Assembly: GCA_037143195.1 (NCBI GenBank)
Contig: JBAWZD010000002.1
Coordinates: forward strand, 140,620-204,619
Reading direction: 5' to 3'
DNA from: a bacterium
Lineage (GTDB): Bacteria > Patescibacteriota > Minisyncoccia > Phycocordibacterales > UBA9973
Length of the DNA: 64,000 nt
In this document: in pieces, positions 1-64,000 of the stretch
How the letters are laid out: each line of letters begins with the position of its first letter
How positions within the stretch are numbered: the stretch's first letter is position 1
Translations under genes and position numbers: made by a program
Notes under the pieces: generated by a model
The model's database searches: none
Told to the model about the DNA's origin: nothing
What the model saw: the letters and a program-made list of their open reading frames with translations, nothing else

Positions 1-940
1 ATGTGACGACATTGAGTGCAATGTCTCCCCGTGTTTTTTGGAGGACTGCTTTGACGCACAGTGCGAGCATGAGTTCTTCGGACACCATTGTGCCTGTTTC
101 ATCGACGAGGACGAGACGATCGCCGTCGGGATCTTGGGCGAATCCAATATCTGCGTGCGCGATTTTCACAAGTGTTTCGAGTGTGGTGAGATTTTGAGCG
201 ATAGGTTCTGGAGCGTGTGCGAACTTCCCTGAAGGTTCGCCATTGATGATGGTGTAGGTTACACCGAGCGCGTCGAGGAGTTTGGGTGTGGTGGTGCAAC
301 CGACACTGTTGATCGGATCGAGGGCGACTTTAAAATTTTTCTTTTGAATTAAATTTACGTCAATATTCGCGAGTATTTTTTGTAGGTGTAATTCAAACAA
401 ATGTGTACCATCGCGTGGCGAGGCAGGCAGTGGTGCCGTTGCCGCAGTCGAGGACTGCTCGAGGGAGCGGTCACTCTGGTCCGCATGTATTTCATTGTTG
501 TTACGCGAGCGAGGTTTCGCAGACAAGGCAACGACACCACTGCCTGCCTCGCCACGAGACGCTTCGATTTCTCGGACTTCTGCTTCGTTCGTAAATGATC
601 CAGATGCGGTGACAAATTTCAAACCATTGTATTCGATTGGGTTGTGGGAGGCGGTGATGATTATTGCCCCGTCGGCTTTCATTTCGCGGACGAGGAACAC
701 GACTGTCGGCGTTGGCATCATTCCGAGATTGACGACGTCAAAACCGAGAGCGAGAAGTTCGTTTGTGACTGCTTCGAGGATGGCTGGTCCAGACTCGCGA
801 CCATCGCGACCTACCAGTATCGTGTGCCCGTTTCGCTTTGCAACATATGCTCCAAACGCGCGCGTATACTCGCGCGCTACGTCGAGCGTGAGCGTGTCGC
901 CCCAGATTCCACGGTAGCCCGAAACAGTGAGTGTTGGTTT
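1..940 (-). CDS. alpha-D-phosphohexomutase family protein (phosphomannomutase/phosphoglucomutase-like), N-terminal ~313 aa; 3' end beyond window
   Basis: Hand translation of minus strand from ATG at 940 (MKPTLTVSGYRGIWG...) stays open to window edge; contains ITASHNP active-site Ser loop and FAQDPDGDRLVLVDETG metal-binding loop; absent from ORF track only because no stop inside window. Confidence 0.75.
412..556. repeat. 30-bp inverted repeat (29/30) with ~85-bp spacer lying in-frame inside the phosphohexomutase CDS
   Basis: 414-443 cgtggcgaggcaggcagtggtgccgttgcc vs reverse complement of 527-556 (one mismatch); encodes an Ala/Ser/Pro/Arg-rich insertion between domain I and II. Confidence 0.6.
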
Positions 941-980
941 CATACTTTATACTTTATACCATATACTCTATACTCATGAT

Positions 981-1424
981 ATGGAAAGCTATCTAGACAA
1001 TCCAAAAGCCAGATTTGATTACGAAGTGCTCGAGCGCTACGACGCGGGCATCGAGCTTTTGGGCTTCGAGGTCAAATCAGTCCGTGCGGGTCGTGGATCG
1101 ATCGCAGGCACGCACATCATCGTGCGTGGCGGGGAAGTCTTCATTGTCGGCATGCGTATTGATCCATATCAAGTCGGCAATACCACGACGGACTACGCTC
1201 CTGATCACACGCGCAAACTGCTTTTGACCAAAAAAGAAATTCACGAGCTCGAAGAAACAGAATCGAAGAAGGGTTTGACCTTGGTGCCTTTGTCGTTGTA
1301 TAATAAAGGTGGGAAGATCAAGGTGAGTTTCGCTGTCGCGCGCGGAAAGAAGCAATTCGACAAGCGCGAGACTATCAAGAAGCGCGACACAGACCGAGAT
1401 CTTCGTCGTTTGTTGAAACGTTAA
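981..1424 (+). CDS. smpB: SsrA-binding protein SmpB
   Basis: MESYLDNPKARFDYEVLERYDAGIELLGFEVKSVRAG...GLTLVPLSLYNKGGKIKVSFAVARGKKQFDKRE typical SmpB; start taken at internal Met of ORF 927..1424; divergent from 940 gene. Confidence 0.85.
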   Translation: MESYLDNPKARFDYEVLERYDAGIELLGFEVKSVRAGRGSIAGTHIIVRGGEVFIVGMRIDPYQVGNTTTDYAPDHTRKLLLTKKEIHELEETESKKGLTLVPLSLYNKGGKIKVSFAVARGKKQFDKRETIKKRDTDRDLRRLLKR

Positions 1425-1436
1425 CAACACAATATT

Positions 1437-1845
1437 GGGGATGAAATGAATAGACAATGAGTTTCATTCTGTGTGCGCATGTCGAGCAGGGGACTACTCT
1501 CGTAAATCGTGTCCTAAACATCCAAATGCAAAAACATCTGGTGCTAAAGTAGCTTCGCCTTACGCGAAGAGCTTTGGCTTCGCATTCGCTTAATAATATA
1601 AGCCAGTGCGATGTCTCACGCGCCGATTTCTAATACGCGATGTGAGGCATAATATTTTTAGAATAGAGGACGGTCCCGCTTTGGGCCATACTCGAAATCT
1701 GTAGAGCTCGGAACGAATGTATTTTGTCGTTTTACAAGCATTCGAACTTAAATCTGTCGCAAGACAGAATATAAAACTGACTACACATGTAGAAGCGCGT
1801 GGAATCACGCATTGCACGAGGGTTCGCTACCCTCCATCTCCACCC
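1437..1845 (+). ncRNA. ssrA: tmRNA (ssrA); tag reading frame 1528-1590 encodes AKTSGAKVASPYAKSFGFAFA followed by TAA TAA
   Basis: 5' GGGGATG pairs with 3' CATCTCC (1835-1841) giving tRNA-Ala-like acceptor with G3.U wobble, discriminator A then CC; T-arm GAGGG-ttcgcta-CCCTC 1818-1834; resume codon GCA; immediately downstream of smpB. Confidence 0.7.
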
Positions 1846-1849
1846 GTTG

Positions 1850-1884
1850 AAAAAAGAGCGCTCGCAAGAGCGCCTTTTTTCTTT
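1850..1884 (+). terminator. intrinsic terminator after tmRNA
   Basis: aaaaaaga GCGCTC gcaa GAGCGC cttttttcttt : 6-bp GC stem, GNRA loop, U-tract (A-tract upstream, possibly bidirectional). Confidence 0.6.
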
Positions 1885-1936
1885 GGTGGAGATGAGCGAG
1901 ACGCCTGCGCGTCTCGCGAGAGGGTAGCGAAAGCCG
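1884..1936. repeat. inverted partial copy of tmRNA 3' end (ggtggagatg ... agggtagcgaa)
   Basis: 1884-1893 ggtggagatg is reverse complement of catctccacc (tmRNA 1835-1844); 1920-1930 agggtagcgaa is reverse complement of ttcgctaccct (T-loop/stem). Confidence 0.5.
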
Positions 1937-2018
1937 GAGCGATGTTTCGCAAGCATGCGAAACCGCGAGGCGGGGTCGCGCACCTTCCGAGCGACGGCGA
2001 GGAAGGATGTGTGACCGC

Positions 2019-2032
2019 ACCCTCCATCTCCA
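2019..2032 (+). repeat. direct repeat of tmRNA 3'-terminal 14 nt ACCCTCCATCTCCA (att-like)
   Basis: identical 14-mer at 1829-1842 (T-stem 3' strand + acceptor 3' strand + discriminator) and 2019-2032. Confidence 0.6.
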
Positions 2033-2077
2033 AATACAAGAAATACCTTATAAATTAAGGTTTTTCTTGTATTTTAC

Positions 2078-2106
2078 TTGACTTTTATATATAAACATGG
2101 TAATAT
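2078..2106 (+). promoter_or_regulatory. cassette promoter 1: TTGACTTTTA -35, 17-bp spacer, TAATAT -10
   Basis: cttgacttttatatataaacatggtaatat; same architecture repeated at 2657, 3297, 4176. Confidence 0.5.
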
Positions 2107-2213
2107 ATTTTTTAAGTGTTGCTTGGCCTGCTTGAGGGTATTTATTGAATCATCCCTGCTTCTTGAGAGTGGTAGAGATGATTCAATAATCTCAAACAGA
2201 AAAACGAAACAAG

Positions 2214-2411
2214 ATGAAAAATGTAATGATTCTTTTAGTGATGTTAACACCGATGATTGGCATCATGGTGTACTCGGATCTCACTGGCACAAAGTGGCCA
2301 GAACTTCCTGTTTTTATCAAGGGCGTAACTTGGATATTTGCCCTTGGATCATGTATCCAGGAACTGAGACTGCTCTATATCCTTTTAATAAAAGGGGAGA
2401 GACCAGAATAA
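2214..2411 (+). CDS. hypothetical small hydrophobic protein (65 aa), cassette 1
   Basis: ORF MKNVMILLVMLTPMIGIMVYSDLTGTKW...; downstream of cassette promoter, followed by hairpin + T-tract 2425-2460; weak RBS. Confidence 0.4.
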   Translation: MKNVMILLVMLTPMIGIMVYSDLTGTKWPELPVFIKGVTWIFALGSCIQELRLLYILLIKGERPE

Positions 2412-2460
2412 GTAAAGTATATTAATTTATAAAACCTGTCTTCGGATGGGTTTTATTTTT

Positions 2461-2650
2461 TCTATATTAGTTCATTGCTCTCGTCCCATACAGCAGGGAA
2501 CTAGCCAGTATCCGCAAGTAATTTTCGCATCGCAGGGCTACTTTGGTAATACACCCAAAACCGAGAAAGGTAATCTTGCAGGCGGTTCAACGTATTTCTC
2601 TGTGTGTCCACAATCTTAAGAAAAGCCTTACATTGTAAGGCTTTTCTTGT
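2461..2650 (+). repeat. conserved intercassette non-coding element, copy A (candidate sRNA; ends in 10-bp hairpin AAAAGCCTTA-cattg-TAAGGCTTTT)
   Basis: aligns with 3160-3296: gctctc..agggaacta.ccagta.cc..aag.aattt...ttggtaata..cccaaaac.gagaaaggta.tcttg. Confidence 0.5.
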
Positions 2651-2656
2651 TTTACC

Positions 2657-2690
2657 TTGACTTTTAGTAATATATAGTGTGTATTATAAT
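2657..2690 (+). promoter_or_regulatory. cassette promoter 2 (TTGACTTTTA -35, tattataat -10 region)
   Basis: ccttgacttttagtaatatatagtgtgtattataat. Confidence 0.45.
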
Positions 2691-2717
2691 CTAAGCTAAA
2701 CCATCTAAAATTCTTTT

Positions 2718-3113
2718 ATGAAATCAAACATTTTTTGGTACCAATACCCTCTTGCAGAGGATGAAAAAAATACGCTGAGAAAATCTGAAGTTGGGAGAGA
2801 GGTTCTCCGTCTTTACGAACTTTGCGTGCAGGGGCGAAAGACAGTCAAGCGTGTGAGATATGTTTGTTCTATTATAGTGGCCGTCATTATTTTTTTAGGT
2901 GCAAAGACAGAAACATCTTTGCTTCCGGCGGTTAGTATAAGCGTTGTTGTTTCACTTGTATTTTTTGCGTGGTCATGGTTTATCCTTACCGAGGAGAGAA
3001 ACCGAGATATCAAAGAAACAGAAGACGTCATCGCTAAATTGTGCGAAGAGCAAGGAGGTACTCAAATTGGAGGTATCCTTCAACGCATGATAGACAACGG
3101 TAGGGTGTTGTAG
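2718..3113 (+). CDS. hypothetical small membrane protein (131 aa, two predicted TM helices), cassette 2
   Basis: ORF with hydrophobic segments SIIVAVIIFLGAK and VSISVVVSLVFFAWSWFIL; preceded by cassette promoter. Confidence 0.45.
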   Translation: MKSNIFWYQYPLAEDEKNTLRKSEVGREVLRLYELCVQGRKTVKRVRYVCSIIVAVIIFLGAKTETSLLPAVSISVVVSLVFFAWSWFILTEERNRDIKETEDVIAKLCEEQGGTQIGGILQRMIDNGRVL

Positions 3114-3159
3114 GTTTAAATTATTGAAGCAGAAGTCGTTCCAAATTTATGGGGCGGCT

Positions 3160-3296
3160 TTTTCTGTTATACCAATTCCGTGCTCTCCCTGTGTCTGTAC
3201 AAAAGGGAACTACCCAGTACCCATAAGCAATTTGGGGATCATCGTGCTGGATTGGTAATAAGTCCAAAACTGAGAAAGGTATTTCTTGTATTCATA
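3160..3296 (+). repeat. conserved intercassette non-coding element, copy B
   Basis: see copy A; starts right after terminator of cassette 2 (gggcggctttttctg) and runs into cassette promoter 3. Confidence 0.5.
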
Positions 3297-3325
3297 TTGA
3301 CTTTTAAATATAAATATGTTATTAT
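3297..3325 (+). promoter_or_regulatory. cassette promoter 3: TTGACTTTTA, 17-bp spacer, TATTAT
   Basis: attgacttttaaatataaatatgttattat. Confidence 0.5.
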
Positions 3326-3417
3326 ATAAGCTGGTTTTTCTTTGAAATAGCCTTTTGTTCAAGCGCTGTGGTCGCAAAATTTGTTGCTAGAGCGCCTGAA
3401 CAAATTAGAGGCAAAAA

Positions 3418-3951
3418 ATGATAGAAGCAGCATCTCTCAGAAAGCAAAGTCTTGCATTATTTAAGCAAGCAATTTATGTTCGTGCTCGCATGAACGACGA
3501 ACAAGACCATCAGGATAATGGGACGAATACCCATGTATCTCAGTTTAAGAATCTCGGCAAAGATGTGCTCGATCAGCTAATCGCGCACTTGGACTTGAAC
3601 CAGGGAGGTCAATTTGATCGAGTGAGTCAAGTCGACCTTGCATTTTGGGGTCCGCTTACCGGGTTTACAGTTGTTGCCGAAGATGTGGCAACGAATCGTT
3701 GGGGTCAGGCTACCGTGCTTGATGTTCTGAGCGAGTTTATTGCTCGTCCGGAAAATGAAAAGAGGTTTCTTACGCACAGTTACTTTGATCCAACCTTAGT
3801 AATTATCACGTGCTATAGTACCACTTATTATCCTGACGAAAGTACTTACTTTAACATCACGCATGATCCATATGTGATTTGCGCTGATGTGAGAAAGAAA
3901 TGTATTCGCATCATAAATGATGCGAGAGTCACTCGGCAAAACCCACAGTAA
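3418..3951 (+). CDS. hypothetical protein (177 aa, soluble), cassette 3
   Basis: ORF with AGAGG RBS 8 nt upstream (aattagaggcaaaaaATG); no recognisable domain. Confidence 0.5.
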   Translation: MIEAASLRKQSLALFKQAIYVRARMNDEQDHQDNGTNTHVSQFKNLGKDVLDQLIAHLDLNQGGQFDRVSQVDLAFWGPLTGFTVVAEDVATNRWGQATVLDVLSEFIARPENEKRFLTHSYFDPTLVIITCYSTTYYPDESTYFNITHDPYVICADVRKKCIRIINDARVTRQNPQ

Positions 3952-4175
3952 TGGTGTGTCTAGTCGTAGTGTGACCTAGTGATTTTGGGTACTGTATATG
4001 TGCCTTAGCTTCAAATGGGGCGAGTTCCTTTGTTTCTCGCAGAGATAGTTCGACGCATTGTTTGAAGTTTTTGAGAAGAATATTTTCAAAAAATGGTTTC
4101 AAGTACATTACCCTTAGGAAAATCCTAGGGGTATTTTTTTATAGTAGTTTTGCCCCCCCGTGTGGCAGGGGATAC

Positions 4176-4204
4176 TTGACGTTTAGATTAGCATGTGTTA
4201 TTTT
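4176..4204 (+). promoter_or_regulatory. cassette promoter 4: TTGACGTTTA, 17-bp spacer, TATTTT
   Basis: cttgacgtttagattagcatgtgttatttt; preceded by hairpin cccttaggaaaatcctagggg + T-tract 4110-4140. Confidence 0.45.
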
Positions 4205-4242
4205 ATTATTAATAAATTCATTTCTAAATTTGCGAAAGAATA

Positions 4243-4572
4243 ATGAAAAAATTCACGATTATCGGTATTCTTATTACGCTAGCTCTTGAGGGAGTGGCGT
4301 ACCTGTTCAAAACAGAACTCCAAGACATTTTTGGGGAACTTTACATTGTGGTGTACGTGTTCATTGGTCTGATCGGTTTAGTTATTTCGCTTGCTCCTTC
4401 GACGACGGGGAGTGGAAGGAATGACAACGACGATGACAATTCTGGTGGTGTGTCATTTATGACAGATGGTCATCTTGGCATCAATTTGGGAGGGATTTCC
4501 ATCGATGTCGTAGATCACACTATTGGTCAAAACTTTGGCAACGGGATATCGAATAACAGTTTCCCATCATGA
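4243..4572 (+). CDS. hypothetical small membrane protein (109 aa; two N-terminal TM helices, Gly/Asp/Asn-rich C-terminus), cassette 4
   Basis: MKKFTIIGILITLALEGVAYLF...LYIVVYVFIGLIGLVISLA then GSGRNDNDDDNSGG...; terminator-like hairpin 4596-4625. Confidence 0.45.
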   Translation: MKKFTIIGILITLALEGVAYLFKTELQDIFGELYIVVYVFIGLIGLVISLAPSTTGSGRNDNDDDNSGGVSFMTDGHLGINLGGISIDVVDHTIGQNFGNGISNNSFPS

Positions 4573-5278
4573 AAGTAAAATGAATGTTGTTAAAAGCCCT
4601 CTCCTTTATCGGGGGGCTTTTATTATTGAGTGTCTGTCGATTGAGGGCAGATGGGTACCTCTGAGTGAATTATTGATGCAAGCGGAGCGCAGTAGATGCT
4701 TGTTTTTTAAGAAGTTGGTTAATTCCCTTGTGAGCTATCGTATCGTGGCTGATGGGGGAGTTAACCAAATGTGTAATCTTTAAAAATTATTGTATGAATT
4801 TTAGAAAAATAGGTATCATGAGATTTTCCCTTTTGAGATTTGAAAATATTGGCATCTCGCTTTGCGAATTCGCTAGTATAAACGATCACTGGTCCCTCTT
4901 TTATTTGGGGTGGGACCCAATTTATGGGATTGGTTTTTCAATCTTGTGGTTGAAAAAACATGGTTTAGACTTTAACCCTGGGTTACGAATCCTTGATGGT
5001 TCGTACGAGCCTTTTGAGAAAAATATTCTTAACAGGTTTAAACTTCGGTTATTTTTGTAATCTTGAACTAGGTCAATCTCAAACAGCAAAGTATGAATGC
5101 CTCGATTTTTGGTCGGGGCATTTTTTGTATTTCATTCATTTTACGGAGATAGAATTCAAATAAAAACGAACAAATATAAGTATCCTGAAGCCCTGTTTTC
5201 ATGTATAATGCCCCTACTTCCGAGATGCGGAGTCCTGAGTGATTCGTGCGGAGAAGTCGAAAATAACCCATATACTAT

Positions 5279-7234
5279 ATGACTACAAACAACAAAGACC
5301 CGAAGATGGACGAGGAGAAGGGCAAGGCTCCGTCACCAAATCCTAAAATGCCAGTGCCACCGACGTCGAGTCTCGGACGAAATATTCTCGTCACGGTACT
5401 CATTTTTATGATTATTACGGCTGCGTACATCTTTTTTTCTGGCAAAGCGACACCAGCAAACAAGAGTATTTCACTTTCTGAGCTCGCCAAAGATGTGACG
5501 ACCGGCACTGTAAAGACTATTGAAGTCGATGGTGATGCGCTCACGATCAAACTCCAAGACGGCTCGACGGTGACTGCCAAGAAAGAAGTCGAAGCATCGC
5601 TCTCGGAGACACTCAAAAATTACGGCGTACCTGCGGACAAAGTGAGCGCTACTGATATTACAGTGAAATCATCGACCGATGCGATGTACTGGATTTTTAA
5701 CATCGTGCCAATCGTGCTTCCAATCATCGTCATCATTTTCTTTTTCTGGTATCTCTCTCGACAGGCCAAAGGTGCTGGCATGCAAGCGTTCACCTTCGGT
5801 CAATCCAAAGCGCGTATGACTGATCCATCAGATCAGAACAATCGCGTCACATTCAAAGATGTCGCTGGAGCAAAAGAAGCCAAAGAAGAATTGAAAGAGA
5901 TTGTGGACTTCTTGAAGAATCCAAAAAAGTTTCTCGACATTGGTGCACGTATTCCAAAAGGTGTTTTGCTCACTGGTGCTCCCGGAACAGGAAAGACATT
6001 GCTTGCTCGTGCAGTAGCGGGGGAGGCGAATGTGCCATTCTTCCATCTCTCCGGTTCTGAATTCGTCGAGATGTTTGTGGGTGTTGGTGCTTCGCGCGTA
6101 CGCGACCTCTTTCAGAAGGCGAAGCGCGCCGCGCCCGCAATAGTGTTCATCGACGAGATTGACGCGGTCGGGCGCGTGCGCGGCACTGGCGTCGGTGGAG
6201 GAAATGACGAACGCGAACAAACACTGAACCAGATCCTCGTTGAGATGGACGGCTTCGAACCGAACGACAAAGTCATCGTCATGGCAGCAACAAACCGCAA
6301 CGACGTGCTTGATCCAGCCTTGCTCCGTCCAGGACGTTTCGACAGACGTGTTGTACTCGATCTTCCTGATCGTCGCGACCGTGAAGAAATTCTCAAAGTA
6401 CACGCACTCAAAAAGCCACTCGCCGAAGATGTAAATCTCGTCATTATTGCCGAGCGTACGAGCGGATTCTCCGGTGCAGATCTCTACTCACTCATGAACG
6501 AAGGTGCAATTCTTGCTGCACGTGAAAATCGAAAAAAAGTTTCGCAATTTGATCTCGTGCGATCAATCGAAAAAGTGATGCTTGGTCCTGAACGCAAGAG
6601 TCATCTTTTCTCGACAGAAGAAAAGAAAGTGACTGCATATCACGAAGGTGGCCATGCACTCGTCGCTTCAGTGTTGCCACATGCTGACCCAGTCCACAAA
6701 GTCTCAATCGTTGCACGTGGACGCGCTGGCGGATATACGCTCAAGATTCCGCTTGAAGAACGCAAACTTCAAACCAAGAGTGAATTCCTCGACGATATTG
6801 CAATGGCGCTTGGAGGAATGGCTGCGGAGAAAATGGTCTTTGGTGATATCACCACTGGTCCATCGAATGACTTGCAGGTAGCAACAGGACTTGCTCGTGC
6901 CATGGTCACACGATGGGGAATGTCAGATGTCATTGGACCTGTAGCCCTCGAAAGTGATGGCGGACGTACGATATCAGGTGGCGCACAAGCAGACGGAGAT
7001 ATGTCTGAAGCCACTCACGCAATCGTAAACTCAGAGGTCAAAAAAATCATGGACGAAGGTCTCGTTCGCGCAACACAGGTACTCACGGACCACCGCACAA
7101 CGCTCGACGCGATCGCCGACAAACTCGTCGAAGTCGAAACACTCGAACAACCTGAGTACGAAGCGATCATCAAAGCGCATGGCATCAAGCTCAAGAAGAA
7201 AGTTGATGTTGTCGCCGAACTTGCGAAAGCGTAG
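5279..7234 (+). CDS. ftsH: ATP-dependent zinc metalloprotease FtsH
   Basis: N-terminal TM, AAA Walker [18 protein letters not shown], second-region-of-homology, HEGGHAL zinc motif; extended -10 TGTATAAT at ~5206. Confidence 0.95.
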
Positions 7235-7267
7235 GTAAGAGGGTATACGATACAAATATTGGAACAC

Positions 7268-7300
7268 GCAAAAAAGTCGCCGAATGGCGACTTTTTTGCT
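7268..7300 (+). terminator. intrinsic terminator after ftsH
   Basis: aaaaaaGTCGCCgaatGGCGACttttttgc. Confidence 0.7.
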
Positions 7301-7320
7301 AGGATAAGGCAGTGCGCAAT

Positions 7321-7393
7321 CCACCCTTAGCTCAGTTGGTTAGAGCATCGAGCTTATACCTCGAGGGTCCTTGGTTCGAATCCAAGAGGGTGG
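7321..7393 (+). tRNA. tRNA-Ile with anticodon UAU (anticodon loop cTTATAc)
   Basis: acceptor CCACCCT/AGGGTGG, D-arm GCTC-agttggtta-GAGC, anticodon stem TCGAG/CTCGA, T-arm CTTGG-ttcgaat-CCAAG, discriminator A. Confidence 0.7.
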
Positions 7394-7400
7394 ACATTCT

Positions 7401-8402
7401 ATGACTCAACTTAGCATCATCATTATTCTGGTTATCCTTGGCGCTGCTGTCTGTGCGTGTCTTGAGGCTGCGTTTTTTAGTTTGCCACTTGCGAGTGCGA
7501 AACTACTCTTCGAGAAGGGGAAGCGCGGGAGCGCTTCACTCGTGCGAGTCAAAGAAAAACTTCATCACTCAATCATCACACTTGTGATATTGAACAACGG
7601 CATCACCATTGCGGGCTCTATCTACGTTGGTCACCTTGCGACTGAACTGTACGGTAATCAAATCATCGGAGTGATTTCGACGTTTCTCACGATTACTATC
7701 GTGCTCCTTGGTGAGATTATTCCAAAGATGCTCGGAGAGAATTATGCCAAACAAATCTCGCTCGCATTCGCTCCACCAGTGTATTTCTTGACCCAGCTAT
7801 TCATGCCGATTACATTTTTGCTCGATATACTCACAAAAGGATTTTTGACCAAGAATCGTGTCGTATCCGAAGAAGAATTGCGGATGCTTTCCAAAATGGG
7901 GGAGGCCGAAGGTTCTATCGAACACGACGAACAAGTGCTCATTCAGCGCGTGTTTACGCTCAACGATCTCACTGCCAAAAATATTATGACACCTCGCGAC
8001 GTTGTTGAGGGGTTGCCAGCGAATGCCACTGTGCGCGAAGTGTCTGTTGTGCTTCTCAACAAACCGTATTCTCGCTATCCAGTCTTCGGCGAAACTATCG
8101 ACAAGATCGTTGGTGTTGTGCAAACAAACAAACTACTTTCATCACTCGCTCGTGACAATGACAAAGAACTCGTTTCTCATTTTATGACGACACCACTCTT
8201 CGTGCCTGAAACGAAGCGTGTGGATGACCTCATGGGTATTTTTCTTGCGACCCGCAATCATATGGCGGTCGTACAAAATGCGAGTGGCACTACCGTTGGC
8301 GTTGTGACATTTGAAGACGTCCTCGAACAACTCGTTGGAGAAATTGTTGATGAGACTGACGAAGTCGTCGATCTACAAACACTCGTTCGTCACTCGAAGT
8401 GA
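7401..8402 (+). CDS. CNNM/TlyC/CorC-family membrane protein (DUF21 transmembrane domain + CBS pair + CorC_HlyC C-terminal domain)
   Basis: four N-terminal TM helices, CBS-like segments (IMTPRDVVEGL..., MAVVQNASGTTVGVVTFEDVLEQLVGEI); start placed after tRNA end. Confidence 0.7.
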   Translation: MTQLSIIIILVILGAAVCACLEAAFFSLPLASAKLLFEKGKRGSASLVRVKEKLHHSIITLVILNNGITIAGSIYVGHLATELYGNQIIGVISTFLTITIVLLGEIIPKMLGENYAKQISLAFAPPVYFLTQLFMPITFLLDILTKGFLTKNRVVSEEELRMLSKMGEAEGSIEHDEQVLIQRVFTLNDLTAKNIMTPRDVVEGLPANATVREVSVVLLNKPYSRYPVFGETIDKIVGVVQTNKLLSSLARDNDKELVSHFMTTPLFVPETKRVDDLMGIFLATRNHMAVVQNASGTTVGVVTFEDVLEQLVGEIVDETDEVVDLQTLVRHSK

Positions 8403-10560
8403 ACTTCTAATTTTTTTATATCTAGAATTGCCTTCATGGCGGGGTAATTCGTCATGTGCGGGTCACGCGTAATGAGCGCGCTCGCTTCCGCTCGCGCAGC
8501 CTCCACCATTTTTATATTCCGTATAGCCTCCATCCCAAGATCGGTGATGCCCCATTGTTTGGTGCCTCCAAGTTCACCTGCACCACGGAGTGCGAGGTCG
8601 TGTTCTGAAAGTTCGAACCCATTTTTCGCTGTTTTGATTGCGTTCAATCGGTCGGCTGTCTTTTCTGATTTTGTTTCGGCGAAGAGGTAACAGTAGGCTT
8701 GGTGATTGCTTCGAATGACACGTCCACGGAGCTGGTGAAGTTGGGCGAGACCAAAACGCTCCGCACCCTCGATGATGATGAGCGTTGCGTTGGGGACGTT
8801 CACTCCAACTTCAACGACACTTGTTGCCACGAGAATATCTATTTTGTGTGAGGAGAATTCTTCCATGACCGTGTCCTTTTTTGCAGGTGTCATTTTGGAA
8901 TGCAAAATACCAATCGTGTATTCAGGGAAAATACTCGTGCGAAGATGTTCTGCTTCGGCAGTGACTGAACGCGCTTGCACTGCCATTTCTTTTTCTGGAT
9001 CCGGCTCATCGATGCGAGGGCAGATGACGTATGCTTGGCGACCATTTTCGAGTTCCTTCCTGATGAACGCGTAGACAGCGTCGCGACCGTTTGGGAGGAC
9101 GATCTCGGTAATGATTGGTTTGCGACCCATTGGCATTTCATCGAGAATGGAAAGATCGAGGTCGCCGTAGATGGTGAGTGCAAGTGTGCGGGGGATTGGA
9201 GTCGCCGTCATTGAGAGGAGGTGTGGAGCAAAGCCTTCCTTCGTCACGAGCTTCTTTCTCTGCATGGTGCCGAAGCGGTGTTGTTCGTCGATGATGGCGA
9301 GGGCGAGGTGTTTGAATTTGACACTCTTTTGAATGAGCGCGTGCGTGCCGATGAGGATTGGGATTTCACCATTCGCGACCCATTTCAAAAGTTGCGTGCG
9401 TGAAATTGCCGTCCACGGTTCTTTTGCTGACGCGACTTTGGTCGGGAACTTGCGACAGCCCGATCCGGTGATGAGCCCGACAGAGATGCCGGTGTGTTTG
9501 AAGTAGTTGATGAAATTTTCAAAATGCTGAGTGGCGAGAATTTCTGTCGGCGCCATGTAGGCGACCTGAAGATTGCCGTAGGTTTTGCCGTCGGGGCGAG
9601 TCTTGATCGTCGCGTACGAAAGTGTGGCTGCGACCGCGGTTTTGCCTGAGCCGACGTCTCCCTCGAGCAGACGTGCCATCGGATGAGGCTTTGCCATATC
9701 GGTGAGCATTGTCGCGATTGCATTTTCTTGCGCGCGCGTTTGCTTGAACGGAAATCGTCCGACGAAATCAGCGATATCATCTGGATTGTAATTGACGGGG
9801 AATGATTTGTTTTCTAAATAGTTTTCGCGTTCGATTTTGCGAGTGAGTTGGATGAAAAAAACCTCTTCGAAGCTAAATCGCTTGCGTGCTGCCTGCGCGT
9901 TGTTTTCTGTTTGGGGAGCATGCATCCAGACGAGTGCCGTCGAGAGTTTGGGGAGATTGTATTTTGCGAGCATTTCGCTCGGGAGATAGTCGTCGAGATT
10001 TTGTACGAGTCCTGATTTGAGAACCTTTTGGATCGTGTGATATATGAAGCGCGAGGTGATACCACGAGTCTCACGGTAAATGGGGAAGCCAAATATTTCT
10101 GCGGCCTCGCGGTCTGCACCAAAGAGCGATCCATGCATGTCGATCGGGAGTGCATTCTTTTCTTTGAGTTCGGGATTGGAAAGATAGATACCGTTTTTGC
10201 CTTCGGCGATTTTGCCGGAGAGTTCGACGGTGTCACCTTCGTGAACCATTTTGGCCATATAGGCTTGATTAAACCAAATGATACCGATGCGTCCTGAACT
10301 ATCTTCAAGCTCTGCTTCACCCATAGGCATTTTGCTTTTGAAAGCTTTTCGAGTTTTGAGTTTGCCGATGCGACCGTAGAGAGTGACGGTGTCGCCGACG
10401 ACAGCATCGCGAATGAGTTTGATCTCACTCACGTTCGTGTAGCGAACAGGGAAGTAGTAGAGCATGTCACGAATGGTTTTGAGACCAAGACGGGCAAGCG
10501 CTTTTTTCTGTTCCTCGCTTGTTCTGAAATGTTTAACTAAATCGTCACTTAAATACATAT
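8390..10560 (-). CDS. recG: ATP-dependent DNA helicase RecG
   Basis: wedge/OB N-terminus, helicase motifs GDVGSGKT, DEQHRFG, C-terminal helicase domain; start taken at MYLSDD (ATG 10560) rather than GTG at 10603. Confidence 0.9.
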
Positions 10561-10692
10561 GGCTAGTATAGCGCAAAGTGCGCACATGTACTTGAAAAAG
10601 CACCGGCGTAAAATCCTGAAGGATTTTCGCCTTATTCTCGCGCCGTCGCGCTCCGAAGATGCTTTTTCAAGTACATGTGCGCACTTTGCGCT
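10561..10692. repeat. 42-bp near-perfect inverted repeat (41/42) with 48-bp spacer between response-regulator gene and recG
   Basis: 10561-10602 ggctagtatagcgcaaagtgcgcacatgtacttgaaaaagca vs reverse complement of 10651-10692; spacer holds nested hairpin aaaatcc-tgaa-ggatttt. Confidence 0.8.
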
Positions 10693-10708
10693 ATGCTAGC
10701 CAGCCGTG

Positions 10709-11077
10709 TTACTTGAGAATTTCTTTAATTCGGTCTGCGAGTTCGTCGAGAGTGAAATTACTCTTCACCATGTAGTCTGTGGCACCGAGGTCTTTTGCAT
10801 GTTTGATGTCCTTTTCTTCTGAGAGGTTTGAAAAAACAATAACAGGAGTATTTGCTGTTTTAGGATTTTCGCGGACCATTTTGAGAATCCCGAATCCATC
10901 AGTCCCTGGCATGACGAGGTCGCAGAGCATGAGGTCTGGAGTGTCGGTTGAGAGAGCTTTCATAGCTTCTTCGCTATTTGAGGCACTTACGACCATGAAG
11001 CCCTCTTTTTCGAGCTTGGTGGAAGCGAGTCCTTGGAGGAAGCTGTCGTCTTCGATAATCAGGATTTTCTTGTTCAT
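10709..11077 (-). CDS. single-domain response regulator (CheY-like receiver)
   Basis: MNKKILIIEDD...LMLCDLVMPGTDG...TPVIVFSNLS...K receiver signature. Confidence 0.85.
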   Translation of the reverse strand: MNKKILIIEDDSFLQGLASTKLEKEGFMVVSASNSEEAMKALSTDTPDLMLCDLVMPGTDGFGILKMVRENPKTANTPVIVFSNLSEEKDIKHAKDLGATDYMVKSNFTLDELADRIKEILK

Positions 11078-11203
11078 ACGAAAATTGTACTATGCGCCAT
11101 CCCATATCGCAACCTTGAAAAGTTTATCTCTGTGTATATGGCAAAAACCATAAAACTAAGCATGTTTATGGAGTTTTAGGGTTCGAGTCTGTATACTGTA
11201 AAA

Positions 11204-11890
11204 ATGAAAAAAATACCTCGGGCAATACAACGGTCTTGTGTCGTCCTTTTTGGGCTCACGCTCGTGTTTGTTTTGTTTTTTCATTTTAGGAAACAACAGG
11301 TTGCCCCAGCTTTTGTAGCGGATAAAAACATTGTTGACCCTGCGCTTGTTACTGGTATCTATCAGCAGAATGATAGATATCTTTTGGTTGTTGAATCAAA
11401 GATCTTTGGCACAGATACTGAGTCTGATATGTATATTATTGATTACAATGTTCCGCTACCAGCTTCGCGCATAGTCAGTACTCCACTTGGCAGGTTCTCA
11501 AAAGGGAAATCAACATATAATTTTGATGCGGCACATTGTATCGCCACGTATAGCTTCGCTGGATCGAAGATGTATATTGCACCGAATACTGCGTCCTGTA
11601 TGGCTGAACCAAACCTTGAGGGGATATATACAAAGATAAGCGCTGTGTCCCCTGAGCATGCGAGCGAAATCGTCTCAAATATTCCCGAAGTGAAAAAATG
11701 GCTTCCTCGTATTAAGGGAAATACTGACTGGCCAGACCAACCTCCGTACATCGACGCCATAACATCGAATTCCTACACGATTGTTGTTCCAGGGCTAGAG
11801 AAAGCTAATATTTTTGGTATTGCTCCTATGGGCCCGTACAAAGTCAGTGCGATATCAGGTGATGTTGTGCCTGTTCCTAGATCACGGTAA
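11204..11890 (+). CDS. hypothetical protein with N-terminal TM anchor
   Basis: long ORF, TM at residues ~12-27; no recognisable domain. Confidence 0.5.
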   Translation: MKKIPRAIQRSCVVLFGLTLVFVLFFHFRKQQVAPAFVADKNIVDPALVTGIYQQNDRYLLVVESKIFGTDTESDMYIIDYNVPLPASRIVSTPLGRFSKGKSTYNFDAAHCIATYSFAGSKMYIAPNTASCMAEPNLEGIYTKISAVSPEHASEIVSNIPEVKKWLPRIKGNTDWPDQPPYIDAITSNSYTIVVPGLEKANIFGIAPMGPYKVSAISGDVVPVPRSR

Positions 11891-11914
11891 TAGTTTATCG
11901 GGATAGTTGGGGCG

Positions 11915-12706
11915 CTATTTTGGATTTGTTTGTGAAGCGGGAAGGGTGACAAAAAACGTTGTGCCTTCGCCGGCGGTGCTTTCAAACCAGATTTTGCCGT
12001 GGTGTTTTTCGACGATGCGGGCGGTGGTGAACAAGCCGAGACCTGAACCGACGACGTCTTGTTTTTTGGCGTTGTCAGCGCGGAAGAATTTGCCAAAGAT
12101 GTGTGATTGGTCGCTGTCTTCGATACCGATACCCGTGTCGCGAACGGAGATTTCGATTGAGTCAGCTTTTTCGCTCGCGTTCACAAAGACACGGCCGTCC
12201 TTGTTTGAATATTTGATTGCGTTCTCGATCAGGTTTTGGAAGACGACGCGGATTTTTTCAGAATCAACAACGATATTTTTGAGCGCGTGGTCGGGTTTGA
12301 GGAAGATGAGTTGGATGCCTTTTTTGTATGATTCGCCGGTGAAATCAAACACGACTTCGTCGAGGAGTTTGACGATATCGACTGCTTCCATATGCATGGA
12401 TTCGAGGGTGTCTTCGGCGTGGTTTATCGAAAGCATTTCGTTCACGAGACGAATCATACGCTCGTCGCTCTCGAATGCTTTTTTCATGAAGTTGAGCTGT
12501 TCGGCATTGAGCGCTCCGAAATCTCCGTCGAGAAACATTTTCAAAATCCACTTCATCGCCGAGAGCGACGTGCGGAGCTGGTGAGCAGAAATGGAAATGA
12601 GGTCGCTTTTGGTCGCGTTTTCATTTTTGAGTTTTTCGTTCTCGGACGCGAGGTCGATGATTGGTTCGGTCATGCGAGAAGTATACGGCAAAACGCGGAA
12701 AGTCAA
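11915..12706 (-). CDS. sensor histidine kinase (cytoplasmic, HisKA + HATPase_c)
   Basis: H-box SAHQLRTSLSAM, N-box QNLIENAIKYS, G1 DTGIGI, G2 GSGLGL; true start possibly MTEPIID at ~12673. Confidence 0.85.
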   Translation of the reverse strand: MTFRVLPYTSRMTEPIIDLASENEKLKNENATKSDLISISAHQLRTSLSAMKWILKMFLDGDFGALNAEQLNFMKKAFESDERMIRLVNEMLSINHAEDTLESMHMEAVDIVKLLDEVVFDFTGESYKKGIQLIFLKPDHALKNIVVDSEKIRVVFQNLIENAIKYSNKDGRVFVNASEKADSIEISVRDTGIGIEDSDQSHIFGKFFRADNAKKQDVVGSGLGLFTTARIVEKHHGKIWFESTAGEGTTFFVTLPASQTNPK

Positions 12707-12797
12707 AAGGTGGGGCAGGGAGGCTTTTGGTTGACTTTTTGGGGAATCGGTTTAGAGTGAGTTAAAATATGGTTTCAACATTCTAAAACAAGAGATT

Positions 12798-13151
12798 ATG
12801 GCTTCAATTGCATCTATGCGAAATGTGTTCGCAAAAAACAAAAGTAACGTTGATAAAATCAGCGCAATTTTGAATGACTTTAGTATTAGTAGCGAAGGTA
12901 TTTCGCTGGTGCAAGTATTATTCCGGATAGCTGATGAATTTTATAAGCAAAAATTCTATACAGAAAGTGAAGGAAAACCAGTCTCGCTTCGGCTGCTGGA
13001 CGAGTTTACCTTTGAAGAGAAGATTCAAATAGTAATCCTTATTAAAGGATCTGTCCCTGTCGATGACGAGGGTTACGTAAATTCTTTATTTAAGGAAATC
13101 TACAACATCGTCTGTGATGCTGTATCGGATTGGAATAAGAGGGAATTTTAG
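12798..13151 (+). CDS. hypothetical protein (117 aa)
   Basis: ORF with TTGACT...TAAAAT promoter-like upstream; no domain recognised. Confidence 0.45.
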   Translation: MASIASMRNVFAKNKSNVDKISAILNDFSISSEGISLVQVLFRIADEFYKQKFYTESEGKPVSLRLLDEFTFEEKIQIVILIKGSVPVDDEGYVNSLFKEIYNIVCDAVSDWNKREF

Positions 13152-13195
13152 TTCACTTAAGCAGAAACGGCGTCTCCACATTTGGGAGGCGCCGT

Positions 13196-14221
13196 TTATC
13201 GTAGTCGGCTGAGGATGTCGTGATCTTCGATGTATTTGATGATTGCGGGTGGGAGGACAGTTTTCCATTGGTCGCCGTTGTGTGCGTTTTCGCGGACGAG
13301 ACCACTGCGGGCGCGGTCGCTTGATTCGGGGATGGTGATGACGACTTCGGCGCGGAAACCGATTTTTTTGAGGTAGTCAATTTTTTTGGTGTCGCTTGGT
13401 CCCGTGACGCTCATGAGGAAGATGGTACCTTTGGGGAGAAGCGCTTTGGAATTCTTGTAATCGCTTGGAAATGCTATGAATGAATATCGGGTGCGGTCGA
13501 CGCCTTCTGCTTCGAGTGCGAGGGTGAGCATGTCGACACGTTCGTCGTTGGTGAGGGGGTTTTGATGCGGCGCGCACGGGTACCCCGTGCGCGCCGCATC
13601 TGCCTCCGTACAAATCTCCGGAGTACAAATCCCAATCATTACATGCTCCGCTCGCTCGAGCGCTCTAAGGATATATGCGATGTGCCCGACATGCGGTGGC
13701 TGAAATCGTCCATGCACCAGACCGACAGGGTATTTTTTGTGCGCGAATTGTTTGCCAAGCGAATTCCATGGAAGTGAAATACTCCACGCGGGAAATTGTT
13801 TCAAAATCCATTCAGCATAGGTATTACTATTCGGACCAGTCGCAAAATACTCATCACGAAACGGATACGTGGTCGGAGTTGTTTCAATATATCGAGCGAT
13901 CGATTCGGCAAGTGACCCATTATCGCCTTCAATCACGCCCTCGACACGAACGGCAACGTCCCAAAATCTATCATCGGTCCACAAACTCATCTCTGTCCCT
14001 TGGAAGGGAAGCAGACAATCGGTATACAAAAATCCTGAATGCACACCCGACAGCGTTTGTGCATGGCGCACTTCATATCGATGTACCACGCCTTTCATGT
14101 TCACCACGAACCATGGATGACGCACGAACTGTACAGGAATTGCGGCAGGGCAGGTACAGAGAAAAACCTGAAACTTGTTGGGGTCAATGAGCGACTTGCG
14201 TTTTTCCGCGTTTGGAAGCAT
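13196..14221 (-). CDS. fusion protein: N-terminal domain of unknown function + C-terminal NadM-type nicotinamide-nucleotide adenylyltransferase (cytidylyltransferase fold)
   Basis: C-terminal half YPVGLVHGRFQPPHVGHIAYILRA... = (H/T)xGH nucleotidyltransferase motif as in archaeal-type NMNAT; N-terminal 165 aa unrecognised. Confidence 0.6.
   Translation of the reverse strand: MLPNAEKRKSLIDPNKFQVFLCTCPAAIPVQFVRHPWFVVNMKGVVHRYEVRHAQTLSGVHSGFLYTDCLLPFQGTEMSLWTDDRFWDVAVRVEGVIEGDNGSLAESIARYIETTPTTYPFRDEYFATGPNSNTYAEWILKQFPAWSISLPWNSLGKQFAHKKYPVGLVHGRFQPPHVGHIAYILRALERAEHVMIGICTPEICTEADAARTGYPCAPHQNPLTNDERVDMLTLALEAEGVDRTRYSFIAFPSDYKNSKALLPKGTIFLMSVTGPSDTKKIDYLKKIGFRAEVVITIPESSDRARSGLVRENAHNGDQWKTVLPPAIIKYIEDHDILSRLR
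13564..13600. repeat. 37-bp perfect GC-rich hairpin palindrome (17-bp arms, 3-nt loop) inside the NMNAT-fusion CDS
   Basis: gatgcggcgcgcacggg-tac-cccgtgcgcgccgcatc; local GC far above flanks. Confidence 0.8.
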
Positions 14222-14286
14222 GGACCTATCATACTATAGTTTTGGCTGGAAATTCAGACCAAAAAAGAGTATAGTTGCCCTCATAT

Positions 14287-15891
14287 ATGGAATACGGAAC
14301 AAAATCACCAAGTGCAGACCTGAAGCTTATTGGCATCGAATCGCCGAGTGCTGTGTACTGGAATTTGACCCCCGACGAACTCGTGCAAAAGACACTTGAA
14401 CTTGGACAGGGGAGTCTCGCCGACACCGGCGCGCTCATGTCCGACACCGGTACTTTTACTGGTCGCTCACCAAAGGACCGCTTCATTGTCGCTGACGCGC
14501 TCACGGAAAATATCGTATTTTGGGGCGATATCAACCAAAAATTCTCGCCAGAAAAATTCGATGCGCTCTACACAAAAATGTGTGCGTACCTCGATGGCAA
14601 AGAAGTCTACGCACGTGATTCATACGTCTGTGCTGATCCAAAGCATCGTCTCAATGTCCGTATCGTGACCGAACTTCCATGGGCAAATCTTTTTGCAAAC
14701 AATCTTTTTTTGCGCCCAACCGCTGAAGAAGTCACCACACTCGGCACTCCAGATTGGCACGTCATTGCGGCACCGGGATTCCTCGCCGACCCTGCGACTG
14801 ACGGCACACGCCAAGCGAATTTCACCATCATCAACTTCACTCGTCGCATGATTATCGTCGGCGGTTCGGCATATACAGGAGAAATCAAAAAGGGAATGTT
14901 TAGTGTGCTCAATTTCCTTTTGCCACAACAAGGTGTGCTTTCGATGCACTGCTCGGCAAACATTGGACCGAAAGGGGACACGGCGATTTTCTTTGGTCTC
15001 TCAGGTACTGGAAAGACCACACTCTCTGCTGATAGCGCACGCAATCTCATTGGAGATGACGAACACGGCTGGGGTCCTGATTCAGTCTTCAACTTTGAAG
15101 GTGGCTGTTATGCAAAATGTGTGAATCTCTCAAAAGAAAAAGAGCCAGAAATTTGGGCGGCAATTACGAAGGGTACACTTCTCGAAAACGTACGTTGTTT
15201 CCCTGGGACGACAACCGTCAATTACGATGATATTTCAAAGACCGAAAATACTCGCGCCGCATATCCGCTCAACCTCATCAAAAACGCAGCGATTCCATCA
15301 GTCGGCAAAACTCCAGAAAATATTTTCTTCCTTTCGTGTGATGCATACGGCGTACTTCCTCCGATTGCGAAGCTTACACGCGAACAGGCGATGTACTATT
15401 TCCTCTCTGGATACACTGCAAAAGTTGCGGGAACAGAAGTTGGTGTTGTAGAACCACAGGCGACGTTCTCGTCGTGTTTTGGAAAAGTATTTCTTCCACT
15501 CAACCCGACAACATATGCGAAATTGCTCGGTGAGAAACTCGCACAAAATCCAAATATTAATGTATGGCTTGTAAACACTGGATGGTCAGGTGGTGTCTAC
15601 GGGGTAGGCAAGCGCATGTCGCTTCCACACACTCGTGCACTCATCAATAGTGCACTCGATGGCTCTCTTGCACGCGCATCATTCGAAACACTCCCTATTT
15701 TCGGTCTTGCAATTCCAACGAGTTGCCCAAATGTTCCAAGTGAAATCCTCAACCCACGCACTGCATGGACTGATGTCAATGCGTACGATGCGCAAGCACG
15801 TTCACTCGCCGGACTGTTCGTCAAAAGCTTTGCTCAATACGCAGAATTCGCAGGAGCAGATATCGTTTCGGCAGCACCAAACTTAGGATAA
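14287..15891 (+). CDS. pckA: phosphoenolpyruvate carboxykinase (ATP)
   Basis: kinase-1a loop GLSGTGKTTLS, RSPKDRFIV, HCSANIG motifs; start MEYGTK (alt. ATG 14275). Confidence 0.9.
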   Translation: MEYGTKSPSADLKLIGIESPSAVYWNLTPDELVQKTLELGQGSLADTGALMSDTGTFTGRSPKDRFIVADALTENIVFWGDINQKFSPEKFDALYTKMCAYLDGKEVYARDSYVCADPKHRLNVRIVTELPWANLFANNLFLRPTAEEVTTLGTPDWHVIAAPGFLADPATDGTRQANFTIINFTRRMIIVGGSAYTGEIKKGMFSVLNFLLPQQGVLSMHCSANIGPKGDTAIFFGLSGTGKTTLSADSARNLIGDDEHGWGPDSVFNFEGGCYAKCVNLSKEKEPEIWAAITKGTLLENVRCFPGTTTVNYDDISKTENTRAAYPLNLIKNAAIPSVGKTPENIFFLSCDAYGVLPPIAKLTREQAMYYFLSGYTAKVAGTEVGVVEPQATFSSCFGKVFLPLNPTTYAKLLGEKLAQNPNINVWLVNTGWSGGVYGVGKRMSLPHTRALINSALDGSLARASFETLPIFGLAIPTSCPNVPSEILNPRTAWTDVNAYDAQARSLAGLFVKSFAQYAEFAGADIVSAAPNLG

Positions 15892-16000
15892 GGATCATTA
15901 GAGCCACGTTGTTTTTTTGTTTCTCTATCTAAATGTCGTATACTAGAAATATTACTAGGTAGCTTTCGTGTGTTTGTAATCACACGAGCAGAATAATTTC

Positions 16001-16939
16001 ATGAATTTTTGGAAGAACCCCGAACACGATTCGATAAAAATGGTAGTTATAGCTGTCCTTGTGACAGGAGCCGGACTTTTTGCGTATGATCAAATGAAAG
16101 TGAAGCCACTCGCAAATGCGGGAAGAGTTATTGCGCCTTCGAGCTCGACGAGCCCAAGTGGCGGTGGCACTGGAAAGGGAGGTGGCGCTGGTGGAGACTA
16201 TGCATGTGATGCTGTGGCACCAGTTGTGCTTGCGACTGCGCTTGGAGCTCCAACGACTCCAACATCAGTTACGACAGCATCAGGAGGCGTCCGCGGTGGT
16301 CAGTGGTTGAATTTTACTTTGACGAACCCAAGCGACTGTCCCGTAGATGTTTCTCAGGTTGAAGTAAGTTTTGCAACGAATGATATGGAAAATTGGCCAC
16401 CTGTTCAGAACGTCACGCTCTCACACCTCGGTGTTCAGCTCGGAGCGGCACTCAAGGTCCCGAATGCAATACGATATGTCTCTGGCGTTGTCACTCTCGG
16501 TTCGCATACGATTACGGTGAATAGCTCGGCCGCACTTAGTGTAGGTAACCGAGTACGAATTCTTGGCACTCGAACAGCCCAAGGGATAATTACTGCTATT
16601 CCAACAAGTACAACAATTACAGTCAATATTACGACAGGAGGACTCGGGGTAGTTGCGGGATCACAGGTTGCCGATTACGGTTCAGGTCTTATGACATTCT
16701 CATTCCCAGGCACAAGTGCGGTAACGATTGCTCCGCTTGCTACAGAAACATTCAATCTTATGTCTGATTCACAGAATGTTCCTGCTCATACATCTGGGTT
16801 GTCATCAGCTGCGGTGTATTTCAAGTTTGGTCTTAAGGAATTTCTTGGAACGTCACTCTCAGGTGTGGTGAATGATCAAAGTGTTACTGCCGGAAGTATT
16901 CCAGCTACAATCGTGACTCCTTCAATTCCTGTACTCTAA
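16001..16939 (+). CDS. hypothetical secreted/anchored protein with N-terminal NFWKNPE motif + TM helix
   Basis: MNFWKNPEHDSIKMVVIAVLVTGAGLF..., Gly/Ser/Thr-rich. Confidence 0.6.
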   Translation: MNFWKNPEHDSIKMVVIAVLVTGAGLFAYDQMKVKPLANAGRVIAPSSSTSPSGGGTGKGGGAGGDYACDAVAPVVLATALGAPTTPTSVTTASGGVRGGQWLNFTLTNPSDCPVDVSQVEVSFATNDMENWPPVQNVTLSHLGVQLGAALKVPNAIRYVSGVVTLGSHTITVNSSAALSVGNRVRILGTRTAQGIITAIPTSTTITVNITTGGLGVVAGSQVADYGSGLMTFSFPGTSAVTIAPLATETFNLMSDSQNVPAHTSGLSSAAVYFKFGLKEFLGTSLSGVVNDQSVTAGSIPATIVTPSIPVL

Positions 16940-16942
16940 TAG

Positions 16943-19900
16943 TTAGAGTGTTTCCATCTCCTGTGCGATTGTGAGATGAAGGGTTTGCGCAAGATATCCC
17001 TGTCGACTTTCGACGGGGATATTTTTTGCTATGGTGTGATAGCCTTCATTCGGAAGTTTGCGATCAACTTTGAGAAGATAGGAGCCGTCGGGGAGAGGGT
17101 AGGAGTATTTTCCTGTTGCATCAAGGACGCAGTCAACGATGTCTTGTCCTGTTGCACGTGAAGATATTCGAATGACTCCGAATGAAATCGGAACACCTGT
17201 TTTTGCATCAAAGATATAGCCAAACGGAATCGCATCAAGCGACTTTCTGCGTACCGAGTAGAGACAGAGTGCGAAGAGTACCAAGCTCGCTGTCGCAGGT
17301 CCAAACGAAAGCATGAAGAGTGCAACTGCTCCGATTGAACCGAGGGTAAATATAAGTGTCGTCACGAGGGGAATCACGCGGTCTGAAACTGAATAGAGCT
17401 TGAGACTAGTACTTTGTGTCGAGAGGAATTGTGCGAGATCAAAATTCTCAGGATCGAGTGGGATATTTACTCGAGGAATTTCACCCCTTTGCGTGATGGT
17501 GATTGTCTCGCCACGATTGATGTGACGATATACCTCATCGTGATCTTGATGTATTGCATGTTTGGAAGGGAACGCGTAGTGCGCCTTTGTCGCGACGAGT
17601 GTGTAAGTACCTGGTTGTACGTTGCTGAAGCCGAATGATCCAGACAGGTTCGTCAGTGTTGCTGCGACTTGTTTGCCATCACTCCCGATGAGCGTGATTC
17701 GTACTGGGTCGAGCGGTTCTTTTGTAATACTATTGTACGCCTTGCCCCACGCTGGTGTATTTTTCTTGAATCCAAGTCCGGCTACAAAAAGAGAAATGAG
17801 GCGAGCGGGAATGAACACAAATTCAAGTCCTGAAAGTGAAGTGAGGAACAATCCAGAAATCGAAGTAAATATGAGCACTAAGAGCAAGAGTGTAAGTACA
17901 AGCAAAGCGAAGAATGTGTTCAGGTGGAGTGCCTCATAGGAAGTTTCAATCTTTGTGAATCGACTCGTGATTGGTGGCAAATTGAGACACACAACAGTTT
18001 CAATTTGGTCTCGAATCATTGCGAGTGGTGTCGACGAAGGGCCGAACGTGCAAGGTGCAACGACGACTGGCTGAGGTTGTGTGATTGGTGTCTCAATTAC
18101 TGTCGGAACTGGGGTGGGGACCTGCTCTGTTTGTACTGGCACACTTGGGACTTCTGGTGGGGGAAGAGGTATTTCCGTTTGTACTGGAATAGAAGGAATC
18201 GTCGGGCTAACCGGAGTAACTTTTTTGGCTATTTTTTTGGTCGTCGTGGACGTCGTCGTCTTTGTTTGAGTGTTCTGTGTGTTTTGGTTTGTTTGGGTTT
18301 CTGTCGTCTGCGTAATAACTGGAGTTGTGACCGTAAATCCTGTTACCGAAAGTATATTACTTTGCTGGGCTGACCCATCAGTGAGACGGATTGTACAACC
18401 GTTGTACGTGCCATCGGGAAGAGAGTTGAAGGTGATTGTGTTTGAACCGTTGATAGCACTTGTTGTTGAGCTACTACATCCACCGCTATACGTGATCGTT
18501 CCTGTTGTATTTGAACCGAAAGTATATTTTGGAGTGTGGTTTATCGTTGGTGTTGCAACGGGAACGAGTTCCGAAATCGTTGGTGGTGGTGGAATACCTC
18601 CGCTACGACCACCACCGCCACGAAGACTTGTGCCTGTATCAAATGTGATTGTCGCTGGATTTCCTGCGACGTCCGTTGCTTCGATTGTACACAACCCAGT
18701 GATTGAGCTGAGAATAACAGTGAAATCGCCTTGAGGTGTTGTTGTGAGATTGCCAGTGCAACCACTAGGATAGGTGAGTGTTGCATCACCTGCGATATTG
18801 TCTGCATAGTGAAAAGTAAAATTTGTTGTTGGTGTGGTAACAGGAAGTGGAGTAACGGTTGTAAGTGTCGGTGCTATACCGTCAATGACAAGTGTCTTGT
18901 TCGATCCGAGCGAGCCAGTCGTCCCTGGTGTCGGAAGTGTGAGGTTGGCATCGGTGAGCCCCGTCGCATTGTCTGTGATCGTTCCGCCATTGATACCGAG
19001 CGATGTTGTCGAGGCATAATCGAGGTCACTTGAGGTATCACCACTTGCAACAGTGTAGCCAAAAGTGAGCGTATCTGTACCTGTTCCAGAAATGTAGTCA
19101 ACCGGTGTTGTGGCCGTTGTGCCTGTTTTTAGAATGAGTTGCGGGGTTCCAGTTACTTTTACGGGAGCACTAAAAGTAACTTGGATGGGTATTGGATGCG
19201 CTGATCCGTATGTGCCATCTGTCGTTGGAGAGGTGACATTGGTAACTGTTGGCGCTGCTGAGGGTGGAACGGTGAGTATGACGTACGCGTTTCCCGTTGT
19301 CTTGTCTACGATGGCAATATCATCCCAACCATCTCCGTTGAAGTCACCGGAGGTTATTCCAAGAGGCACAACACCGGCTGGTAATGGGGCGAGAGAATAG
19401 GGAGTAAAATTACCTGACCCGTCGTTTTGTGTTATGAAAATCTGTTGACCATTTACCTGATCATATGAGGCTGCGTCCACATGTCCATCGTGATTGAAAT
19501 CACCGGTTGTTGTTCTGTCACTGCCATTACCAGACCCGCTTCCAGTAGGGACAATCATGTGTGGCGTTGGGTCAAATGCGGCATGAGTCGTATTGAGGAA
19601 GTATGAGTTTGATCCACTGGTAAAATCTTCAGCGACAATATCTCCGTATCCGTCGCTGTTAATATCTTTGGTAACATTTCCAACATAACCTGCGGGAAAC
19701 CCTCCAAAAGGTAAGTATGTAAATCCGCCGCTCCCATTTCCGGCGAGGACGGGTGTGTATCCACTCGCGTAACTTGCTTCAATTAAGTCGGGAAAACCGT
19801 CACCGTTCATGTCGCTTGTTGAAAGTCTAACGATAGTTCCATCTTGCGAAAGTATGTCGGACAAAGTTTCTGGTATTTTGTTGAAAGCGACGGTCTCAGA

Positions 19901-20977
19901 TGGATTGAGAGTGAAATGCCCAGTGCCGTCTCCGTCGAGAATAAGTGCGTTGTTGCCTTTGTTGGTGATTTGAATCGTACAGTCTGAATATATCCCCGGA
20001 CTCATTGAGTTGAAGGTGATTGTGTTGTCGCCTTGGAGAGCTGTTGTTGTCGAACTACTGCAACTACCACCGTAGACAATGGTGCCATCCTTGTCCGAAT
20101 GGAACGTATATCGCGGCGTTTGGTCTGTTGTTGGGTCGGGAATAGGAAGTACTTGAGTGATAGTTGGCGCCGTGATTGGGTCTGTTGATGTACTCACTGG
20201 AGTACGGTTGATAGTAAAGCGGGGAACAACGAGCAGGTTACTCGTGTTGCTTGCCGCATCCGCTGCACTTATCGTGCAGTCGTTGTATGTCCCGTCTGCA
20301 AGTGTATTGAAAGTAATCGTGTTTGTTCCTGTTGTCGCGGTTGTCGTACTACTCGAGCAACTTCCTCCGTAAGTGAGTGTTATTGGGTCCGTCGTCGGTC
20401 CGGTCGCCGAAAGATTGAATGAGAATGATGGCGTGCTCGTTGTCTGCATCGAAGCAAGTGTTCCATTTTCAACAAGGTGGATATATCCAGTCGGTGGTAC
20501 GCTTGGGAGAATAGAAAAACTCGGAACCGAAATCGTGTTACTCCTATTGTCCTCGTAGTCTACGACGGCAAGATCAAGATGATTATTGCTTGCGCTATGA
20601 AATTTTCCTGACGTGATCGAAACGGGAAGAGCCGTTGCTGGGAGAGGGATTGAGACTGGTGCTTGAAATGTACCATCGCCGTTTCCTTTGAGAAAAACGA
20701 TTGAGGGATTCTGTGGGTCAACCGTCGCAAGATCGAGTTTGCCATCCTGGTCGAAGTCTCCCGCGGTGACAGATCGTGGGTGGGTGAGGCCCGTTGGCGA
20801 GCCGGCACTTGATTCAAAAACGACACCTTTGTTGCCAAATGGGTTATGGTGTGAAAATCGAAAGACGAAAAAACCAAACAAAATTACAATGCCAAGAATG
20901 ATGATTGTACGGATAGCACTAATCTCTGGATTTTGCCAGAAATCAAGCATGGTCCGGAGCTGTGTTTTTAATTTCAT
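16943..20977 (-). CDS. giant surface protein (1344 aa): N-terminal DFWQNPE motif + TM, FG-GAP/VCBS-like repeats, three Cys-containing Thr-rich repeats, TQTNQNTQ low-complexity linker, C-terminal TM segments flanked by CarboxypepD_reg-like domains
   Basis: DGKLDLATVD, DMNGDGFPDLI, GDFNGDGWDDIAIVD (FG-GAP); repeats GGSCSSSTTTA..GDNTITFN..DGTY.DCTI x3; LTNLSGSFGFSNVQPGTYTLVATKAHY. Confidence 0.7.
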   Translation of the reverse strand: MKLKTQLRTMLDFWQNPEISAIRTIIILGIVILFGFFVFRFSHHNPFGNKGVVFESSAGSPTGLTHPRSVTAGDFDQDGKLDLATVDPQNPSIVFLKGNGDGTFQAPVSIPLPATALPVSITSGKFHSASNNHLDLAVVDYEDNRSNTISVPSFSILPSVPPTGYIHLVENGTLASMQTTSTPSFSFNLSATGPTTDPITLTYGGSCSSSTTTATTGTNTITFNTLADGTYNDCTISAADAASNTSNLLVVPRFTINRTPVSTSTDPITAPTITQVLPIPDPTTDQTPRYTFHSDKDGTIVYGGSCSSSTTTALQGDNTITFNSMSPGIYSDCTIQITNKGNNALILDGDGTGHFTLNPSETVAFNKIPETLSDILSQDGTIVRLSTSDMNGDGFPDLIEASYASGYTPVLAGNGSGGFTYLPFGGFPAGYVGNVTKDINSDGYGDIVAEDFTSGSNSYFLNTTHAAFDPTPHMIVPTGSGSGNGSDRTTTGDFNHDGHVDAASYDQVNGQQIFITQNDGSGNFTPYSLAPLPAGVVPLGITSGDFNGDGWDDIAIVDKTTGNAYVILTVPPSAAPTVTNVTSPTTDGTYGSAHPIPIQVTFSAPVKVTGTPQLILKTGTTATTPVDYISGTGTDTLTFGYTVASGDTSSDLDYASTTSLGINGGTITDNATGLTDANLTLPTPGTTGSLGSNKTLVIDGIAPTLTTVTPLPVTTPTTNFTFHYADNIAGDATLTYPSGCTGNLTTTPQGDFTVILSSITGLCTIEATDVAGNPATITFDTGTSLRGGGGRSGGIPPPPTISELVPVATPTINHTPKYTFGSNTTGTITYSGGCSSSTTSAINGSNTITFNSLPDGTYNGCTIRLTDGSAQQSNILSVTGFTVTTPVITQTTETQTNQNTQNTQTKTTTSTTTKKIAKKVTPVSPTIPSIPVQTEIPLPPPEVPSVPVQTEQVPTPVPTVIETPITQPQPVVVAPCTFGPSSTPLAMIRDQIETVVCLNLPPITSRFTKIETSYEALHLNTFFALLVLTLLLLVLIFTSISGLFLTSLSGLEFVFIPARLISLFVAGLGFKKNTPAWGKAYNSITKEPLDPVRITLIGSDGKQVAATLTNLSGSFGFSNVQPGTYTLVATKAHYAFPSKHAIHQDHDEVYRHINRGETITITQRGEIPRVNIPLDPENFDLAQFLSTQSTSLKLYSVSDRVIPLVTTLIFTLGSIGAVALFMLSFGPATASLVLFALCLYSVRRKSLDAIPFGYIFDAKTGVPISFGVIRISSRATGQDIVDCVLDATGKYSYPLPDGSYLLKVDRKLPNEGYHTIAKNIPVESRQGYLAQTLHLTIAQEMETL

Positions 20978-21189
20978 GTCACTTCATTATACAGGAAGCA
21001 CACATGAAACATCACGCAAACCTGTTTATTCGTTTGCGTCAGGATACGTCTGAGCAATTGAAACAGCAAGGGCGCTTGCGCTCACGTGAGCTGTCGTCGG
21101 CTGATTGACGACTTGACCTCGGCCATCCAATCCGTTTGTGTGCTGGAGGAGAGAGTGAAATAGCCACACATGACAACACCAAAACGAGA

Positions 21190-22035
21190 TTATTGGGTAA
21201 CAGATCCAACTTCAGCACTTGGCGTTGCGCCACTTGTCATTTCGATGCGTTTTTGGTCGGGAGCTGGTTCAATCATTTTTTGTTCCGGTGCCTCAGGGAG
21301 TTTCTTTTGATTGTCATCATGTTTTTCCTCAGTGTGTTTCTCTACCGCTTCAAAAAGTTCTGGCTCTTTTTCCTTAAGAGTTGTGATCATTTCTCGACTG
21401 ATTTCAGTCGTAGACTCTTGTGCGAGAAGAACGAGTTTTTGCATGGTGCGAGGTTCAATCAAGCCCAAAATTTTGCTATTGAACAATGCTCCGTTTCTAT
21501 ACGTACCCGTTGTCACGAAGCTCTCGAGTTCTTCCTTTGGGAGTACTTTGATTTCATTAAAAAGCTCCTCCATTGTTTTTGTAATTTTTTCAGACTGCCC
21601 CTTTTTTTGCATTTCAGGATCAGGGATTTCTTTGGCCTCTTCTATTTTGTCGTGGTCGGTTTTTTCGTTTTTGGTTTCTTCGAATGGAATATATTCACCA
21701 ACTTTTTCGTTTGATTTTCCTGAGGCAGTATTTGATTCAGGCATTGTCCACTGGTTTTGTGCTTGAAGGAGCTTTGCTTGTTTCTTTGCGAGTGCAGGTG
21801 GCAGTTCGTTTGACTCGGGGAGTCCGAGTTCTGCGCGGATTGAGTTTATTTTTGTGAGTGCAGTAGAGACTTCAGCGTCGAGATTTTTCAATTGAAATTG
21901 AATTGACTCGAGGTTAGGTTTTTCGGGTTCTTTAAATTCGCGCACCATTTTCTCGGGAGCGTTCGGTGTTAATTGACCAACGGCTTCCATCTTGGGTGCG
22001 GTTGGGGCGGGGGCGGTTGTTTCCATGGCCATATG
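21190..22035 (-). CDS. hypothetical charged coiled-coil-rich protein
   Basis: ORF; start set at MAMETTAP because the longer ORF extension overlaps the tRNA at 22104. Confidence 0.5.
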   Translation of the reverse strand, partial: HMAMETTAPAPTAPKMEAVGQLTPNAPEKMVREFKEPEKPNLESIQFQLKNLDAEVSTALTKINSIRAELGLPESNELPPALAKKQAKLLQAQNQWTMPESNTASGKSNEKVGEYIPFEETKNEKTDHDKIEEAKEIPDPEMQKKGQSEKITKTMEELFNEIKVLPKEELESFVTTGTYRNGALFNSKILGLIEPRTMQKLVLLAQESTTEISREMITTLKEKEPELFEAVEKHTEEKHDDNQKKLPEAPEQKMIEPAPDQKRIEMTSGATPSAEVGSVTQ

Positions 22036-22103
22036 CTTAGTATAGGAATTATATAAGTGCTTGATTACAAAATAGTTTTTATAAAGTACGGCTTCACTAT
22101 CTG

Positions 22104-22189
22104 CGGAGGCGGTGAGATTCGAACTCACGGAACCAATTAAGGTTCGACGGTTTAGTAAACCGTTGATTTAAACCACTCATCCACGCCTC
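22104..22189 (-). tRNA. type II tRNA (Ser-like: long variable arm, discriminator G) with unusual anticodon loop uuACUaa
   Basis: RC reads GGAGGCG-tg-GAT..ATC-a-ACGGT-ttactaa-ACCGT-c-GAACC-ttaatt-GGTTC-c-GTGAG-ttcgaat-CTCAC-CGCCTCC-g. Confidence 0.6.
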
Positions 22190-22264
22190 CTGTTTCGCAC
22201 TGATGCAGTATAGCTTTTATCGTGAAATAGGCAAGGCGAATTGTTTTTGTATATAATAGTACAC

Positions 22265-23839
22265 ATGCGTATACATAAAATAGTTTATGTCTTGATGATC
22301 GTGGCAGTTGTATCTCAAGCGGGTGCTCGGTTTGCACAGGCATCGGGTACAGCACCCACTGTTTCAATAACCATGAGTGATACCAATCTTACTGTTGGCG
22401 AAACAGCGACAGTTGATTTTCTTTTTACAGAAGCACCAGTCAATTTTACTTTGAGCGATGTGATGGCGACAGGAGGGACACTTTCAAATCTCACGACGGT
22501 GAGTGCTTTTGAATACCAAGCAGTGTTCACTCCGACGAGCAATTTCGTCCAGAGCGCAAACAGCATTACCGTTGCTCCCGAGGTCACCATGAGAAACTAT
22601 GTTCGACCAAGCGATTATCCCGACTCTGTTGCATATGATGGCACGAATATTTGGGCCGCCAACTATATGCCTGATGGCAGTATTTTTAAACTCGCTCCAG
22701 ATGGCACTGTCACCGAGTACAGTGGTGACGGCAATTACCACGAAGCGATTGCATTTGATGGTACCAACATGTGGACTGCAAATATTTTTGACAACAGTGT
22801 CACCAAATTTAGTCCGTCTGGTGTGCCGACGACGTATTCGAATACAGGGGCAAGTCCACACGCGCTTGCGTTTGATGGTACCAACATGTGGGTAGCCAAT
22901 ACGAATGATGATAGCGTGGCAAAGATTGGACCGACAGGAACGGTGACGACATATACGAGTGTTGGGGGTGGGCCGAGAGGCATCGCTTTTGACGGTACCA
23001 ATATGTGGACGGCGAACTCACAGGATAATAGTGTTACGAAAATCACGCTCACAGGAACTAAGACTACATATACGGGAACAGGGTCGGCTCCAGTTGGAAT
23101 CACGTTTGATGGGACCAACATGTGGACGGTCAACGGAGGAGATCGCAGTGTAACCAAAATTACACCATCGGGCTCGATGACGACATATACAGGCACGGAT
23201 ATTCAGCCAATATCAATCACGTTCGATGGCACAAATATTTGGACTGGAAATTACAACAATCACACACTCACCAAAGTCACCCTAGCAGGAGTCATGACTA
23301 CATATGCTGGATTGTCTGGAAGTCCATACTCGCTCCTCTTTGACGGCGCAAACATTTGGTCGGCAAACTTAGGTTCCAACCCTGGTCTTACCAAGATTGG
23401 AACTACTTCGACCACTATGTCATCGTCGTACTCGATTGATACGAGGCGCCACACGAGTAGACCAGCTCCGATAGTGGCACCGACGGCAACTAAAACTGCG
23501 AATGGGGGAGACGGAGTCCTTGATTTCGTCCTCAACGACGGTGCGAAAAAAACGAATTCTCCAATCGTGACAGTGCACCTGAATGGAGATCCGAGTTCTG
23601 TTCGAGGCTATGCAGTTTCGCTTGATCCGAATTTCACTACCGGAGGAATTCGTGCGTATACGAATGTAAACCAGACTGATACATTTACACTCCCTGATAC
23701 AGAGGGGACATACACTGTGTATCTTGAGTATTTTTCAACGACAGGTATGAAATCTTCGGTGATACAAAAAGACATTACCTACACGAAAAAGGTTGTAACA
23801 AAATCTTCTGTAAAACGAAAACGAGTTTTGAAGAAATAA
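22265..23839 (+). CDS. secreted beta-propeller-like repeat protein (8 tandem ~40-aa repeats AFDGTNMW(T/V)AN..D.SV.KI.P.G..TTYT)
   Basis: signal peptide MRIHKIVYVLMIVAVVSQAGARFAQA; repeats visible in translation. Confidence 0.65.
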   Translation: MRIHKIVYVLMIVAVVSQAGARFAQASGTAPTVSITMSDTNLTVGETATVDFLFTEAPVNFTLSDVMATGGTLSNLTTVSAFEYQAVFTPTSNFVQSANSITVAPEVTMRNYVRPSDYPDSVAYDGTNIWAANYMPDGSIFKLAPDGTVTEYSGDGNYHEAIAFDGTNMWTANIFDNSVTKFSPSGVPTTYSNTGASPHALAFDGTNMWVANTNDDSVAKIGPTGTVTTYTSVGGGPRGIAFDGTNMWTANSQDNSVTKITLTGTKTTYTGTGSAPVGITFDGTNMWTVNGGDRSVTKITPSGSMTTYTGTDIQPISITFDGTNIWTGNYNNHTLTKVTLAGVMTTYAGLSGSPYSLLFDGANIWSANLGSNPGLTKIGTTSTTMSSSYSIDTRRHTSRPAPIVAPTATKTANGGDGVLDFVLNDGAKKTNSPIVTVHLNGDPSSVRGYAVSLDPNFTTGGIRAYTNVNQTDTFTLPDTEGTYTVYLEYFSTTGMKSSVIQKDITYTKKVVTKSSVKRKRVLKK

Positions 23840-23903
23840 AAGGGGGACGATGCGCACAAAAAATCGCCACACTCGTGTGGCGATTTTTTGTGCGCACCGT
23901 CTA

Positions 23904-24146
23904 TTATCTCCGAATGATTCCAACGATAGCAATCAGGATACATGCTCCGAGGAGCGCGACAATGAATGTGTAGAGATTGAAGCCAGTTCCGCTTCCATAT
24001 CCCAACATATTCATAACGAACTTACCGAGCACTGAACCCAAGATACCCACTGCGATATCAATAGTCAGTCCTTCTGGCGAGCCCATTATCATCGACGCAA
24101 CCCATCCGACTAATGCACCAAATATCACTAATACGAGAATACTCAT
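23904..24146 (-). CDS. GlsB/YeaQ/YmgE-family small membrane protein
   Basis: 80 aa, two TM, Gly-zipper GALVGWVASMIMG...GILGSVLGKF typical of family. Confidence 0.7.
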   Translation of the reverse strand: MSILVLVIFGALVGWVASMIMGSPEGLTIDIAVGILGSVLGKFVMNMLGYGSGTGFNLYTFIVALLGACILIAIVGIIRR

Positions 24147-24150
24147 TCAG

Positions 24151-24804
24151 TTAGTTTGTTGTCTGGAACGTTGCAGGCCATGTGATACTTACATTTCCTG
24201 AAGCATCAACAGACTTGAGTGAGTAGTAGTACGTCGTGTTTGTTGCGAGTCCAGTGAGAGCAATTGACTGAGTTCCGTGAAGATCTGCGTCTGACATTGC
24301 TGTTGTTCCACTAACGTCTACTGTGTAAGCGTGCTCACCAAGAGTGAGAGGGCTTGTACTGTAGAAAACTATTCCGCGAGTAGGCTCATTGTTTGTCCAA
24401 CTCATGATCGCACTATTTTTACTCAAGTTTGCATTGATAGCGAGGAATGTTGGAGCATCGATATCGGTTCCTGTACTTACGCCACCTGCCATCTGGGCAT
24501 TGATGACGACGAGTGTTGCTGGTCCAACGCGACCAACACCTGGAAGATTGTTGCGAACCTGAAAGTTTGAAACTGCTGATGTCGTCAATGTTCCAAAGTA
24601 TCCAGTGACGAGTCCTTGTGGATAGATTGTAGGATCAACGGCGAGGAAAGTCTGAAGCGATGAGACATCACTTCCTGACATGCCTTGTTGGAGCTGACGA
24701 GTAAGTGTTGCAGCACTCGCGAGGAGCGGGGAACATGTTGCAACGATAACAGTTGCTGCAATCATGCCACCGAAAACCTTCGAAAAACGTATTGAATTTG
24801 TCAT
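24151..24804 (-). CDS. secreted protein with peptidoglycan-binding (PG_binding_1-like) domain and Ig/Fn3-like domain
   Basis: signal peptide; LQQGMSGSDVSSLQTFLAVDPTIYPQGLVTGYFGTLTTSAVSNFQ. Confidence 0.6.
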   Translation of the reverse strand: MTNSIRFSKVFGGMIAATVIVATCSPLLASAATLTRQLQQGMSGSDVSSLQTFLAVDPTIYPQGLVTGYFGTLTTSAVSNFQVRNNLPGVGRVGPATLVVINAQMAGGVSTGTDIDAPTFLAINANLSKNSAIMSWTNNEPTRGIVFYSTSPLTLGEHAYTVDVSGTTAMSDADLHGTQSIALTGLATNTTYYYSLKSVDASGNVSITWPATFQTTN

Positions 24805-25096
24805 AGAATGTGTGGGAGCGAACTCCGTAATGTATAAGCTTCTTGAAAATCGCAGAGTCGAGTGACTCGCGAAACAAAGTGATGTCTAAAAGTGCACATT
24901 TAAAAGATACGTTCCCTTATCAATTTTTGGAGTATTGATAATCAACCAGAGAATATGACTTCGATGAGCGTCGTCAGTTAGATAAATCCTTGACCTCTTA
25001 AGTCTATACCTCTATTTGACAAATAGATAGAACAATTGTTTTATGACACAGTAATCGGTTTACACCTAATAAAAAATAAACGAGCAAAACGTGCGC

Positions 25097-25666
25097 TCAT
25101 TTTTGTAATTCCTCGTTAAAAGTTTCGACAAACCATCGCTTTATATTGTCTATCGTGTCTGGGATTTTTTTACTGTCTTTTGTAGATAAAAGAATTACTG
25201 GCGCTTTCATGCTTTGAAAATCTTTTACCCCAAGTATCAATCTCCCGTCGGGGAGTGCGGTACTCTCATAGTTATCCTTTTTGAAACCAGCTAATGCCTC
25301 TTGAACCGATTGTATAAGTACAACTGGGTTTGGTATGTACTTCTCAAAATAGAGGCTGATTCCAGCGCAACCTCCTTTTCTGAGAGAATCCTTTGCTGAA
25401 GTTAAAAATCGAAAAGTAAATCGGTAACCCGTATCATACTTAGTTATATCTAAATAATTTCCACTACCTAAATCAATCTGTGATTTTATTTTTTCGTCGA
25501 CACTGTCTATGTCGGACGTGGGCAAATTTTTACTACTCTCTTGGAACCCTCCTCCACTAAAATTTGAGGCAAAATAAGACAACTGTTTTGGGTTCGCCTC
25601 GTTGTTCTCAATTTGGCGTACCGGTATTTGAAAATGCTGGTTTTCTTGAGATTCTTTCATATTCAA
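25097..25666 (-). CDS. hypothetical protein (189 aa), AT-rich island
   Basis: ORF in low-GC segment. Confidence 0.45.
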   Translation of the reverse strand: MNMKESQENQHFQIPVRQIENNEANPKQLSYFASNFSGGGFQESSKNLPTSDIDSVDEKIKSQIDLGSGNYLDITKYDTGYRFTFRFLTSAKDSLRKGGCAGISLYFEKYIPNPVVLIQSVQEALAGFKKDNYESTALPDGRLILGVKDFQSMKAPVILLSTKDSKKIPDTIDNIKRWFVETFNEELQK

Positions 25667-25835
25667 TATCTTACCTTAAAAAGACCGCGCTTAGCTACTC
25701 AGGCTTGCCAATAAAAAATATTTACAGCGGGGAAGATTATGTGTTTCTCGAACTTATTAAAATCTACCATAGCGTTAAACTGGTAAAGCCAATACTTGAA
25801 TCAGCATTAAACAGGTTAATAATAACACGCACTGC

Positions 25836-26360
25836 CTAATTCAGCTTTCCAACTATTAAATTATAAAGCGCAATAAATTCATCGTCTGCACCATCAAACC
25901 ATGTCATTCGCAAATCAGCATAAGTAAGGCTTGGATAGTGCTTTTCAGCTACTCCCTTGCCCCCTAAATGCCCTCGGATTACAGGGTCGGCATAATCCTT
26001 GCAAAGATTTTTTGCGTGGTCAAAATCGCCATAGGCAAGTACTGCCCCAGGTACTAGTCTTATTAATGCTGTTGGGTGGATGTAATTTTCAAGCAGCCTT
26101 TTCTTTGATATTAAAAAATCTGTGCCGGCAATTAATCCGTAATTCGTTAGGTTCGTAAGGTTATCTGAAACTGATCCTGCGTTTGGCTTATCGCTATCAA
26201 GAAATATAAGGTATGGTTTTGCAAGCTTGGTAAACAAATCAAGGTTTACCCAGTGTTTTACGCCACCACAACCACCAATCGGTATGATGTTAATATTTAG
26301 TTCCTCAAAAGTATGTGGAATATCGCCATTGGCTTTATAAATGGCTGCATTGTGGTGCAT
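25836..26360 (-). CDS. hypothetical protein; weak resemblance to Toprim/DUF4276 (RloB/OLD-type) nuclease domain
   Basis: NIIPIGGCGGVKHW and IFLDSDKPNAG (DxD-like) motifs; assignment from memory only. Confidence 0.35.
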   Translation of the reverse strand: MHHNAAIYKANGDIPHTFEELNINIIPIGGCGGVKHWVNLDLFTKLAKPYLIFLDSDKPNAGSVSDNLTNLTNYGLIAGTDFLISKKRLLENYIHPTALIRLVPGAVLAYGDFDHAKNLCKDYADPVIRGHLGGKGVAEKHYPSLTYADLRMTWFDGADDEFIALYNLIVGKLN

Positions 26361-26464
26361 AGCTGTTGCATCGTCGCGCAGTGCATACGAAGCGCAGACC
26401 TTGCTGGCGTTCCCGTGAGTTAGTACCTTCGCTGTGGCAAGTCCAAACTAAGCTATTCAAACTA

Positions 26465-26644
26465 ATGACTGAAAAGGAAATAATACAAATAGAGAATGAG
26501 ATTTTTACAAAACTGGTTATTGATACATTGAAACAGCAACGCACTGATGGCGTTGCAATAAAAGATTACTTACTTGATAGGTATGAGATAGATCGGCTTA
26601 CAAAAGAAAAACTCAAACAAATATTGAGTGAACAAAGAAAATGA
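26465..26644 (+). CDS. hypothetical small protein (59 aa)
   Basis: MTEKEIIQIENEIF...; only plus-strand ORF in island. Confidence 0.3.
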   Translation: MTEKEIIQIENEIFTKLVIDTLKQQRTDGVAIKDYLLDRYEIDRLTKEKLKQILSEQRK

Positions 26645-26737
26645 TTTTGGTTTTTTTCTTAAAAAGAAAAGGAACAGACGGGTATGCTCCTTTTCTGTTC
26701 CTTAATATGAATTATAGCTTCACTACTGCATCAGGGG

Positions 26738-36957: not shown

Positions 36958-36990
36958 GGAAAGGGGCGAGCTTACGCTCGCCCCTTTCCT
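36958..36990. promoter_or_regulatory. perfect 13-bp-stem hairpin between divergent ATP-grasp and P-type ATPase genes
   Basis: GAAAGGGGCGAGC-ttac-GCTCGCCCCTTTC. Confidence 0.6.
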
Positions 36991-37097
36991 CGCCGTATTA
37001 GTGTCCTCCGAGCATAGTAGTGTTCTAAGTAAACCACTAAAAAAATCGACTCAAATAGTATATCACATTTCAAAATAGGCTATAATTATATCCACAT

Positions 37098-39662
37098 ATG
37101 GCAATTGGAACCCACACAACACAAAGTACGAGTGATTTGTTTGCAGAAATGAAAACCCGTGAAGGCGGACTCACGTCCGCCGAAGCCACAAAGCGTCTTG
37201 CTGAAGTCGGCGCAAACGAACTCGAGGCGCACGCGGTCTCATGGTTTTCGATTTTGGTTCGTCAGGTGAAATCTCCGTTTGTCTATATTCTTGTGGCAAC
37301 TGCGATTCTCGCGCTCGCACTCGGGCAGGTCTCTGATGGAGTGATTGTTATTATATTCGTACTTGTGAATGTGTGCATTTCATTTTTTCAAGAATACCAC
37401 TCCGCTCGTTCACTCTTACTCCTGAAGCGTTTTATGAATCCGCACGCGCGAGTGATTCGTAACGGGGAAGAGGTTGTTGTAGATGCGGCCACCCTTGTGC
37501 CTGGGGATATCGTTGTTGTTGAGACGGGAGATATTATTGATGCCGACATTCGTCTCATTGATACGACAGGTCTCTCTATCAATGAGTCGGTGCTCTCTGG
37601 TGAATCAGCTCCTGCGACCAAAACAGGTGAGGCGCAAAAAACAGAGGCACTTGATATTGGTGGTGCCGTCAACATGGCATACTCGGGCACGACAGTCACG
37701 AGTGGACGTGGCGTTGGTGTTGTTGTCGCGACGGGTAAGAATACTGAAATCGGCGGAATCGCAACGTTGACTGTTGAGACGGAACACCTATCTGCGTTTG
37801 AATCGTCAATTCGAATGTTTGCTGAGTTCATTATGAAAATGGTCTCGGTGATTTTGATTATTCTCCTTGCCGTTAATCTCATCATCAAAGGGACACACAA
37901 TATAGTGGAGCTTTTGTTGTTTGCTGTAGCGCTCGCGATTTCGGTTATTCCGGAAGCCCTTCCGATGGTGACGACGCTGTCGCTCTCTCGTGGAGCGCTC
38001 AAACTCGCAAAGGAACACGTTGTGGTGAAGCGTCTTTCTGCAGTGGAAGACCTCGGAAGTATTGAAGTACTCTGTACTGACAAGACGGGAACGCTCACGG
38101 AAAATCATCTTTCGATTCAAACAATCAACGCCGTTGATCAATCTGAATGTCTCGGCTACGCGGCACTTGCTTCAAACGAAGTCATCACGAGTGACAAAGA
38201 ACCAGTCGATGCATTTGATCTTGCGGTGTATCAAAAGATGACTCGACCGGAACGTGAGGCACTCAAGATATATAGTCGCGTGTCGTCAATTCCGTTTGAT
38301 CCAAATCGTCGCCGTGTTTCAGTTGCTGTTAAACATGGAACAGAAAATACGACTGAGGTTGTCGTTCGTGGAGCGCCAGAGACAATCATGGCACTCACCA
38401 CGCTTACAAAAGAAGAAGCCGATACTGTCGCACAATGGGTGAGTGCTGAAGGCAAAGCCGGACGACGCACGCTCGCTGTCGCTCGCGGTGTTTGTACTCA
38501 CCCAAAAGCCTGCGACAAAGATGAGAAAAAACTCACCTATGTTGGATGTATTTCGTTTGTTGATCCGGTAAAGACAACGACGAAAACTGCAATCACTGAA
38601 GCAGAAAATCTTGGAGTATCGATTGTTATTTTGACGGGCGACGGCGCCGACGTAGCCGGCGCCGTCGCCCGCGAAGTAGGTATTGTCGATGACGCATCAA
38701 AAGTGATTACGGAAGCACAATTTCTCGCGCTCTCACCTGTAGAACAAGTCGACGCCGTCCATGAATATCATGTGTTCGCACGCATGTCACCCGCAGGGAA
38801 GTATCGCGTGATTGAAATTTTGTCGAAAGACAAATCAGTTGGGTATCTTGGAGATGGTATCAACGACGCACCTGCGCTCAAGATAGCCTCTGTTGGGCTC
38901 GTGGTCTCAAATGCATCCGACATTGCACGCGACGCAGCTGATGTCGTGCTCTTGAATCGCTCACTCCACGTCATTATCGGTGGAATCAAAAGTGGTCGTG
39001 CGGTATTTGAGAATACGGTGAAATATTTGAAGACCACACTCATCTCAAGTTTTGGAAATTTTTATACGATTGCAATAGCCCAATTGATATTGCCGTATCT
39101 TCCGATGCTTCCGATTCAAATATTGCTCTTGAACTTACTCACTGACTATCCAATGCTTGCCATTGCGACCGATGCGGTGGATCCGCGTGATATCAAGCGA
39201 CCTCGTAGATATAATGTCAAAGAAATTGTACTGATTTCAATTGTGCTTGGACTTGTCTCAACGCTGTTTGATTTTATTTTCTTTGCAACGTTTTATCACT
39301 CGACTGCTGGTGCGCTTGAAACAAATTGGTTTATTGGAAGTGTTTTGACTGAATTAGTGCTTCTCTTTGCGATACGTACTCGTCAACCATTTTGGAAAGC
39401 AAAGCGTCCATCAAAGTGGCTCTTGTGGCTTACTGCTACAGCTGCAACGCTTGCGATTGGATTACCGTTTACATCGTTTGGAAAAAACTTCTTTAAATTC
39501 CTAAGTCCAACATGGGCACACATTACAATCATTGTGTTGATCGTCGGTTTGTATTTTGTGACGAGTGAAGCGTTGAAGCTTGCGTATTATCGCTTTTGGA
39601 ATCACAATGAGGAGGACAGCATCGCGCCACATGCAAACAAGAATTCAAAAAAACATGCATAA
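37098..39662 (+). CDS. cation-transporting P-type ATPase (type II, Ca2+/Mg2+-type)
   Basis: CTDKTGTLTEN phosphorylation motif, TGDGADVA, GDGINDAPAL, 10 TM. Confidence 0.9.
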   Translation: MAIGTHTTQSTSDLFAEMKTREGGLTSAEATKRLAEVGANELEAHAVSWFSILVRQVKSPFVYILVATAILALALGQVSDGVIVIIFVLVNVCISFFQEYHSARSLLLLKRFMNPHARVIRNGEEVVVDAATLVPGDIVVVETGDIIDADIRLIDTTGLSINESVLSGESAPATKTGEAQKTEALDIGGAVNMAYSGTTVTSGRGVGVVVATGKNTEIGGIATLTVETEHLSAFESSIRMFAEFIMKMVSVILIILLAVNLIIKGTHNIVELLLFAVALAISVIPEALPMVTTLSLSRGALKLAKEHVVVKRLSAVEDLGSIEVLCTDKTGTLTENHLSIQTINAVDQSECLGYAALASNEVITSDKEPVDAFDLAVYQKMTRPEREALKIYSRVSSIPFDPNRRRVSVAVKHGTENTTEVVVRGAPETIMALTTLTKEEADTVAQWVSAEGKAGRRTLAVARGVCTHPKACDKDEKKLTYVGCISFVDPVKTTTKTAITEAENLGVSIVILTGDGADVAGAVAREVGIVDDASKVITEAQFLALSPVEQVDAVHEYHVFARMSPAGKYRVIEILSKDKSVGYLGDGINDAPALKIASVGLVVSNASDIARDAADVVLLNRSLHVIIGGIKSGRAVFENTVKYLKTTLISSFGNFYTIAIAQLILPYLPMLPIQILLLNLLTDYPMLAIATDAVDPRDIKRPRRYNVKEIVLISIVLGLVSTLFDFIFFATFYHSTAGALETNWFIGSVLTELVLLFAIRTRQPFWKAKRPSKWLLWLTATAATLAIGLPFTSFGKNFFKFLSPTWAHITIIVLIVGLYFVTSEALKLAYYRFWNHNEEDSIAPHANKNSKKHA

Positions 39663-40728
39663 CATACGCATTTTCCCCGCAGTCATTTTTTTGATGATAT
39701 TTTTTGCGTTTACAGCAACGCCAGTCTTTGCTGATACCTCTACTCCCGTCACACCGCGTGCACTTTTGTATGTCACGGCGACGAAGAGTGGGATTGATTC
39801 GTTGCGCACGCATGTTGCAGCGACGGACATTGTCGCTCCACAAACATATGCGGCAACAAAGACGGGGAAGCTCCTTGGGGTTCCAAATCAAACAATTCTT
39901 ACAATTGCGAAGGACGCTAATGCCCAAGTCATGCCACTTGTAGTCAACCAGTATTTCAGTCAAAAAGATGTGCATGAATTTTTGCAAAACGATGCCGCTG
40001 AAAACAAATTGATTATCGATCTTATCGCCGAAGCAAAACTGCGGGGATATATCGGGTTTCAATATGATTTTGAACATATGATGGCGAGCGACAGAGATTT
40101 GTATTCTGCTTTCGTTGCAAAAAGTGCGCCCTATTTCCATGCTGCAGGACTCCAATTGTCTGTTGCGCTTGCACCACGACACTCTGACTCAGTCGCCGAC
40201 TACGGTGATGGTTCATATGAAAATTGGACTGGCGCATTTGATTACACGGCGATCGGGAGAGCCGTTGATTTCGTTTCTGTCATGGCGTACGACGATTCAC
40301 GTTCTGTTGGTCCGACCGCAGCGCTCCCATGGGTGAAGCAGGTGGTTGATTATACACTCGCACGAATTCCTGCGGACAAAGTTTCGCTCGGCGTTGCGTT
40401 TTATACATGGGTCGACCGAGTCAAAACAGGGAAGCTTGACCATATCGTGACATACAATTCGGTGGCGAAATTGCTTTCAAGCGGGGCGTATCAAACCAAA
40501 GGCTGGTCCGACGATCTCGGCGTCTCATACGTGACATACGTCAAAAAGCATCGACAATACATTGCGTGGTATGAAGACCAGCGGAGTTTTCAAACAAAGC
40601 TCGCCCTTGTGACCGACAAGAACCTTCGCGGATTTTCGGCGTGGGCCCTTGGTCAGGAAGATAGTCGAGTGTGGAGTGACATTGTTGCCATGCGTGCTCG
40701 TTCTGATGGGCTAGCTTTTTTACAGTAG
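39655..40728 (+). CDS. secreted glycoside hydrolase family 18-like protein
   Basis: signal peptide MHNIRIFPAVIFLMIFFAFTATPVFA; GYIGFQYDFEHM resembles GH18 DxxDxDxE catalytic segment. Confidence 0.5.
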   Translation: MHNIRIFPAVIFLMIFFAFTATPVFADTSTPVTPRALLYVTATKSGIDSLRTHVAATDIVAPQTYAATKTGKLLGVPNQTILTIAKDANAQVMPLVVNQYFSQKDVHEFLQNDAAENKLIIDLIAEAKLRGYIGFQYDFEHMMASDRDLYSAFVAKSAPYFHAAGLQLSVALAPRHSDSVADYGDGSYENWTGAFDYTAIGRAVDFVSVMAYDDSRSVGPTAALPWVKQVVDYTLARIPADKVSLGVAFYTWVDRVKTGKLDHIVTYNSVAKLLSSGAYQTKGWSDDLGVSYVTYVKKHRQYIAWYEDQRSFQTKLALVTDKNLRGFSAWALGQEDSRVWSDIVAMRARSDGLAFLQ

Positions 40729-40759
40729 GGAGCTATACTGTCTCTACATACCATAATTC

Positions 40760-41890
40760 ATGAACCTGTTTACAAAAATCATGGCCGAATTCAACCTAAA
40801 CGCTTTGCGTGGAACACCTTCAGTCGAGATTGCCGTTGGCGTCGATATTGGTACTTCGAGTATCAAACTCGTTGAACTCAAAAAAAAGAATGGTCGCGCA
40901 GTGCTTGGGACGTATAGCACGCTGGCGCTTGGTCCGTATGCGAATCTTGACGTTGGTGCAACGACCAACCTTTCTTCTGATATCCTCGCGAAGGCGATTG
41001 GAGATGCACTCAAAGAAGGTTCAATCAGTACTCGAGATGCGGCACTTTCGATCCCATCCTCGGCTTCACTCGTATTTTTGCTTGATCTTCCTGCTGCGAT
41101 TACTGAACGAGAACTTCCGAGTATTGTTCCAACAGAGGCACGTAAATTTATTCCGGTGCCAATTTCCGAAGTAACTCTTGATTATTGGGTTATTCCACAT
41201 CGTCAAGAAGGTTTTTACGAAGATGAGCGCAGTAAATCGGAGGTTGTGCCATCAAAGACCGAGGTGTTGACTGCTGCCATTCATAACGACACGCTTTCGA
41301 AGTACCGTGACCTTACAAAAATTGCTGGGTTGAATTGTGATGTATTTGAGATCGAAGTTTTTTCTTCAATTCGTTCCACATTTGCGCACGAGCTTTCTGC
41401 GGTCCTTCTCGTTGACTTCGGTGCGTCCAAGACCAAGCTCGCCGTTGTCGAATACGGTATCGTGCGAAGTTTTCATATCATCAACAAAGGTTCATTCGAC
41501 ATTACTTCAAACATAGCCAACTCACTCGCCGTATCCTTCGCAAAGGCAGAGGATATGAAGCGTGATATTGGTATCGTTGGAAATGGCAACAATCGTGCGG
41601 CATCTGATGTCGCCAAACTTGTCGTTGATTATATTTTGTCTGAAACACAAACAGTGATTCAAGCTTTTGAACGCAAATACGAGAAACCAATTTCAAAAGT
41701 CATTCTTACCGGTGCGGGGTCGCTTCTCCCTGGGTTCCGTGAACACGCGGTCGATGTATTTCGTACTGAAGTTGTGTATGGTAATCCGTTCGACAAAGCT
41801 GAAGTTCCAGAGTTCGTAGCCAAAGTTCTTGCAGAAACGGGGCCAGAGTTTGCGGTTGCGCTCGGTCTCGCACTTCGAAAGCTTGGATAA
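40760..41890 (+). CDS. pilM: type IV pilus assembly protein PilM
   Basis: AVGVDIGTSSIKLVEL actin-like ATPase N-terminus, length 376 aa. Confidence 0.8.
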   Translation: MNLFTKIMAEFNLNALRGTPSVEIAVGVDIGTSSIKLVELKKKNGRAVLGTYSTLALGPYANLDVGATTNLSSDILAKAIGDALKEGSISTRDAALSIPSSASLVFLLDLPAAITERELPSIVPTEARKFIPVPISEVTLDYWVIPHRQEGFYEDERSKSEVVPSKTEVLTAAIHNDTLSKYRDLTKIAGLNCDVFEIEVFSSIRSTFAHELSAVLLVDFGASKTKLAVVEYGIVRSFHIINKGSFDITSNIANSLAVSFAKAEDMKRDIGIVGNGNNRAASDVAKLVVDYILSETQTVIQAFERKYEKPISKVILTGAGSLLPGFREHAVDVFRTEVVYGNPFDKAEVPEFVAKVLAETGPEFAVALGLALRKLG

Positions 41891-42916
41891 ATGCAAAACA
41901 TCGACTTTTCATTCGCTCAAGATCCGAACACACTTTCACTTGCACTGATTGCGGGTGTTATTCCTGCACTCATTTGGATTTTTTTCTGGATTCGAGAAAC
42001 ACGAGAACGTCCGCGCACTTTTGGTTCATTCTTTTTTGCGTTTCTCGGTGGAGTGTTTATGGTGGTGATGGCACTGCCTGTCGAAAAATTCATGCTTGGA
42101 TTTTCAAATGATCCGAACACTCTCACGGTGTTGTGGGCGGGGAGTGAAGAAGTGTTGAAGTTTCTCGCGTTCCTCCTTGTGCTCTTCATGTCTTCGTCTA
42201 TCGAATCGCCGATTGATTACCCAGTGTACATGATGATTGTCGCGCTCGGATTTTCTGGATTTGAAAATTCATTGTATTTTCTGCAACCACTACAATCGGG
42301 GACAACGACGATTCTTATTCTCGCCGGCTCGATGCGTTTTCTTGGAACAACACTCATGCACGCAGTAGTCAGTTGTCTGCCAGGAATTGCGCTTGGGTTC
42401 GCCTATTTCAAAAATCGCACGACAAAATGTATTTCTGCGATCGTCGGACTTTCGCTCGCAATTACGGGACATAGTTTGTTCAATCTTTTTATTACCGAAA
42501 AACCAGACATCACTTTTTTTACGATTCTCGCCTGTGTCTGGTTCCTCACCATCGTTATTATGATTTTGTTTGAGCGACTTCGTGCAAATGGGAGTGCTGA
42601 AAATTTACAGAGACGCAAAAATATGGCGATTGCCACACTCGAGCGTGCATTTTCTGATTTGCTCGTGAGTACAGATATGCATGAGACTGATACTGAAGCG
42701 ATACTTGCAGGTCTTACCAAAAAGGGCGTTGCGCCCGACGCACCACTCCATGGAGAATTAGACTATTTGCTCCAGTCACTGAGAGAAGCCTATAGTATTT
42801 ATCTTGTGAACCAAGGTGCGAAGAAAGATGACGCTATTCGAGCGACACGATCTTTGATTTCCGACACCGTTTCTCCTCGCGCAATCGCAGGAATTATTTC
42901 TGTTTTAAAAAAATAG
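41891..42916 (+). CDS. polytopic membrane protein, PrsW/CPBP-like intramembrane metalloprotease family (motif-based)
   Basis: ~8 TM; EExxK (GSEEVLKF) and HxxxN (GHSLFN) motifs. Confidence 0.45.
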   Translation: MQNIDFSFAQDPNTLSLALIAGVIPALIWIFFWIRETRERPRTFGSFFFAFLGGVFMVVMALPVEKFMLGFSNDPNTLTVLWAGSEEVLKFLAFLLVLFMSSSIESPIDYPVYMMIVALGFSGFENSLYFLQPLQSGTTTILILAGSMRFLGTTLMHAVVSCLPGIALGFAYFKNRTTKCISAIVGLSLAITGHSLFNLFITEKPDITFFTILACVWFLTIVIMILFERLRANGSAENLQRRKNMAIATLERAFSDLLVSTDMHETDTEAILAGLTKKGVAPDAPLHGELDYLLQSLREAYSIYLVNQGAKKDDAIRATRSLISDTVSPRAIAGIISVLKK

Positions 42917-42986
42917 GACATCCACAGCCTTTTGCTCTATACACCTTGCGTCGGTTGTACTACAATAGGGACAGTGCATAGCTTGT

Positions 42987-43730
42987 ATGGATAACACAAA
43001 CGCTAGCTTTCAAACATCATTCATTCCAAAGAAGCCACTTGCTGAAGAGCGAGTGGTTGCTCCGCGTCATACTTCGATATTTTCATTTCTCGCAACGCTC
43101 ATTTTCTTTGGTTCACTTGCGTCTGCCGGAGCAATTTATTTCTACCAAGCAAATTTGTTGAAGACGAATGCAGACAAGAGCGCGCAGATTACCGCAGCGC
43201 GAAATTCGTTTCAACCAACACTCATCAAAACACTTGAGAAGCTTGATCGTCGTATTACTGATGCCAAGTCGCTGCTCGGAAATCATATTATGGTTTCACC
43301 AGTGTTCGAAGCGCTTCAAGTGAACACACTCAAGAGTATCCAGTTTACAAAATTCTCATACACAACACCGGTTGATCCATCCGCACCAATCACCATTCAC
43401 ATGAGCGGTAAGGCGCGTGATTATGGTTCGATCGCACTTCAGTCAGACCAGCTTGCAAAGAATGTAAATATTCACAACTCACTTTTCTCAAACCTCGCAC
43501 TCGATGCTCAGACGGGAACAGTGTCCTTTGATCTTGAGTTTACTGTTGATGCGGATCTTGTTCGTTTCAAAAATCATTTGGATGATTTTTCTGTACAACA
43601 ACCAAGTGGTACTATAGATACGACAGGGCAGACAGCACAGCCTGTACCGGCGCAAGCTACGAGCGTAAATCCTACAACTGTCTTCCCGCCATCTGGTTCG
43701 ACGAGTAATTCTGTTCCTGCAACACAATAA
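42987..43730 (+). CDS. PilN-like bitopic pilus assembly protein
   Basis: single N-terminal TM, position between pilM and pilO-like. Confidence 0.45.
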   Translation: MDNTNASFQTSFIPKKPLAEERVVAPRHTSIFSFLATLIFFGSLASAGAIYFYQANLLKTNADKSAQITAARNSFQPTLIKTLEKLDRRITDAKSLLGNHIMVSPVFEALQVNTLKSIQFTKFSYTTPVDPSAPITIHMSGKARDYGSIALQSDQLAKNVNIHNSLFSNLALDAQTGTVSFDLEFTVDADLVRFKNHLDDFSVQQPSGTIDTTGQTAQPVPAQATSVNPTTVFPPSGSTSNSVPATQ

Positions 43731-43735
43731 CCTAT

Positions 43736-44311
43736 ATGAGATTCATTCTTCCAATTATTTTGCTTGCACTTTCTCTCGGATTATTTTTCGAGTATACGAA
43801 CCCCGCGTATCAGTCGCTTTCTGCGCAGCGAGCGCTCGCAACGAAATATGACACTGCGCTTACGAATGCACGCAAGCTTACCGAAGAGCGTGATGTACTC
43901 AACCAAAAGTACCGCGCACTTTCAGAAGACTCACTCGCGAGACTCTCGAAATTGTTGCCTGACAATGCGGACAATATTCGTCTCATTATTGATATCCAGC
44001 AAATGGCACAGAGTTACGGTATGTCGTTGAACTCAATCAAATTTGATTCAGCAAACGGTGCATCTGCAACTCCGAGTCAACTTTCAGCTGTTACGACACT
44101 TGATGCGACACAGGCATCGAAGGATTACGGTATTTTCAATCTTCAGTTTACGACAACAGCAACGTACGCGAATTTCCAGAGTTTTCTCAAAGACGTAGAA
44201 TCAAGTTTGCGTCTTACCGATATTCAGTCGATTGATTTTGCTGCTGCAGATCCAGCGAAGGGGACAACAATATTTACCGTGAAGTTGCGCACCTATTGGC
44301 TCAAAGGATAA
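43736..44311 (+). CDS. PilO-like pilus assembly protein
   Basis: N-terminal TM + coiled coil, 191 aa, cluster context. Confidence 0.45.
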   Translation: MRFILPIILLALSLGLFFEYTNPAYQSLSAQRALATKYDTALTNARKLTEERDVLNQKYRALSEDSLARLSKLLPDNADNIRLIIDIQQMAQSYGMSLNSIKFDSANGASATPSQLSAVTTLDATQASKDYGIFNLQFTTTATYANFQSFLKDVESSLRLTDIQSIDFAAADPAKGTTIFTVKLRTYWLKG

Positions 44312-44315
44312 TTCT

Positions 44316-44978
44316 ATGAAATCTATTATTCGGAACATCATCATTATCGCAGTCGTACTCATTCTTGGCGTTATTGGCTACAAGATGTTCTTTGGAAGTA
44401 CGACGAGTACTCCGAAGGCCAGTCTGCAAACGACTGCTGGGGTAGGAGCTGGTACGTCGGCTCTACCTCAAATCGCAGCGACGACTCCGGCCTCGGCGGC
44501 AGATGCTGGCACGATTGGGACAGACTTTTTGAATACGCTCCTCTCAATCGAATCCATCTCACTTGATGATTCTCTCTTTACAAGTAAAGAATTCACTGTA
44601 CTTCAAGATTTCAATCGTCCAATTCCACCTGATCAGAATCCAGGCCGTTTGAATCCGTTTGCTCCAATCGGTGCAGATGGTGTTGTTTCGACTGTTCAGG
44701 TTTCAACGAGTAGCCCCTCCTCGGTCACTGGTACATCGGCGACATTGAACGGCACACTCCTTGTTGGAGATGCGACAACAACACGATGGTTTGAATATGG
44801 AACAACGAGCTCACTCGGTTTCATGACAACACCAAAACCTCAGACGACGCAAGGTGCCTTTACGGAAGTAGTTACAAAGCTCCTTCCAAATACAACGTAC
44901 TATGTGCGAGCAGATGCATTGATAGGAGGTGCGACTGTGCTTGGAAATGTGTTGACGTGGAAGACGGCCCAGAAGTAA
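44316..44978 (+). CDS. PilP-like protein with C-terminal Fn3-like domain
   Basis: TM anchor; SATLNGTLLVGDATTTRWFEYGTTSSLG...PNTTYYVRA repeat-domain signature. Confidence 0.4.
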   Translation: MKSIIRNIIIIAVVLILGVIGYKMFFGSTTSTPKASLQTTAGVGAGTSALPQIAATTPASAADAGTIGTDFLNTLLSIESISLDDSLFTSKEFTVLQDFNRPIPPDQNPGRLNPFAPIGADGVVSTVQVSTSSPSSVTGTSATLNGTLLVGDATTTRWFEYGTTSSLGFMTTPKPQTTQGAFTEVVTKLLPNTTYYVRADALIGGATVLGNVLTWKTAQK

Positions 44979-44999
44979 CGCGTACGAATCAAACATACA

Positions 45000-46730
45000 A
45001 TGACATTCATTGAGGAATTAGTACAACGAGGACTTGTCGCCCAAGATCAAGTAGGGGATATTTTACGTGTCGCAAGTGAGAAATACGGTGGCAACCTCGA
45101 AGAATCAATCATTGCACACGGTGTTCCAGAAAACACGCTCCTCGCAGAAAAAAGTTCGTATTACAATTTGCCATCTCGTCCTATCGATCCAAAAACGGTT
45201 CGCGGAGATATTCTCAAATATATTCCAGAAGATGCTGCGCAACACTATCACTTTGTACCACTTGGTATCGAGGCTGGAGCGTTGCTTGTAGGAATTACTA
45301 ACCCCGAGGAGACTCAGGCAGGTGATGCTCTTCAGTTTATTACTGACGGGCACGGCGGAATGCCGTACAAATTGTTTGTTATTTCCGAACGCGTGTTCAA
45401 AGCTATTTTGCAAAACTATAGTGGCATGAGTGGTCAGGTCGACAAGGCACTGACTGATTATGGGAATGAGTCAGGGCAAAATACTGATATCACGATCGAT
45501 GATCCTCGCACGGCCCAAGAAAAATTGAAGCCAGGAGAAGAAGAAAAAATTGTCGAGGAGGCGCCAATCATTAAAATCGTTGCCGTGATTCTCAACAATG
45601 CAGTTGAAGGAAATGCCTCTGACATTCATATTGAAAACACTGGAGAAAAAGTGAAGGTCCGATTTCGTGTGGACGGCATTTTGCATACATCACTTGTGCT
45701 TCCGATGACAGTCTATGCCGGTGTGGTTGCCCGTATCAAAATCTTGTCCAAACTTCGTCTCGACGAAAAGCGCAAACCACAAGATGGGGGATTCTCTGCT
45801 ACGATCAATGCTCGAAAGATTGATTTTCGTGTTTCAACATTGCCTTCGTACTACGGAGAAAAAGTTGTGCTTCGTATTCTCGATACCGAGAAGGGCGTAA
45901 AGGCGCTCGATACAATCGGCCTTTCTGCTGAACATATGGCAATGATTCGCGACGCACTCGCTCGACCATACGGATTGATTTTGGTTACCGGTCCGACAGG
46001 GTCTGGAAAATCTACGACCATTTATTCGATTTTGAATGAGCTTGATAAAGAAAAGTACAATATTGTGTCGCTCGAAGATCCGGTGGAATATCACATTCCT
46101 GATGTAAACCAGTCACAGGTCATGCCTGAGATCGGCTATACCTTTGCGTCCGGACTCCGCTCTATTCTTCGTCAGGACCCAGATGTCATCATGGTGGGAG
46201 AAATTCGTGATGCCGAGACTGCTCAGCTCGCTATTCAAGCTGCGCTCACTGGACACATCGTGCTTTCAACACTTCACACGAATAATGCGATTGGTATCGT
46301 TCCTCGCTTGATTGATATGGGTATTGATCCGTATTTGATTGCTCCAACGCTCACGCTTGCGATCGCGCAACGCCTCGTGCGTATGACGTGTGTGTCGAGC
46401 CGCCATCAGGCAGAGAATCAAGAGAGTCTCAAGGAAATGGCTACCAAGCAGTTTGCCGACTTACCTGATGAGTTCAAGTCGAAGCTTCCAAACGGAATGT
46501 TTACTGATGCGATACCCTCTGCTGAGTGTCCAGGGGGGACTCGCGGTCGCTTGGCTGTCTTTGAAATGTACCAAAACGACAAGGATCTCCAGGCCCTTAT
46601 TTTGAAGAAACCGGTTGAAACCGATATCTATCAGCTTGTTCGAGGCAAGGGATACCTCACGATGCGCGAAGATGCAATTCTTAAGTGTATTGATGGGAAA
46701 ATTCCGTTCCAAGAGATTTACAATGTCTAA
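45000..46730 (+). CDS. pilB: type IV pilus assembly ATPase PilB (GspE family)
   Basis: GspII_E N-domain, Walker A GPTGSGKSTT, Asp/His boxes, tetracysteine CVSS...CPGG. Confidence 0.9.
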   Translation: MTFIEELVQRGLVAQDQVGDILRVASEKYGGNLEESIIAHGVPENTLLAEKSSYYNLPSRPIDPKTVRGDILKYIPEDAAQHYHFVPLGIEAGALLVGITNPEETQAGDALQFITDGHGGMPYKLFVISERVFKAILQNYSGMSGQVDKALTDYGNESGQNTDITIDDPRTAQEKLKPGEEEKIVEEAPIIKIVAVILNNAVEGNASDIHIENTGEKVKVRFRVDGILHTSLVLPMTVYAGVVARIKILSKLRLDEKRKPQDGGFSATINARKIDFRVSTLPSYYGEKVVLRILDTEKGVKALDTIGLSAEHMAMIRDALARPYGLILVTGPTGSGKSTTIYSILNELDKEKYNIVSLEDPVEYHIPDVNQSQVMPEIGYTFASGLRSILRQDPDVIMVGEIRDAETAQLAIQAALTGHIVLSTLHTNNAIGIVPRLIDMGIDPYLIAPTLTLAIAQRLVRMTCVSSRHQAENQESLKEMATKQFADLPDEFKSKLPNGMFTDAIPSAECPGGTRGRLAVFEMYQNDKDLQALILKKPVETDIYQLVRGKGYLTMREDAILKCIDGKIPFQEIYNV

Positions 46731-46794
46731 AGCTTTCCACTCTATGCAACGCGGTTGTGCTATACTATAATGGTCACAGACAACGAATAATAGT

Positions 46795-47187
46795 ATGCCA
46801 AATAAAAAAATCTTCATCGTAGACGACGACAGCTTTCTCCTCGACATGTATGCACTCAAATTCTCGCAATCGGGATATGATGTGACGACAGCGCTTGGGG
46901 CTCTTCCCGCACTTGAAAAACTTCGCGGGGGAACATACGTTCCTGACATTATCCTGCTCGACATCGTCATGCCAGTCGTCGATGGATTTGAATTTCTTGA
47001 GAAAATGCGTGCCGAAAGTCTCGCCCTTGGTGCAATCCGAATCGTCCTTTCAAATCGTGGACAAGAAGCAGACATCGCTCGAGGCAAAGAGCTCGGTGCT
47101 GCAGGATATATCGTGAAGGCCTCGACAACTCCAGCCGAAGTTATTACTCAGGTTGCAGACATTATTTCAAAGATTGAGAAAAAATAA
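46795..47187 (+). CDS. response regulator receiver protein (CheY/PilH-like)
   Basis: KKIFIVDDD...LLDIVMPVVDG...K receiver. Confidence 0.85.
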   Translation: MPNKKIFIVDDDSFLLDMYALKFSQSGYDVTTALGALPALEKLRGGTYVPDIILLDIVMPVVDGFEFLEKMRAESLALGAIRIVLSNRGQEADIARGKELGAAGYIVKASTTPAEVITQVADIISKIEKK

Positions 47188-47192
47188 TCACT

Positions 47193-48251
47193 ATGGATCC
47201 ACGAGCACTGATTGAGTCACTTGTTGATACCGTTATCAAAGAAGGAGGTTCAGACCTTCACATTTCAGCTGGTCGTATCCCGTCAATCCGTGTTTCTACT
47301 CAACTCATTCAGCTAGTGAATCAGCCTGCGCTCACTCAAGAAAACATGCTTGGTATTCTTGGAGCGATTCTCGACAAGACAAAGTACGAACGATTTCTCG
47401 CAACACAAGAAGTCGACTTTTCATACGACCACAAAGGCCAAGCGCGACTTCGTGGAAATGCGTTTTATCACAAGAGCTCGGTTTCTATCGCACTTCGACT
47501 CATTCCACAAGTACGCACACTCCCTGAATTGAAACTTCCAGAATCGCTCAAAGAATTCGCACGCAAAAAACAGGGATTCTTCTTGGTGGTGGGTCCGGTC
47601 GGACAAGGGAAGAGTACGACATTGTCTGCGATGGTTGATTTTATCAACAGCGAGCGTGCCGAGCATATTCTCACGATTGAAGACCCGATTGAATATGTGT
47701 TTGAAGAAAAGCATTCAATCATCGATCAGCGCGAAGTTGGTATTGATACCAAAGATTTTCCAACAGGACTCCGTTCTATATTCCGTGAAGACGTCAACGT
47801 CATCATGATCGGAGAAATGCGCTCACCTGAGACGATCGCAACAGCAGTTACAGCCGCTGAGACCGGACACCTTGTGCTCTCAACACTCCACACCAACAAT
47901 GCAGCCCAGACAATCGACCGCATTATCGATAGTTTTCCTGGAGATCAACAGGATCAGATTCGTTCACAGCTCGCAGAAAGTTTGCTTGGAATTTTTTCTC
48001 AGCGTTTGATTCCTCGCATTACCGGAGGACTTGTCCCAGCGTATGAATTGCTCCTCAACAACAACGCCGTTGCAAACCTTATCCGTGAAAAGCGCACCCA
48101 TGAGATTGACGTCGTTATTGAGACGGGAACAGAACACGGCATGGTAGATATGAATCGCAGTTTGCTCGAACTCGTTCGCGCCGGTGAAATCACGATGGAA
48201 AGTGCATACTTGTATTCAATGAATCCAAAAGCACTTGAGCGCATTCTCTAA
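47193..48251 (+). CDS. pilT: twitching motility ATPase PilT
   Basis: VVGPVGQGKSTT Walker A, 352 aa. Confidence 0.9.
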   Translation: MDPRALIESLVDTVIKEGGSDLHISAGRIPSIRVSTQLIQLVNQPALTQENMLGILGAILDKTKYERFLATQEVDFSYDHKGQARLRGNAFYHKSSVSIALRLIPQVRTLPELKLPESLKEFARKKQGFFLVVGPVGQGKSTTLSAMVDFINSERAEHILTIEDPIEYVFEEKHSIIDQREVGIDTKDFPTGLRSIFREDVNVIMIGEMRSPETIATAVTAAETGHLVLSTLHTNNAAQTIDRIIDSFPGDQQDQIRSQLAESLLGIFSQRLIPRITGGLVPAYELLLNNNAVANLIREKRTHEIDVVIETGTEHGMVDMNRSLLELVRAGEITMESAYLYSMNPKALERIL

Positions 48252-48264
48252 TTTTTGAGTACCT

Positions 48265-49470
48265 ATGAATTTTACCTACAAAGCAGTTACTGACACGGGC
48301 GAAAAAAAGGAGGGAGCAATCGACGCTCCAAACAAAGACCTTGCGATTGCAGCACTGCAACGACGAGGGTTCATTGTTGTGTCGGTGAATGAAGATGGAG
48401 AAAAAACATTTCTCAAGCGAGATATTTTTGAACGTATTCCACCTCGCGATATCGTGATTTTGTCGCGCCAAGTTTCGACACTCTTTGATGCACAAGTGTC
48501 TGCACTCAAGGCGTTTAGTTTGCTTGCGTCCAATGCAGAAAATCCACTCTTGAAACGCAAACTCACCGCAGTCACTGACGACATTCAAGCGGGAAGTGCT
48601 ATCTCTGCAGCGCTCGCGAAACATCCAGATATTTTTACCGATTTCTACGTGAACATGGTGAAGGCGGGAGAAGAGTCAGGAAAATTGAACCAAGTGTTTG
48701 ATTACCTTGCCGAATATCTCGATCGTCAGTACGAACTCAATTCCAAAACCAAAAACGCACTTATCTACCCAGCGTTTGTCATAGGAGTATTTATCATTGT
48801 GATGGTGCTCATGTTTATTTTGGTTATTCCAAAATTGTCAGCGATCATCGAATCAAGTGGTCAAACGATTCCGTTGTATACAAAAGTCGTTATCGGCATC
48901 TCGCAGTTCTTCGTGAACTACGGATTGTTCGTGCTCATCTTTATCGTGATTGCTGGGATGTATATCTGGCGTTTGTCACGAACTGAAACAGGGAAGACCT
49001 ATCTTGGAACAATGAGTTTGTCGCTTCCCGTACTTGGACGACTGTATACAAAACTCTATCTCTCCCGTATTGCAGACAACATGAGTACGATGCTTACCTC
49101 TGGAGTGTCGATCGTTCGTACGATTGAAATCACGAGTAAGGTTGTGGGTAGTCGAGTCTACCAGAGTGTGCTTGAAGAGGCAGGGGAAGCTGTAAAGGCC
49201 GGAAGTTCGCTCTCTGACGCACTTTCAAAAAATAGCGAACGTGTTCCACAAATCATGATTCAAATGGTGCGAGTGGGAGAAGAAACAGGAAATCTTTCCA
49301 ATATTCTCAAGACACTTGCTCAGTTTTATAAGCGAGAAGTTGACGATGCCGTGGATACACTTGTCGGTTTGATTGAGCCGGTCATGATTGTCGTACTTGG
49401 TCTTGGAGTGGGGGTATTGCTTACCTCGATTTTGGTGCCTATTTACAACATCGCCTCAAGTATTCAATAG
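48265..49470 (+). CDS. pilC: type IV pilus inner-membrane platform protein PilC (GspF family)
   Basis: two GspF repeats, 3 TM, 401 aa. Confidence 0.85.
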   Translation: MNFTYKAVTDTGEKKEGAIDAPNKDLAIAALQRRGFIVVSVNEDGEKTFLKRDIFERIPPRDIVILSRQVSTLFDAQVSALKAFSLLASNAENPLLKRKLTAVTDDIQAGSAISAALAKHPDIFTDFYVNMVKAGEESGKLNQVFDYLAEYLDRQYELNSKTKNALIYPAFVIGVFIIVMVLMFILVIPKLSAIIESSGQTIPLYTKVVIGISQFFVNYGLFVLIFIVIAGMYIWRLSRTETGKTYLGTMSLSLPVLGRLYTKLYLSRIADNMSTMLTSGVSIVRTIEITSKVVGSRVYQSVLEEAGEAVKAGSSLSDALSKNSERVPQIMIQMVRVGEETGNLSNILKTLAQFYKREVDDAVDTLVGLIEPVMIVVLGLGVGVLLTSILVPIYNIASSIQ

Positions 49471-49571
49471 TATTTGTTTTCCACAACCTGCTTTGCTCAT
49501 GGCAAAGGACGAAAAGTGCTATAATTACAAACAGTACAGGAACGCAATATTATTACTAGTCACTATAAAGT

Positions 49572-50051
49572 ATGAAAAATAAACAAGCCGGTTTTACACT
49601 CATCGAACTTTTGGTCGTTATCGCCATTATTGGTATTCTCGCTACAATCGTCCTCACGTCACTCGGTAGTGCTCGTGTAAAGGCAAATGATGCGAAGGTC
49701 CAAGCTGAACTTTCTTCAATGCGTGCTCAAGCAGAACTTTTTTACACTGGTTCTGGTGACTATGGAACTGTTACTGGAGGAACGACTGATTGTTCCGCTG
49801 GATCTCTCTTTTCGTCGTCAGGCACGAATACGCTCCATGGTTTGTTGGTTGGTATCCCTAGTGGATATGCAACAACCTGTTACACAAATGCTCCTTCATC
49901 AGGAAGTGCGAGTGCATGGGCTGTAAAGTCTGAGAACACAACGACTCTTGCTGAGTGGTGTGCAGACAGTACTGGTCAAATGCTTGCCGGTACGGAAGGC
50001 ACGTCAGGTTCAACCCTGAGTGTTACTGACGGACTTTGTATCAAATCGTAA
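49572..50051 (+). CDS. type IV major pilin (prepilin)
   Basis: MKNKQAG/FTLIELLVVIAIIGILA class-III signal with N-methylation site. Confidence 0.85.
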   Translation: MKNKQAGFTLIELLVVIAIIGILATIVLTSLGSARVKANDAKVQAELSSMRAQAELFYTGSGDYGTVTGGTTDCSAGSLFSSSGTNTLHGLLVGIPSGYATTCYTNAPSSGSASAWAVKSENTTTLAEWCADSTGQMLAGTEGTSGSTLSVTDGLCIKS

Positions 50052-50065
50052 TTGCTCTCTATGTA

Positions 50066-50100
50066 AAAAAGCTCGCGCCCGAAAGGGCGCGAGCTTTTTT
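50066..50100 (+). terminator. intrinsic terminator after pilin gene
   Basis: aaaaaaGCTCGCGCCCgaaaGGGCGCGAGCtttttt. Confidence 0.8.
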
Positions 50101-50154
50101 GTACACATACATTACTCAGTTTTATTTATGAGCTGTAGTATAATAAGCAGAGAA

Positions 50155-50976
50155 ATGAACACGGCACTCATGATTATATTTTTCTTGTTCGGTACTATTA
50201 TTGGAAGTTTTTTAAACGTTGTTATCTTGCGGTACCGTAGTGGACGCACGCTCCAAGGACGCTCAATGTGTTTTTCGTGTGGCAAGACGCTCACATGGTT
50301 TGAGCTTGTTCCGATTGGTAGTTTCCTGACGCAAAAAGGGAAGTGTGCCGGATGCGGGACGCGCATCTCGTGGCAGTATCCAGTTGTCGAAGCAATCACA
50401 GGATTTCTTTTTGTCGCACTCTACGTACGATTTGAATATTTGCTGACTCAGATTCCACTATTATTTGCTATTCTCTTTGCTTACTACGCATTCATCTTTT
50501 GTTTATTGCTCGTGATGTCTGTCTACGATCTGAAACACAAGATTTTGCCTGATGGAATGACGATGCTCTTTGCGTCAGTTACGTTCATCGGGATGTTTCT
50601 CTTGAAAGGAGATGCGCTCATCCTCCATATACCGAATGGTTGGGATTGTGTTGCGGGATTACTTTTGCCTGCACCGTTCTCCCTTTTGTGGCTCGCCTCA
50701 AAAGGGAAGTGGATGGGGCTTGGCGATGCCAAACTCATGATTGGAATCGGATTTATGCTCGGCTTGTCGACAGGCACCGCAGCTATTCTGCTTTCGTTTT
50801 GGGTCGGGGCAGGTATAAGTCTTCTTGTTCTTCTCGGGCTTGTCCTGTTCACGAAACAAAATAAGGTCTCACTAAAAACCGCAATTCCGTTTGGTCCATT
50901 TCTCGCATTTGGAACGTTCACCGCTTTTCTTTTTTCAGTCAATATCGAAAGTATAATGCGATTTTTTGCGCGCTAA
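50155..50976 (+). CDS. pilD: prepilin peptidase PilD (A24 family)
   Basis: MNTALMIIFF..., CxxC..CxxC zinc cluster, two catalytic Asp regions. Confidence 0.85.
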   Translation: MNTALMIIFFLFGTIIGSFLNVVILRYRSGRTLQGRSMCFSCGKTLTWFELVPIGSFLTQKGKCAGCGTRISWQYPVVEAITGFLFVALYVRFEYLLTQIPLLFAILFAYYAFIFCLLLVMSVYDLKHKILPDGMTMLFASVTFIGMFLLKGDALILHIPNGWDCVAGLLLPAPFSLLWLASKGKWMGLGDAKLMIGIGFMLGLSTGTAAILLSFWVGAGISLLVLLGLVLFTKQNKVSLKTAIPFGPFLAFGTFTAFLFSVNIESIMRFFAR

Positions 50977-50979
50977 AAA

Positions 50980-51702
50980 ATGACTTCACTTTTTTCTCGA
51001 GTACAATCAAAATTGCGATCAGAACACGGCTTCACGTTGCTTGAAGTTTCTTTCGTAATCACCATTTTTGCCGTGATGGCTTCGATCGTTCTTTTTCGGT
51101 TCAAAGATTTTGGTGCAAAAACTGCGTTTGATAACCTCATTCAAGATGTCGCACTCCATATAGTGCAAGCACAAAAATCAGCAATCTCTGGAACGCTCAA
51201 CCCAAACTTCACCGATACAAACAACCCACCATCATACGGAATGTTTTTCCAGACATCGGCTTCTGACCCAATCGCTGATCCACTGACGCATCAATTTACC
51301 TACTTCACCGATATCCCACCCCTCGGAACGACTCGTGGTAACGGCGTCTATGACCCAACGTCAGGCTGTCCAAGTACTCCAACGGTAGGGAATGAATGTC
51401 TTTCAACTACGTCAATCACGAGTGGCGAATATGTGAGCAAGCTTTGCTGGGTAGCGCTCGATGGAACACAGGGATGTAGTTCTGGGGCGATGTCAGGAAA
51501 TATTACATTCGTTCGACCATTCCCTGATGCAACAATTGAAATGTGTATTGGTTCTGGAACATGTACAGCTGCGGGGACCGGATACATTGAATTTCGTTCC
51601 GCGGTGAATACTGCGCTTGCTGGTACGATTGTGATTACTGGTCTTGGAGAAATTAGTGTGCATAACGGACCGGCCTGTGACATTGTCGGTGCTTCTTGTT
51701 AA
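50980..51702 (+). CDS. minor pilin / pseudopilin
   Basis: GFTLLEVSFVITIFAVMASIV prepilin N-terminus. Confidence 0.7.
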   Translation: MTSLFSRVQSKLRSEHGFTLLEVSFVITIFAVMASIVLFRFKDFGAKTAFDNLIQDVALHIVQAQKSAISGTLNPNFTDTNNPPSYGMFFQTSASDPIADPLTHQFTYFTDIPPLGTTRGNGVYDPTSGCPSTPTVGNECLSTTSITSGEYVSKLCWVALDGTQGCSSGAMSGNITFVRPFPDATIEMCIGSGTCTAAGTGYIEFRSAVNTALAGTIVITGLGEISVHNGPACDIVGASC

Positions 51703-52322
51703 TTGGTATGAGATATTTCCACCACACAAAAAAACAATCTTTCGAGACACCGTACTCAGATGGATTTACAATTATCGAAGTTATGATTGCGATGGCGATT
51801 TTTACGGTCATCGTTACTATTGGTATCGGAAGCGTGCTCGATGCAATCAACCAACATTACGCGACACAAAATTTGCGCACAGTGATGGATAGCTTGAACT
51901 ACGTCATGGAGGATATGGCGAGAAATATTCGTCTCGGAACACCGCCACATTGTGGCGCACTTGGCGGTAGTACAGGTGGTATTGTTGATCCGCTCTCGTG
52001 TCCGCTTCCTGCCGATCCTCACAATATCATTTCATTTAATTCTCAAGATGGTACGGTAATCACGTACGAGATTATGCCTCCCGTCGGTGGTGTTCCGAGT
52101 ACCATAGTAAAGCAAAAAGGAACGGGGGTTCCGCAGGTGGTTACTCCAAAAGAGGTTGAGATGGATTGGGCGAATTCCGGTTTCACTGTGCGTGGGGCTG
52201 AGGCAGGTGATGGGGCTCAGCCAACAGTTGTCATTCGACTTGCCGGAACAATCCATTACAAAGGAGTGAGTTCAAAATTCGCGATTGAGACGACAGCAAC
52301 ACAGCGTGCGCTTGATTCGTAA
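51696..52322 (+). CDS. minor pilin / pseudopilin
   Basis: DGFTIIEVMIAMAIFTVIVTIGIG. Confidence 0.7.
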   Translation: MLIGMRYFHHTKKQSFETPYSDGFTIIEVMIAMAIFTVIVTIGIGSVLDAINQHYATQNLRTVMDSLNYVMEDMARNIRLGTPPHCGALGGSTGGIVDPLSCPLPADPHNIISFNSQDGTVITYEIMPPVGGVPSTIVKQKGTGVPQVVTPKEVEMDWANSGFTVRGAEAGDGAQPTVVIRLAGTIHYKGVSSKFAIETTATQRALDS

Positions 52323-52334
52323 TTAGTACTCGTT

Positions 52335-52928
52335 ATGCAATTTTCTCACACATACAATCAAACAGAACGAGGATTCACTATTGTTGAAGTGCTGATTGCG
52401 CTCACTATTTTTTCGATTGCAGTTGCGGGCGTCATTACGGTAGCTGCGCAAGGTGGACTTACCATCAACATTGCACGAAACAAACTTGTTGCGACATATC
52501 TTGCCGATGAGGGGATAGAGTTGGTACGCGGACTTCGGGACACCGATGTTGCAGGAGTGCCAGCTGATTCTCGAAGTACGGGTTGGGCATCGTTCGTGAG
52601 TGGAATCGCTCCGTGTGCGACGAGCACTTCAGTCTCATGTGATATTGACGCGACCAATTATGCTGGAGCGACAATTTTTCCGAACGTAGCCAATATCGTT
52701 TCGTGTCCAGTTACCGGATGCCCGCTGTATTACGATGTGTCGAGCGGATTTTACAAAGATACATGGTCGGCTGGTGTTCCACCTGTATCAGTTTTTGCGC
52801 GAAAGATTACCGTTGATCCCGTACCACTTTCGACTGATGAAGTCACCGTTACGGTGACAGTGACATGGAAAGATGGAATTACACCGATGTCTCTTACTCA
52901 CACAGAAGAACTTTTTAATTGGTACTAA
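52335..52928 (+). CDS. minor pilin / pseudopilin
   Basis: RGFTIVEVLIALTIFSIAVAGVI. Confidence 0.7.
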   Translation: MQFSHTYNQTERGFTIVEVLIALTIFSIAVAGVITVAAQGGLTINIARNKLVATYLADEGIELVRGLRDTDVAGVPADSRSTGWASFVSGIAPCATSTSVSCDIDATNYAGATIFPNVANIVSCPVTGCPLYYDVSSGFYKDTWSAGVPPVSVFARKITVDPVPLSTDEVTVTVTVTWKDGITPMSLTHTEELFNWY

Positions 52929-52932
52929 ATAT

Positions 52933-55879
<2,947 letters not shown>

Positions 55880-55896
55880 CGTGGTATAAATAAGGC

Positions 55897-56175
55897 ATGC
55901 AACTTTCCGATATTAAAAAACTCGCCTCGACAGCTCGTATTTCGATGAGTGACGAGGAAGCCGAAGGTCTTGCCAAGGACCTCGACGCAACGCTCGTCTA
56001 TATCAACCAAGTCAATTCCGCACCACTTCCACCGGAGGAGATTGTCGTACCGGAGAATCGCAATGCCGTACGTGATGATGTTGTTTCGAACCCAACTGGC
56101 TCAGTCGCAGCAGACATATTTGCGCAGGCGCCATCGCAGATGGACGGCTTTGTAAAAGTAAAGAAAATTCTCTAA
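55897..56175 (+). CDS. gatC: Asp/Glu-tRNA amidotransferase subunit C
   Basis: 92 aa, position before gatA. Confidence 0.8.
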   Translation: MQLSDIKKLASTARISMSDEEAEGLAKDLDATLVYINQVNSAPLPPEEIVVPENRNAVRDDVVSNPTGSVAADIFAQAPSQMDGFVKVKKIL

Positions 56176-56179
56176 TCGT

Positions 56180-57607
56180 ATGATTGATATCAAAGACCTC
56201 ACAATCGAAAAAGCTCATGACTCACTTACCAAAGGTGAGTACACTGTTCGTGAATTGTGCCAAGCGTACCTCGACGTTATCAAAGAAAAAAATGGAGACA
56301 TCAATGCATACCTCGAAGTGTTTGCTGATGTCATGGAGCAAGCTGACGTGGCGCAGGAGAAATTCAAAAATGGTACTGCGACGGTGCTCACGGGTATTCC
56401 ACTTGCGATGAAAGACAACATGCTCGTCAAAGGCAAGCATGCGAGCGCTGCATCAAAAATCCTCGAAGGATATACTGCGTCATATACTGCTACTGCACTT
56501 CAGAACCTCATCGATCAGGGTGTTGTATTTCTCGGACGTACAAACATGGATGAATTTGCTATGGGAAGTTCGACCCAAACGAGTGCATACGGAGTGACTC
56601 GCAATCCGCTCGACCGTGAACGTGTCCCTGGAGGATCAAGTGGGGGCTCAGCGGCTGCGGTCGCTATGTACGGAGCACTCGCTGCTCTTGGAAGTGAGAC
56701 CTGTGGATCGATTCGCCAGCCCGCATCATTTTGTGGACTTGTTGGATTCAAACCAACCTATGGCGCAGTATCACGAAGTGGTATTATCGCCATGGGAAAT
56801 TCGCTCGACCAAGTTGGTCCACTCGCGCACACGGTGCGTGATGCCGAAATCATCCACAAAGCACTCGCGAGTTATGATCCAGAACTTGATGGCACAACAG
56901 TCCCGATGGAGAAGCGTGTTGCAACTCCTCGAACACTGACAAAGAAAATCGCTGTTCCCGCAGAATGTATGAAAGGGGAAGGAATCGACAAGGAATTGCA
57001 CGATGCATTTTTGAAATCACTCGATACGTTCCGTACTATGGGTTACACCATCGAGACTGTTTCATTCCCACTCATGCCATATTCGCTCGCTGTGTACTAT
57101 GTTGTGATGCCAGCTGAGGTATCAACAAACCTCGAACGTCTCGATGGTATTCGTTACGGCTATCATGCAAAAGAAACCAAAGACCTCAACGAATTTTATA
57201 TGAAAACTCGTGGAGAAGGATTTGGCCGAGAAGCTCGTCGCCGTATTATCCTCGGTTCATATGTCCTTTCAAACGATGGTGAATATTACCGCCGAGCACT
57301 TCGCTTGCGCGATGCCATCACCAAAGAGCTCGACGAGACATTCACAAAGTATGATTTCGTTGTTACACCGGTCGCACCGATGCTTCCATTTAAACTCGGA
57401 GAAAAATTGACTGACCCAGTTGCAATGTATCTCGCCGATGTATTTTCTGCACCTGCAAACCTCTCAGGAAGCCCATCAATCGCACTTCCAATCGGACTCA
57501 CGACGACTGGACTTCCAACTGCAGTACAAATCACTGCTCCACGATGGGAGGATGCGACGCTCTTTGCTGTAGGAAAAGAATTTGAACGTACCAATCATTC
57601 GAAATAG
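56180..57607 (+). CDS. gatA: Asp/Glu-tRNA amidotransferase subunit A
   Basis: amidase signature GGSSGGSAAAVA, Ser-cisSer-Lys triad context. Confidence 0.95.
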   Translation: MIDIKDLTIEKAHDSLTKGEYTVRELCQAYLDVIKEKNGDINAYLEVFADVMEQADVAQEKFKNGTATVLTGIPLAMKDNMLVKGKHASAASKILEGYTASYTATALQNLIDQGVVFLGRTNMDEFAMGSSTQTSAYGVTRNPLDRERVPGGSSGGSAAAVAMYGALAALGSETCGSIRQPASFCGLVGFKPTYGAVSRSGIIAMGNSLDQVGPLAHTVRDAEIIHKALASYDPELDGTTVPMEKRVATPRTLTKKIAVPAECMKGEGIDKELHDAFLKSLDTFRTMGYTIETVSFPLMPYSLAVYYVVMPAEVSTNLERLDGIRYGYHAKETKDLNEFYMKTRGEGFGREARRRIILGSYVLSNDGEYYRRALRLRDAITKELDETFTKYDFVVTPVAPMLPFKLGEKLTDPVAMYLADVFSAPANLSGSPSIALPIGLTTTGLPTAVQITAPRWEDATLFAVGKEFERTNHSK

Positions 57608-57627
57608 TGCTACAATAAAAAGATAGT

Positions 57628-58236
57628 ATGGATCCGAACGCAATCGGTACACAACTTCTCACTAAGCCTCTCTTTGACCCGAGTTTTTTAAACCTCGATT
57701 ATTGGTTTGGCAAAGTACTCGTCGTTTTCAATTGGTTCAAAGATTCACATGCAGGTGGACCAATCTATTTCGTTTCATATGTCCTCTCACTGTTTGGTAT
57801 TACGATGATCATCTACTGTCTCGTGCGTATGGTAGAGATTGCGTACGAAGAAGACGAACACTTGAAGCATGCGATTCATGAATATCAAGATCGTCACAAT
57901 GAGCGCGCGAATTCTAACCGCAATTTACGCTGGGAACATATTCAAGAATTACTCAACGCACCATCAAGCGCAGAATGGAGAATCGCCATTATGGAAGCTG
58001 ACAGTGTTCTCGAAGGTCTCCTTGTTGCACGAGACATTCCAGGGGCGGGGATTGGAGAGCGACTGAAAAATATGCCACCTGGCGACCTCAGTAGTATTCA
58101 GGCAGCATGGGAAGCACACCTTGTCCGCAATCGAATTGCTCACGAGGGAAGTGAATTCTCGCTCAGCCAGCGCGATGCTCGTCGTACGATTCAGCTCTAC
58201 GAGGTCGTTTTCCGTGAACTCGGCTTTTTGTCCTAA
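57628..58236 (+). CDS. hypothetical membrane protein (202 aa)
   Basis: one TM helix (FVSYVLSLFGITMIIYCLV). Confidence 0.5.
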   Translation: MDPNAIGTQLLTKPLFDPSFLNLDYWFGKVLVVFNWFKDSHAGGPIYFVSYVLSLFGITMIIYCLVRMVEIAYEEDEHLKHAIHEYQDRHNERANSNRNLRWEHIQELLNAPSSAEWRIAIMEADSVLEGLLVARDIPGAGIGERLKNMPPGDLSSIQAAWEAHLVRNRIAHEGSEFSLSQRDARRTIQLYEVVFRELGFLS

Positions 58237-58321
58237 GGTTGCTTTTTAACGTTTTTCTAGTACAATGCATCTGCGTCACAAGGCGCATTTTCATTTTTGC
58301 CGTAAGGCCAGATTGATTACG

Positions 58322-58392
58322 CGCGGGGTGGAGAAGTGGTATCTCGTAAGGCTCATAACCTTGAGACGGCTGTTCGATTCAGCCCCCCGCAA
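58322..58392 (+). tRNA. initiator tRNA-fMet (CAU)
   Basis: starts CGCGGGGTGGAG.. and ends CCCCGCAA giving C1xA72 mismatch; anticodon loop cuCAUaa. Confidence 0.85.
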
Positions 58393-58406
58393 CAAGAATA
58401 TCTCCT

Positions 58407-58664
58407 ATGTGGTTTGTCTACATTCTCATGTGCGAAGACGGTAGTTTGTATACAGGGATTACGACCGACCTCGATCGGCGTTTTCTTGAGCACAAAAACA
58501 AAAAAGGTGCGCGGTATACGCGCAGTCACGGTGTCGTTTCCTGTGTTTATTCTGAGCAGAGCGCCTCGCGCAGCGAGGCGCTCATCCGCGAAGCCGAGAT
58601 CAAGAAACTTCATAGGGAAGACAAGCTCGCTCTCGCAAAATCAAAAATATTGAAAAACTCCTAA
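58407..58664 (+). CDS. GIY-YIG nuclease family protein (UPF0213/YhbQ-like, 85 aa)
   Basis: MWFVYILMCEDGSLYTGITTDLDRRFLEHK GIY-YIG motif. Confidence 0.75.
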   Translation: MWFVYILMCEDGSLYTGITTDLDRRFLEHKNKKGARYTRSHGVVSCVYSEQSASRSEALIREAEIKKLHREDKLALAKSKILKNS

Positions 58665-58687
58665 AATGTGCTATATTTTCTTGGATT

Positions 58688-58761
58688 GTCGGCGTAGCTC
58701 AGTTAGTTAGAGCATCTCACTCATAAAGAGAAGGTCGCAGGTGCAACTCCTGCCGTCGACA
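58688..58761 (+). tRNA. tRNA with CAU anticodon (elongator Met or Ile2), atypical T-loop TGCAACT
   Basis: GTCGGCG-ta-GCTC-agttagtta-GAGC-a-TCTCA-ctCATaa-AGAGA-aggtc-GCAGG-tgcaact-CCTGC-CGTCGAC-a. Confidence 0.65.
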
Positions 58762-58833
58762 CCTTTTGATTTCTAAGGATTTTTTTGTACAGTCGGTTAG
58801 CGTATAGTACTGTCACAGTGTATACTTATAAAT

Positions 58834-59514
58834 ATGCCGACACAGAAGAAAGTGAATAAAAACTTTTTTAAAAAATGGACACCTGAAATGGCGTACGTGA
58901 TTGGCTTTTTTGCGGCAGATGGGTGTATTACTACGAATTCACGCGGTGGGCAATTTTGGTCTATTCAAATCACAGACAAGGAATTGCTTGAAACAATTAA
59001 GGACACAATCGGTGCCGAACACAAAATTGGTATCAGGAAAAAGAGACAACTATCACACAAAATATTATACCGTCTTCAGATTGGGAGTATTGAAATGTGT
59101 GATGATTTGCGTTCGCTCGGGTATGTTGAAAAAAAGACAGACCGCCTTGTTTTGCCAGATATTCCATCGAAGTATCTTTCAGATTTTGTAAGAGGGTATT
59201 TCGATGGGGATGGGAGCGTTTGGGTGGGGAAAATGCACACAGAACGAGTTACTTCGACTATTGTGATATCGGTCGCGTTTACTTCGGGCTCGTTTTCCTT
59301 TCTTGAATCACTCCAATCGGTGCTTCGAGTCTTGCTCGGCATGACAGGGAGTATCTCAAAACGAAAAGGGAAAGAGTGCTGGTGTTTACGCTACAGTGTC
59401 CGAGATAGTTTGAAATTGTACGATTTTATGTATAATAGCCATGTCCAGACAAATCGCCTTTTTTTGAACAGGAAGAAGGTCGTGTTTGAACAATATAAGG
59501 AAATGCAGTCGTAG
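58834..59514 (+). CDS. LAGLIDADG-family homing endonuclease, free-standing (two LAGLIDADG motifs)
   Basis: YVIGFFAADGCI and FVRGYFDGDGSV; own TTGTAC-N17-TATAGT promoter 58790-58820; stop codon lies inside exon 1 of tRNA-Asp. Confidence 0.75.
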   Translation: MPTQKKVNKNFFKKWTPEMAYVIGFFAADGCITTNSRGGQFWSIQITDKELLETIKDTIGAEHKIGIRKKRQLSHKILYRLQIGSIEMCDDLRSLGYVEKKTDRLVLPDIPSKYLSDFVRGYFDGDGSVWVGKMHTERVTSTIVISVAFTSGSFSFLESLQSVLRVLLGMTGSISKRKGKECWCLRYSVRDSLKLYDFMYNSHVQTNRLFLNRKKVVFEQYKEMQS

Positions 59515-59848
59515 CTCAACTGGTCAGAGCACTCCCCTGTAGATCGTGCAGCTTATTGCTGAAAGGCAGTTTGAAACTCTTTGGGATAACGGTGAAGGCT
59601 GACTCTCTTTTTTGGAGATATGCGAATACCGTGGGAACCCTTTCGGAAGCATTCGTGCTTCGCTTCGAATAGATTGAACCTACTTTCAGAGTAGCGTCTA
59701 CCGAAGGGAAGGGGCGCCGTAGAGACTAGATACCGAAGCACCTACTTTTGCCCTCGGGTAGATATGGTGAAGATATAGTCCATGCCATTACGAAAGTCGT
59801 GGATACCGTGCACGGGAGAGGTTGCGGGTTCGACCCCCGTCGACTGCG
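59505..59848 (+). tRNA. tRNA-Asp (GUC) interrupted in the anticodon loop; exon1 59505-59540, exon2 59811-59848
   Basis: exons join to GCAGTCG-ta-GCTC-aactggtca-GAGC-a-CTCCC-cuGUCac-GGGAG-aggtt-GCGGG-ttcgacc-CCCGT-CGACTGC-g; loop CUGUCAC identical to bacterial tRNA-Asp. Confidence 0.75.
59541..59810 (+). mobile_element. group I intron-like element (270 nt) in tRNA-Asp anticodon loop
   Basis: exon ends in U, intron ends in G; GCAG guide-like sequence 9-12 nt into intron pairs with exon cuGU; P7-like GACUA (59724-59728) ... UAGUC (59776-59780) elements. Confidence 0.6.
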
Positions 59849-59856
59849 CAGAAACA

Positions 59857-59888
59857 AAAGGTCACGCGTATGCGTGACCTTTTGTGTT
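59857..59888 (+). terminator. terminator after tRNA-Asp
   Basis: aaaaGGTCACGCgtatGCGTGACCttttgt. Confidence 0.7.
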
Positions 59889-59896
59889 ATCCTTTG

Positions 59897-60481
59897 AGTA
59901 TGACTGTGTATCAGCTCCTCGGCTATCTCTCTGCGATCATATTCACGATCGGATATATTCCATACGTCATTTCGATTGCGAAAGGGAAGACCAAACCGCA
60001 CCCATTTAGTTGGATGCTTTGGACGATTGCGGGACTCGTCAGTACATATTTGTACATTCAAGTCGGCGCCCGCGAAACGTTGCCATTTGCATTTGCTGGA
60101 TGTATTTTGCCGTTCATCATCACTTGTATTTCGTTTCGCAATTGGGAAGGTGGTTTTTCATTGTTCGATTATCTCTGTTTCGGATGTTCACTGCTTGCGA
60201 TCGTGACATACGTGATGTTTCACTCGGCAAACTTTTCTCTAACGATTAGCTTGTGTGCTGACGCAATCGCGTTCCTCCCAACAATGCGTAAGACGTATCA
60301 AGACGCTTCGACAGAGAGTTTGACGACGTGGAAACTTTTTCTCGCAAGTTATATCCTCTCACTTTTTGCGACACTGCCCCGTTTTTCATACGGAGTTGTA
60401 CTTTTTCCCGCATACCTAAGTGTCTGTGGCACCATAATGTGTTGGCTCATCTTTCGGGGAAGATTGAAAAAAGCCTCATAA
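59897..60481 (+). CDS. hypothetical polytopic membrane protein (~195 aa)
   Basis: MTVYQLLGYLSAIIFTIGYIPYVI..., 6 predicted TM. Confidence 0.55.
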   Translation, partial: SMTVYQLLGYLSAIIFTIGYIPYVISIAKGKTKPHPFSWMLWTIAGLVSTYLYIQVGARETLPFAFAGCILPFIITCISFRNWEGGFSLFDYLCFGCSLLAIVTYVMFHSANFSLTISLCADAIAFLPTMRKTYQDASTESLTTWKLFLASYILSLFATLPRFSYGVVLFPAYLSVCGTIMCWLIFRGRLKKAS

Positions 60482-60530
60482 TCTAGTAGTATTGCGAGGT
60501 CGGTCATTTTGACCGATTGAAAAATACATA

Positions 60531-60603
60531 AGCCGTTGTAGCTCAGTTGGTAGAGCACATTCATGGTAAGAATGAGGTCTCCGGTTCAATCCCGGACAAC
60601 GGC
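60531..60603 (+). tRNA. tRNA-Thr (GGU)
   Basis: GCCGTTG..CATTC-atGGTaa-GAATG..TCCGG-ttcaatc-CCGGA-CAACGGC-t. Confidence 0.85.
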
Positions 60604-60638
60604 TCCCGCAGATTTTTGGCGGAAGCAGTGCGTTTGTT

Positions 60639-60711
60639 GCCACCCTAGCTCAGTTGGTAGAGCATACCCTTCGTAAGGGTAGGGTCCGGAGTTCGATCCT
60701 CCGGGGTGGCT
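60639..60711 (+). tRNA. tRNA-Thr (CGU)
   Basis: GCCACCC..TACCC-ttCGTaa-GGGTA..CGGAG-ttcgatc-CTCCG-GGGTGGC-t. Confidence 0.85.
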
Positions 60712-60712
60712 C

Positions 60713-61234
60713 ATGAATCCGATTCTTGTATTGCCATCGGAAAAATATAAAGAGAGTTTTTTAGAAGCACTTTCTGAGCAGTCACCCGAACAAGAGAGTC
60801 CGGTTGAAGGCGAAAGCTATCAGAGATTCAACGGAGATTTTAATGCCTTTCTTTCGTATTTGAAAAATGAAAGTGAAGGGGTTCAAATGCTTGAGGGCCG
60901 TGTTCCTCAAACAGTATATTGGCTTGTGAAGGGAGAAAGATTTATTGGACGTATTTCGATTCGACACTATCTTAATGATCATTTACGTAACATGGGAGGT
61001 CATATCGGGTATTCGATCCGTCCATCAGAACGTGAAAAAGGATATGGTTCATTGATGCTCACGCTCGCACTTCCGAAAGCAAAGGCTCTTGGTATCGACC
61101 CCGCGCTTATTACCTGTAACGAAACAAATGTTGCTTCGAAACGAATTATTGAAAAACACGGAGGAGTTCCCGACGTAAGTTTTGTGACCCCCGAAGGTGT
61201 AACCAAACTTCGCTTTTGGGTGCCAACATCGTAA
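60713..61234 (+). CDS. GNAT-family N-acetyltransferase
   Basis: RISIRHYLNDHLRNMGGHIGYSIRPSEREKGYGSLMLTLALPKAKALGI acetyl-CoA binding motif A region; starts 2 nt after tRNA-Thr. Confidence 0.65.
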   Translation: MNPILVLPSEKYKESFLEALSEQSPEQESPVEGESYQRFNGDFNAFLSYLKNESEGVQMLEGRVPQTVYWLVKGERFIGRISIRHYLNDHLRNMGGHIGYSIRPSEREKGYGSLMLTLALPKAKALGIDPALITCNETNVASKRIIEKHGGVPDVSFVTPEGVTKLRFWVPTS

Positions 61235-61243
61235 GATACATAT

Positions 61244-62125
61244 ATGACAGACCACGGAGATATTGATGCGAAGATTGCTGAAATCGAAACCGCGATGAGC
61301 GGAGCGGATTTTTGGACGGACAAGGATCAGGCGCAAGCTCTGATTCGCGAGCTCGGCGAACTCAAACAAAAAAAAGAGGGCGCAGCCGCTTTCGACAAAG
61401 GCAATGCAATCATGACGATCATTTCTGGTGCGGGCGGAGACGACGCCGAAGATTTTGCGCGCATGCTCTTTGATATGTATGTGAAATTCTTTGCACGCAA
61501 AGGCCTCTCGTACGGCGTCATTCATGAAAGCAAAAACGATCAGAATGGATACAAAAATATTTCGCTCGAAGTGACCGGTCGCGGAGCGCACGGCTTGCTC
61601 AAACGTGAGAGTGGTGTGCATCGTCTCGTGCGCACGAGTCCATTCAATTCCAAAGGCAAACGCAGTACCAGTTTCGCGCTCGTGGAAGTCATTCCAAAAG
61701 TCCCAAAGCAAGCGATGCCTGAACTCAACGAAGGCGATGTCGAAGTGGATTTTGCACGTGCTGGTGGTCCGGGTGGGCAGAACGTCAACAAGCGCGAGAC
61801 TGCCGTGCGAATCTTGCACAAGCCGACAGGCATCAGTATCCTCGTGCGCGAAGAACGCAGTCAGGAACAAAACCGCGAACGCGGAATGGAAATTCTTCGT
61901 GGCAAACTCTACAAAAAAGCCGAAGACGAACACAAGAGTCTCGTTGAAAGTATGCAGAGCACCAAAGGCACCGAAATCGAGTGGGGGAATCAAATCCGCA
62001 ACTACGTTTTGCATCCCTACAAACTCGTCAAAGACCTCCGCACCGGAGTCGAAACATCAGACACCAAAGGCGTCCTTGACGAGGGCAATCTCGATATGTT
62101 CATTGAAGCCGAACAAAAGCTGTAG
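61244..62125 (+). CDS. prfB: peptide chain release factor 2 (SPF motif), short N-terminus, no programmed frameshift site
   Basis: [16 protein letters not shown] (SPF), [10 protein letters not shown] (GGQ); 293 aa begins at region homologous to E. coli RF2 residue ~27. Confidence 0.85.
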
Positions 62126-62159
62126 TTTCCCAAATATGATATACTAGACCCCGTTACCA

Positions 62160-62840
62160 ATGATCTATTTCAAAGGAGTCAAAAAAGAATACCCCCAAGG
62201 GTCAGTAGCTCTTGATGAAATCACCATTTCTATAAATGCAGGGGAATTCGTCTCCGTCGTCGGTCACTCTGGAGCCGGCAAGACCACACTCGTAAAGCTC
62301 ATTATCGCCGAAGAAGAACCAACAGAAGGTACTGTCATGTTCGAGTCACTCGACGTCAATCGTCTGAGTAGTCGCGATTTGACGCGTCTCCGCCGACGTA
62401 TTGGTACCGTGTTTCAGGATTTTAAATTACTCCCAAACAAGACCGCATTTGAAAATATTGCATTTGCAATGGAAGCTGCCGGCAAAAGTGACGAAGAAAT
62501 CGCCGCTGATGTTCCTCATGTACTTGATCTCGTGAATTTGCTCGAATTGAAAGATCATTTCCCTGGACAACTTTCCGGTGGAGAAAAACAGCGCCTCGCG
62601 ATCGCGCGCGCCATCATCAACCAACCAGAAATCATCGTTGCTGATGAGCCAACAGGAAATCTCGACCCCATCAGCACCTACGAGATCGTGCAGATTCTCA
62701 AAAAGATCAACGAATTGGGTACGACGATTATTCTCACTACGCACAATCGTGGAGTCGTCGACTCGATTGGCAAACGTGTCATCACGCTCGAAAAGGGCCG
62801 TGTTGTTCGAGATGACAAGGATGGGCGATATATGATTTAA
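62160..62840 (+). CDS. ftsE: cell division ATP-binding protein FtsE
   Basis: [10 protein letters not shown] Walker [15 protein letters not shown] signature. Confidence 0.9.
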
Positions 62841-62846
62841 TAAGAT

Positions 62847-63773
62847 ATGGCAATGGTCAATTTCAAGCGCACGTTTCGTACTGGATTCCTTAATTTCTCA
62901 AGGAATAGTCTTGTTTCTCTCTCTTCGATTCTCGTGATGACCATCACACTCTGTGTTCTCGGCGGTGTATTGCTCTTCCAACACGTTCTCGAGACGACAC
63001 TTGTGAACGTTGAAAACAAAGTTGATGTCACTGTGTACATTGTGCCAGGAACCAATGAGGCATCGATACTTACGCTCAAAGACAAGGTGTCCGATGTTCC
63101 TGAAGTCGCGAACGTTGATTATGTTTCTGAAAATCAGGCACTCGCTGATTTCCGCGCACGTCACGCTGACGACCAAACGACACTCCAAGCCCTTGATGAG
63201 CTTGATCAAAACCCAATCGGGGCAATGCTCAATATCAAAGCAAAGGACATTTCACAGTATGAAAGTATTGCGAAGTTTTTTGACAACACAGGCACACTCG
63301 GGGCAGGATCACAATCAATCATCGATCACGTCGACTACAACAAAAACAAGGGCGATATTGATGCGATTCAAAACATTCTCGCGAATGGCCGCCGTCTTGG
63401 TTTGCTTGTAACGCTCATCCTCATGATTATTTCGATCATCGTGACATTCAACACGATGCGTCTTGCGATTTACTTCACTCGTGAAGAGATTTCAGTCATG
63501 CGTCTCGTCGGTGCCTCACGAAGTCATGTCCAAGGTCCTTTCATTGTTGAAGGAACATTGTATGGATTTGTTGCGACACTCCTTGCCCTCATCATCTTCC
63601 TCCCAATCACATTCTGGTTTGGTACGCACATGACCGACTTCTTTGGGGGAGTGAACTTGTTCCGTTATTACCTCGGCAACATTCTTTCGTTTGCAGGAAT
63701 CTTGTTTGTGTTCGGAGCTGGGCTCGGAGCACTTTCAAGTGTGCTCGCGACCCGAAAGTATTTGAAAGTGTAG
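62847..63773 (+). CDS. ftsX: cell division permease FtsX
   Basis: TM1, periplasmic domain, 3 C-terminal TM; follows ftsE. Confidence 0.85.
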   Translation: MAMVNFKRTFRTGFLNFSRNSLVSLSSILVMTITLCVLGGVLLFQHVLETTLVNVENKVDVTVYIVPGTNEASILTLKDKVSDVPEVANVDYVSENQALADFRARHADDQTTLQALDELDQNPIGAMLNIKAKDISQYESIAKFFDNTGTLGAGSQSIIDHVDYNKNKGDIDAIQNILANGRRLGLLVTLILMIISIIVTFNTMRLAIYFTREEISVMRLVGASRSHVQGPFIVEGTLYGFVATLLALIIFLPITFWFGTHMTDFFGGVNLFRYYLGNILSFAGILFVFGAGLGALSSVLATRKYLKV

Positions 63774-63822
63774 TGTTTCGGATTTTCAATTATTAGTATT
63801 TTTCGTATTGTAAGTATCATCA

Positions 63823-64000
63823 TGTTCAACAAAAAGACCGCAGAAAATCCAAAATATGTGTTTGTCGTCGGAGGTGTCATTTCCGGAGTGGGCAAGGGGA
63901 TCACTGCAAGTTCGATCGCCAAGATCATGCAAGATCGTGGTCTCCGCGCAACGGCAATCAAGATCGATCCATACATCAACGTTGATGCTGGTACGATGAA
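63823..64000 (+). CDS. pyrG: CTP synthase, N-terminal fragment (continues beyond window)
   Basis: [26 protein letters not shown]. Confidence 0.8.

Follow-up and report, generated by a model that had tools for sequence, protein, structure and literature searches.

The 149-bp hairpin unit that lies in frame in a phosphohexomutase gene of the window, by which is meant the whole 64-kb stretch of DNA analysed here, probably belongs to a selfish family of foldback repeats of Paceibacteria that resembles the Rickettsia palindromic elements (RPEs), is tolerated in a permissive protein linker, and has had its arms reworked by template switching or by recombination between the arms. The element would most likely be selfish or neutral DNA with no part in how the enzyme works. 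Genomes of the CPR/Patescibacteria are tiny and gene-dense, and to our knowledge their repeat content is almost unstudied; a search of the literature for palindromic or MITE-type elements in this group found nothing. In-frame palindromes are known as a type, and what appears to be new relative to RPEs is the use of one preferred host site, together with the lack of a conserved peptide and of conserved ends.

The host gene is a minus-strand open reading frame with its start at 943 and its 3' part cut off by the window edge at base 1, and the repeat lies wholly within it, as a preliminary description of this DNA had stated. Pfam matches PGM_PMM_I to residues 8-129 (E = 2.9e-35) and PGM_PMM_II to residues 186-284 (E = 3.2e-22); because the first domain ends at residue 129 and the second resumes at 186, the unit (codons 129-178) takes up the interval that separates domains I and II. 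Its position between the catalytic serine loop (TASHNP, residues 97-102) and the metal loop (DPDGDR, residues 271-276) had been correctly described. Domains I and II, the phosphoserine loop and the metal loop are all present, as in a phosphohexomutase, and domains III and IV, which are beyond the window edge, are present in orthologues. Phosphohexomutase is an essential sugar-phosphate mutase and a cytoplasmic enzyme. The best relatives in the PDB are the archaeal and bacterial phospho-sugar mutases 1wqa and 2f7l, and the alignments to them break at residues ~118-184. The spacing from the serine loop to the metal loop is 174 aa in the window gene versus ~141 aa in most orthologues, a difference of ~33 extra residues.

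An AlphaFold2 model of an 85%-identical orthologue, P0001 (41 sequences, pTM 0.89), predicts no secondary structure for residues 129-176, with pLDDT below 50 at residues 139-170 and above 90 in the flanking domains. In this model the insert is a predicted disordered excursion that joins two well-folded domains. RPE-like repeats are expected at sites where the protein tolerates them, and the P0001 insert is accordingly placed in a modelled loop. The enzyme would presumably be unaffected by its presence.

Each arm of the hairpin is 33 nt long, with 31 of 33 positions complementary (94%), and the whole unit is without a stop codon in the reading frame of the mutase gene (Table 1). The preliminary description had reported 30-nt arms (414-443 and 527-556, 29/30 matching) around a spacer of ~85 bp; the arms are recovered by blastn at 96.7% over 30 nt and extended to 33 nt by a repeat search, and the spacer exists, with a length of 83 nt. 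The Ala/Ser/Pro/Arg-rich peptide that it quoted is correct on translation. A 19-nt arm core, GGCGAGGCAGGCAGTGGTG, has exactly two exact matches in the 64 kb, one in each arm, against 0.03 expected by chance, and none of 100 shuffles reaches two. The sense-strand RNA of the unit folds at -98.5 kcal/mol versus -55.7 +/- 4.2 for shuffles (z = -10.3), and the opposite strand folds with z = -7.6. A search for more copies of the 30-bp arm, which the preliminary description had proposed as a check on its reading, found none in the 64-kb window besides the two arms. This is uninformative, since the arms are copy-specific and do not mark the family. For both elements of the window, the one in the mutase linker and the one in the recG spacer described below, scans of the surroundings for promoters and terminators gave nothing specific.

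Table 1. Positions of the features discussed in the text; coordinates refer to the window unless a locus is named.
Feature	Position	Strand	Details
alpha-D-phosphohexomutase gene (PMM/PGM/GlmM-like)	1..943	-	N-terminal 314 codons, cut by the window edge
Left arm	411..443	+ strand = C-terminal-side arm in gene	encodes ..TAPLPASPRDG..
83-nt spacer, type 1 core	444..526	+ (antisense to gene)	alignment, model R2, in-silico flip
Right arm	527..559	+ strand = N-terminal-side arm in gene	encodes ASRGEAGSGVVA; inverted copy of 411-443
Intergenic type 2 element	10560..10702	-	arms 10560-10602 / 10660-10702, core 10603-10659
R1 match, intergenic	window 10570-10694		81.3 bits, E = 2e-17
R1 match, intergenic	L165 20532-20630		59 bits
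R1 match, intergenic	L175 4676-4801		66 bits
R1 match, intergenic	L088 802-907		49 bits
Inverted repeat	L001 linker		47 nt, 87% complementary
Inverted repeat	L083 linker		33 nt, 100%
Inverted repeat	L164 linker		30 nt, 97%
Inverted repeat	L165 linker		30 nt, 93%
Inverted repeat	L166 linker		35 nt, 100%
Inverted repeats	L101, L092, L104, L088, L102 and L004 linkers		arms 16-30 nt

The closest homologues of the host protein belong to Candidatus Paceibacterota/Pacebacteria, which are CPR bacteria, and most are 442-448 aa long. Among 120 close homologues, 91 have a spacing of 139-148 aa between the two loops and 29 have a spacing of 150-196 aa; among 129 loci fetched for comparison, which come from many phyla, 103 fall at 139-148 aa, the mode is 144 aa, and a spacing of 164-185 aa is reached only by CPR loci. 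All of the extra length in inserted orthologues falls in the linker between domains I and II. The claim that other family members have only a short linker at this position is thus true of most (91/120) and fails for the 29 of 120 Paceibacteria orthologues that carry inserts there. In a gene tree computed with the linker masked, inserted genes form several clades that are interleaved with uninserted ones. Occupation of 29 of 120 orthologues argues for a feature that is recurrent or long-lived in the linker, and not for one insertion. Of the earlier proposal that a palindromic element had inserted in frame into a surface loop, the extra segment, the hairpin repeat and the disorder (in the P0001 model) therefore stand, and the single insertion does not.

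Most of the 20-odd inserted orthologues that were examined at the DNA level have long inverted repeats around a 43-149-nt spacer (Table 1). By comparison, inverted-repeat scores in 102 uninserted loci range from 6 to 13, no better than the shuffled expectation. The inserted peptides are mutually unalignable, and the insert DNA can be aligned, in both orientations; with units lying either way round and in different phases, no peptide is conserved. Signs of decay are also evident. The linker of P0003 corresponds to the 3' half of the element in P0002, and so has the form of a deletion derivative, and the linker of P0098/P0114 is a truncated type 2 peptide (the two types of core are described below). 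The core is wholly absent from the close relatives P0003, P0021 and P0004. A scenario in which the whole insert came from the native linker by inverted duplication, and P0003 kept the ancestral form, was considered and rejected for the core, because the covariance model R1 recognises the P0002 insert as type 2 and P0003 is its 3' half. Such an inverted duplication was retained as a possible origin for the outer arms only.

The spacer of the window unit is much better conserved than the sequence around it. When the plus strand of the window is compared with the coding strand of the orthologous locus L001, positions 443-474 are identical at 32 of 32 nt by blastn and positions 501-527 at 26 of 27 nt; outside the spacer, the arms and gene are only ~80-88% identical (~85% for the gene). 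On the plus strand of the window this core, called type 1, reads GCAG-TC-GAGGACTG ... TTACGCGAGCGAGGTTTCGCAG-AC-AAG. It is therefore antisense to the mutase gene in the window and sense in L001. Flipping the window unit in silico yields ..AAVEDCSRERS..LLRERGFADK.., which is the native peptide of P0001, with the phase unchanged. Because the flipped unit gives this peptide in the same phase, the window and L001/P0001 differ by an inversion in place. A model of the type 1 core, R2, scores the window core at 160.6 bits on the plus strand and 58.5 bits on the minus strand.

The type 1 core (AAEDC-type) is common to the window, L001, L164, L165 and L166, and the proteins of the last three loci are only 55-58% identical to that of the window. 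It folds as a long hairpin, irregular and with internal loops that are conserved. In the 64-kb window and in ~200 kb of relatives the type 1 core was not found outside the phosphohexomutase linker, the copies seen being those of these five orthologues, and its pattern had no match in viral contigs. A gene of the IS1595 type is present in L166.

Iterated nhmmer searches brought out a second core, type 2, which was then captured in the covariance model R1. By nhmmer and the covariance model it is in the sense orientation relative to the mutase gene in L101, L097, L091, L102, L100, L110 and L083, and in the antisense orientation in L103, L005, L104, L092 and L088. Its consensus fold is a three-way junction, in which a long closing stem carries two hairpins, one of 4 bp with a GNCG loop and the other of 7-10 bp with a YAGYA loop. 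Pairing in the alignment extends to 91.5% of cells, with double changes at 27 of 35 pairs, values that none of 500 shuffles reaches; slid controls pair at 32-54%. Both small hairpins covary (GGCT/AGCC versus GCGC/GCGC in one, AATTTTC/GAAAATT versus CCCGCG/CGCGGG in the other), and conservation extends to the nucleotides of the junction. On the strand to which the alignment was fitted there are 25 G.T cells and 8 A.C cells.

Neither type resembles a catalogued RNA. No Rfam family reaches its gathering threshold for the elements, and the sub-threshold matches are to the generic long hairpins of plant miRNAs (MIR1437 at 42 bits versus 168, MIR9486 at 39.5 versus 100). Hammerhead, twister and other ribozymes had been suggested by CUGACGAG in some copies, and were rejected, as that motif varies among copies and Rfam is without a match. 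In viral contigs the type 2 pattern had seven chance matches, of which none was confirmed by R1. Matches to the family alignment in a scan of genome contigs came mostly from other phyla, the patterns being generic.

The two types meet at one site. In P0002, an orthologue 82% identical to the window protein, a type 2 core occupies a position identical to that of type 1 in the window. Types 1 and 2 have in common this insertion site, their architecture, and the short end motifs TTGnCGCAG ... GCWGACARRA, which were read by eye. From these likenesses we infer that the types are homologous and form one family, a step that goes no further than inference because R1 does not recognise the phosphohexomutase element of the window, which it scores at only 4.3 bits.

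Copies of the type 2 core also occur between genes. The other large inverted repeat of the window has 43-nt arms, 98% complementary, around a 57-nt core, and sits between the stop codon of a response-regulator gene (10709) and the start of recG (10558). R1 matches this element and intergenic positions in L165, L175 and L088 (Table 1), and the type 2 core is common to the linker and to three unrelated intergenic sites, with E-values of 1e-9 to 1e-17. Filled sites could be compared with empty ones in three cases. The spacer between the response-regulator gene and recG is 150 nt in the window and 21 nt in L176; a 142-nt spacer in L165 corresponds to an orthologous spacer of 2 nt in L164; and the recG and CNNM genes, which overlap in the window and in L174, are separated in L175 by a 128-nt element with perfect 34-nt arms. 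No target-site duplication was found in these three comparisons. Within the 64 kb of the window, the one dispersed copy seen is this intergenic type 2 element, and type 1 has no second copy there. The core at 10560-10702 is flipped relative to that of its closest relative, L174, whose RecG is 96% identical. The metagenomic contig L174 begins exactly at the arm/loop junction.

All copies found within open reading frames are in the phosphohexomutase linker, and none was seen in frame in another protein family. A HMMER search with the flipped window peptide against 1.84 billion representatives, a search of low power because it used one frame and clusters at 50% identity, returned only spurious eukaryote-like tandem-repeat proteins. 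The analogy with RPEs that the preliminary description drew thus holds for an in-frame hairpin unit in a tolerant loop, and, among the copies found, does not extend to in-frame copies in other gene families.

The arms behave differently from the core. They differ between copies, and family resemblance is limited to their inner 15-20 nt. The outer part of the left arm (411-443) is homologous, in DNA or peptide comparison, to the native linker of uninserted orthologues, and similar relationships are evident at other sites. L176 and L177 each have a single copy of the native recG leader TTTGCGCTATACT. The window has this leader as the right outer arm of the intergenic element, and the left outer arm is an inverted copy of it. 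Uninserted L178 encodes ..LRSDAYVDAKIPGRRTDG.., and the DNA coding for its PGRRxDG corresponds to the right outer arm of L164, of which the left arm of L164 is an inverted copy. The uninserted linker of P0004 contains a perfect 10-bp hairpin, GCGCGGCGGC-GTCC-GCCGCCGCGC, that is homologous to the arms in the window. These correspondences indicate that the outer arms are derived from host sequence and are not transposon ends. The part that is conserved, and by which the family is defined, is the core of the spacer, not the arms.

On the explanation that we favour, the family would consist of small foldback elements, each made of a nucleotide-conserved, structured core and of long, near-perfect inverted arms that evolve fast. 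One copy would have lodged in the DNA coding for the linker between domains I and II of phosphohexomutase, where it would be translated in frame as ~33 extra disordered residues, and it would persist because the linker presumably tolerates almost any peptide. Related copies would occupy the linker in about a quarter of Paceibacteria orthologues, and positions between genes as well; copies at orthologous sites would come and go, and would decay by internal deletion. The arms would stay complementary while lengthening into neighbouring host sequence, and the spacer would invert in place. Recombination between the arms of an inverted repeat inverts the spacer and homogenises the arms, and such recombination, replication template switching, or both would be the likely cause of these changes. 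Template switching between inverted-repeat arms is described as homogenising arms, inverting the spacer and expanding the arms (PMC8604942, PMC13100816, PMC8794818).

What counts against this explanation is that type 1 was seen in this gene only, in ~200 kb, and that its link to the dispersed type 2 is indirect, being made by insertion site, architecture, end motifs and P0002. The low-power peptide search, which brought up no in-frame copy in another protein family, counts against it too. Moreover, neither conserved terminal repeats, nor a target-site duplication, nor a transposase were seen for the family (three filled/empty sites; 30 window ORFs). These features might also describe a CPR mobile hairpin element of a new kind, with its identity in the structured core, that inserts without target-site duplication, builds its arms from host flanks, flips often, and repeatedly colonises, or is retained in, one linker of an essential enzyme. 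We consider this somewhat unlikely; if true, it would imply either insertion that targets hairpins or loops, or a strand-specific function of the core as ssDNA or RNA. Conservation of the core, with 32 of 32 nt identical in genes that are ~85% identical, and covariation of the small hairpins would also fit a functional element. The core could be a selected RNA or ssDNA motif (a small RNA, a site of processing or binding, or an element that regulates the mutase mRNA in cis), long stem included, and the strength of pairing and double changes in type 2, the covariation of both hairpins around conserved junction nucleotides, and an excess of G.T over A.C that hints at a strand-specific fold all speak for it. 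Yet the strand that folds is the sense strand in about half of the copies and the antisense strand in the rest, including the window; the core is missing in close relatives (P0003, P0021, P0004), orthologous intergenic sites are empty, and Rfam has no match above noise. Template switching can also mimic compensatory changes (PMC8794818), and the G.T/A.C bias is taken from an alignment fitted to the same strand. Selection for function is for these reasons an unlikely account of the structure. A purely local origin, in which the hairpin arose in situ by template switching on the native linker, with no mobile element and with other resemblance convergent, ranks below it and is improbable. It would account for outer arms that are host sequence plus its inverted copy, for the 10-bp linker hairpin already present in uninserted P0004, and for the confinement of type 1 to the mutase gene in ~200 kb. 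Published work shows that template switching can give rise to inverted repeats, make their arms alike, lengthen them and turn spacers round (PMC8604942, PMC13100816). A local origin leaves unexplained a spacer core that L164-L166, L001 and the window have in common at no more than 55-60% identity of the orthologues, a type 2 core that is found both in the linker and at three unrelated intergenic sites, and filled and empty sites that differ by a whole 130-140 nt.

Spacers found in both orientations raise the question of a programmed intragenic inverton, in which a site-specific recombinase would flip the spacer to switch the linker peptide, or a strand-specific signal, by phase variation. Both elements of the window are inverted relative to their nearest available relatives (the mutase element versus L001, the intergenic element versus L174), orientation classes are interleaved on the gene tree, the window unit is free of stop codons in both orientations, the start of contig L174 at the arm/loop junction is what would be expected if the sample held both orientations, and there are precedents for intragenic invertons (bioRxiv 10.1101/2023.03.11.532203). 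In silico, however, flipping leaves an open frame in only 6 of 13 units, which argues that there is no selection for dual coding. Both spacer orientations are seen between lineages only, with no flipped pair within eight protein clusters at 90% identity. No recombinase or transposase was found among 30 mid-size ORFs of the window, and L165 and L166 have, near smpB and beside the tmRNA site, serine recombinases of the large integrase type. Copy-specific arms are a poor fit to one recombinase that recognises them, and since the enzyme is cytoplasmic, an inverton would bring no obvious benefit. Programmed inversion is thus very unlikely. A chance inverted repeat, or an assembly artefact such as a fold-back chimera, can be given a negligible probability. 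Amplification chimeras can in general create inverted duplications, but the expected number of arm-core matches is 0.03 and the fold has a z-score of -10, and independent assemblies of many samples have this architecture at one and the same codon position, which argues that it was not produced by assembly.

If the family is a selfish, RPE-like one, it would owe its survival in an essential gene to being read through as a disordered stretch of linker, as is the case for RPEs in Rickettsia. It would also offer a compact natural example, in coding DNA, of arms that are kept paired, of arms that are copied from the host, and of spacers that are inverted. Such inserts would have practical consequences, in that they inflate and diversify orthologues, can pass for lineage-specific insertions in proteins, and can split or break metagenomic contigs at the hairpin, for which the start of L174 may be an example. 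Interest in the family would be considerably higher if the core were to prove functional or to define a new mode of transposition.

Among known systems, the closest analogue appears to be the RPE. RPEs are hairpin repeats of ~100-150 bp that lie in frame in housekeeping genes of a small, gene-dense genome, and also outside ORFs, and in both systems the insert is placed where the fold tolerates it (PMC10969869). In Rickettsia, many unrelated genes are hit by RPEs, whose peptide is conserved (Ogata et al. 2000, 2002, per PMC10969869). Here, by contrast, the linker of one gene family has been hit over and over among the copies found, no peptide is conserved, each copy has arms of its own that derive in part from the host, and there is no sequence relationship to RPEs. 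The family resembles MITEs, Correia, ERIC, BOX and REP/BIME elements in being small, non-coding, hairpin-forming and dispersed, with presence or absence at orthologous sites and sometimes an intragenic position. It differs from MITEs in that no terminal inverted repeats are conserved across copies, no target-site duplication is apparent in three comparisons, and conservation lies in the middle of the element, not at its ends. On the first two of these counts it falls outside the classical MITEs.

Long, near-perfect inverted repeats that are maintained over evolution within translated genes are also found in the mitochondrial coding palindromes of Nematomorpha (PMC6649704). In those genes both arms encode conserved protein and there is no core of a repeat family, whereas the repeat described here lies in a disordered linker, around a conserved core that is not conserved as protein. 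Template-switch or quasi-palindrome mutagenesis (PMC8604942, PMC13100816, PMC8794818) accounts for homogenisation of arms, their expansion, and inversion of the spacer, all three of which are seen here, but it is a process and not an element, and alone it fails to explain a core common to unlinked loci. Intragenic invertons, finally, share with the present units inverted repeats within an ORF that flank a segment found both ways round with the frame kept (bioRxiv 10.1101/2023.03.11.532203); they differ in that the flips seen here are between lineages, and half of the copies would break on flipping.

The second large inverted repeat of the window, which turned out to belong to type 2 of the wider hairpin family (type 2 being the second core, found in linkers and at intergenic sites), exactly fills the gap between the stop of the response-regulator gene and the start of recG. 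Its orientation is flipped relative to that in the nearest relative for this region (locus L174), and the recG leader is the source that was copied into its outer arms. The metagenomic contig of that relative starts precisely where arm and loop of the intergenic element meet (L174 1-107). Such a start is what one would expect of a sample in which both orientations coexist, but it could also reflect a simple assembly break. Immediately 3' of the response-regulator gene of another relative stands a perfect 44-bp palindrome with 22-nt arms and no spacer (L175 1228-1271), which matches R1, the covariance model of the type 2 core, weakly (18 bits).

Hairpins also occur in the mutase linker outside the window. 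The phosphohexomutase P0004 (locus L179) has no insert, and at codons about 130-140 its gene carries a perfect 10-bp hairpin, GCGCGGCGGC-GTCC-GCCGCCGCGC, that encodes GAAASAAA and is homologous to the arms of the window's mutase element. This hairpin is either an "empty" remnant left after loss of a core, or a pre-existing palindrome of a kind into which cores insert. In the type 1 element of P0012 (L166 10418-10566), which has the same class of core as the window's mutase element, the spacer measures 149 nt and its apex holds about 100 additional nt that are AT-rich; this apical sequence may be a nested insertion within the element. Other, unrelated-looking inserts occupy the linker of P0107, P0111, P0117, P0087, P0099, P0095 and P0072; because they encode G- and P-rich peptides (for example ..GGGEESRTSPLPSPYKGEGG..), they suggest further hairpin families at this position. 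The linker of P0072 (locus L087) contains short internal hairpins only.

Coordinates of further features in the window
Feature	Position	Details
tmRNA gene	1437-1845	Rfam, 110 bits
tRNA-Ile	7321-7395	anticodon TAT; ARAGORN
Second large inverted repeat	10560-10702	43-nt arms, 98% complementarity, 57-nt spacer
tRNA-Ser	22103-22190	unusual anticodon ACT; ARAGORN
27-nt inverted repeat	23846-23901	96% complementary, 2-nt loop, A-run and T-run
Type IV pilus gene cluster	40760-53850	PilM, PilO, T2SSE ATPase, T2SSF, prepilin peptidase, several N-methyl pilins, PilX-like
Two tRNA-Met genes	58322-58393 and 58688-58763	directly before LAGLIDADG ORF
LAGLIDADG homing-endonuclease ORF	58834-59514	Pfam E = 7e-18

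The tmRNA gene, for which ARAGORN made no call, lies in a region (1437-2040 and 2000-6000) that looks like an element integrated at this gene. The 3' end of the tmRNA, ACCCTCCATCTCCA (1829-1842), recurs at 2019-2032, a stretch of low GC (0.40-0.41) comes next, and in relatives large serine recombinase genes adjoin smpB/tmRNA (L165 4550-5839; L166 7538-9121). The 27-nt inverted repeat, situated immediately past an ORF at 22241-23839, is probably a bidirectional terminator. Type IV pilus gene clusters, such as that in the window, are common in CPR bacteria.

What the first reader, a model, noticed from the sequence alone, without database searches (positions are those of the whole stretch)
1829..5270. 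tmRNA-adjacent array of four small-gene cassettes with cloned promoters, bounded by a duplicated tmRNA 3' terminus
Seen: the 14-mer ACCCTCCATCTCCA, which forms the tmRNA T-stem/acceptor 3' strand (1829-1842), recurs as a direct repeat at 2019-2032. From there to ftsH lie four ORFs of 65, 131, 177 and 109 aa, three with predicted TM helices. Each is preceded by the same promoter architecture, cTTGAC(T/G)TTTA, a 17-bp spacer sharing ttta.at...a.atgt, and a TAATAT/TATTAT/TATTTT -10 (2078, 2657, 3297, 4176). Each is followed by its own hairpin terminator. Established: the 3' end of ssrA is a classic target of integrase-mediated islands, which duplicate the tmRNA 3' end at the far junction. Inference: this is a non-canonical integrative or cassette hotspot (no integrase lies in the window). 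The payload is small membrane proteins, possibly toxins, immunity or exclusion factors, each with a portable promoter. That organisation is not one I recognise as a described system.
Basis: partly seen in the sequence, partly recalled or inferred. Interest (0 to 1): 0.8.

Follow-up and report, generated by a model that had tools for sequence, protein, structure and literature searches.

The report
tmRNA-linked structured repeat and gene islet
Just after the tmRNA gene of this Patescibacteria genome sits a conserved, uncatalogued structured RNA element that ends in a copy of the tmRNA's own 3' end (a counterpart of E. coli's unexplained 'tRNA-linked repeats'), followed by a strain-variable stretch of small orphan genes; the repeat is therefore not the scar that bounds an integrated island.

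Summary
The sequence facts are mostly right: tmRNA at 1437-1845, the exact 14-mer at 1829 and 2019, five (not four) small orphan ORFs, each with a terminator, and a shared promoter motif found nowhere else in the 64 kb. The reading needs splitting in two.

(1) The two 14-mers do not bound the gene array. They bound a 176-nt G+C-rich segment (1846-2018). It is one copy of a widespread element with a terminator-like hairpin, an inverted copy of the local tRNA or tmRNA 3' end, an ~85-nt conserved core with strong covariation, and a direct copy of that 3' end. I found at least 120 copies in metagenomes, nearly all just 3' of tRNA genes and often in tandem. Rfam has no model for it. Its anatomy matches the E. 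coli tRNA-linked repeats (RtT), but I detected no sequence or covariance-model similarity to them.

(2) The interval 2033-5278 is a low-GC, hypervariable islet. Every relative carries different small genes between tmRNA and ftsH. The cassettes share a ~230-nt junction module. One sister lineage has an 8.8-kb serine-recombinase island at exactly this tmRNA end.

The hotspot idea is therefore supported. The claim that the array is bounded by an att duplication is not. Function and expression of the element remain untested.

The parts
981..1424 (+). smpB
   Evidence: Pfam SmpB, E 1.7e-49.
1437..1845 (+). ssrA (tmRNA). Its 3' end X = ACCCTCCATCTCCA lies at 1829-1842.
   Evidence: Rfam RF00023, 110.2 bits. 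14-mer located.
1858..1880 (+). Terminator-like hairpin T1 (GCGCTCGCAAGAGCGC plus a T-run). It is the tip of a longer hairpin whose base pairs the tmRNA 3' end (1835-1862) with 1867-1894.
   Evidence: (I2).
1885..1931 (+). Inverted copy X' of the tmRNA 3' end. It comprises GGTGGAGATG (1885-1894) and GAGGGTAGCGAA (1920-1931), split by hairpin hp1 (1896-1917, CUGC loop).
   Evidence: Sequence; I2 and I4; fold. The same split layout occurs in L097, L010 and L106.
1932..2016 (+). Conserved core of the tRNA-linked-repeat-like element (two arms, 29 base pairs).
   Evidence: Covariance model R1, 103 bits, E 8e-20. Covariation.
2019..2032 (+). Direct copy X of the tmRNA 3' end. It pairs with X' to close the element.
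2032..2108 (+). Junction module copy 1. It holds a 19-bp hairpin (2032-2074, a possible second terminator T2) and a promoter-like site (TTGACT at 2078, TAATAT at 2101).
   Evidence: (I6, D2, D3).
2214..2411 (+). ORF65, with two predicted TM segments. Terminator at 2429-2456.
   Evidence: No family hit.
2468..2689 (+). D1 repeat (2468-2611, ending ..TGTGTCCAC) plus junction module copy 2 (hairpin 2618-2648, TTGACT at 2657).
   Evidence: nhmmer, 133 and 54 bits. Alignment A4.
2718..3113 (+). ORF131, with two TM segments. Terminator at 3131-3162.
   Evidence: It belongs to a rare family: 6 representatives among 1.84 billion proteins. It is 26% identical to the 128-aa gene of L083.
3178..3328 (+). 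D1 repeat copy 2 (truncated) fused to junction module copy 3 (TTGACT at 3297).
3418..3951 (+). ORF177, soluble. Terminators at 4001-4022 and 4109-4133.
   Evidence: Only one homologue cluster is known (80% identity). dN/dS is 0.22 against L082.
4176..4616 (+). Promoter-like site (TTGACG at 4176), ORF109 (4243-4572, two TM segments plus a Gly/Asn/Asp-rich tail) and terminator 4598-4616.
   Evidence: The homologue in L082 (41% identity) sits at a different place in the array.
4752..5123 (+). ORF102 (or 80 aa if it starts at 4818) and terminator 5095-5123.
   Evidence: 66% identical to the L082 ORF; dN/dS 0.23.
5279..7234 (+). ftsH, the conserved right flank.
   Evidence: Pfam AAA and Peptidase_M41.

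Best explanation
Two separate things lie side by side.

(A) Positions 1846-2032 are a tRNA-linked-repeat (TLR)-type element.
- It is a structured RNA domain encoded in the 3' trailer of ssrA.
- Its 5' part (X') is the complement of the tmRNA 3' end and its last 14 nt (X) are a copy of that end.
- X' and X pair, closing an ~85-nt conserved two-arm core.
[quoted passage not shown] The X'/X helix re-creates the acceptor/T-arm helix. The enzymes that mature tRNA and tmRNA ends can then cut it out as a discrete small RNA.
- What that small RNA does is unknown.

(B) Positions 2033-5278 are a flexible, AT-rich islet of moron-like cassettes, each with a promoter, a small orphan gene and a terminator.
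- It was built by repeated insertion and replacement next to the tmRNA end.
- The cassettes are joined by a shared junction module: D1, a ..TCCAC pseudo-end, a hairpin and a promoter.
- In this lineage the active agents are probably tmRNA-targeting serine-recombinase islands like the one in L091.
- The window keeps only cargo and junction remnants.

Status of each step:
- Shown: the anatomy, conservation, covariation, tRNA linkage and variability among relatives.
- Inferred: transcription, processing and the recombination mechanism.
For: ELEMENT
- The strand folds at -89.6 kcal/mol, z = -7.2.
- Positions 1932-2016 score 103 bits with model R1.
- A 20-mer from the core has at least 120 exact hits in metagenomes.
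- 62 of 82 copies have a same-strand tRNA within 400 nt upstream, covering 16 isotypes. The modal gap is 72-76 nt.
- X' and X match the local tRNA in each copy.
- In 40 sequences, 97.9% of cells are paired against 80.9% when shuffled. There are 205 double-sided changes against 60. An invariant G.U pair fixes the strand.
- Tandem copies and tRNA-element-tRNA strings occur.
- The tmRNA-linked copies in L097, L010, L023 and L014 carry compensatory changes and track their own tmRNA T-stem.
- E. coli TLRs have the same layout. The published features are in PMC8144298. The X'/X closing stem is seen in rtT.

ISLET
- Low G+C.
- Each relative has a different gene set.
- Junction modules are shared across genomes while the genes differ.
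- The L091 island and its repeats.
- ORF177 and ORF102 are under purifying selection.
Against: - There are no expression data, and T1 may simply terminate transcription.
- The core sequences were retrieved with an exact 20-mer, so conservation in those columns is circular.
- No sequence or covariance-model similarity to E. coli RtT was found. The link is by anatomy only.
- How X' and X stay matched to each tRNA is unexplained.
- The element is missing from the closest relatives (L083, L085), so it is dispensable.
- For the islet, no recombinase lies in the window. D1 has neither a conserved fold nor coding signal. D1 is not detectably derived from tmRNA. The duplicated hairpin-promoter flank is not what simple site-specific integration predicts.
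Confidence: 0.7

Rival explanations
1. The 14-mer pair is the attL/attR duplication left by integrase-mediated insertion at the tmRNA 3' end, and it delimits the cassette array.
For: tmRNA ends are classic integration targets. A relative carries a serine-recombinase island at this exact end, flanked by CATCTCCAC repeats. The 176-nt segment is absent, precisely from X to X, in L083 and L085.
Against: - Both copies lie 5' of the array and there is no third copy near ftsH.
- The enclosed segment is a member of a conserved, covarying family found after many tRNAs.
- It is present at the tmRNA of distant relatives with matched changes. Absence in L083 and L085 is therefore better explained by deletion between the direct repeats.
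Confidence: 0.08
2. The element is a selfish, non-autonomous mobile element (MITE-like or retro-element-like). It inserts at tRNA and tmRNA 3' ends and copies the target in both orientations. It has no cellular function.
For: It is multi-copy, with up to 5-6 copies in 5-12 kb. It shows presence/absence polymorphism flanked by direct repeats. Tandem copies occur. The flanking repeats vary in length from 5 to 25 nt.
Against: - The ends are not constant, because X' differs with each tRNA.
- No transposase or reverse transcriptase is linked to it.
- The 20-mer has no hit in IMG/VR.
- The core sequence is held across divergent lineages, and the tmRNA-linked copy is orthologous across relatives whose SmpB is about 53-55% identical to the window's (L010, L023).
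- The pattern of conserved sequence at helix bases with variable tips is what structured RNAs under selection typically show (my own knowledge).
Confidence: 0.2
3. The core is a cis-acting ribozyme or nuclease guide that generates the tRNA/tmRNA 3' end, analogous to the theta (HDV-like) ribozymes that abut phage tRNAs.
For: The element has an obligate position in tRNA trailers, and X' pairs with the tRNA 3' end. Theta ribozymes are a precedent for ribozymes that process tRNA trailers (PMC10879173). From my own knowledge, Patescibacteria have reduced RNase sets.
Against: - The element starts 30-50 nt after the tRNA end, not within 5 nt.
- No ribozyme family matches it. The best is Hammerhead_II at 19.5 bits, E 5.6, in one of ten loci.
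- Only one of the eight tRNA or tmRNA genes in this window has it.
- Close relatives lack it, so it is not required for maturation.
Confidence: 0.12
4. The gene array is not mobile at all. It arose by local tandem duplication of an intergenic terminator-promoter unit, plus fast-evolving or de novo orphan genes exchanged only by ordinary homologous recombination.
For: No recombinase lies in the window. The modules are paralogous at 75-88% identity. D1 has no RNA fold and no att-like signal beyond ..TCCAC. D1 and the junction module were found only in this interval among the held loci. D1 is absent from IMG/VR.
Against: - Contigs encoding the same SmpB protein differ right at the tmRNA end.
- The ORF109 homologue sits at a different position behind a different module in L082.
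- The L091 island shows real site-specific traffic at this end, with D1 at its right border.
- G+C is lower by about 0.1.
Confidence: 0.3

Closest known systems
E. coli tRNA-linked repeats (TLRs: rtT/RttR of the tyrT operon; RrA/B/F of rrn operons; Rfam RtT RF00391)
   Same: - Both lie immediately 3' of a stable-RNA gene on the same strand.
- Both sit behind a first terminator, with a second hairpin after them.
- In both, the last 14-25 nt (18-19 in E. coli) repeat the 3' end of the upstream gene.
- Both occur in 1-5 tandem copies.
- Both have an internal inverted copy that pairs with the terminal repeat to close the unit. This last point is my own observation on rtT.
- The function of most TLRs is unknown (PMC8144298).
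   Different: - No sequence or covariance-model similarity was detected. RtT scores 133-137 bits on E. coli and nothing here. R1 scores at most 8.6 bits on E. coli.
- The phylum differs.
- This copy is linked to tmRNA, which is not among the host genes described for E. coli TLRs (tRNA and rRNA operons) in the paper I read (PMC8144298).
- The core is much more strongly conserved, with clear covariation.
- A short form uses only the last few tRNA nucleotides plus the trailer.
Integrase-mediated genomic islands at tRNA/tmRNA 3' ends, including tandem island arrays such as tycheposons (tycheposons are cited from my own knowledge)
   Same: A variable, AT-rich segment lies next to the tmRNA end. A relative carries a large-serine-recombinase island flanked by repeats of the tmRNA end, with remnants of an older copy beside it.
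   Different: In the window there is no integrase and no flanking att pair around the array. The units are about 0.6-0.9 kb single-gene cassettes that share a terminator-promoter junction.
Phage 'morons' and integron cassette arrays
   Same: Single genes are inserted as autonomous units. As in morons, each has its own promoter and terminator. Junctions are conserved while the cargo is unrelated.
   Different: There is no phage context (no hit in phages or plasmids). There is no intI, attI or attC core, and integron cassettes lack promoters.
Theta (HDV-like) ribozymes next to phage tRNAs
   Same: A structured RNA placed in tRNA 3' trailers (PMC10879173).
   Different: The element is not adjacent to the cleavage-relevant tRNA end. 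It has no HDV-like fold or Rfam hit, and it is larger (85-190 nt).

Membership tests
E. coli tRNA-linked repeats (TLR / Rfam RtT) | Lies immediately 3' of a tRNA/rRNA-type gene, on the same strand. | tested here: met
   In the window it starts 40 nt after the tmRNA. 62 of 82 metagenome copies lie behind a same-strand tRNA. Strings of tRNA-element units occur.
E. coli tRNA-linked repeats (TLR / Rfam RtT) | The 3' end of the unit is identical to the last ~18-19 bp of the upstream gene. | tested here: met
   The window has 14 nt exact, and the match extends a few bases further 5' across a 1-nt gap, read by eye. Long-form copies have exact repeats of 10-25 nt, mostly 15-25, of the local tRNA. Short-form copies have only 5-8 nt.
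E. coli tRNA-linked repeats (TLR / Rfam RtT) | [quoted passage not shown] | tested here: inconclusive
   T1 at 1858-1880 is a clear terminator-like site. The hairpin at 2032-2074 did not pass the terminator scan. Transcription cannot be tested with these tools.
E. coli tRNA-linked repeats (TLR / Rfam RtT) | One to several tandem copies per locus. | tested here: met
   The window has a single copy. Tandem pairs occur in L127, L142, L143, L144 and L156.
E. coli tRNA-linked repeats (TLR / Rfam RtT) | Sequence and structure homology to the RtT model. | tested here: not met
   RtT finds 4 units in E. coli at 133-137 bits. It finds nothing in the window (E up to 1) or in 10 element loci (E up to 10). 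R1 gives at most 8.6 bits on E. coli.
Integrase-mediated tmRNA island | Direct repeats of the gene's 3' end flank the inserted DNA. | tested here: not met
   Both copies (1829, 2019) lie upstream of the array, and no other copy with up to 2 mismatches exists. The feature is met for the 176-nt element itself, and for the L091 island.
Integrase-mediated tmRNA island | An integrase gene lies next to an att site. | tested here: not met
   tblastn with the relatives' serine recombinases finds only the tmRNA-antisense overlap. The neighbours within 4-5 kb upstream of smpB and about 4-6 kb beyond ftsH in the relative L082 carry no recombinase domain. Tyrosine recombinases were not searched across the whole 64 kb.
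Integrase-mediated tmRNA island | Presence/absence or content polymorphism among relatives with conserved flanks. | tested here: met
Integron cassette array | intI, attI and attC sites with RYYYAAC/GTTRRRY cores; promoterless cassettes. | tested here: not met
   No integrase was found. The inter-cassette hairpins (AAGAAAAGCCTTA/TAAGGCTTTTCTT) lack attC cores, judged by eye. Each cassette has its own promoter-like site.
MITE / IS-derived repeat | Constant terminal inverted repeats and a fixed-length target duplication. | tested here: not met
   The ends (X', X) change with the neighbouring tRNA. The repeats are 5-25 nt long.
HDV-like theta ribozyme | Cleavage site within about 5 nt of the tRNA 3' end; HDV-like double pseudoknot. 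| tested here: not met
   The core starts roughly 30 nt or more after the tRNA end (the modal gap to the 20-mer is 72-76 nt, and the 20-mer lies about 30 nt into the core). No HDV-type Rfam hit was found. Self-cleavage is not testable here.

The most novel reading that the evidence does not exclude
The element is the Patescibacterial representative of a cross-phylum class of stable-RNA trailer RNAs, the 'tRNA-linked repeats'.
- Its closing helix rebuilds the acceptor/T-arm helix, so the tRNA-end machinery excises it as a small RNA.
- Its terminal copy of the 3' end also serves as a spare or decoy attachment site. This lets integrating elements land behind the essential tmRNA or tRNA gene instead of in it.
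- In the window the cassette array starts after the element's copy of the end. In L085, which lacks the element, it starts after the tmRNA's own end.
- If correct, this would give a testable function to a class of repeats unexplained since 1978.
Probability: 0.2. Interest if true: 0.85.

Novelty: new variant of a known kind. Interest (0 to 1): 0.64.

Why it matters
- The element adds a well-supported structured RNA family that is absent from Rfam 15. It has more than 100 copies, 29 pairs, strong covariation and a fixed genomic context. It lies in a phylum whose RNA biology is barely charted.
- It shares the odd anatomy of the E. coli tRNA-linked repeats: a terminal copy and an internal complement of the upstream gene's 3' end. 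Those repeats are still functionally unexplained.
- Finding that anatomy in a distant phylum argues that it is selected, not accidental. It also offers many natural variants for testing processing models.
- It warns annotators that a duplicated tRNA or tmRNA 3' end is not by itself evidence of an integrated island.
- The adjacent islet gives a compact example of strain-level gene turnover at a tmRNA end in reduced genomes, with a shared junction module that can be followed in metagenomes.

Tried and rejected
- **D1 as a decayed tmRNA 3' part.** nhmmer found no hit and local alignment scored at shuffle level, except for the L091 copy. This is left as an inference resting only on the ..TCCAC end.
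- **D1 as a small gene.** A 57-aa ORF is shared across genomes, but dN/dS is 0.84. Rejected.
- **D1 as a structured RNA.** The consensus fold is -4 kcal/mol with no covariation. Rejected.
- **D1 or the core on viral contigs.** The six D1 18-mer hits are chance matches inside coding DNA. The core has no hit.
- **Phage or plasmid origin of 1846-5278.** No blastn match.
- **Function of the small proteins.** Pfam, PHROGs, PADLOC and NCBIfam gave nothing above threshold.
  - ORF177 has one homologue cluster. ORF109 has none by word search. ORF131 has 6 representatives.
  - AlphaFold2 of ORF177 gave pLDDT 36, so no fold search was run.
- **Group I tRNA introns of Patescibacteria (PMC13011429).** These sit in the anticodon loop and are unrelated to this element.
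- **A minus-strand tRNA-like gene with an encoded CCA at 1885.** The CCA is not conserved in L097, L010 or L023, and the G.U pairs favour the + strand.
- **L089 as a further islet variant.** It is the L083 sequence with N-gaps.
- **Literature searches for a described Patescibacteria tRNA-trailer motif.** Nothing was found.

Full report
**Setting.** The window is from a Patescibacteria (Paceibacteria-like) metagenome-assembled genome.
- ORF177 is NCBI 'MAG: hypothetical protein WCG55_02995' on a 272-kb contig.
- A Logan assembly (L081) carries SmpB, the small ORFs and FtsH at 100% amino-acid identity, in the same order.
- smpB is at 981-1424 and ftsH at 5279-7234 (Pfam).
- tmRNA is at 1437-1845 (Rfam, 110 bits). 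ARAGORN did not report it.

**Check of the observation.**
- The 14-mer ACCCTCCATCTCCA is at 1829 and 2019 and nowhere else, even with 2 mismatches. 0.29 matches are expected.
- The four ORFs exist. ORF65, ORF131 and ORF109 each have two hydrophobic segments. Each ORF is followed by a terminator-like hairpin.
- TTGAC[TG]TTTA occurs exactly four times in 64 kb, all in 2078-4176 on the + strand. It is therefore not the general promoter form of this window.
- The interval 2033-5278 has G+C 0.39, against 0.47-0.50 in its flanks.
- Corrections are listed under the observation check. The main one is geometric: both 14-mers lie upstream of the genes and enclose only 1843-2018.

**What lies between the 14-mers.**
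- The segment is G+C-rich and contains an inverted copy of the tmRNA 3' end. This copy comprises GGTGGAGATG (1885-1894) and GAGGGTAGCGAA (1920-1931), and a 22-nt hairpin interrupts it.
- As RNA the + strand folds at -89.6 kcal/mol (z = -7.2). The inverted copy pairs with the downstream 14-mer and encloses three hairpins.
- In L097 (SmpB 86% identical) the same segment follows the tmRNA, with compensatory changes in all three hairpins. Its outer stem follows that genome's own T-stem sequence.
- The same holds in L010, L023 and L014.
- In the closest relatives (SmpB 98% identical, tmRNA about 97% identical at the DNA level) the segment is missing exactly from one copy of the repeat to the other.
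- Because distant relatives have it, loss by recombination between the direct repeats is more parsimonious than gain.

**A widespread family.**
It has none in IMG/VR.
- Of 82 copies, 62 have a same-strand tRNA within 400 nt upstream, covering 16 isotypes. The modal gap is 72-76 nt.
- The layout is always the same: tRNA end, then an A-rich/GC-hairpin/T-rich segment, then a complement of the local tRNA end, then the core, then a direct copy of the local end.
- There are two forms.
  - A long form copies mostly 15-25 nt, starting in the T-loop.
  - A short form copies the last few tRNA nucleotides plus the trailer.
- An alignment of 40 cores gives 29 pairs, of which 15 show double-sided changes. 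97.9% of cells are paired, against 80.9% in shuffles and 33-43% when partners are slid. There are 205 double-sided changes against 60.
- An invariant G.U pair (39 of 39) and a second frequent one place the structure on the tRNA-sense strand.
- Caveat: columns under the 20-mer are invariant by construction.
- A covariance model (R1) finds one copy in the window (103 bits). It also finds copies after tmRNA or tRNA-Ile in five GTDB genomes labelled Paceibacterota, Taylorbacteria or Patescibacteria.
- R1 finds 115 copies in 451 kb of the metagenome loci. These include tandem pairs and tRNA-element-tRNA-element strings. Such strings imply co-transcription with the tRNAs.
- Rfam 15 has no match at permissive thresholds.

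**Closest known.**
- E. coli tRNA-linked repeats lie in tRNA or rRNA operons, one to five per locus. Their last 18-19 bp are identical to the 3' end of the gene immediately upstream.
- The three rrn copies lie between dual terminators and are made by read-through. The repeat is proposed to be a processing signal. Most TLRs have no known function (PMC8144298).
- I read the tyrV-rttR region. Each 178-nt unit also carries GGGGAAGGAT, the complement of the terminal ATCCTTCCCC, and folds with that closing stem.
- The anatomy is therefore the same, but membership is not shown.
  - Rfam RtT scores 133-137 bits on E. coli and nothing here.
  - R1 scores at most 8.6 bits on E. coli.
- I therefore file the element as a TLR-type element of a new sequence family, linked here to tmRNA.

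**The gene islet.**
- In all close relatives the flanks are syntenic: NDK, DUF2238, beta-CASP, L20, IF3, PGM and smpB on one side, and ftsH, tRNA-Ile and CNNM on the other.
- The tmRNA-ftsH interval differs in each:
  - L083: genes of 137, 128 and 131 aa.
  - L082: 120, 178, 203, 43 and 84 aa.
  - L097: 212 aa.
  - L220: six genes.
  - L226: four genes.
  - L091-L096: an island of 8.8 kb or more.
- L083 and L085 encode the identical SmpB protein yet diverge at the first base after the tmRNA.
- In distant relatives the gap ranges from 135 bp to 6.3 kb.
- Between the window and L082 (ftsH about 85% identical at the DNA level):
  - ORF177 is kept (80% amino-acid identity, dN/dS 0.22).
  - ORF102 is kept (dN/dS 0.23).
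  - The ORF109 homologue (41% identity) sits before ORF178 instead of after it.
  - A 203-aa gene replaces the ORF109 cassette.
- ORF131 has a 26%-identical counterpart in L083 and only six representatives among 1.84 billion proteins.
- None of the proteins matches Pfam, PHROGs, PADLOC or NCBIfam.

**Junction module.**
- A ~140-nt repeat (D1) is followed by ..T(G/C)TCCAC, a 15-19-bp hairpin and the TTGACTTTT(T)A promoter.
- It recurs twice in the window, twice in L082 and once in L226. Parts of it occur in L083, L085, L091 and L235. The flanked genes are unrelated.
- Where D1 is absent, the true tmRNA end (L085, L226) or the element's copy of it (window, 2019-2032) occupies the same position before the hairpin.
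- D1 is non-coding (dN/dS 0.84), has no conserved fold and is not detectably tmRNA-derived.

**The L091 island.**
- A 534-aa large serine recombinase reads toward the tmRNA. Its last 11 codons are the antisense of the tmRNA 3' end.
- CATCTCCAC recurs 8.8 kb downstream, just after a D1 copy.
- The ~100 nt after each repeat are homologous (score 40, against 16 +/- 2.3 for shuffles). The right copy therefore looks like the left end of an older element.
- This is direct evidence of site-specific traffic and accretion at this end in the lineage.
- The window itself has no recombinase homologue.

**Mechanism, and how sure.**
- Element: I consider it a functional structured RNA of the ssrA trailer (about 0.8). 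I consider it TLR-type by anatomy (about 0.75).
- I infer, but have not shown, that it is excised through its tRNA-like closing helix (about 0.4). Mobile-element and ribozyme readings remain open.
- Islet: a flexible accessory region at a tmRNA hotspot (about 0.85).
- Whether its cassettes move by a site-specific recombinase acting on the junction, or only by homologous exchange, is undecided (roughly 0.35 against 0.3).

**Verdict.** The duplicated terminus is the hallmark of a TLR-type RNA element, not the boundary of the array.

Noticed in passing
window 1437-1845: ARAGORN does not call this tmRNA (or report any tmRNA in the window), while Rfam scores it at 110 bits. Annotation pipelines that rely on ARAGORN would leave ssrA unannotated here.
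   Followed up: partly
window 22103-22190 (- strand): ARAGORN reports a tRNA-Ser with anticodon ACT. From my own knowledge an A34 anticodon is unusual for bacterial tRNA-Ser, so this may be a mis-set anticodon position or a real oddity.
   Followed up: no
L083 14767-18728; L097 13988-18729; L082 5311-6073 (the region after ftsH and tRNA-Ile): The interval between ftsH/tRNA-Ile and the CNNM gene is a second variable spot. Relatives carry AbiEii, SocA_Panacea, a 395-432-aa serine recombinase, SEC-C proteins or an HTH_23 gene there. In the window tRNA-Ile is followed directly by CNNM.
   Followed up: partly
L091 10811-12415 (- strand) and 10841 / 19671: The large serine recombinase gene of the tmRNA-linked island ends inside the tmRNA gene, with its last 11 codons antisense to the tmRNA 3' end. 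About 100 nt after each CATCTCCAC repeat are homologous, which suggests tandem accretion of related islands.
   Followed up: partly
L014 3640-4720 (- strand): In a Taylorbacteria genome two copies of the element lie about 800 nt apart behind the tmRNA, with a 166-aa gene on the opposite strand between them. The second copy is preceded by ..AAGTCCAC and followed by a TTGACTTTTA promoter and a 283-aa gene. This is the same kind of cassette capture between repeat copies.
   Followed up: partly
L228 (E. coli K-12, 1286.7-1287.5 kb), units at locus positions 911-1042, 1089-1220, 1267-1398 and 1564-1695: Each E. coli RtT unit contains GGGGAAGGAT, the complement of the terminal tRNA-Tyr repeat ATCCTTCCCC, and folds with that closing stem. 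I did not find this stated in the paper I read.
   Followed up: partly
window 2142-2189 and 3354-3404: Long imperfect hairpins lie in the ~100-nt leaders of ORF65 and ORF177. The ORF177 hairpin is conserved in L082. They may be translational control elements for small membrane or orphan proteins.
   Followed up: no
L127 4539-5326; L130 2356-4533; L142 7229-7657; L156 5295-6072: In some metagenome contigs almost every tRNA is followed by one or two copies of the element (5-6 copies in 5-12 kb). In this window only the tmRNA has one. Copy number therefore varies greatly between genomes.
   Followed up: partly
L002 6832-9459: In a more distant relative the tmRNA-ftsH gap is filled by an 875-aa gene whose translation looks like a P-type cation ATPase (by eye; no domain search was run) instead of small orphan genes.
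   Followed up: no

Follow-up and report, generated by a model that had tools for sequence, protein, structure and literature searches.

Attachment sites lying within the integrase gene itself have been reported, in the literature that we searched, only for archaeal tyrosine integrases of the SSV type. These SSV1-type enzymes, also called "suicidal" or type I integrases, are encoded by viruses and plasmids of archaea (She et al. 2001; Badel et al. 2020, PMC7253208). They are tyrosine recombinases, described as "so far restricted to archaea" (PMC7253208), and the split that accompanies integration separates essential parts of the protein, inactivating the enzyme and leaving both halves dead. 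The elements described below are like them in three ways: attP appears to sit in the integrase gene, insertion at a tRNA-type gene splits the integrase gene so that one piece lies on either side of the element, and single pieces survive as orphans in chromosomes beside captured DNA. They are unlike them in that the enzyme is a bacterial (Patescibacteria) recombinase with a serine fold, and in that the split removes the last 35 of about 555 residues at a predicted flexible linker, so that the known catalytic and DNA-binding domains stay whole.

With the serine integrases (Bxb1, PhiC31, A118/LI, TP901-1) our elements share the Resolvase and recombinase domains, the zinc ribbon and the long coiled coil, as well as a short identity between the att sites, here TCCAC, in line with a crossover that spans a few bases. 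They differ from them in that the attP crossover appears to lie inside the integrase's own ORF, so that integration would exchange its last 35 residues, in that tmRNA and tRNA genes are targeted at their 3' ends, and in that the enzyme carries an extra C-terminal domain and a two-helix tail. A comparable case is reportedly found in mycobacteriophages such as BPs and Brujita, whose integration-dependent immunity Broussard et al. are said to have described in 2013: attP is said to lie in the 3' part of the phage repressor gene, and integration, by a tyrosine integrase, to swap the C-terminus and change the behaviour of the repressor. In both cases the state of the DNA would be written into a protein, but there a repressor gene is cut by a tyrosine integrase and here the gene is that of the serine integrase itself. 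In the literature searched, no serine integrase emerged whose attP lies in its own gene, an absence there that does not prove novelty, and none was found at tmRNA in Patescibacteria; the passages retrieved from a survey of large serine recombinases (LSRs; PMC10083194) make no mention of an in-gene attP. Finally, islands carrying tyrosine integrases occur at tmRNA genes (Williams 2003, 'Traffic at the tmRNA gene', cited in PMC7192596). They reportedly use the hot spot of our locus, have the gene's 3' end in displaced form at their far border and accumulate serially downstream of ssrA. They differ in keeping their integrase gene intact and in duplicating a long stretch of the tmRNA 3' part, whereas here the repeat is 5-6 nt long and it is part of the integrase gene that marks the far border.

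Two recombinase gene ends downstream of a tmRNA gene

The locus lies in a 64,000-nt stretch of bacterial DNA, hereafter the window, whose host is one of the Patescibacteria, Paceibacteria- or Nomurabacteria-like; the best SmpB match, 98% identical, comes from an uncultured-bacterium MAG and the next ones from Nomurabacteria and Paceibacterota MAGs. Here smpB (981-1424) is found upstream of the tmRNA gene (1437-1845, plus strand; Rfam RF00023, 110 bits, E 4e-42), the putative integration target, with its TCCAC core at 1839-1843. A hairpin-promoter module directly abuts the tmRNA TCCAC in L001, the closest relative. Compared with L001 the window has a 187-nt insertion (1846-2032, plus strand) with a terminator (1858-1873) and a GC-rich structured unit (1884-2032), and the 3' end of the insertion is a second copy of the tmRNA 3' end, ACCCTCCATCTCCA (2019-2032). 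The first copy of the hairpin and TTGACT promoter module follows (2033-2108, plus strand; inverted repeat I6, direct repeats D2/D3, promoter-like site 2078-2106), and then cargo gene 1 (2214-2411, plus strand, from the ORF list), an orphan encoding a small hydrophobic protein of 65 aa with no Pfam match, and its terminator (2429-2456, plus strand). Cargo gene 2 (2718-3113, plus strand) is likewise an orphan and encodes a 131-aa membrane protein with a weak 8xMP match; its terminator, found like the former by the terminator scan, is at 3131-3162 on the plus strand. Gene 3 (3418-3951, plus strand; 177 aa, orphan) is followed by two further small genes, and ftsH starts at 5279. For the neighbouring small genes, and for 36-aa and 55-aa ORFs on the minus strand, Pfam was uninformative, and the window's five cargo genes had no homologue in any locus that we fetched.

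A preliminary description of this DNA had pointed out two copies of a non-coding element, A and B, set between these cassettes and flanked by unrelated ORFs. Both the similarity of the two elements and the unrelatedness of the flanking ORFs, all of which are orphans, were borne out. A repeat search aligned 2489-2572 with 3198-3281 over 84 ungapped nt at 75% identity, gapped local alignment widened the similarity to about 2456-2578 versus 3158-3288 (~120 nt), and nhmmer with either copy as the query recovered the other at E 2e-11 to 4e-11, far above chance, and no third copy in the 64-kb window. The hairpin and T-tract reported after copy A are real, and longer than the 10 bp first claimed: two 15-nt arms (2618-2632 and 2634-2648), 100% complementary, are followed by a T run. 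The 3' parts of the elements had also been said to resemble the junction at 2029-2043. This resemblance is that of a hairpin and promoter module occurring three times in the window (2038-2073, 2618-2653 and 3257-3292, with about 70% identity among them), and the connection that had been drawn to the tmRNA-end repeat proved correct and was the key clue. Copy 1 of the module is 73% identical to the module of L001, and the module after copy A is 72% identical to the one downstream of the L001 tmRNA. Module copy 3 (3276-3327, plus strand), made of the right hairpin arm and the TTGACT-17-TATTAT promoter of gene 3 (promoter-like site 3297-3325), is 83% identical to 2057-2108 (direct repeat D3).

What did not hold is that the elements are non-coding: their minus strand is the 3' end of an LSR gene, with codon-periodic conservation. 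Copy A, read from 2611 to 2504, is the last 36 codons of such a gene, and copy B, from 3281 to 3213, the last 23. Together with its stop codon the complete tail of copy A occupies 2501-2611 on the minus strand and encodes VDTQRNTLNRLQDYLSRFWVYYQSSPAMRKLLADTG; the LSR homology ends exactly at the putative crossover core GTCCAC (2606-2611), which on the coding strand is GTGGAC, a Val and an Asp codon. Copy B (3210-3281, minus strand, including the stop; YLSQFWTYYQSSTMIPKLLMGTG) ends at the same stop position, and compared with a complete tail has lost its initial 13 codons, together with the core and the hairpin's left arm. Its peptide is 65% identical to that of copy A over 23 aa (tblastn, E 1e-5), and no in-frame start precedes a TTG at 3377, within the gene-3 promoter.

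Both the coding origin of the two copies and their descent from an LSR gene can be read directly from the comparisons. Copy A (window 2611-2516) aligns with residues 520-551 of the 554-residue intact LSR P0146 at 75% amino acid identity (E 4e-9), it is also matched by P0037 and P0043 (tblastn), and its ORF is collinear with the tails of P0058, P0065, P0043 and the L111 contig (alignment A8). P0058, P0065 and P0043 are C-terminal LSR sequences, called as proteins that start inside the gene; P0058 has Zn_ribbon_recom and Recombinase domains according to Pfam, and P0065 comes after a Resolvase-domain ORF in L127. The parent gene of the tails is an LSR gene.

The first codon comparison across genomes came from an nhmmer profile of the two copies, run against 80 SmpB-anchored loci of relatives, which gave a single match (L038). 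This match and copy A are both open frames of 35-36 codons starting with GTG GAC. Over codons 6-25 the changed codons are 8 synonymous and 3 non-synonymous, compared to 2/12 and 4/11 in the other frames, and Ser codons switch between AGT and TCA. A search with the three peptides concatenated led to P0001. Homologues exist in other genomes: one back-translated peptide pattern retrieved 43 metagenome loci that carry the tail, nearly all of them beginning with GTG GA(C/G) and ending about 35 codons later, with unrelated flanks before GTGGA. This tail boundary at GTGGA is common to more than 40 loci. For 40 distinct sequences, with the codons used for retrieval left out, the entropy at third positions was 1.27 versus 0.78 at positions 1 and 2, and the ratio of synonymous to non-synonymous changes was 0.41 in the ORF frame versus 0.08-0.31 in the five others. 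A profile search of 1.84 billion representative sequences matched 70 cluster representatives, nearly always at the protein C-terminus. Among viral contigs peptide alignment confirmed none, and none of the 50,697 phage and 72,556 plasmid records searched matched the C-terminal 106 aa of the LSR. Altogether, the likeness of A and B is best explained by both descending from protein-coding DNA that was selected in active elements, and not from DNA encoding an RNA.

Split and circular forms of the parent recombinase

The intact tail-bearing LSRs of Patescibacteria are about 555 aa long and have the tail as their C-terminus (P0146 and the genes in L135 and L134). More than 1,200 database homologues, named "recombinase family protein" and assigned to Parcubacteria, Paceibacterota or Minisyncoccia, were found at E<=1e-20. 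An AlphaFold model of P0146 (pLDDT 84) was matched best by Foldseek to complexes of full-length serine integrases with DNA, Bxb1 and PhiC31, at E 1e-16 to 1e-11. In this model the junction falls in a low-confidence linker (512-524), and the tail forms two helices (523-553, pLDDT about 84); neither these nor the extra C-terminal domain (about 448-513) has a Pfam model. The split is therefore predicted by the model to detach a separate terminal module while the catalytic, recombinase, zinc-ribbon and coiled-coil parts stay whole.

In several genomes the tail and the rest of the gene, the LSR body, are found apart. In L086 the tail (6001-6105) and the body (9235-10803) are on one strand, 4.8 kb apart. 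Homology of the body to intact enzymes stops at ...NPLD|VE, and from 10804 the sequence continues with GTGGAGATGGGGGGAATCGA, which is a tmRNA's T arm and acceptor end in reverse complement; two repeat units of ~190 nt separate the body from a complete tmRNA gene (11184-11575). The reconstructed L086 protein, like that of L077, has Resolvase, Recombinase and Zn_ribbon_recom domains (Pfam), and its body and tail are collinear with recombinases whose body runs unbroken into the tail. The same order, tail then body, occurs in L089 and L116. In L077 the LSR ORF (12326->10736) overlaps the tmRNA gene (10450-10808) in antisense, just downstream of smpB, and in L005, again downstream of smpB, the body is interrupted into several ORFs, the last piece of which ends in antisense-t(m)RNA codons. 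Junctions of the attL type are located at the same boundary in L086, L077, L005 and L129. L129 was rejected as a complete split element: the tail-bearing piece is the 3' part of another LSR, whose junction is unrecombined, and the split LSR's own tail was not found within 10 kb.

The integrated state can also be recognized in the protein databases, since the proteins diverge exactly after V(E/D). Among the best 120 of the more than 1,200 homologues, 96 end right after the junction in a peptide antisense to the T arm (VEMGGIEP, VDPTGLEP and similar), and six keep the tail. Translated in antisense, the 3' end of the window's own tmRNA gives VEMEGSEPSCN, the C-terminus of P0131, which indicates that relatives of the window organism carry such an element at that site.

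Conversely, tail and body are joined in some replicons. The L135 contig has identical ends of 25 nt and a 1076-aa ORF that is continuous across the joint, which makes it a circle of 6,509 nt; it encodes an intact LSR of 559 aa with GTGGAC in frame. Unbroken junctions between body and tail were also seen in L134, L136, L111 and L128. The defining feature of the SSV-type integrases, an attP within the integrase ORF, is found intact in the L135 circle and split in L086, L089 and L116. The body/tail junctions, together with the L135 circle, place the crossover within GTGGA/TCCAC.

Origin of copies A and B

We consider it probable, at roughly 85%, that A and B are orphaned 3' ends of LSR genes, left as attR-side scars by two separate integrations at the tmRNA site. 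In the mechanism that we propose, the attP crossover, GTGGA (codons for Val and for Asp or Glu), would lie inside the LSR gene 35 codons before the stop, and attB would be the complementary TCCAC, the last bases of a tmRNA or tRNA gene. Integration would split the gene: the LSR body would end beside the t(m)RNA gene, reading antisense into it, and the last 35 codons would be carried to the far end of the element, where they would abut the former tmRNA-downstream sequence with its terminator hairpin and the next promoter. Copy A would be exactly this attR layout, and copy B an older scar, farther from the tmRNA gene and fused to the next promoter.

For copy A the homology has a fixed end that shares a short core with the target gene, and the sequence beyond this core is what lies downstream in the unoccupied genome, L001. 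Since the L001 tmRNA directly abuts the same module, the sequence that follows the core of copy A (2612-2690, plus strand: AATCTT, the terminator hairpin at 2617-2649 and a TTGACT promoter at 2657) would be the displaced native downstream region, that is the B' side, as expected of an attR. Six LSR queries (tblastn, E<1e-4) detected no LSR body in the 64-kb window, so that A and B would be orphan attR-side scars bracketing small cargo genes; the recombinase bodies were presumably lost after the integrations. Neither scar has an attL partner, the tmRNA gene being followed by the 187-nt structured insertion and then by cargo. The lack of a body speaks against this origin, as does the placing of the cargo genes by A and B on the strand opposite to the tail, whereas the genes of the L086 element share the strand of the LSR. 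Furthermore, insertion by a serine integrase destroys attB, so that several scars in tandem call for a further step. This might have been homologous exchange among the three modules, the rebuilding of a B'-like arm or the use of a decoy site, for which the tmRNA-end copy within the insertion at 1846-2032 is a candidate.

These considerations also bear on the earlier suggestion that the elements are attC-like recombination sites separating cassettes. That they are recombination sites stands in part, in the form of probable serine-integrase attR-side remnants; they are not attC sites of an integron, as the shared 84-nt core has no internal inverted repeat, and in other genomes these elements go with a recombinase of the serine type. 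Because TCCAC(C)A and a terminator follow the element, we also considered a displaced or foreign fragment of a tmRNA 3' end, which we rejected in view of the coding nature of the reverse strand, where GTGGAC is read as Val-Asp codons.

Could the tail instead be a small gene in its own right, expressed from GTG on the minus strand as a 35-aa protein such as a recombination directionality factor or a regulatory peptide? Copy A and nearly all orphan copies keep an open frame of the same length with GTG as the first codon, the AlphaFold tail is a separate two-helix unit behind its low-confidence linker, and body-less islands with an intact tail recur in six or more genomes. Intact LSRs, however, have this GTG inside the gene, as a Val codon. 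No Shine-Dalgarno-like motif precedes it at a suitable spacing, a terminator hairpin sits immediately upstream, and copy B has lost the first 13 codons; the coding signature itself may date from the time that the tails spent in active recombinase genes. We regard an independent gene as improbable.

A single integration, followed by local tandem duplication of a unit of tail, hairpin and promoter and later replacement of the genes in between, would account for the post-stop segment (2471-2500, minus strand; TAGTTCCCT..TGTA....GAGAGC), recognized in the alignments: these ~30 nt past the stop codon are conserved between A and B and absent from other members of the family. The three occurrences of the hairpin-promoter module at ~70% identity would fit as well. 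The coding part argues otherwise. Copy A is closer to the tails of L084 and L085, which come from unrelated metagenomes (78%), than to copy B (72%), and copy B is as close to L109 (73%) as it is to A, which points to separate acquisitions and not to a recent local duplication; the flanking ORFs, too, are unrelated orphans. Duplication of one scar seems very improbable to us, and two separate integrations remain the preferred origin of A and B.

The original interpretation, a plus-strand family of small RNAs with a weak promoter of its own, acting as a regulatory or antitoxin RNA for the adjacent small membrane protein, could draw on the position of copy A between the terminators at 2429-2456 and 2617-2649 and on the -10-like hexamers at 2463-2468 and 3165-3173, but we find it hardly credible. 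The hexamers are indeed present in the sequence, but neither is listed by a sigma-70 scan, which passed no promoter-like site upstream of either copy, and a terminator follows copy A only. Neither copy matched Rfam, at the gathering threshold or at E<=10, and, folded as single sequences, both copies had the same energies as shuffled controls on either strand (z -0.33 to 0.25). The check for compensatory changes that had been proposed, on the copies and their homologues, gave no base pair: RNAalifold predicted 0 for 32 homologues in the orientation first proposed. Variation is instead three-periodic in the minus-strand frame, and the homologues are parts of recombinase ORFs. A type I toxin-antitoxin arrangement was rejected because the minus-strand peptide is hydrophilic, rich in aromatic residues and part of the LSR; the repeat does not overlap the neighbouring membrane-protein genes.

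Body-less islands and the wider family

Islands that, like those of the window, end in a tail and have no body occur in L038, L087, L105, L109 and L083, and in at least six genomes in all. The layout of copy A, in which tail, core and hairpin-promoter module follow one another, is also seen in L038, L109 and L083. In L038 the cargo of such an island is an AAA ATPase; L083 has a type I restriction-modification system with Fic, L105 a putative nucleotidyltransferase pair, and L109 one small gene. The recurrence of body-less islands is poorly explained by simple decay. A search for a common P' half-site at their left ends gave no convincing consensus. Conceivably, the tail-ended units are cassettes, each consisting of hairpin-promoter, gene, terminator and a recombinase tail ending in GTCCAC, which retain the P-arm bound by the recombinase and can be excised and re-inserted in trans by the LSR of a passing element. 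We think this idea rather unlikely. If true, a serine recombinase would operate an integron-like array of cassettes at the tmRNA gene of Patescibacteria.

For the window itself, these results turn a candidate family of small RNAs into two probable and datable scars of mobile-element traffic, and they offer an explanation for the layout between tmRNA and ftsH, where terminator-promoter modules recur, the small genes are orphans and the tmRNA end is present in more than one copy. As relics the window's own elements are ordinary; the family behind them is not. It would be a very large serine-integrase family of Patescibacteria, the more than 1,200 proteins counted above, with an attachment site in its own gene and targets at tmRNA and tRNA ends. 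A practical consequence is that most annotated "recombinase family proteins" of this group, as judged from the 96 of the 120 best matches, have a false C-terminus that stems from t(m)RNA read in antisense. With the tail motif KDYLSRFW and GTGGA combined, it should be possible to place the borders of integrated elements to the single base where they are otherwise hard to delimit, and the attP and attB of hundreds of natural serine integrases may be readable directly from sequence, which would be useful for integrase mining. The results also raise the question whether exchange of the last 35 residues alters the activity or the direction of the enzyme; one possibility is that this swap upon integration is a built-in switch, signalling whether the element is free or integrated.

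Finally, the GC-rich structured unit within the 187-nt insertion (1884-2032) has 65% GC compared to 46% for the window, its structure is supported by covariation, and about 24 copies of it adjoin t(m)RNA genes elsewhere.

A GC-rich structured unit at tmRNA and tRNA 3' ends

Directly 3' of the tmRNA gene, the window carries a GC-rich unit (1846-2032, core 1884-2032; 65% GC vs 46% in the window) that is absent from L001, the closest relative. Other Patescibacteria have about 24 copies of this unit shortly after the 3' end of a tmRNA or tRNA gene, among them L006 (1066-1212), L007 (6203-6349), L125, where there are two (4930-5067 and 8153-8294), and L086, a locus with a split recombinase (10992-11140); L080, L056 and others have it as well. 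Around each unit the adjacent tmRNA or tRNA 3' end is repeated, once in inverted and once in direct orientation. When 17 copies were analysed with RNAalifold, 32 of the 38 consensus pairs showed compensatory double changes, and two loops, CGAG and GAGCGACGGCGAG, were invariant. The unit had no match in Rfam. Its features suggest a structured RNA or mini mobile element, so far undescribed, that targets tmRNA and tRNA 3' ends.

Recombinase tails and neighbouring genes

Some members of the recombinase family (P0107, P0160, P0174 and P0178) continue after the same D|VD junction into a different C-terminal tail (..NLSNQF..W..), which suggests either that alternative tail types exist or that these are hybrid genes formed by recombination between elements. 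At the relative locus L129, no tail that fits the recombinase split at the tmRNA (P0131, 10001-11605) lies within 10 kb. The same locus holds, 8.8 kb from P0131, a 3' piece, 95 codons long, of another recombinase (2551-2845), in which the body-tail junction is unrecombined.

Upstream of the recombinase, three loci encode a MerR_1-like protein of ~270 aa: L134 (region 3484-4969), L135, the circle with an intact recombinase (1124-2595), and L136 (2360-3247). Between the gene for it and the recombinase, L134 and L135 also encode a protein of ~148 aa. The corresponding region of L086 (7748-9224) contains ORFs of comparable size (275, 69 and 141 aa). The proteins encoded upstream of the recombinase are candidates for the regulator of these elements or for their directionality factor.

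Copies of LOOT RNA (Rfam RF03000) were also seen within a few kb of recombinase genes or tails at five loci: L113 (11549-11666), L116 (7343-7463), L099 (11881-11997), L108 (9184-9303) and L127, with one copy on each side of the recombinase region (7753-7867 and 13439-13556).

Repeated modules near the window tmRNA

Each of genes 1-3 of the window is preceded by a module made of a terminator hairpin and a TTGACT promoter (2033-2108, 2612-2690 and 3276-3327), and the three copies are ~70% identical. In its native place this module follows the tmRNA gene, as it does in L001 (10869-10945). Such modules may serve as a source of homology for cassette exchange. Just upstream of smpB, the window has a 33-nt inverted repeat (411-443 and 527-559) whose arms are 94% complementary and separated by an 83-nt spacer; in L129, the smpB flank matching this side carries a phosphoglucomutase-family gene. 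The inverted repeat may be a small insertion.

tmRNA and tRNA calls

The window tmRNA gene (1437-1845) scores 110 bits in Rfam yet was not called by ARAGORN, which likewise missed the tmRNAs of L086 and L129. Both in the window and in L038, a further relative locus, ARAGORN reported a tRNA-Ser with anticodon ACT (22103-22190 and 3818-3905, respectively), which in the window was reported in addition to one with GCT, and a tRNA-Ile with anticodon TAT (7321-7395 and 7762-7837). These two are unusual decoding tRNAs.

Follow-up and report, generated by a model that had tools for sequence, protein, structure and literature searches.

Group I introns between positions 35 and 36 of the tRNA-Asp(GUC) and tRNA-Asn(GUU) genes of Patescibacteria have been described by Nakagawa et al. 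(mSystems 2026, PMC13011429), who typed the patescibacterial tRNA introns as subgroup IA with covariance models and reported precise self-splicing in vitro of one tRNA-Asp intron, a homolog from GCA_001029755.1. The number of tRNA/site classes has been raised to 21, and it was tFind that first included classes for Asp and Asn (Williams 2020, 10.1101/2020.01.27.920355). According to a published inference, a tRNA intron that lacks an endonuclease gene of its own has few means of spreading horizontally. LAGLIDADG endonucleases are encoded in insertions within rRNA genes of CPR/Patescibacteria (PMC11270868), and free-standing homing endonucleases located near tRNA genes or ORF-less introns have been reported in phages, namely SegB of T4 (PMC2330249), MobE of T4, which accompanies the I-TevIII intron (PMC2790892), and F-CphI of a cyanophage (PMC6083498); the model is reviewed in PMC3984707.

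The locus analyzed here lies in a 64-kb stretch of DNA (the window, by which we mean the whole stretch that was analyzed). Comparison with related sequences indicates, with high confidence, that region 59505–59848 is a tRNA-Asp(GUC) gene carrying a 270-nt ORF-less group I intron between U35 and C36, which belongs to the patescibacterial tRNA-Asp/Asn 35/36 family (Table 1). The intron is not new in kind, as it is a member of the family described in 2025–26 in ultrasmall Patescibacteria. The view of the first-pass annotation that Asp would be an unusual host is out of date, since tRNA-Asp and tRNA-Asn introns at 35/36 have meanwhile been published (PMC13011429).

Table 1. Features of the tRNA-Met/tRNA-Asp locus, in window coordinates
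Feature	Position	Strand	Support or remark
Promoter-like site ahead of tRNA-Met: TTGAAA-16-TATATT, with TG	58650–58677	+	consensus match only
tRNA-Met(CAU), conserved left-hand neighbor of the endonuclease/tRNA-Asp unit	58688–58763	+	
Free-standing, intact LAGLIDADG endonuclease gene, 226 aa	58834–59514	+	Pfam LAGLIDADG_3, 6.7e-18
tRNA-Asp(GUC) 5' exon: acceptor 5' strand, D-arm, anticodon stem 5' strand	59505–59540	+	ARAGORN intron mode, sequence reading
Endonuclease stop codon TAG, identical with U8-A9-G10 of tRNA-Asp	59512–59514	+	
5' exon loop bases C32 U33 G34 U35	within 59505–59540	+	
P1: exon CUGU + intron A (59537–59541) with UGCAG (59547–59551)	59537–59551	+	invariant in the 47 members listed
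U59540.G59548 in P1, mark of the 5' splice site		+	U.G in 47/47 members listed
Group I intron, 270 nt, without internal ORF; omega-G at 59810	59541–59810	+	ARAGORN, Rfam, family profile
P2 hairpin AUUGCU-GAAA-GGCAGU	59555–59570	+	compensatory changes at 6/6 pairs
P3: 5' strand CUUUGG; partner CCGAAG 59733–59738	59579–59584	+	4/6 pairs compensatory; 99.6% of cells paired
P4: 59589–59594 with 59627–59632		+	outermost pair U-A (25 sequences) or A-U (22)
P5: 59598–59599 with 59622–59623	within 59589–59632	+	
P5a: 59604–59607 with 59615–59618	within 59589–59632	+	
P6 domain, 85 nt, branched extension peculiar to the window copy	59634–59718	+	MFE -29.4 kcal/mol; helix base covaries
P7: 5' strand GAGACUA, bulged A; partner UAGUCC 59776–59781	59722–59728	+	putative guanosine-binding helix
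P8; its CCUA(A/C)...UAUGG motif is similar to the 11-nt tetraloop receptor	59739–59769	+	
P9.0: 59782–59783 with 59808–59809, enclosing P9	59782–59809	+	C-G 35, U-A 8, U-G 4
P9 hairpin CCAUUAC-GAAA-GUCGUGG	59785–59802	+	3 compensatory pairs
tRNA-Asp 3' exon: C36 A37 C38, anticodon stem 3' strand, variable loop, T-arm	59811–59848	+	ARAGORN intron mode
tRNA-Asp 3' exon, end: acceptor 3' strand, discriminator G 59848; CCA not encoded		+	
Terminator-like hairpin, 14-bp stem then T-rich tail	59854–59885	+	6 nt past the tRNA-Asp discriminator

The interrupted tRNA-Asp gene and its relatives

ARAGORN, run in intron mode, identified tRNA-Asp(GTC) at 59505–59849 with a 270-nt intron at 59541–59810 and the junctions cctgt/AGAT...CGTG/cacgg. 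The interruption that the first-pass annotation proposed, after position 35 and before position 36 of the anticodon, is correct to the base. The boundaries are unambiguous: T closes the 5' exon and A opens the intron, G closes the intron and C opens the 3' exon; the exonic U (U59540) and the terminal intron G (G59810) that had been pointed out earlier are both read in the sequence. As had also been anticipated, the exons 59505–59540 and 59811–59848 join into a standard 75-nt tRNA-Asp cloverleaf with the anticodon loop CUGUCAC and a 7-bp acceptor stem (GCAGUCG/CGACUGC), the expected sequence of the ligated exons being ...CCCCUGUCACGGG... A continuous tRNA spanning 59505–59848 without an intron, the alternative raised at the outset, was found neither by default ARAGORN nor by the Rfam tRNA model, and Rfam at gathering thresholds gave no match at the tRNA-Asp site: intron mode and E-value mode were needed. 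With the gene overlooked by tRNA finders in their default mode, such a genome would be recorded as devoid of tRNA-Asp, as already noted (PMC13011429). ARAGORN revealed no second tRNA-Asp gene within the 64-kb window; if no intronless tRNA-Asp exists elsewhere in the genome, decoding of GAY codons needs splicing, and Asp decoding in a minimal-genome organism may hang on a ribozyme, a point likewise made in PMC13011429.

The first-pass assignment of the insert to group I introns is borne out by two comparisons. In a search of 2.6 kb, the Rfam model Intron_gpI (RF00028) matches it from end to end (26.6 bits, E = 4e-4), under the gathering score of 50; according to Williams (10.1101/2020.01.27.920355) and Nakagawa et al. 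(PMC13011429) this model performs poorly on the tRNA introns of bacteria. When species-representative genomes were scanned with a sequence pattern for tRNA-Asp(GTC) genes interrupted at the same site, at least 46 further, non-identical genes with introns of 196–250 nt were found, and an nhmmer profile built from 46 of these introns, with the window sequence excluded, gave a single match in the window (59535–59815, 184.6 bits, E = 4.3e-56). Chance is excluded as an explanation of these matches. Only three tRNA-Asp cases had been published, so that the family, with at least 46 species representatives, greatly exceeds its published size. In aligned columns, identity of the window intron is 79% with the tRNA-Asp intron published for the Paceibacteria genome GCA_023898525.1 and 69% with that of GCA_001029755.1. 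The latter, the homolog studied in vitro, comes from a more distant relative (Microgenomatia). The closest relative among the matches listed (GatA 76% identical) shares the gene order of the window and carries an intron of 246 nt in the same position, and the closest relatives by GatA, by endonuclease and by intron are all metagenome-assembled genomes labelled Patescibacteria, Paceibacterota or Saccharibacteria.

Intron structure and predicted splicing

RNAalifold recovered P1–P6, P8 and P9 from the family alignment without guidance. With the P7 pseudoknot included, 96.6% of cells in the full structure are paired, compared to 37–45% when the partners are slid, and compensatory changes occur at 29 of the 56 pairs, values that 0/500 shuffles reached. 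Each of P2, P3, P4, P5, P5a, P6, P8 and P9 contains compensatory pairs; a group I core, on whose foldability the first-pass annotation had made its case depend, can be folded with covariation in P3, P4–P6, P8, P9.0 and P9 across 47 members. Two pairings that it had singled out are both there: the guide GCAG (59548–59551) with exon CUGU, including the U59540.G59548 wobble, and the P7-type pair of GACUA (59724–59728) and UAGUC (59776–59780). P1 is invariant in the 47 members listed, and hence without covariation signal; the strands of P7 can pair in 47/47 members, in columns that are invariant, partly imposed by the search pattern, and free of covariation. The terminal G of the intron is present in all 47 members listed. 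We do not claim a P10 (exon CACG with CGUG 59545–59548), a weak candidate that shares bases with P1 and lacks conservation among family members.

P6 of the window intron comprises 85 nt, compared to a family median of 31, and is the longest among the 47 members listed; owing to this enlargement the window intron is also the longest of them as a whole (270 nt). Such an atypically large P6 insertion, together with the fact that 64 kb is only part of the genome, could be taken to indicate a decayed, non-splicing intron in a tRNA-Asp pseudogene, with a functional tRNA-Asp elsewhere in the genome. We consider this very unlikely, because the window copy retains all columns invariant in the 47 members (with invariance defined on a set that includes it), its 184.6 bits extend over the whole profile, the two exons give a flawless cloverleaf, and the gene resides in a conserved tRNA-Met/tRNA-Asp/tRNA-Thr/tRNA-Thr context; moreover, intron-containing and intronless copies of one anticodon rarely coexist (Nakagawa et al., PMC13011429).

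For a group I intron in a functional tRNA-Asp gene, the reading we prefer, standard group I chemistry would apply. The primary transcript would fold so that exon CUGU pairs with the guide GCAG to form P1 with the U35.G wobble, and an external guanosine bound in P7 would attack after U35. The terminal G (59810), placed by P9.0, would then occupy the guanosine site, and the freed 3'-OH of U35 would attack before C36, which would restore the loop CUGUCAC.

The LAGLIDADG gene upstream of tRNA-Asp

The tRNA-Met gene, the LAGLIDADG gene, tRNA-Asp and the terminator probably form one transcription unit. The 226-aa protein matches Pfam PF14528 with 65.2 bits (cut-off 22.5) and possesses two LAGLIDADG motifs, each with its catalytic aspartate (GFFAADG with D29 and GYFDGDG with D126), invariant in 26 homologs. 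Its best match in the PDB is 2dch_X (E = 6.6e-7), deposited as a "putative homing endonuclease" and presumably identical with I-Tsp061I, an archaeal enzyme of an rRNA intron. Between the end of the ORF and the insertion site of the intron there are only 26 bp. In the literature searched we found no description of an endonuclease gene that abuts the 5' end of tRNA-Asp.

Among the assessable intron-containing tRNA-Asp loci listed, 37 of 44 have the endonuclease (28 intact, 9 degraded) and 7 lack it; the tRNA-Met/tRNA-Asp spacer measures 75–204 nt where the gene is absent or reduced to a C-terminal remnant and ~700–940 nt where it is intact. Such a scattered distribution, with the gene intact, decayed or missing at one fixed genomic site, is what would be expected of a homing endonuclease. 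A search with the endonuclease protein alone found 66 loci, 54 of them with an intronless tRNA-Asp downstream and 12 with an intron-containing one. The geometry of the ORF/tRNA overlap is the same at both kinds of gene, and, among related endonucleases, alleles with the intron are intermingled with alleles lacking it. As the endonuclease is found upstream of both alike, in dozens of Patescibacteria loci, it is tied to the tRNA gene and not to the intron. None of the 69 Asn-type loci has the endonuclease, and they contain no intronless tRNA-Asp gene lacking it. A rough comparison of intron frequency, 12/66 at endonuclease-linked genes as against 3/95 in the complete genomes of PMC13011429, is confounded by lineage.

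The position of the LAGLIDADG gene next to tRNA-Asp, and its presence, intact or degraded, in 37 of the 44 intron-containing loci, could indicate a maturase on which splicing depends, in which case the intron would not be autonomous in vivo. LAGLIDADG maturases are established in fungal mitochondria, and I-AniI is among the PDB matches of the window protein. We nevertheless reject this role as scarcely credible: the same family precedes an intronless tRNA-Asp in 54 of the 66 loci, and a homologous tRNA-Asp intron self-splices without protein (PMC13011429). Furthermore, 7 intron-containing loci have no trace of the gene and 9 have only wrecks of it, while the invariance of both catalytic aspartates fits a nuclease.

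Strict collaborative homing would have the endonuclease cut intronless tRNA-Asp at the insertion site, with the intron protecting its own allele. An ORF-less intron 26 bp from a free-standing endonuclease resembles the two phage systems presented by Hausner et al. In addition, the majority of intron-containing loci have the enzyme, and all 69 Asn-type loci lack it. One of those phage systems is that of cyanophage S-PM2, in which F-CphI is paired with the psbA intron. On the other hand, endonuclease-linked tRNA-Asp genes are mostly intronless (54 versus 12) and have the same overlap geometry, and both types of allele are interspersed among related enzymes. If the enzyme cleaved the anticodon region where no intron interrupts it, most carriers would have their own locus cut. 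We dropped this very unlikely scheme because the protein-based search gave mostly intronless tRNA-Asp downstream (54/66).

A looser association is possible, although we put it forward only tentatively and regard it as less likely to be right than wrong: the ORF-less tRNA-Asp intron, whose lack of an internal endonuclease gene would suggest immobility, may move from genome to genome in trans, with the free-standing LAGLIDADG gene as its carrier, via co-conversion. The enzyme would introduce a double-strand break into an allele without the endonuclease gene, and the break would be repaired from the donor with tRNA-Met and tRNA-Asp as homology arms; since the insertion site is only 26 bp past the end of the ORF, the intron of the donor would be co-converted. 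The overlap could have a further consequence. Because the stop codon coincides with U8-A9-G10, a cut by RNase P at position 1 of the tRNA would turn the message into a non-stop mRNA and, if so, expression of the endonuclease would be coupled inversely to maturation of the tRNA. An endonuclease or its wreck at 37 of 44 intron-containing genes bears on the inference that ORF-less tRNA introns have few means of horizontal spread.

Comparison with known systems

The window intron shares with the published patescibacterial tRNA-Asp/Asn introns the host tRNA, the anticodon, the insertion site, U at position -1 and the terminal G, as well as the lack of an internal endonuclease gene and the failure of default tRNA finders to detect the gene; it differs in being the longest of the 47 listed, with its 85-nt P6. 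Its subgroup is less clear-cut. Michel and Westhof are said to have characterized the classical IA introns in 1990 by extra helices P7.1/P7.2 between the P7 5' and P3 3' strands. In 47/47 members listed this interval holds only four invariant nt (GAUA, 59729–59732), and P7.1/P7.2, reportedly the classical mark of IA, are missing from all of them. IC3 introns (Azoarcus type) have a compact core without P2.1 or P5abc, and GAAA loops on P2 and P9 that dock into P8 and P5. GAAA loops and a P8 motif similar to CCUAA..UAUGG are present in the window intron, a possible resemblance to IC3. Like the IC3 introns of Azoarcus tRNA-Ile(CAU) and cyanobacterial tRNA-Leu(UAA), which are compact, ORF-less, ~200–250 nt long and located in the anticodon loop, it is an anticodon-loop intron of this build, and with that of Azoarcus it presumably has in common a very short P1 on anticodon-loop bases, GAAA-capped P2 and P9 and a receptor-like P8. 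Those introns occupy sites 36/37 or 34/35 instead of 35/36, in other host tRNAs and another phylum, and the published covariance-model typing of the patescibacterial introns is IA, not IC (PMC13011429); we see no room in the family for the P7.1/P7.2 of IA.

The window endonuclease belongs to the same superfamily as the archaeal enzyme of PDB 2dch and as the enzymes encoded in rRNA genes (PMC11270868), the latter also from the same phylum. Those are encoded inside the inserted element, whereas the window gene is free-standing in the tRNA-Met/tRNA-Asp spacer. In this respect it resembles the phage endonucleases, which are likewise situated outside introns and between conserved genes (SegB within a tRNA cluster) and, when the break is repaired, can take flanking DNA with them through co-conversion. 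Unlike the phage systems, the window gene resides in a cellular genome and encodes a LAGLIDADG protein with two motifs, its stop codon falls inside a tRNA, and endonucleases of this type occur with both intronless and intron-containing alleles. Trans-homing by co-conversion would here be a testable route in cellular genomes, beyond phages.

The split tRNA-Asp gene and its bacterial host

ARAGORN in intron mode calls a tRNA-Asp(GTC) gene at 59505-59849, with a 270-nt intron (59541-59810) between the second and third anticodon nucleotides and the junctions cctgt/AGAT...CGTG/cacgg. Joining the exons by hand gives an identical 75-nt cloverleaf (acceptor stem GCAGUCG/CGACUGC, discriminator G59848, loop CUGUCAC), in agreement with the first-pass annotation, which had described from the sequence a tRNA-Asp split by an intron of ~270 nt at anticodon positions 35/36; that description matches the re-read sequence. 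The intron boundaries cannot slide, because the bases flanking each junction differ (T/A and G/C). With default settings ARAGORN calls nothing at the site, nor does the Rfam tRNA model; the site therefore has no continuous tRNA alternative of the kind considered earlier, and the tRNA search found no second tRNA-Asp within the 64-kb window. The original observation is thus confirmed.

The DNA of the window is bacterial, as indicated by a one-piece tmRNA gene (1437-1845, +; 110 bits to Rfam RF00023, from whose consensus it differs by several insertions) and by ORFs that we take to be gatA and prfB. Of the loci fetched, L083 (CAZRTW010000004.1) is the closest relative, with GatA 76% and the LAGLIDADG protein 67% identical; it shares the order tRNA-Met/LAGLIDADG/tRNA-Asp, and its intron at this site measures 246 nt. 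A search for exact matches to the LAGLIDADG protein gave a single 1.8-kb Logan contig, identical to the window. The near relatives are all labelled Patescibacteria, Paceibacterota or Saccharibacteria, and from these labels we infer Patescibacteria as the host phylum.

Elsewhere in the window, a tRNA-Ser with the anticodon ACU (22103-22190, -; stem ACGGU/ACCGU, loop UUACUAA) is present in addition to a normal tRNA-Ser(GCU) (29502-29589); A34 is unusual in bacterial tRNAs, tRNA-Arg(ACG) excepted. There is also a tRNA-Ile with the anticodon UAU (7321-7395, +; Rfam tRNA 70.3 bits), which is uncommon for AUA in bacteria, the usual reader being a lysidine-modified CAU tRNA.

A group I intron family in tRNA-Asp

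The full Rfam Intron_gpI model (positions 1-253) aligns with 59531-59802 at 26.6 bits (E=4e-4, for a search of 2.6 kb), below the gathering score of 50. A scan of one genome per species with a P7/J8-7/terminal-G/exon/T-loop pattern revealed at least 120 loci, almost all of them in MAGs of Patescibacteria or in archaeal-labelled bins; the latter Williams suspected to be mis-binned (bioRxiv 10.1101/2020.01.27.920355). Among the loci listed, at least 46 non-identical tRNA-Asp(GTC) genes carry a 196-250-nt intron at exactly the site used in the window, and ~69 are of the Asn type, with a 3' exon starting with TAA as in tRNA-Asn(GUU); for 15 of these ~69, the ARAGORN call is tRNA-Asn(GUU) with an intron at 35/36, and for the remainder the calls vary.

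A profile HMM of the 46 other tRNA-Asp introns, built with the window copy excluded, has a single match in the window (59535-59815, 184.6 bits, E=4.3e-56). Unguided RNAalifold analysis of all 47 introns (mean column identity 59%) recovered P1, P2, P3, P4, P5, P5a, P6, P8 and P9. When pairs were counted on the full structure, written by hand with P9.0 and the P7 pseudoknot, 96.6% of cells formed a standard pair, versus 37-45% with the partners slid by 1-3 columns, and compensatory changes were seen in 29 of 56 pairs (345 cells), a value attained in 0 of 500 shuffles. P1 and the putative P7 helix are invariant in all 47 members; P1 never varies, since it incorporates anticodon-loop bases, and the P7 columns are partly imposed by the scan's own search pattern, so neither counts as evidence of covariation. 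The profile match and the covarying core helices support the earlier group I-like interpretation, and the membership of the insert in this family is settled.

Features of the tRNA-Asp locus and its intron
Feature	Position	Strand	Remarks
Promoter-like site	58650-58677	+	consensus match only
tRNA-Met	58688-58763	+	3' of promoter-like site
LAGLIDADG ORF	58834-59514	+	two-motif, intact, free-standing; Pfam PF14528, 6.7e-18; overlaps tRNA-Asp at 59505-59514
P1	59537-59541 with 59547-59551	+	includes wobble U59540.G59548
P2	59555-59570	+	GAAA cap
P3	59579-59584 with 59733-59738	+
P4	59589-59594 with 59627-59632	+
P5, P5a	within P4	+
P6 domain	59634-59718	+
P7	59722-59728 with 59776-59781	+
P8	59739-59769	+
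P9.0	59782-59783 with 59808-59809	+
P9	59785-59802	+	GAAA cap
Terminal G	59810	+
Terminator-like hairpin	59854-59885	+	14-bp; consensus match only

The window intron is the longest of the 47, with a P6 domain of 85 nt (median 31) predicted to form a branched extension (-29.4 kcal/mol); P10 is weak and not conserved in the family. Only four bases, invariantly GAUA in the 47 members, separate P7 from P3', hence P7.1/P7.2, the classical defining helices of subgroup IA, are absent. The layout may be reminiscent of the Azoarcus IC3 intron. In contrast, the published patescibacterial tRNA introns were typed as IA by covariance models (Nakagawa et al., mSystems 2026, PMC13011429).

Williams (bioRxiv 10.1101/2020.01.27.920355) raised the number of tRNA-intron classes from the four classical ones to 21, and the first-pass view of Asp as an unusual host has been overtaken by Nakagawa et al. 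(PMC13011429), who described 35/36 introns in patescibacterial tRNA-Asp and tRNA-Asn, demonstrated precise in vitro self-splicing of the tRNA-Asp intron from GCA_001029755.1 and blocked exon ligation with its terminal G-to-C mutant. Over aligned columns, this Microgenomatia intron is 69% identical to that of the window, and the Paceibacteria tRNA-Asp (GCA_023898525.1) and tRNA-Asn (GCA_030583765.1) introns are 79% and 75% identical (sequences from their supplementary table). With such identities, the window intron belongs to an already published kind and is a further member of a recently described family.

In two metagenome loci, L180 and L191, ARAGORN calls tRNA-Arg(GCG) or tRNA-Arg(ACG) with 190-199-nt introns ~150-690 nt downstream of tRNA-Asp, in the position held in other loci by tRNA-Thr(GGU), which is uninterrupted in the window (60531-60607). 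These calls match the divergent tRNA-Thr(GGU) 36/37 introns that, according to Nakagawa et al. (PMC13011429), ARAGORN mis-calls as Arg(GCG). Asn-type introns of ~490-560 nt, with room for an internal ORF, occur in loci L013, L021, L044, L048, L056, L064, L071, L082, L086, L096 and L102, and are probably the tRNA-Asn introns with an HNH gene that the same paper describes (PMC13011429); in the tRNA-Asp loci, by contrast, the endonuclease gene lies outside the intron.

A LAGLIDADG gene at the 5' end of tRNA-Asp

The TAG stop codon of the LAGLIDADG ORF (59512-59514) coincides with U8-A9-G10 of tRNA-Asp. In loci found by their introns, tblastn detected homologues (34-67% identical) at the same position and in the same orientation. 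Among the loci listed, the 69 of Asn type yielded neither a homologue nor any intronless tRNA-Asp gene lacking the endonuclease that could serve as a control. Among the listed intron-containing loci with sufficient upstream sequence (44), the gene is intact in 28, degraded in nine and absent in seven; the intact ORF ends inside the tRNA in 21 of 28 cases, exactly at nt 8-10 in 15. The gene fills the tRNA-Met/tRNA-Asp spacer, which measures ~700-940 nt in loci with the intact gene and 75-204 nt in those that lack it or retain just a C-terminal remnant. Both catalytic aspartates are retained in 26 aligned homologues, and the nearest solved structure (2dch_X, E=6.6e-7) bears the deposition name "putative homing endonuclease". 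The gene carries the signature of a homing endonuclease: it occurs patchily, decays at one fixed site and has conserved catalytic residues.

A protein-first metagenome search yielded 553 relatives. Among the best 80 of these, in loci with downstream sequence, tRNA-Asp is intronless in 54 and intron-containing in 12, the overlap geometry is alike in both, and grouping by endonuclease similarity scatters the intron-containing alleles among the intronless ones. Thus, the endonuclease is linked with the 5' end of tRNA-Asp, independently of the intron. This disfavours a dedicated maturase role for the protein, and the intronless majority likewise disfavours strict collaborative homing, in which the target of the enzyme is the intron insertion site (Hausner et al., PMC3984707). 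Dozens of Patescibacteria loci, with and without the intron, share the arrangement, and it is mentioned neither in the mSystems paper (PMC13011429) nor in the other literature searched.

An 85-aa ORF (58407-58664, +) between tRNA-Met(CAU) genes at 58322-58393 and 58688-58763 is made up entirely of a GIY-YIG nuclease domain (Pfam 1.8e-18). Weak homologues are present in a few of the loci fetched. The protein might be either another selfish nuclease of the tRNA cluster or a small housekeeping GIY-YIG protein.

Possible expression and mobility of the locus

The promoter-like site, tRNA-Met, the LAGLIDADG gene, the split tRNA-Asp and the terminator-like hairpin are likely to form one unit. If so, the RNase P cut at the 5' end of tRNA-Asp would strip the stop codon of the endonuclease off its mRNA. 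In any homing event that targets the spacer, the tRNA genes on either side would act as homology arms and, with the insertion site 26 bp past the end of the ORF, the intron could be co-converted. The intron could conceivably be trans-mobilised in this way, and the apparently unreported endonuclease/tRNA-Asp fusion may have a meaning for intron mobility. Nakagawa et al. (PMC13011429), finding most tRNA introns without endonuclease genes, concluded that their horizontal transfer is limited. The proposed trans-mobilisation would resemble that of the I-TevIII intron with mobE in phage T4 (PMC2790892), and the proposed homing between tRNA genes would resemble SegB in the T4 tRNA cluster (PMC2330249).

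What the first reader, a model, noticed from the sequence alone, without database searches (positions are those of the whole stretch)
58834..59514. Free-standing LAGLIDADG homing endonuclease gene abutting and overlapping exon 1 of the intron-containing tRNA-Asp
Seen: a 226-aa ORF has two LAGLIDADG motifs (YVIGFFAADGCI, FVRGYFDGDGSV) and its own promoter-like TTGTAC-N17-TATAGT. Its last three codons lie inside the tRNA-Asp acceptor/D-arm (..ATG CAG TCG TAG ctc). The HE gene is outside the intron, not inside it. Established: intron-less or free-standing HEGs next to intron-bearing genes occur in T-even phages, where the intron and a neighbouring HEG can mobilise together (collaborative homing). 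Inference: the same arrangement may operate here at a tRNA gene in a bacterial chromosome.
Basis: partly seen in the sequence, partly recalled or inferred. Interest (0 to 1): 0.75.

Follow-up and report, generated by a model that had tools for sequence, protein, structure and literature searches.

The report
Homing endonuclease gene docked onto tRNA-Asp
A selfish DNA-cutting enzyme gene sits directly in front of an intron-split tRNA-Asp gene in an ultra-small (Patescibacteria) bacterium, and comparison with about 120 related loci suggests that it targets the uninterrupted tRNA-Asp gene, so it may be what spreads an intron that has no mobility gene of its own.

Summary
The core observation is real. 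ORF 58834-59514 encodes a 226-aa two-domain LAGLIDADG endonuclease. Its stop codon is tRNA-Asp positions 8-10. The tRNA carries a 270-nt group I intron at 35/36 (59541-59810).

This is one member of a large, apparently undescribed family. At least 502 Paceibacteria species carry it, always as tRNA-Met -> endonuclease gene (HEG) -> tRNA-Asp.

In a sample chosen without regard to the HEG, only 4 of about 41 loci have it. Many HEG-less loci keep relics of its 3' end, so it is gained or lost rather than universal.

The intron is present in 40/82 HEG+ loci but 1/37 HEG- loci.

The HEG promoter contains a conserved collinear copy of intronless tRNA-Asp positions 17-39, which spans the intron site. 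This is most simply a target-site mimic acting as an operator.

HEG+ genomes without the intron mostly carry variant tRNA-Asp sequences at those positions.

The last codons of the HEG contain the tRNA-Asp promoter.

Best reading: a free-standing HEG that targets intronless tRNA-Asp, with immunity from the intron or from target variants ("collaborative homing"). Cleavage is untested. It is a new variant of a known kind.

The parts
58650..58677 (+). Promoter-like site TTGAAA-N16-TATATT (with TG), 10 nt before tRNA-Met. It is a possible start of read-through transcription into the cassette.
   Evidence: Consensus scan. It is the only + strand promoter-like hit in 58300-60100.
58688..58763 (+). 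tRNA-Met(CAU). This is the conserved upstream neighbour of the cassette and, by inference, the left homology arm for gene conversion.
   Evidence: ARAGORN and Rfam, 64 bits. A + strand tRNA-Met precedes the endonuclease gene in nearly all of the 80 related loci.
58795..58826 (+). Conserved upstream element GGTTAG-N9-CTGTCAC-N4-TATACT. It is a collinear mimic of intronless tRNA-Asp DNA (D-loop to anticodon loop, across intron site 35/36: CTGT|CAC) lying inside the endonuclease gene's own promoter. It is the putative operator. The -10 box ends 7 nt before the ATG, which predicts a leaderless mRNA.
   Evidence: Present in 53/81 endonuclease-positive loci within 200 nt upstream of the start, against 1 hit in 696 kb elsewhere in the same loci. 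Consensus TGGTTAGTatAATntCCTGTCACGtGgTATAAT. It is the only match in the window. The -10 box ends 6 nt before the start codon in 35/56 loci. The flanks of CTGTCAC show no stem covariation.
58834..59514 (+). Free-standing LAGLIDADG homing endonuclease gene, 226 aa, with catalytic D29 and D126.
   Evidence: The AlphaFold model has pLDDT 89.4 and pTM 0.87, with two alpha-beta-beta-alpha-beta-beta-alpha domains. Foldseek top hits are I-Tsp061I, I-AniI and the I-OnuI family. There are 2153 homologues. D29 and D126 are invariant.
59410..59436 (+). tRNA-Asp promoter embedded in codons L193-N201 (TTGAAA-N15-TATAAT), 68 nt before tRNA position +1.
   Evidence: Codon choice is fixed at the DNA level: TTG 55/62 against a 20% background (p = 3e-29), and TAT and AAT 63/63 each. 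The same 29-nt block survives as non-coding DNA 8-9 nt or 59-68 nt before tRNA-Asp in 13/36 loci lacking the endonuclease gene.
59505..59540 (+). tRNA-Asp(GUC) exon 1 (positions 1-35). It overlaps the end of the ORF by 10 nt and ends in U35.
59541..59810 (+). Group I intron at tRNA position 35/36, 270 nt, with no ORF. The internal guide GCAG pairs with exon CUGU (a U.G pair at the splice site), and the last base is G.
   Evidence: The P1 pairing is read directly from the sequence. The intron class is described and shown to self-splice in vitro in PMC13011429.
59811..59849 (+). tRNA-Asp exon 2 (positions 36-76).
59854..59885 (+). Terminator-like hairpin (14-bp stem) directly after tRNA-Asp. It is the likely end of the transcription unit.

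Best explanation
The window holds one copy of a widespread cassette specific to Paceibacteria. It is a free-standing LAGLIDADG homing endonuclease gene (HEG) lodged between tRNA-Met and tRNA-Asp.

Shown:
- The protein is an intact two-domain LAGLIDADG enzyme with both catalytic Asp residues.
- The cassette always occupies this one site.
- It is present in a minority of related genomes. Many 'empty' sites still carry relics of its 3' end.
- It carries a conserved copy of intronless tRNA-Asp positions ~17-39 inside its own promoter.
- Its last ~30 codons contain the promoter of tRNA-Asp.
- Its stop codon normally lies inside the tRNA.

Inferred:
- The enzyme recognises about 22 bp of the intronless tRNA-Asp gene (GGTTAG-N9-CTGTCACG, D-loop to anticodon loop) and cuts HEG-less alleles.
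- Repair from a HEG+ donor uses the conserved tRNA-Met and tRNA-Asp as homology arms. It copies in the HEG and, when the donor has it, the ORF-less group I intron a few bases away at 35/36.
- A HEG+ genome is protected in one of two ways. Either the intron splits the site, as in this window, or the resident tRNA-Asp has nucleotide or spacing variants.
- The promoter-embedded mimic, with an AT-rich centre, is bound but not cut, giving autorepression as shown for I-TevI.
- The embedded tRNA-Asp promoter penalises clean deletion of the HEG.
- More speculatively, RNase P cleavage at tRNA position +1 removes the stop codon. Processed transcripts would then be non-stop mRNAs, which keeps enzyme levels low.
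For: Family and fold.

Fixed locus: in the 80 genome loci the order is tRNA-Met -> HEG -> tRNA-Asp, often followed by tRNA-Thr x2 and preceded by gatC-gatA-P202. The stop codon lies inside tRNA-Asp in 65/77 loci and equals U8A9G10 in 47.

Patchiness: in a sample chosen through the neighbouring gene P202, 4 loci are HEG+ and about 37 are HEG-.

Deletion relics: HEG residues ~189-221 are detectable in HEG-less spacers (tblastn E = 4e-7 to 5e-4). The exact string TTATGTATAAT occurs in 13/36 HEG-less spacers.

Intron association: 40/82 vs 1/37, p = 1.7e-7.

Target mimic: 15 conserved positions match tRNA-Asp with identical spacing. The motif is in 53/81 HEG+ loci, against 1 hit in 696 kb of control sequence. 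It is a linear sequence, not a hairpin.

Immunity pattern, scored as an exact GGTTAG-N9-CTGT in the tRNA-Asp gene:
- 23/36 HEG-/intronless loci
- 26/39 HEG+/intron+ loci
- 6/41 HEG+/intronless loci (p = 1.4e-5 and 2.8e-6)
The closest matched pair fits: L053 (HEG+, 1-nt insertion variant) against L124 (HEG-, exact site), 76% identical in the flanks.

Embedded promoter: synonymous codons are fixed.

Leaderless spacing.

Host/HEG discordance: L053-L066 have GatA 77% identical but HEG 44% identical.

Precedents:
- F-CphI/psbA collaborative homing (PMC6083498)
- the I-TevI operator that mimics its homing site (PMC2988022)
- promoters embedded in T4 free-standing HEGs (PMC2988022)
- SegB in the T4 tRNA cluster (PMC2988022)
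Against: - No cleavage, binding or transcript data exist. The target is inferred only from the mimic and from allele statistics.
- The HEG+ sample (GTDB genomes, picked by HEG similarity) and the HEG- sample (metagenome contigs, picked by P202 similarity to the window) differ in origin and probably in phylogenetic spread. The Fisher tests ignore relatedness.
- The short D-loop type (GGTAG) is equally common in all three classes.
- Six HEG+/intronless loci keep an exact site. Three of them (L056, L059, L064) lack the upstream motif.
- Half of HEG+ genomes lack the intron, so co-mobilisation is not obligatory.
- No strain-level pair differing only in HEG presence was found; the best flank identity is 76%.
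- The HEG is as conserved as GatA (mean identity 0.50 vs 0.56), which also fits a host function.
- The embedded promoter has a 15-nt spacer, shorter than the usual 16-18 nt.
Confidence: 0.6

Rival explanations
1. Domesticated LAGLIDADG protein. The gene is kept for a host function, for example as a splicing helper (maturase) for the tRNA-Asp intron or other group I introns, or as a DNA-binding regulator of the tRNA operon. In this reading the upstream motif is an ordinary operator.
For: - Intact ORFs are found in at least 502 species at one fixed locus.
- Conservation is similar to GatA.
- The best sequence-level hit in the PDB is the bI3 maturase, and I-AniI (both nuclease and maturase) is among the top structural matches.
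- Group I introns are frequent in neighbouring tRNAs of these genomes.
Against: - Only about 10% of loci have the gene in the sample chosen without regard to it, and deletion relics are seen elsewhere.
- Half of the carriers have no tRNA-Asp intron.
- A homologous tRNA-Asp intron self-splices in vitro without protein (PMC13011429).
- Both catalytic Asp residues are invariant.
- Phage relatives are ordinary free-standing endonuclease genes.
Confidence: 0.12
2. A mobile endonuclease gene (HEG) with a different target, such as the tRNA-Met/tRNA-Asp spacer or the 5' end of the tRNA. The intron is an independent passenger of the same lineages. The GGTTAG..CTGTCAC element is a fossil of a duplicated tRNA-Asp 5' half, reused as a promoter.
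For: - Duplicated or pseudo tRNA-Asp 5' fragments do occur next to the cassette in about 10 loci, so partial tRNA duplications happen here.
- T4 SegB cuts in a tRNA intergenic region (PMC2988022).
- The intron state changes many times on the HEG tree.
- The association statistics are not corrected for relatedness.
Against: - A fossil would not keep 15 positions at 80-100% conservation, with exact spacing, across lineages whose proteins are only about 50% identical, while the 9 nt between them are rewritten.
- CTGTCAC sits in the promoter spacer, where sequence is normally free to vary.
- The intron is almost absent from HEG-less loci (1/37).
- Intronless carriers are depleted for the exact tRNA sequence.
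Confidence: 0.2
3. An inactive, decaying remnant of an old invasion. It has no current activity and is kept only because it contains the tRNA-Asp promoter and overlaps the tRNA.
For: - The embedded promoter and the overlap would slow loss of the gene.
- Many lineages have lost all but the promoter.
Against: - The promoter occupies only codons 193-201. This cannot explain full-length intact ORFs, invariant catalytic and core residues, a conserved N-terminus and a conserved dedicated promoter and operator in dozens of species.
- Where selection lapsed, the 5' ~190 codons were deleted.
Confidence: 0.05

Closest known systems
[quoted passage not shown]
   Same: A free-standing endonuclease gene lies next to a gene interrupted by an ORF-less group I intron. 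The enzyme's (here inferred) site spans the intron insertion site, so the intron protects the carrier and can be carried along during repair.
   Different: - This is a cellular chromosome (Patescibacteria), not a phage.
- The target is a tRNA gene, not a protein-coding gene.
- The enzyme is a LAGLIDADG protein, not an Endo VII-like one.
- Half of the carriers lack the intron and appear to rely on target variants instead.
- The gene overlaps its target gene and contains that gene's promoter.
- Cleavage has not been tested.
I-TevI autorepression through an operator that resembles its homing site (PMC2988022)
   Same: A sequence resembling the homing site overlaps the endonuclease gene's own promoter but lacks the features needed for cleavage. 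The identity is comparable: about 20 of 27 positions by my manual alignment of the two consensus sequences, against 15 of 20 for I-TevI.
   Different: - I-TevI is a GIY-YIG enzyme encoded inside an intron, and its binding and repression were demonstrated.
- Here the enzyme is LAGLIDADG and free-standing, the mimic sits in the spacer between the -35 and -10 boxes, and its function is inferred only.
T4 free-standing endonuclease genes: SegB in the tRNA gene cluster, mobE/I-TevIII trans-homing, and promoters embedded in seg/mob genes (PMC2988022, PMC2790892)
   Same: - An optional nuclease gene lies between conserved genes.
- It contains an embedded promoter for the downstream essential gene, which favours retention.
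- SegB also resides among tRNA genes.
- An intron can be mobilised in trans by a neighbouring endonuclease.
   Different: - The T4 enzymes are GIY-YIG or HNH enzymes in a phage.
- Their ORFs do not end inside a tRNA.
- No operator mimic has been reported for these free-standing genes.
Group I introns at position 35/36 of tRNA-Asp and tRNA-Asn in Patescibacteria (Nakagawa et al. 2026, PMC13011429)
   Same: The intron in this window is of that kind: position 35/36, ORF-less, and missed by default tRNA finders.
   Different: That study looked for endonuclease genes only inside introns. It concluded that mobility is limited because most tRNA introns lack such genes. The adjacent free-standing LAGLIDADG gene is not mentioned.
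Structurally characterised monomeric LAGLIDADG enzymes (I-Tsp061I, I-AniI, I-HjeMI, I-OnuI family)
   Same: The same two-domain fold, with a catalytic acidic residue at the end of each LAGLIDADG helix.
   Different: - Sequence identity is only 13-19%, and the sequence profile barely reaches them (E about 1e-3 to 1e-4).
- Those enzymes are encoded inside introns.
- This protein has an extra conserved C-terminal helix (residues 212-225) whose last codons are dictated by the tRNA acceptor stem.

Membership tests
LAGLIDADG homing endonuclease (monomeric, two-domain) | Two LAGLIDADG motifs, each ending in a conserved acidic residue | tested here: met
   GFFAADG (D29) and GYFDGDG (D126). Both Asp residues are invariant in 32 aligned homologues.
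LAGLIDADG homing endonuclease (monomeric, two-domain) | Profile match above the curated cut-off | tested here: met
   PF14528 scores 65.2 bits against a cut-off of 22.5. PF00961 scores 33.9 bits against 23.1.
LAGLIDADG homing endonuclease (monomeric, two-domain) | Alpha-beta-beta-alpha-beta-beta-alpha fold, present twice | tested here: met
   The AlphaFold model (pLDDT 89.4) shows that order of elements twice. All top Foldseek matches in the PDB are LAGLIDADG enzymes, the best at E = 9e-10.
LAGLIDADG homing endonuclease (monomeric, two-domain) | Site-specific double-strand cleavage of a ~20-22 bp site, leaving 4-nt 3' overhangs | not testable with these tools
   Needs purified protein and DNA substrates.
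LAGLIDADG homing endonuclease (monomeric, two-domain) | Behaves as an optional element: present or absent at the same locus among relatives | tested here: met
   4 loci with the gene against about 37 without it in the sample chosen through the neighbouring gene, with deletion relics in the empty sites.
Collaborative homing (free-standing endonuclease plus ORF-less intron, F-CphI type) | The endonuclease gene lies outside the intron and next to the intron-bearing gene | tested here: met
   The same holds in about 40 related loci.
Collaborative homing (free-standing endonuclease plus ORF-less intron, F-CphI type) | The enzyme cuts the intronless allele at or near the intron insertion site | not testable with these tools
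   There is only indirect support: the promoter mimic of tRNA-Asp positions 17-39 spans position 35/36.
Collaborative homing (free-standing endonuclease plus ORF-less intron, F-CphI type) | The intron protects the carrier genome from self-cleavage | tested here: inconclusive
   Exons of intron-containing carriers keep the exact site (26/39), whereas intronless carriers mostly do not (6/41), p = 2.8e-6. This is correlative and not corrected for relatedness.
Collaborative homing (free-standing endonuclease plus ORF-less intron, F-CphI type) | Intron and endonuclease gene co-occur | tested here: inconclusive
   There is strong enrichment (40/82 vs 1/37). However, half of the carriers lack the intron, and one intron-bearing locus (L082) has lost the gene.
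Group I intron (tRNA position 35/36 class of Patescibacteria) | [quoted passage not shown] | tested here: met
   The junctions read CTGT|A... and ...GTG|CAC. The spliced product is called tRNA-Asp(GUC).
Group I intron (tRNA position 35/36 class of Patescibacteria) | Match to the Rfam RF00028 covariance model at the gathering score | tested here: inconclusive
   The window copy scores 26.6 bits, below the 50-bit threshold, with E = 4e-4 over the full model. Homologous introns at the same site in L055 and L017 score 83.6 and 82.2 bits.
Group I intron (tRNA position 35/36 class of Patescibacteria) | Self-splicing | not testable with these tools
   Shown in vitro for the tRNA-Asp intron of another Patescibacteria genome (PMC13011429).
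Homing-endonuclease autorepressor with a target-mimic operator (I-TevI type) | A sequence similar to the homing site overlaps the endonuclease gene's own promoter | tested here: met
   TGGTTAG-N9-CTGTCACG lies between the -35 and -10 boxes and matches the tRNA-Asp gene with identical spacing. That the tRNA-Asp sequence is the homing site is itself an inference.
Homing-endonuclease autorepressor with a target-mimic operator (I-TevI type) | The protein binds the operator and represses transcription without cutting it | not testable with these tools
   Needs gel-shift and reporter assays.
LAGLIDADG maturase | Encoded within the intron whose splicing it assists | tested here: not met
   The ORF lies upstream of exon 1, and the family occurs with intronless tRNA-Asp in about 41 loci.

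The most novel reading that the evidence does not exclude
A chromosomal collaborative-homing system in ultra-small bacteria. A free-standing LAGLIDADG enzyme targets the intronless tRNA-Asp gene and thereby drives an ORF-less group I intron through Paceibacteria. This would explain how tRNA introns without mobility genes persist in these reduced genomes. The cassette is held in check by three features: a promoter operator that mimics its own target, a host tRNA promoter buried in its coding sequence, and a stop codon that RNase P removes when it matures the tRNA.
Probability: 0.4. Interest if true: 0.8.

Novelty: new variant of a known kind. Interest (0 to 1): 0.72.

Why it matters
The one systematic study of tRNA introns in Patescibacteria found that they mostly lack endonuclease genes and concluded that they are largely immobile (PMC13011429). 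If the neighbouring free-standing endonuclease cuts intronless tRNA-Asp, that conclusion would need revising for tRNA-Asp. It would also make this the first collaborative-homing arrangement I found described for a cellular chromosome and for a tRNA gene.

The family offers a natural series of alleles: susceptible, intron-protected, variant-protected and deleted. These make the homing cycle directly testable.

It would also add compact (~226 aa) LAGLIDADG enzymes with a predicted, highly conserved 22-bp target that is present in the tRNA-Asp of many bacteria.

The stop codon inside the tRNA suggests a possible link between tRNA maturation and the amount of a selfish gene's product.

Tried and rejected
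1. Host versus endonuclease co-phylogeny by correlating pairwise identities. Correlations were HEG-P202 0.19, HEG-GatA 0.23 and P202-GatA 0.19. The host-host baseline is just as weak, so the test cannot separate vertical from horizontal inheritance. Only individual discordant pairs are suggestive.

2. An RNA-level mimic of the tRNA-Asp anticodon arm in the 5' region. The flanks of CTGTCAC pair in 56% of cases against 53% when shuffled (169/1000 shuffles reach the observed value). Rejected in favour of recognition of linear duplex DNA.

3. A relic of the tRNA-Asp acceptor stem in the window (ACAGTCG at 58790-58796). It is not seen in other loci, so I treat it as chance.

4. A phage vector. IMG/VR contigs hold only distant relatives (at most 38% identity), and only 1 of 80 lies among tRNA genes.

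5. Strain-level alleles with and without the gene, to define the cassette ends exactly. None was closer than 76% identity in the flanks.

6. A sequence search against solved structures. Only weak hits were found, so fold comparison was needed.

7. The spacing was miscounted.

8. The maturase reading. See the rival explanations.
Full report
OBSERVATION

The ORF 58834-59514 (+) encodes 226 aa with the motifs YVIGFFAADGCI and FVRGYFDGDGSV. It matches Pfam LAGLIDADG_3 (6.7e-18) and LAGLIDADG_1 (6.2e-8).

The downstream tRNA begins at 59505 (GCAGTCG-TA-GCTC...). The ORF therefore ends AT|G CAG TCG TAG, and its stop codon is tRNA positions U8-A9-G10.

ARAGORN without the intron option misses the tRNA. 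With it, the call is tRNA-Asp(GUC) at 59505-59849 with a 270-nt intron, 59541-59810. Joining 59540 to 59811 gives a canonical tRNA-Asp.

The 5' exon ends in U and the intron ends in G. An intron GCAG can pair with exon CUGU (P1, read directly).

Rfam's group I model matches 59531-59802 end to end but below its gathering score: 26.6 vs 50 bits, E = 4e-4. Introns at the same site in relatives exceed it, at 83.6 and 82.2 bits.

Introns at 35/36 of tRNA-Asp in Patescibacteria have been described, and one was shown to self-splice in vitro (PMC13011429).

TTGTAC (58785-58790) and TATAGT (58803-58808) are 12 nt apart, not 17.

THE PROTEIN

An AlphaFold model built from 32 homologues is confident (pLDDT 89.4, pTM 0.87). 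It shows two alpha-beta-beta-alpha-beta-beta-alpha domains plus a C-terminal helix.

All top Foldseek hits in the PDB are LAGLIDADG enzymes: I-Tsp061I, I-AniI, I-HjeMI and the I-OnuI family. Sequence similarity to them is marginal.

D29 and D126, at the ends of the two LAGLIDADG helices, are invariant.

A LARGE FAMILY WITH A FIXED ADDRESS

The protein has 2153 homologues, typically 55-60% identical and about 225 aa long. At least 502 GTDB species representatives encode one. Nearly all are Paceibacteria/Parcubacteria-type Patescibacteria.

In the 80 loci fetched the order is the same: tRNA-Met(CAU), 60-150 nt, the endonuclease gene (HEG), then tRNA-Asp(GUC). Two tRNA-Thr genes often follow, and gatC-gatA-P202 often lie upstream.

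The stop codon lies inside tRNA-Asp in 65 of 77 loci and is U8A9G10 in 47. This explains why the C-termini read M-[RQ]-[LSPAV]: those codons are the acceptor stem.

OPTIONAL, NOT UNIVERSAL

I sampled loci through the neighbouring gene P202, without regard to the HEG. About 41 loci captured the tRNA-Met/tRNA-Asp pair. Four have the HEG. About 37 have tRNA-Met followed by tRNA-Asp after 12-426 nt.

Many of these 'empty' spacers contain relics of the HEG's 3' end:
- In-frame remnants of residues ~189-221 are found in L102, L082, L147/L148, L095 and L110 (tblastn E = 4e-7 to 0.04).
- The exact string TTATGTATAAT occurs in 13 of 36 spacers. It lies 8-9 nt or 59-68 nt before tRNA position +1.

These alleles are therefore deletion derivatives of carriers.

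Some closely related hosts carry distant HEGs, for example L053/L066 with GatA 77% but HEG 44% identical. A global distance correlation was uninformative.

A HOST PROMOTER INSIDE THE HEG

The retained block cTTTGAAA-N15-TATAAT (window 59410-59436) encodes the conserved S-L-K-L-Y-D-F-M-Y-N.

Its synonymous sites are frozen:
- Leu is TTG in 55/62 loci, against a 20% background (p = 3e-29).
- Lys is AAA in 46/47.
- Tyr is TAT and Asn is AAT in 63/63 each, against a 75% background (p ~ 5e-8).

It resembles the window's tRNA-Met promoter, TTGAAA-N16-TATATT, which lies 10 nt before that tRNA.

I read it as the tRNA-Asp promoter, embedded in the HEG. T4 free-standing endonuclease genes show the same arrangement, which is thought to favour their retention (PMC2988022).

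A MIMIC OF THE tRNA-Asp GENE IN THE HEG'S OWN PROMOTER

Directly upstream of the start codon most loci share TGGTTAG-TatAATntC-CTGTCACG-nGg-TATAAT-N6-ATG/GTG. In the window this is GGTTAGcgtatagtaCTGTCACagtgTATACT, 58795-58826.

The two conserved blocks and their 9-nt spacing are those of the intronless tRNA-Asp gene from the D-loop to the anticodon loop (TGGTTAG-AGCACCCGC-CTGTCACG). The element therefore spans the intron site CTGT|CAC.

A pattern allowing a few mismatches hits 53 of 81 HEG+ loci in the 200 nt upstream. It hits once in 696 kb elsewhere in the same loci. In the window it occurs only here.

The flanks of CTGTCAC do not covary as a stem. The element is therefore a linear, DNA-level signal.

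The -10 box ends 6 nt before the start codon in 35 of 56 loci, which predicts a leaderless mRNA.

A 22-23 bp conserved duplex is the size of a LAGLIDADG site. A homing-site look-alike overlapping the enzyme's own promoter is exactly how I-TevI represses itself (PMC2988022).

INTRON, HEG AND TARGET SEQUENCE

The intron is present in 40 of 82 HEG+ loci and in 1 of 37 HEG- loci, p = 1.7e-7. The single exception, L082, still has a HEG relic.

An exact GGTTAG-N9-CTGT in the tRNA-Asp gene is found in:
- 23/36 HEG-/intronless alleles;
- 26/39 HEG+/intron-containing alleles (in the exons);
- 6/41 HEG+/intronless alleles.

The last group instead shows a 1-nt insertion after GGTTAG, or GGTTAAC, GGCTAA or TTGTCAC (p = 1.4e-5 and 2.8e-6). 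Three of the six exceptions lack the upstream motif.

The closest matched pair fits the pattern: L053 (HEG+, insertion variant) against L124 (HEG-, exact site, promoter relic), 76% identical in the flanks.

The window's nearest HEG-less relative in the sample, L081, has a 53-nt spacer and an exact, intronless site.

Caveats:
- The two samples differ in origin.
- The tests ignore relatedness.
- The short D-loop type (GGTAG) is equally common in all classes.
- On a neighbour-joining tree of the HEG the intron state is clustered but changes about 17 times, against 25.5 expected at random.

INTERPRETATION

Shown:
- The gene is an intact, optional, free-standing LAGLIDADG gene of a large family tied to tRNA-Asp.
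- It contains an embedded tRNA promoter.
- It ends inside the tRNA.
- Its promoter contains a copy of the intronless tRNA-Asp sequence.
- It is statistically linked to the intron and to variant tRNA-Asp alleles.

Inferred:
- The enzyme cuts intronless consensus tRNA-Asp genes.
- Repair from a carrier uses tRNA-Met and tRNA-Asp as homology arms. It copies in the HEG and often the intron.
- Carriers are immune through the intron or through target variants.
- The mimic is an operator that is bound but not cut.
- RNase P cleavage at position +1 would strip the stop codon and limit protein output.

This is the F-CphI/psbA 'collaborative homing' logic (PMC6083498), moved to a bacterial chromosome and a tRNA gene and combined with regulation of the T4 kind.

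RIVALS

Three rivals are less well supported: a domesticated maturase or regulator, a mobile HEG with another target, and an inactive relic. See the rival entries.

NOVELTY

The intron class is known. The study that described it searched for endonuclease genes only inside introns and inferred limited mobility. I found no paper in the library describing a free-standing LAGLIDADG gene at tRNA-Asp.

I rate this a new variant of a known kind. It is of real interest to people working on mobile introns and on Patescibacteria, but it depends on a cleavage assay.

Noticed in passing
L024:1466-1513; L087:6050-6098; L090 (- strand); L130 (- strand); also L013:3665-3735, L018:1075-1380, L047:1130-1200, L146 spacer, L043 and L046 just after the stop codon: There are pseudo-tRNA-Asp 5' fragments between the endonuclease gene (or its relic) and the real tRNA-Asp. 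In one conserved type the D-loop GGTTAG is replaced (CTCAATTAGACT..) and 4-5 nt of the anticodon loop are missing (CCTG|GCGG or CCTAGGCGG). These are the two blocks of the putative target, and a 4-nt loss is the size of a LAGLIDADG overhang. Other loci have tandem copies of GCGGnnGTAGCTG..., or an acceptor-like minihelix after the stop codon. They could be repair scars, decoys or processing signals.
   Followed up: partly
window 58407-58664 (+): An 85-aa ORF consisting only of a GIY-YIG domain (Pfam 1.8e-18) sits between tRNA-fMet (58322-58393, C1:A72 mismatch) and tRNA-Met. A homologue at this spot was found in only 2 of 81 loci. It may be a second optional nuclease gene in the same tRNA cluster.
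   Followed up: partly
window 22103-22190 (-), 29502-29589 (-), 7321-7395 (+); L126:8474-8563: ARAGORN calls a tRNA-Ser with anticodon ACU (A34, loop TTACTAA) alongside a normal tRNA-Ser(GCU). The same pair recurs in L126. It also calls a tRNA-Ile(UAU). A34 outside tRNA-Arg is unusual in bacteria.
   Followed up: partly
L001:2541-2818, L003:1762-2060, L006:889-1153, L014:5850-6107, L046, L051, L058, L069:4805-5070, L141, L153 and others: Intron-containing calls are frequent for neighbouring tRNAs in relatives: tRNA-Met/fMet (~33/34), tRNA-Thr(GGU), Leu, Arg(GCG), His and Ser(UGA). Some anticodon assignments by ARAGORN are probably shifted, as the literature warns. None of these was checked for an adjacent endonuclease gene.
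   Followed up: no
window 57628-58236 (+): P202 is a 202-aa protein with no Pfam match. It has a hydrophobic N-terminal half and a conserved C-terminal domain (W..A..EAD...AWxAHxxRNxIAH). It lies upstream of the tRNA cluster across Paceibacteria, and at least 584 metagenome stretches encode a relative.
   Followed up: partly
L161-L240 (IMG/VR contigs): Hundreds of viral contigs encode distant relatives (27-38% identity) of this LAGLIDADG family as free-standing genes. Only one (L198, from a 427-kb contig) lies inside a tRNA cluster.
   Followed up: partly
L056, L059, L064, L071, L078: In a divergent subgroup the endonuclease ORF starts 2-17 nt after tRNA-Met, with no promoter or mimic of its own, so it is presumably co-transcribed with tRNA-Met. 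Three of these loci (L056, L059, L064) also keep an exact intronless target, and L056 and L071 end with their own TAA before the tRNA. These enzymes may be regulated differently or be inactive.
   Followed up: no
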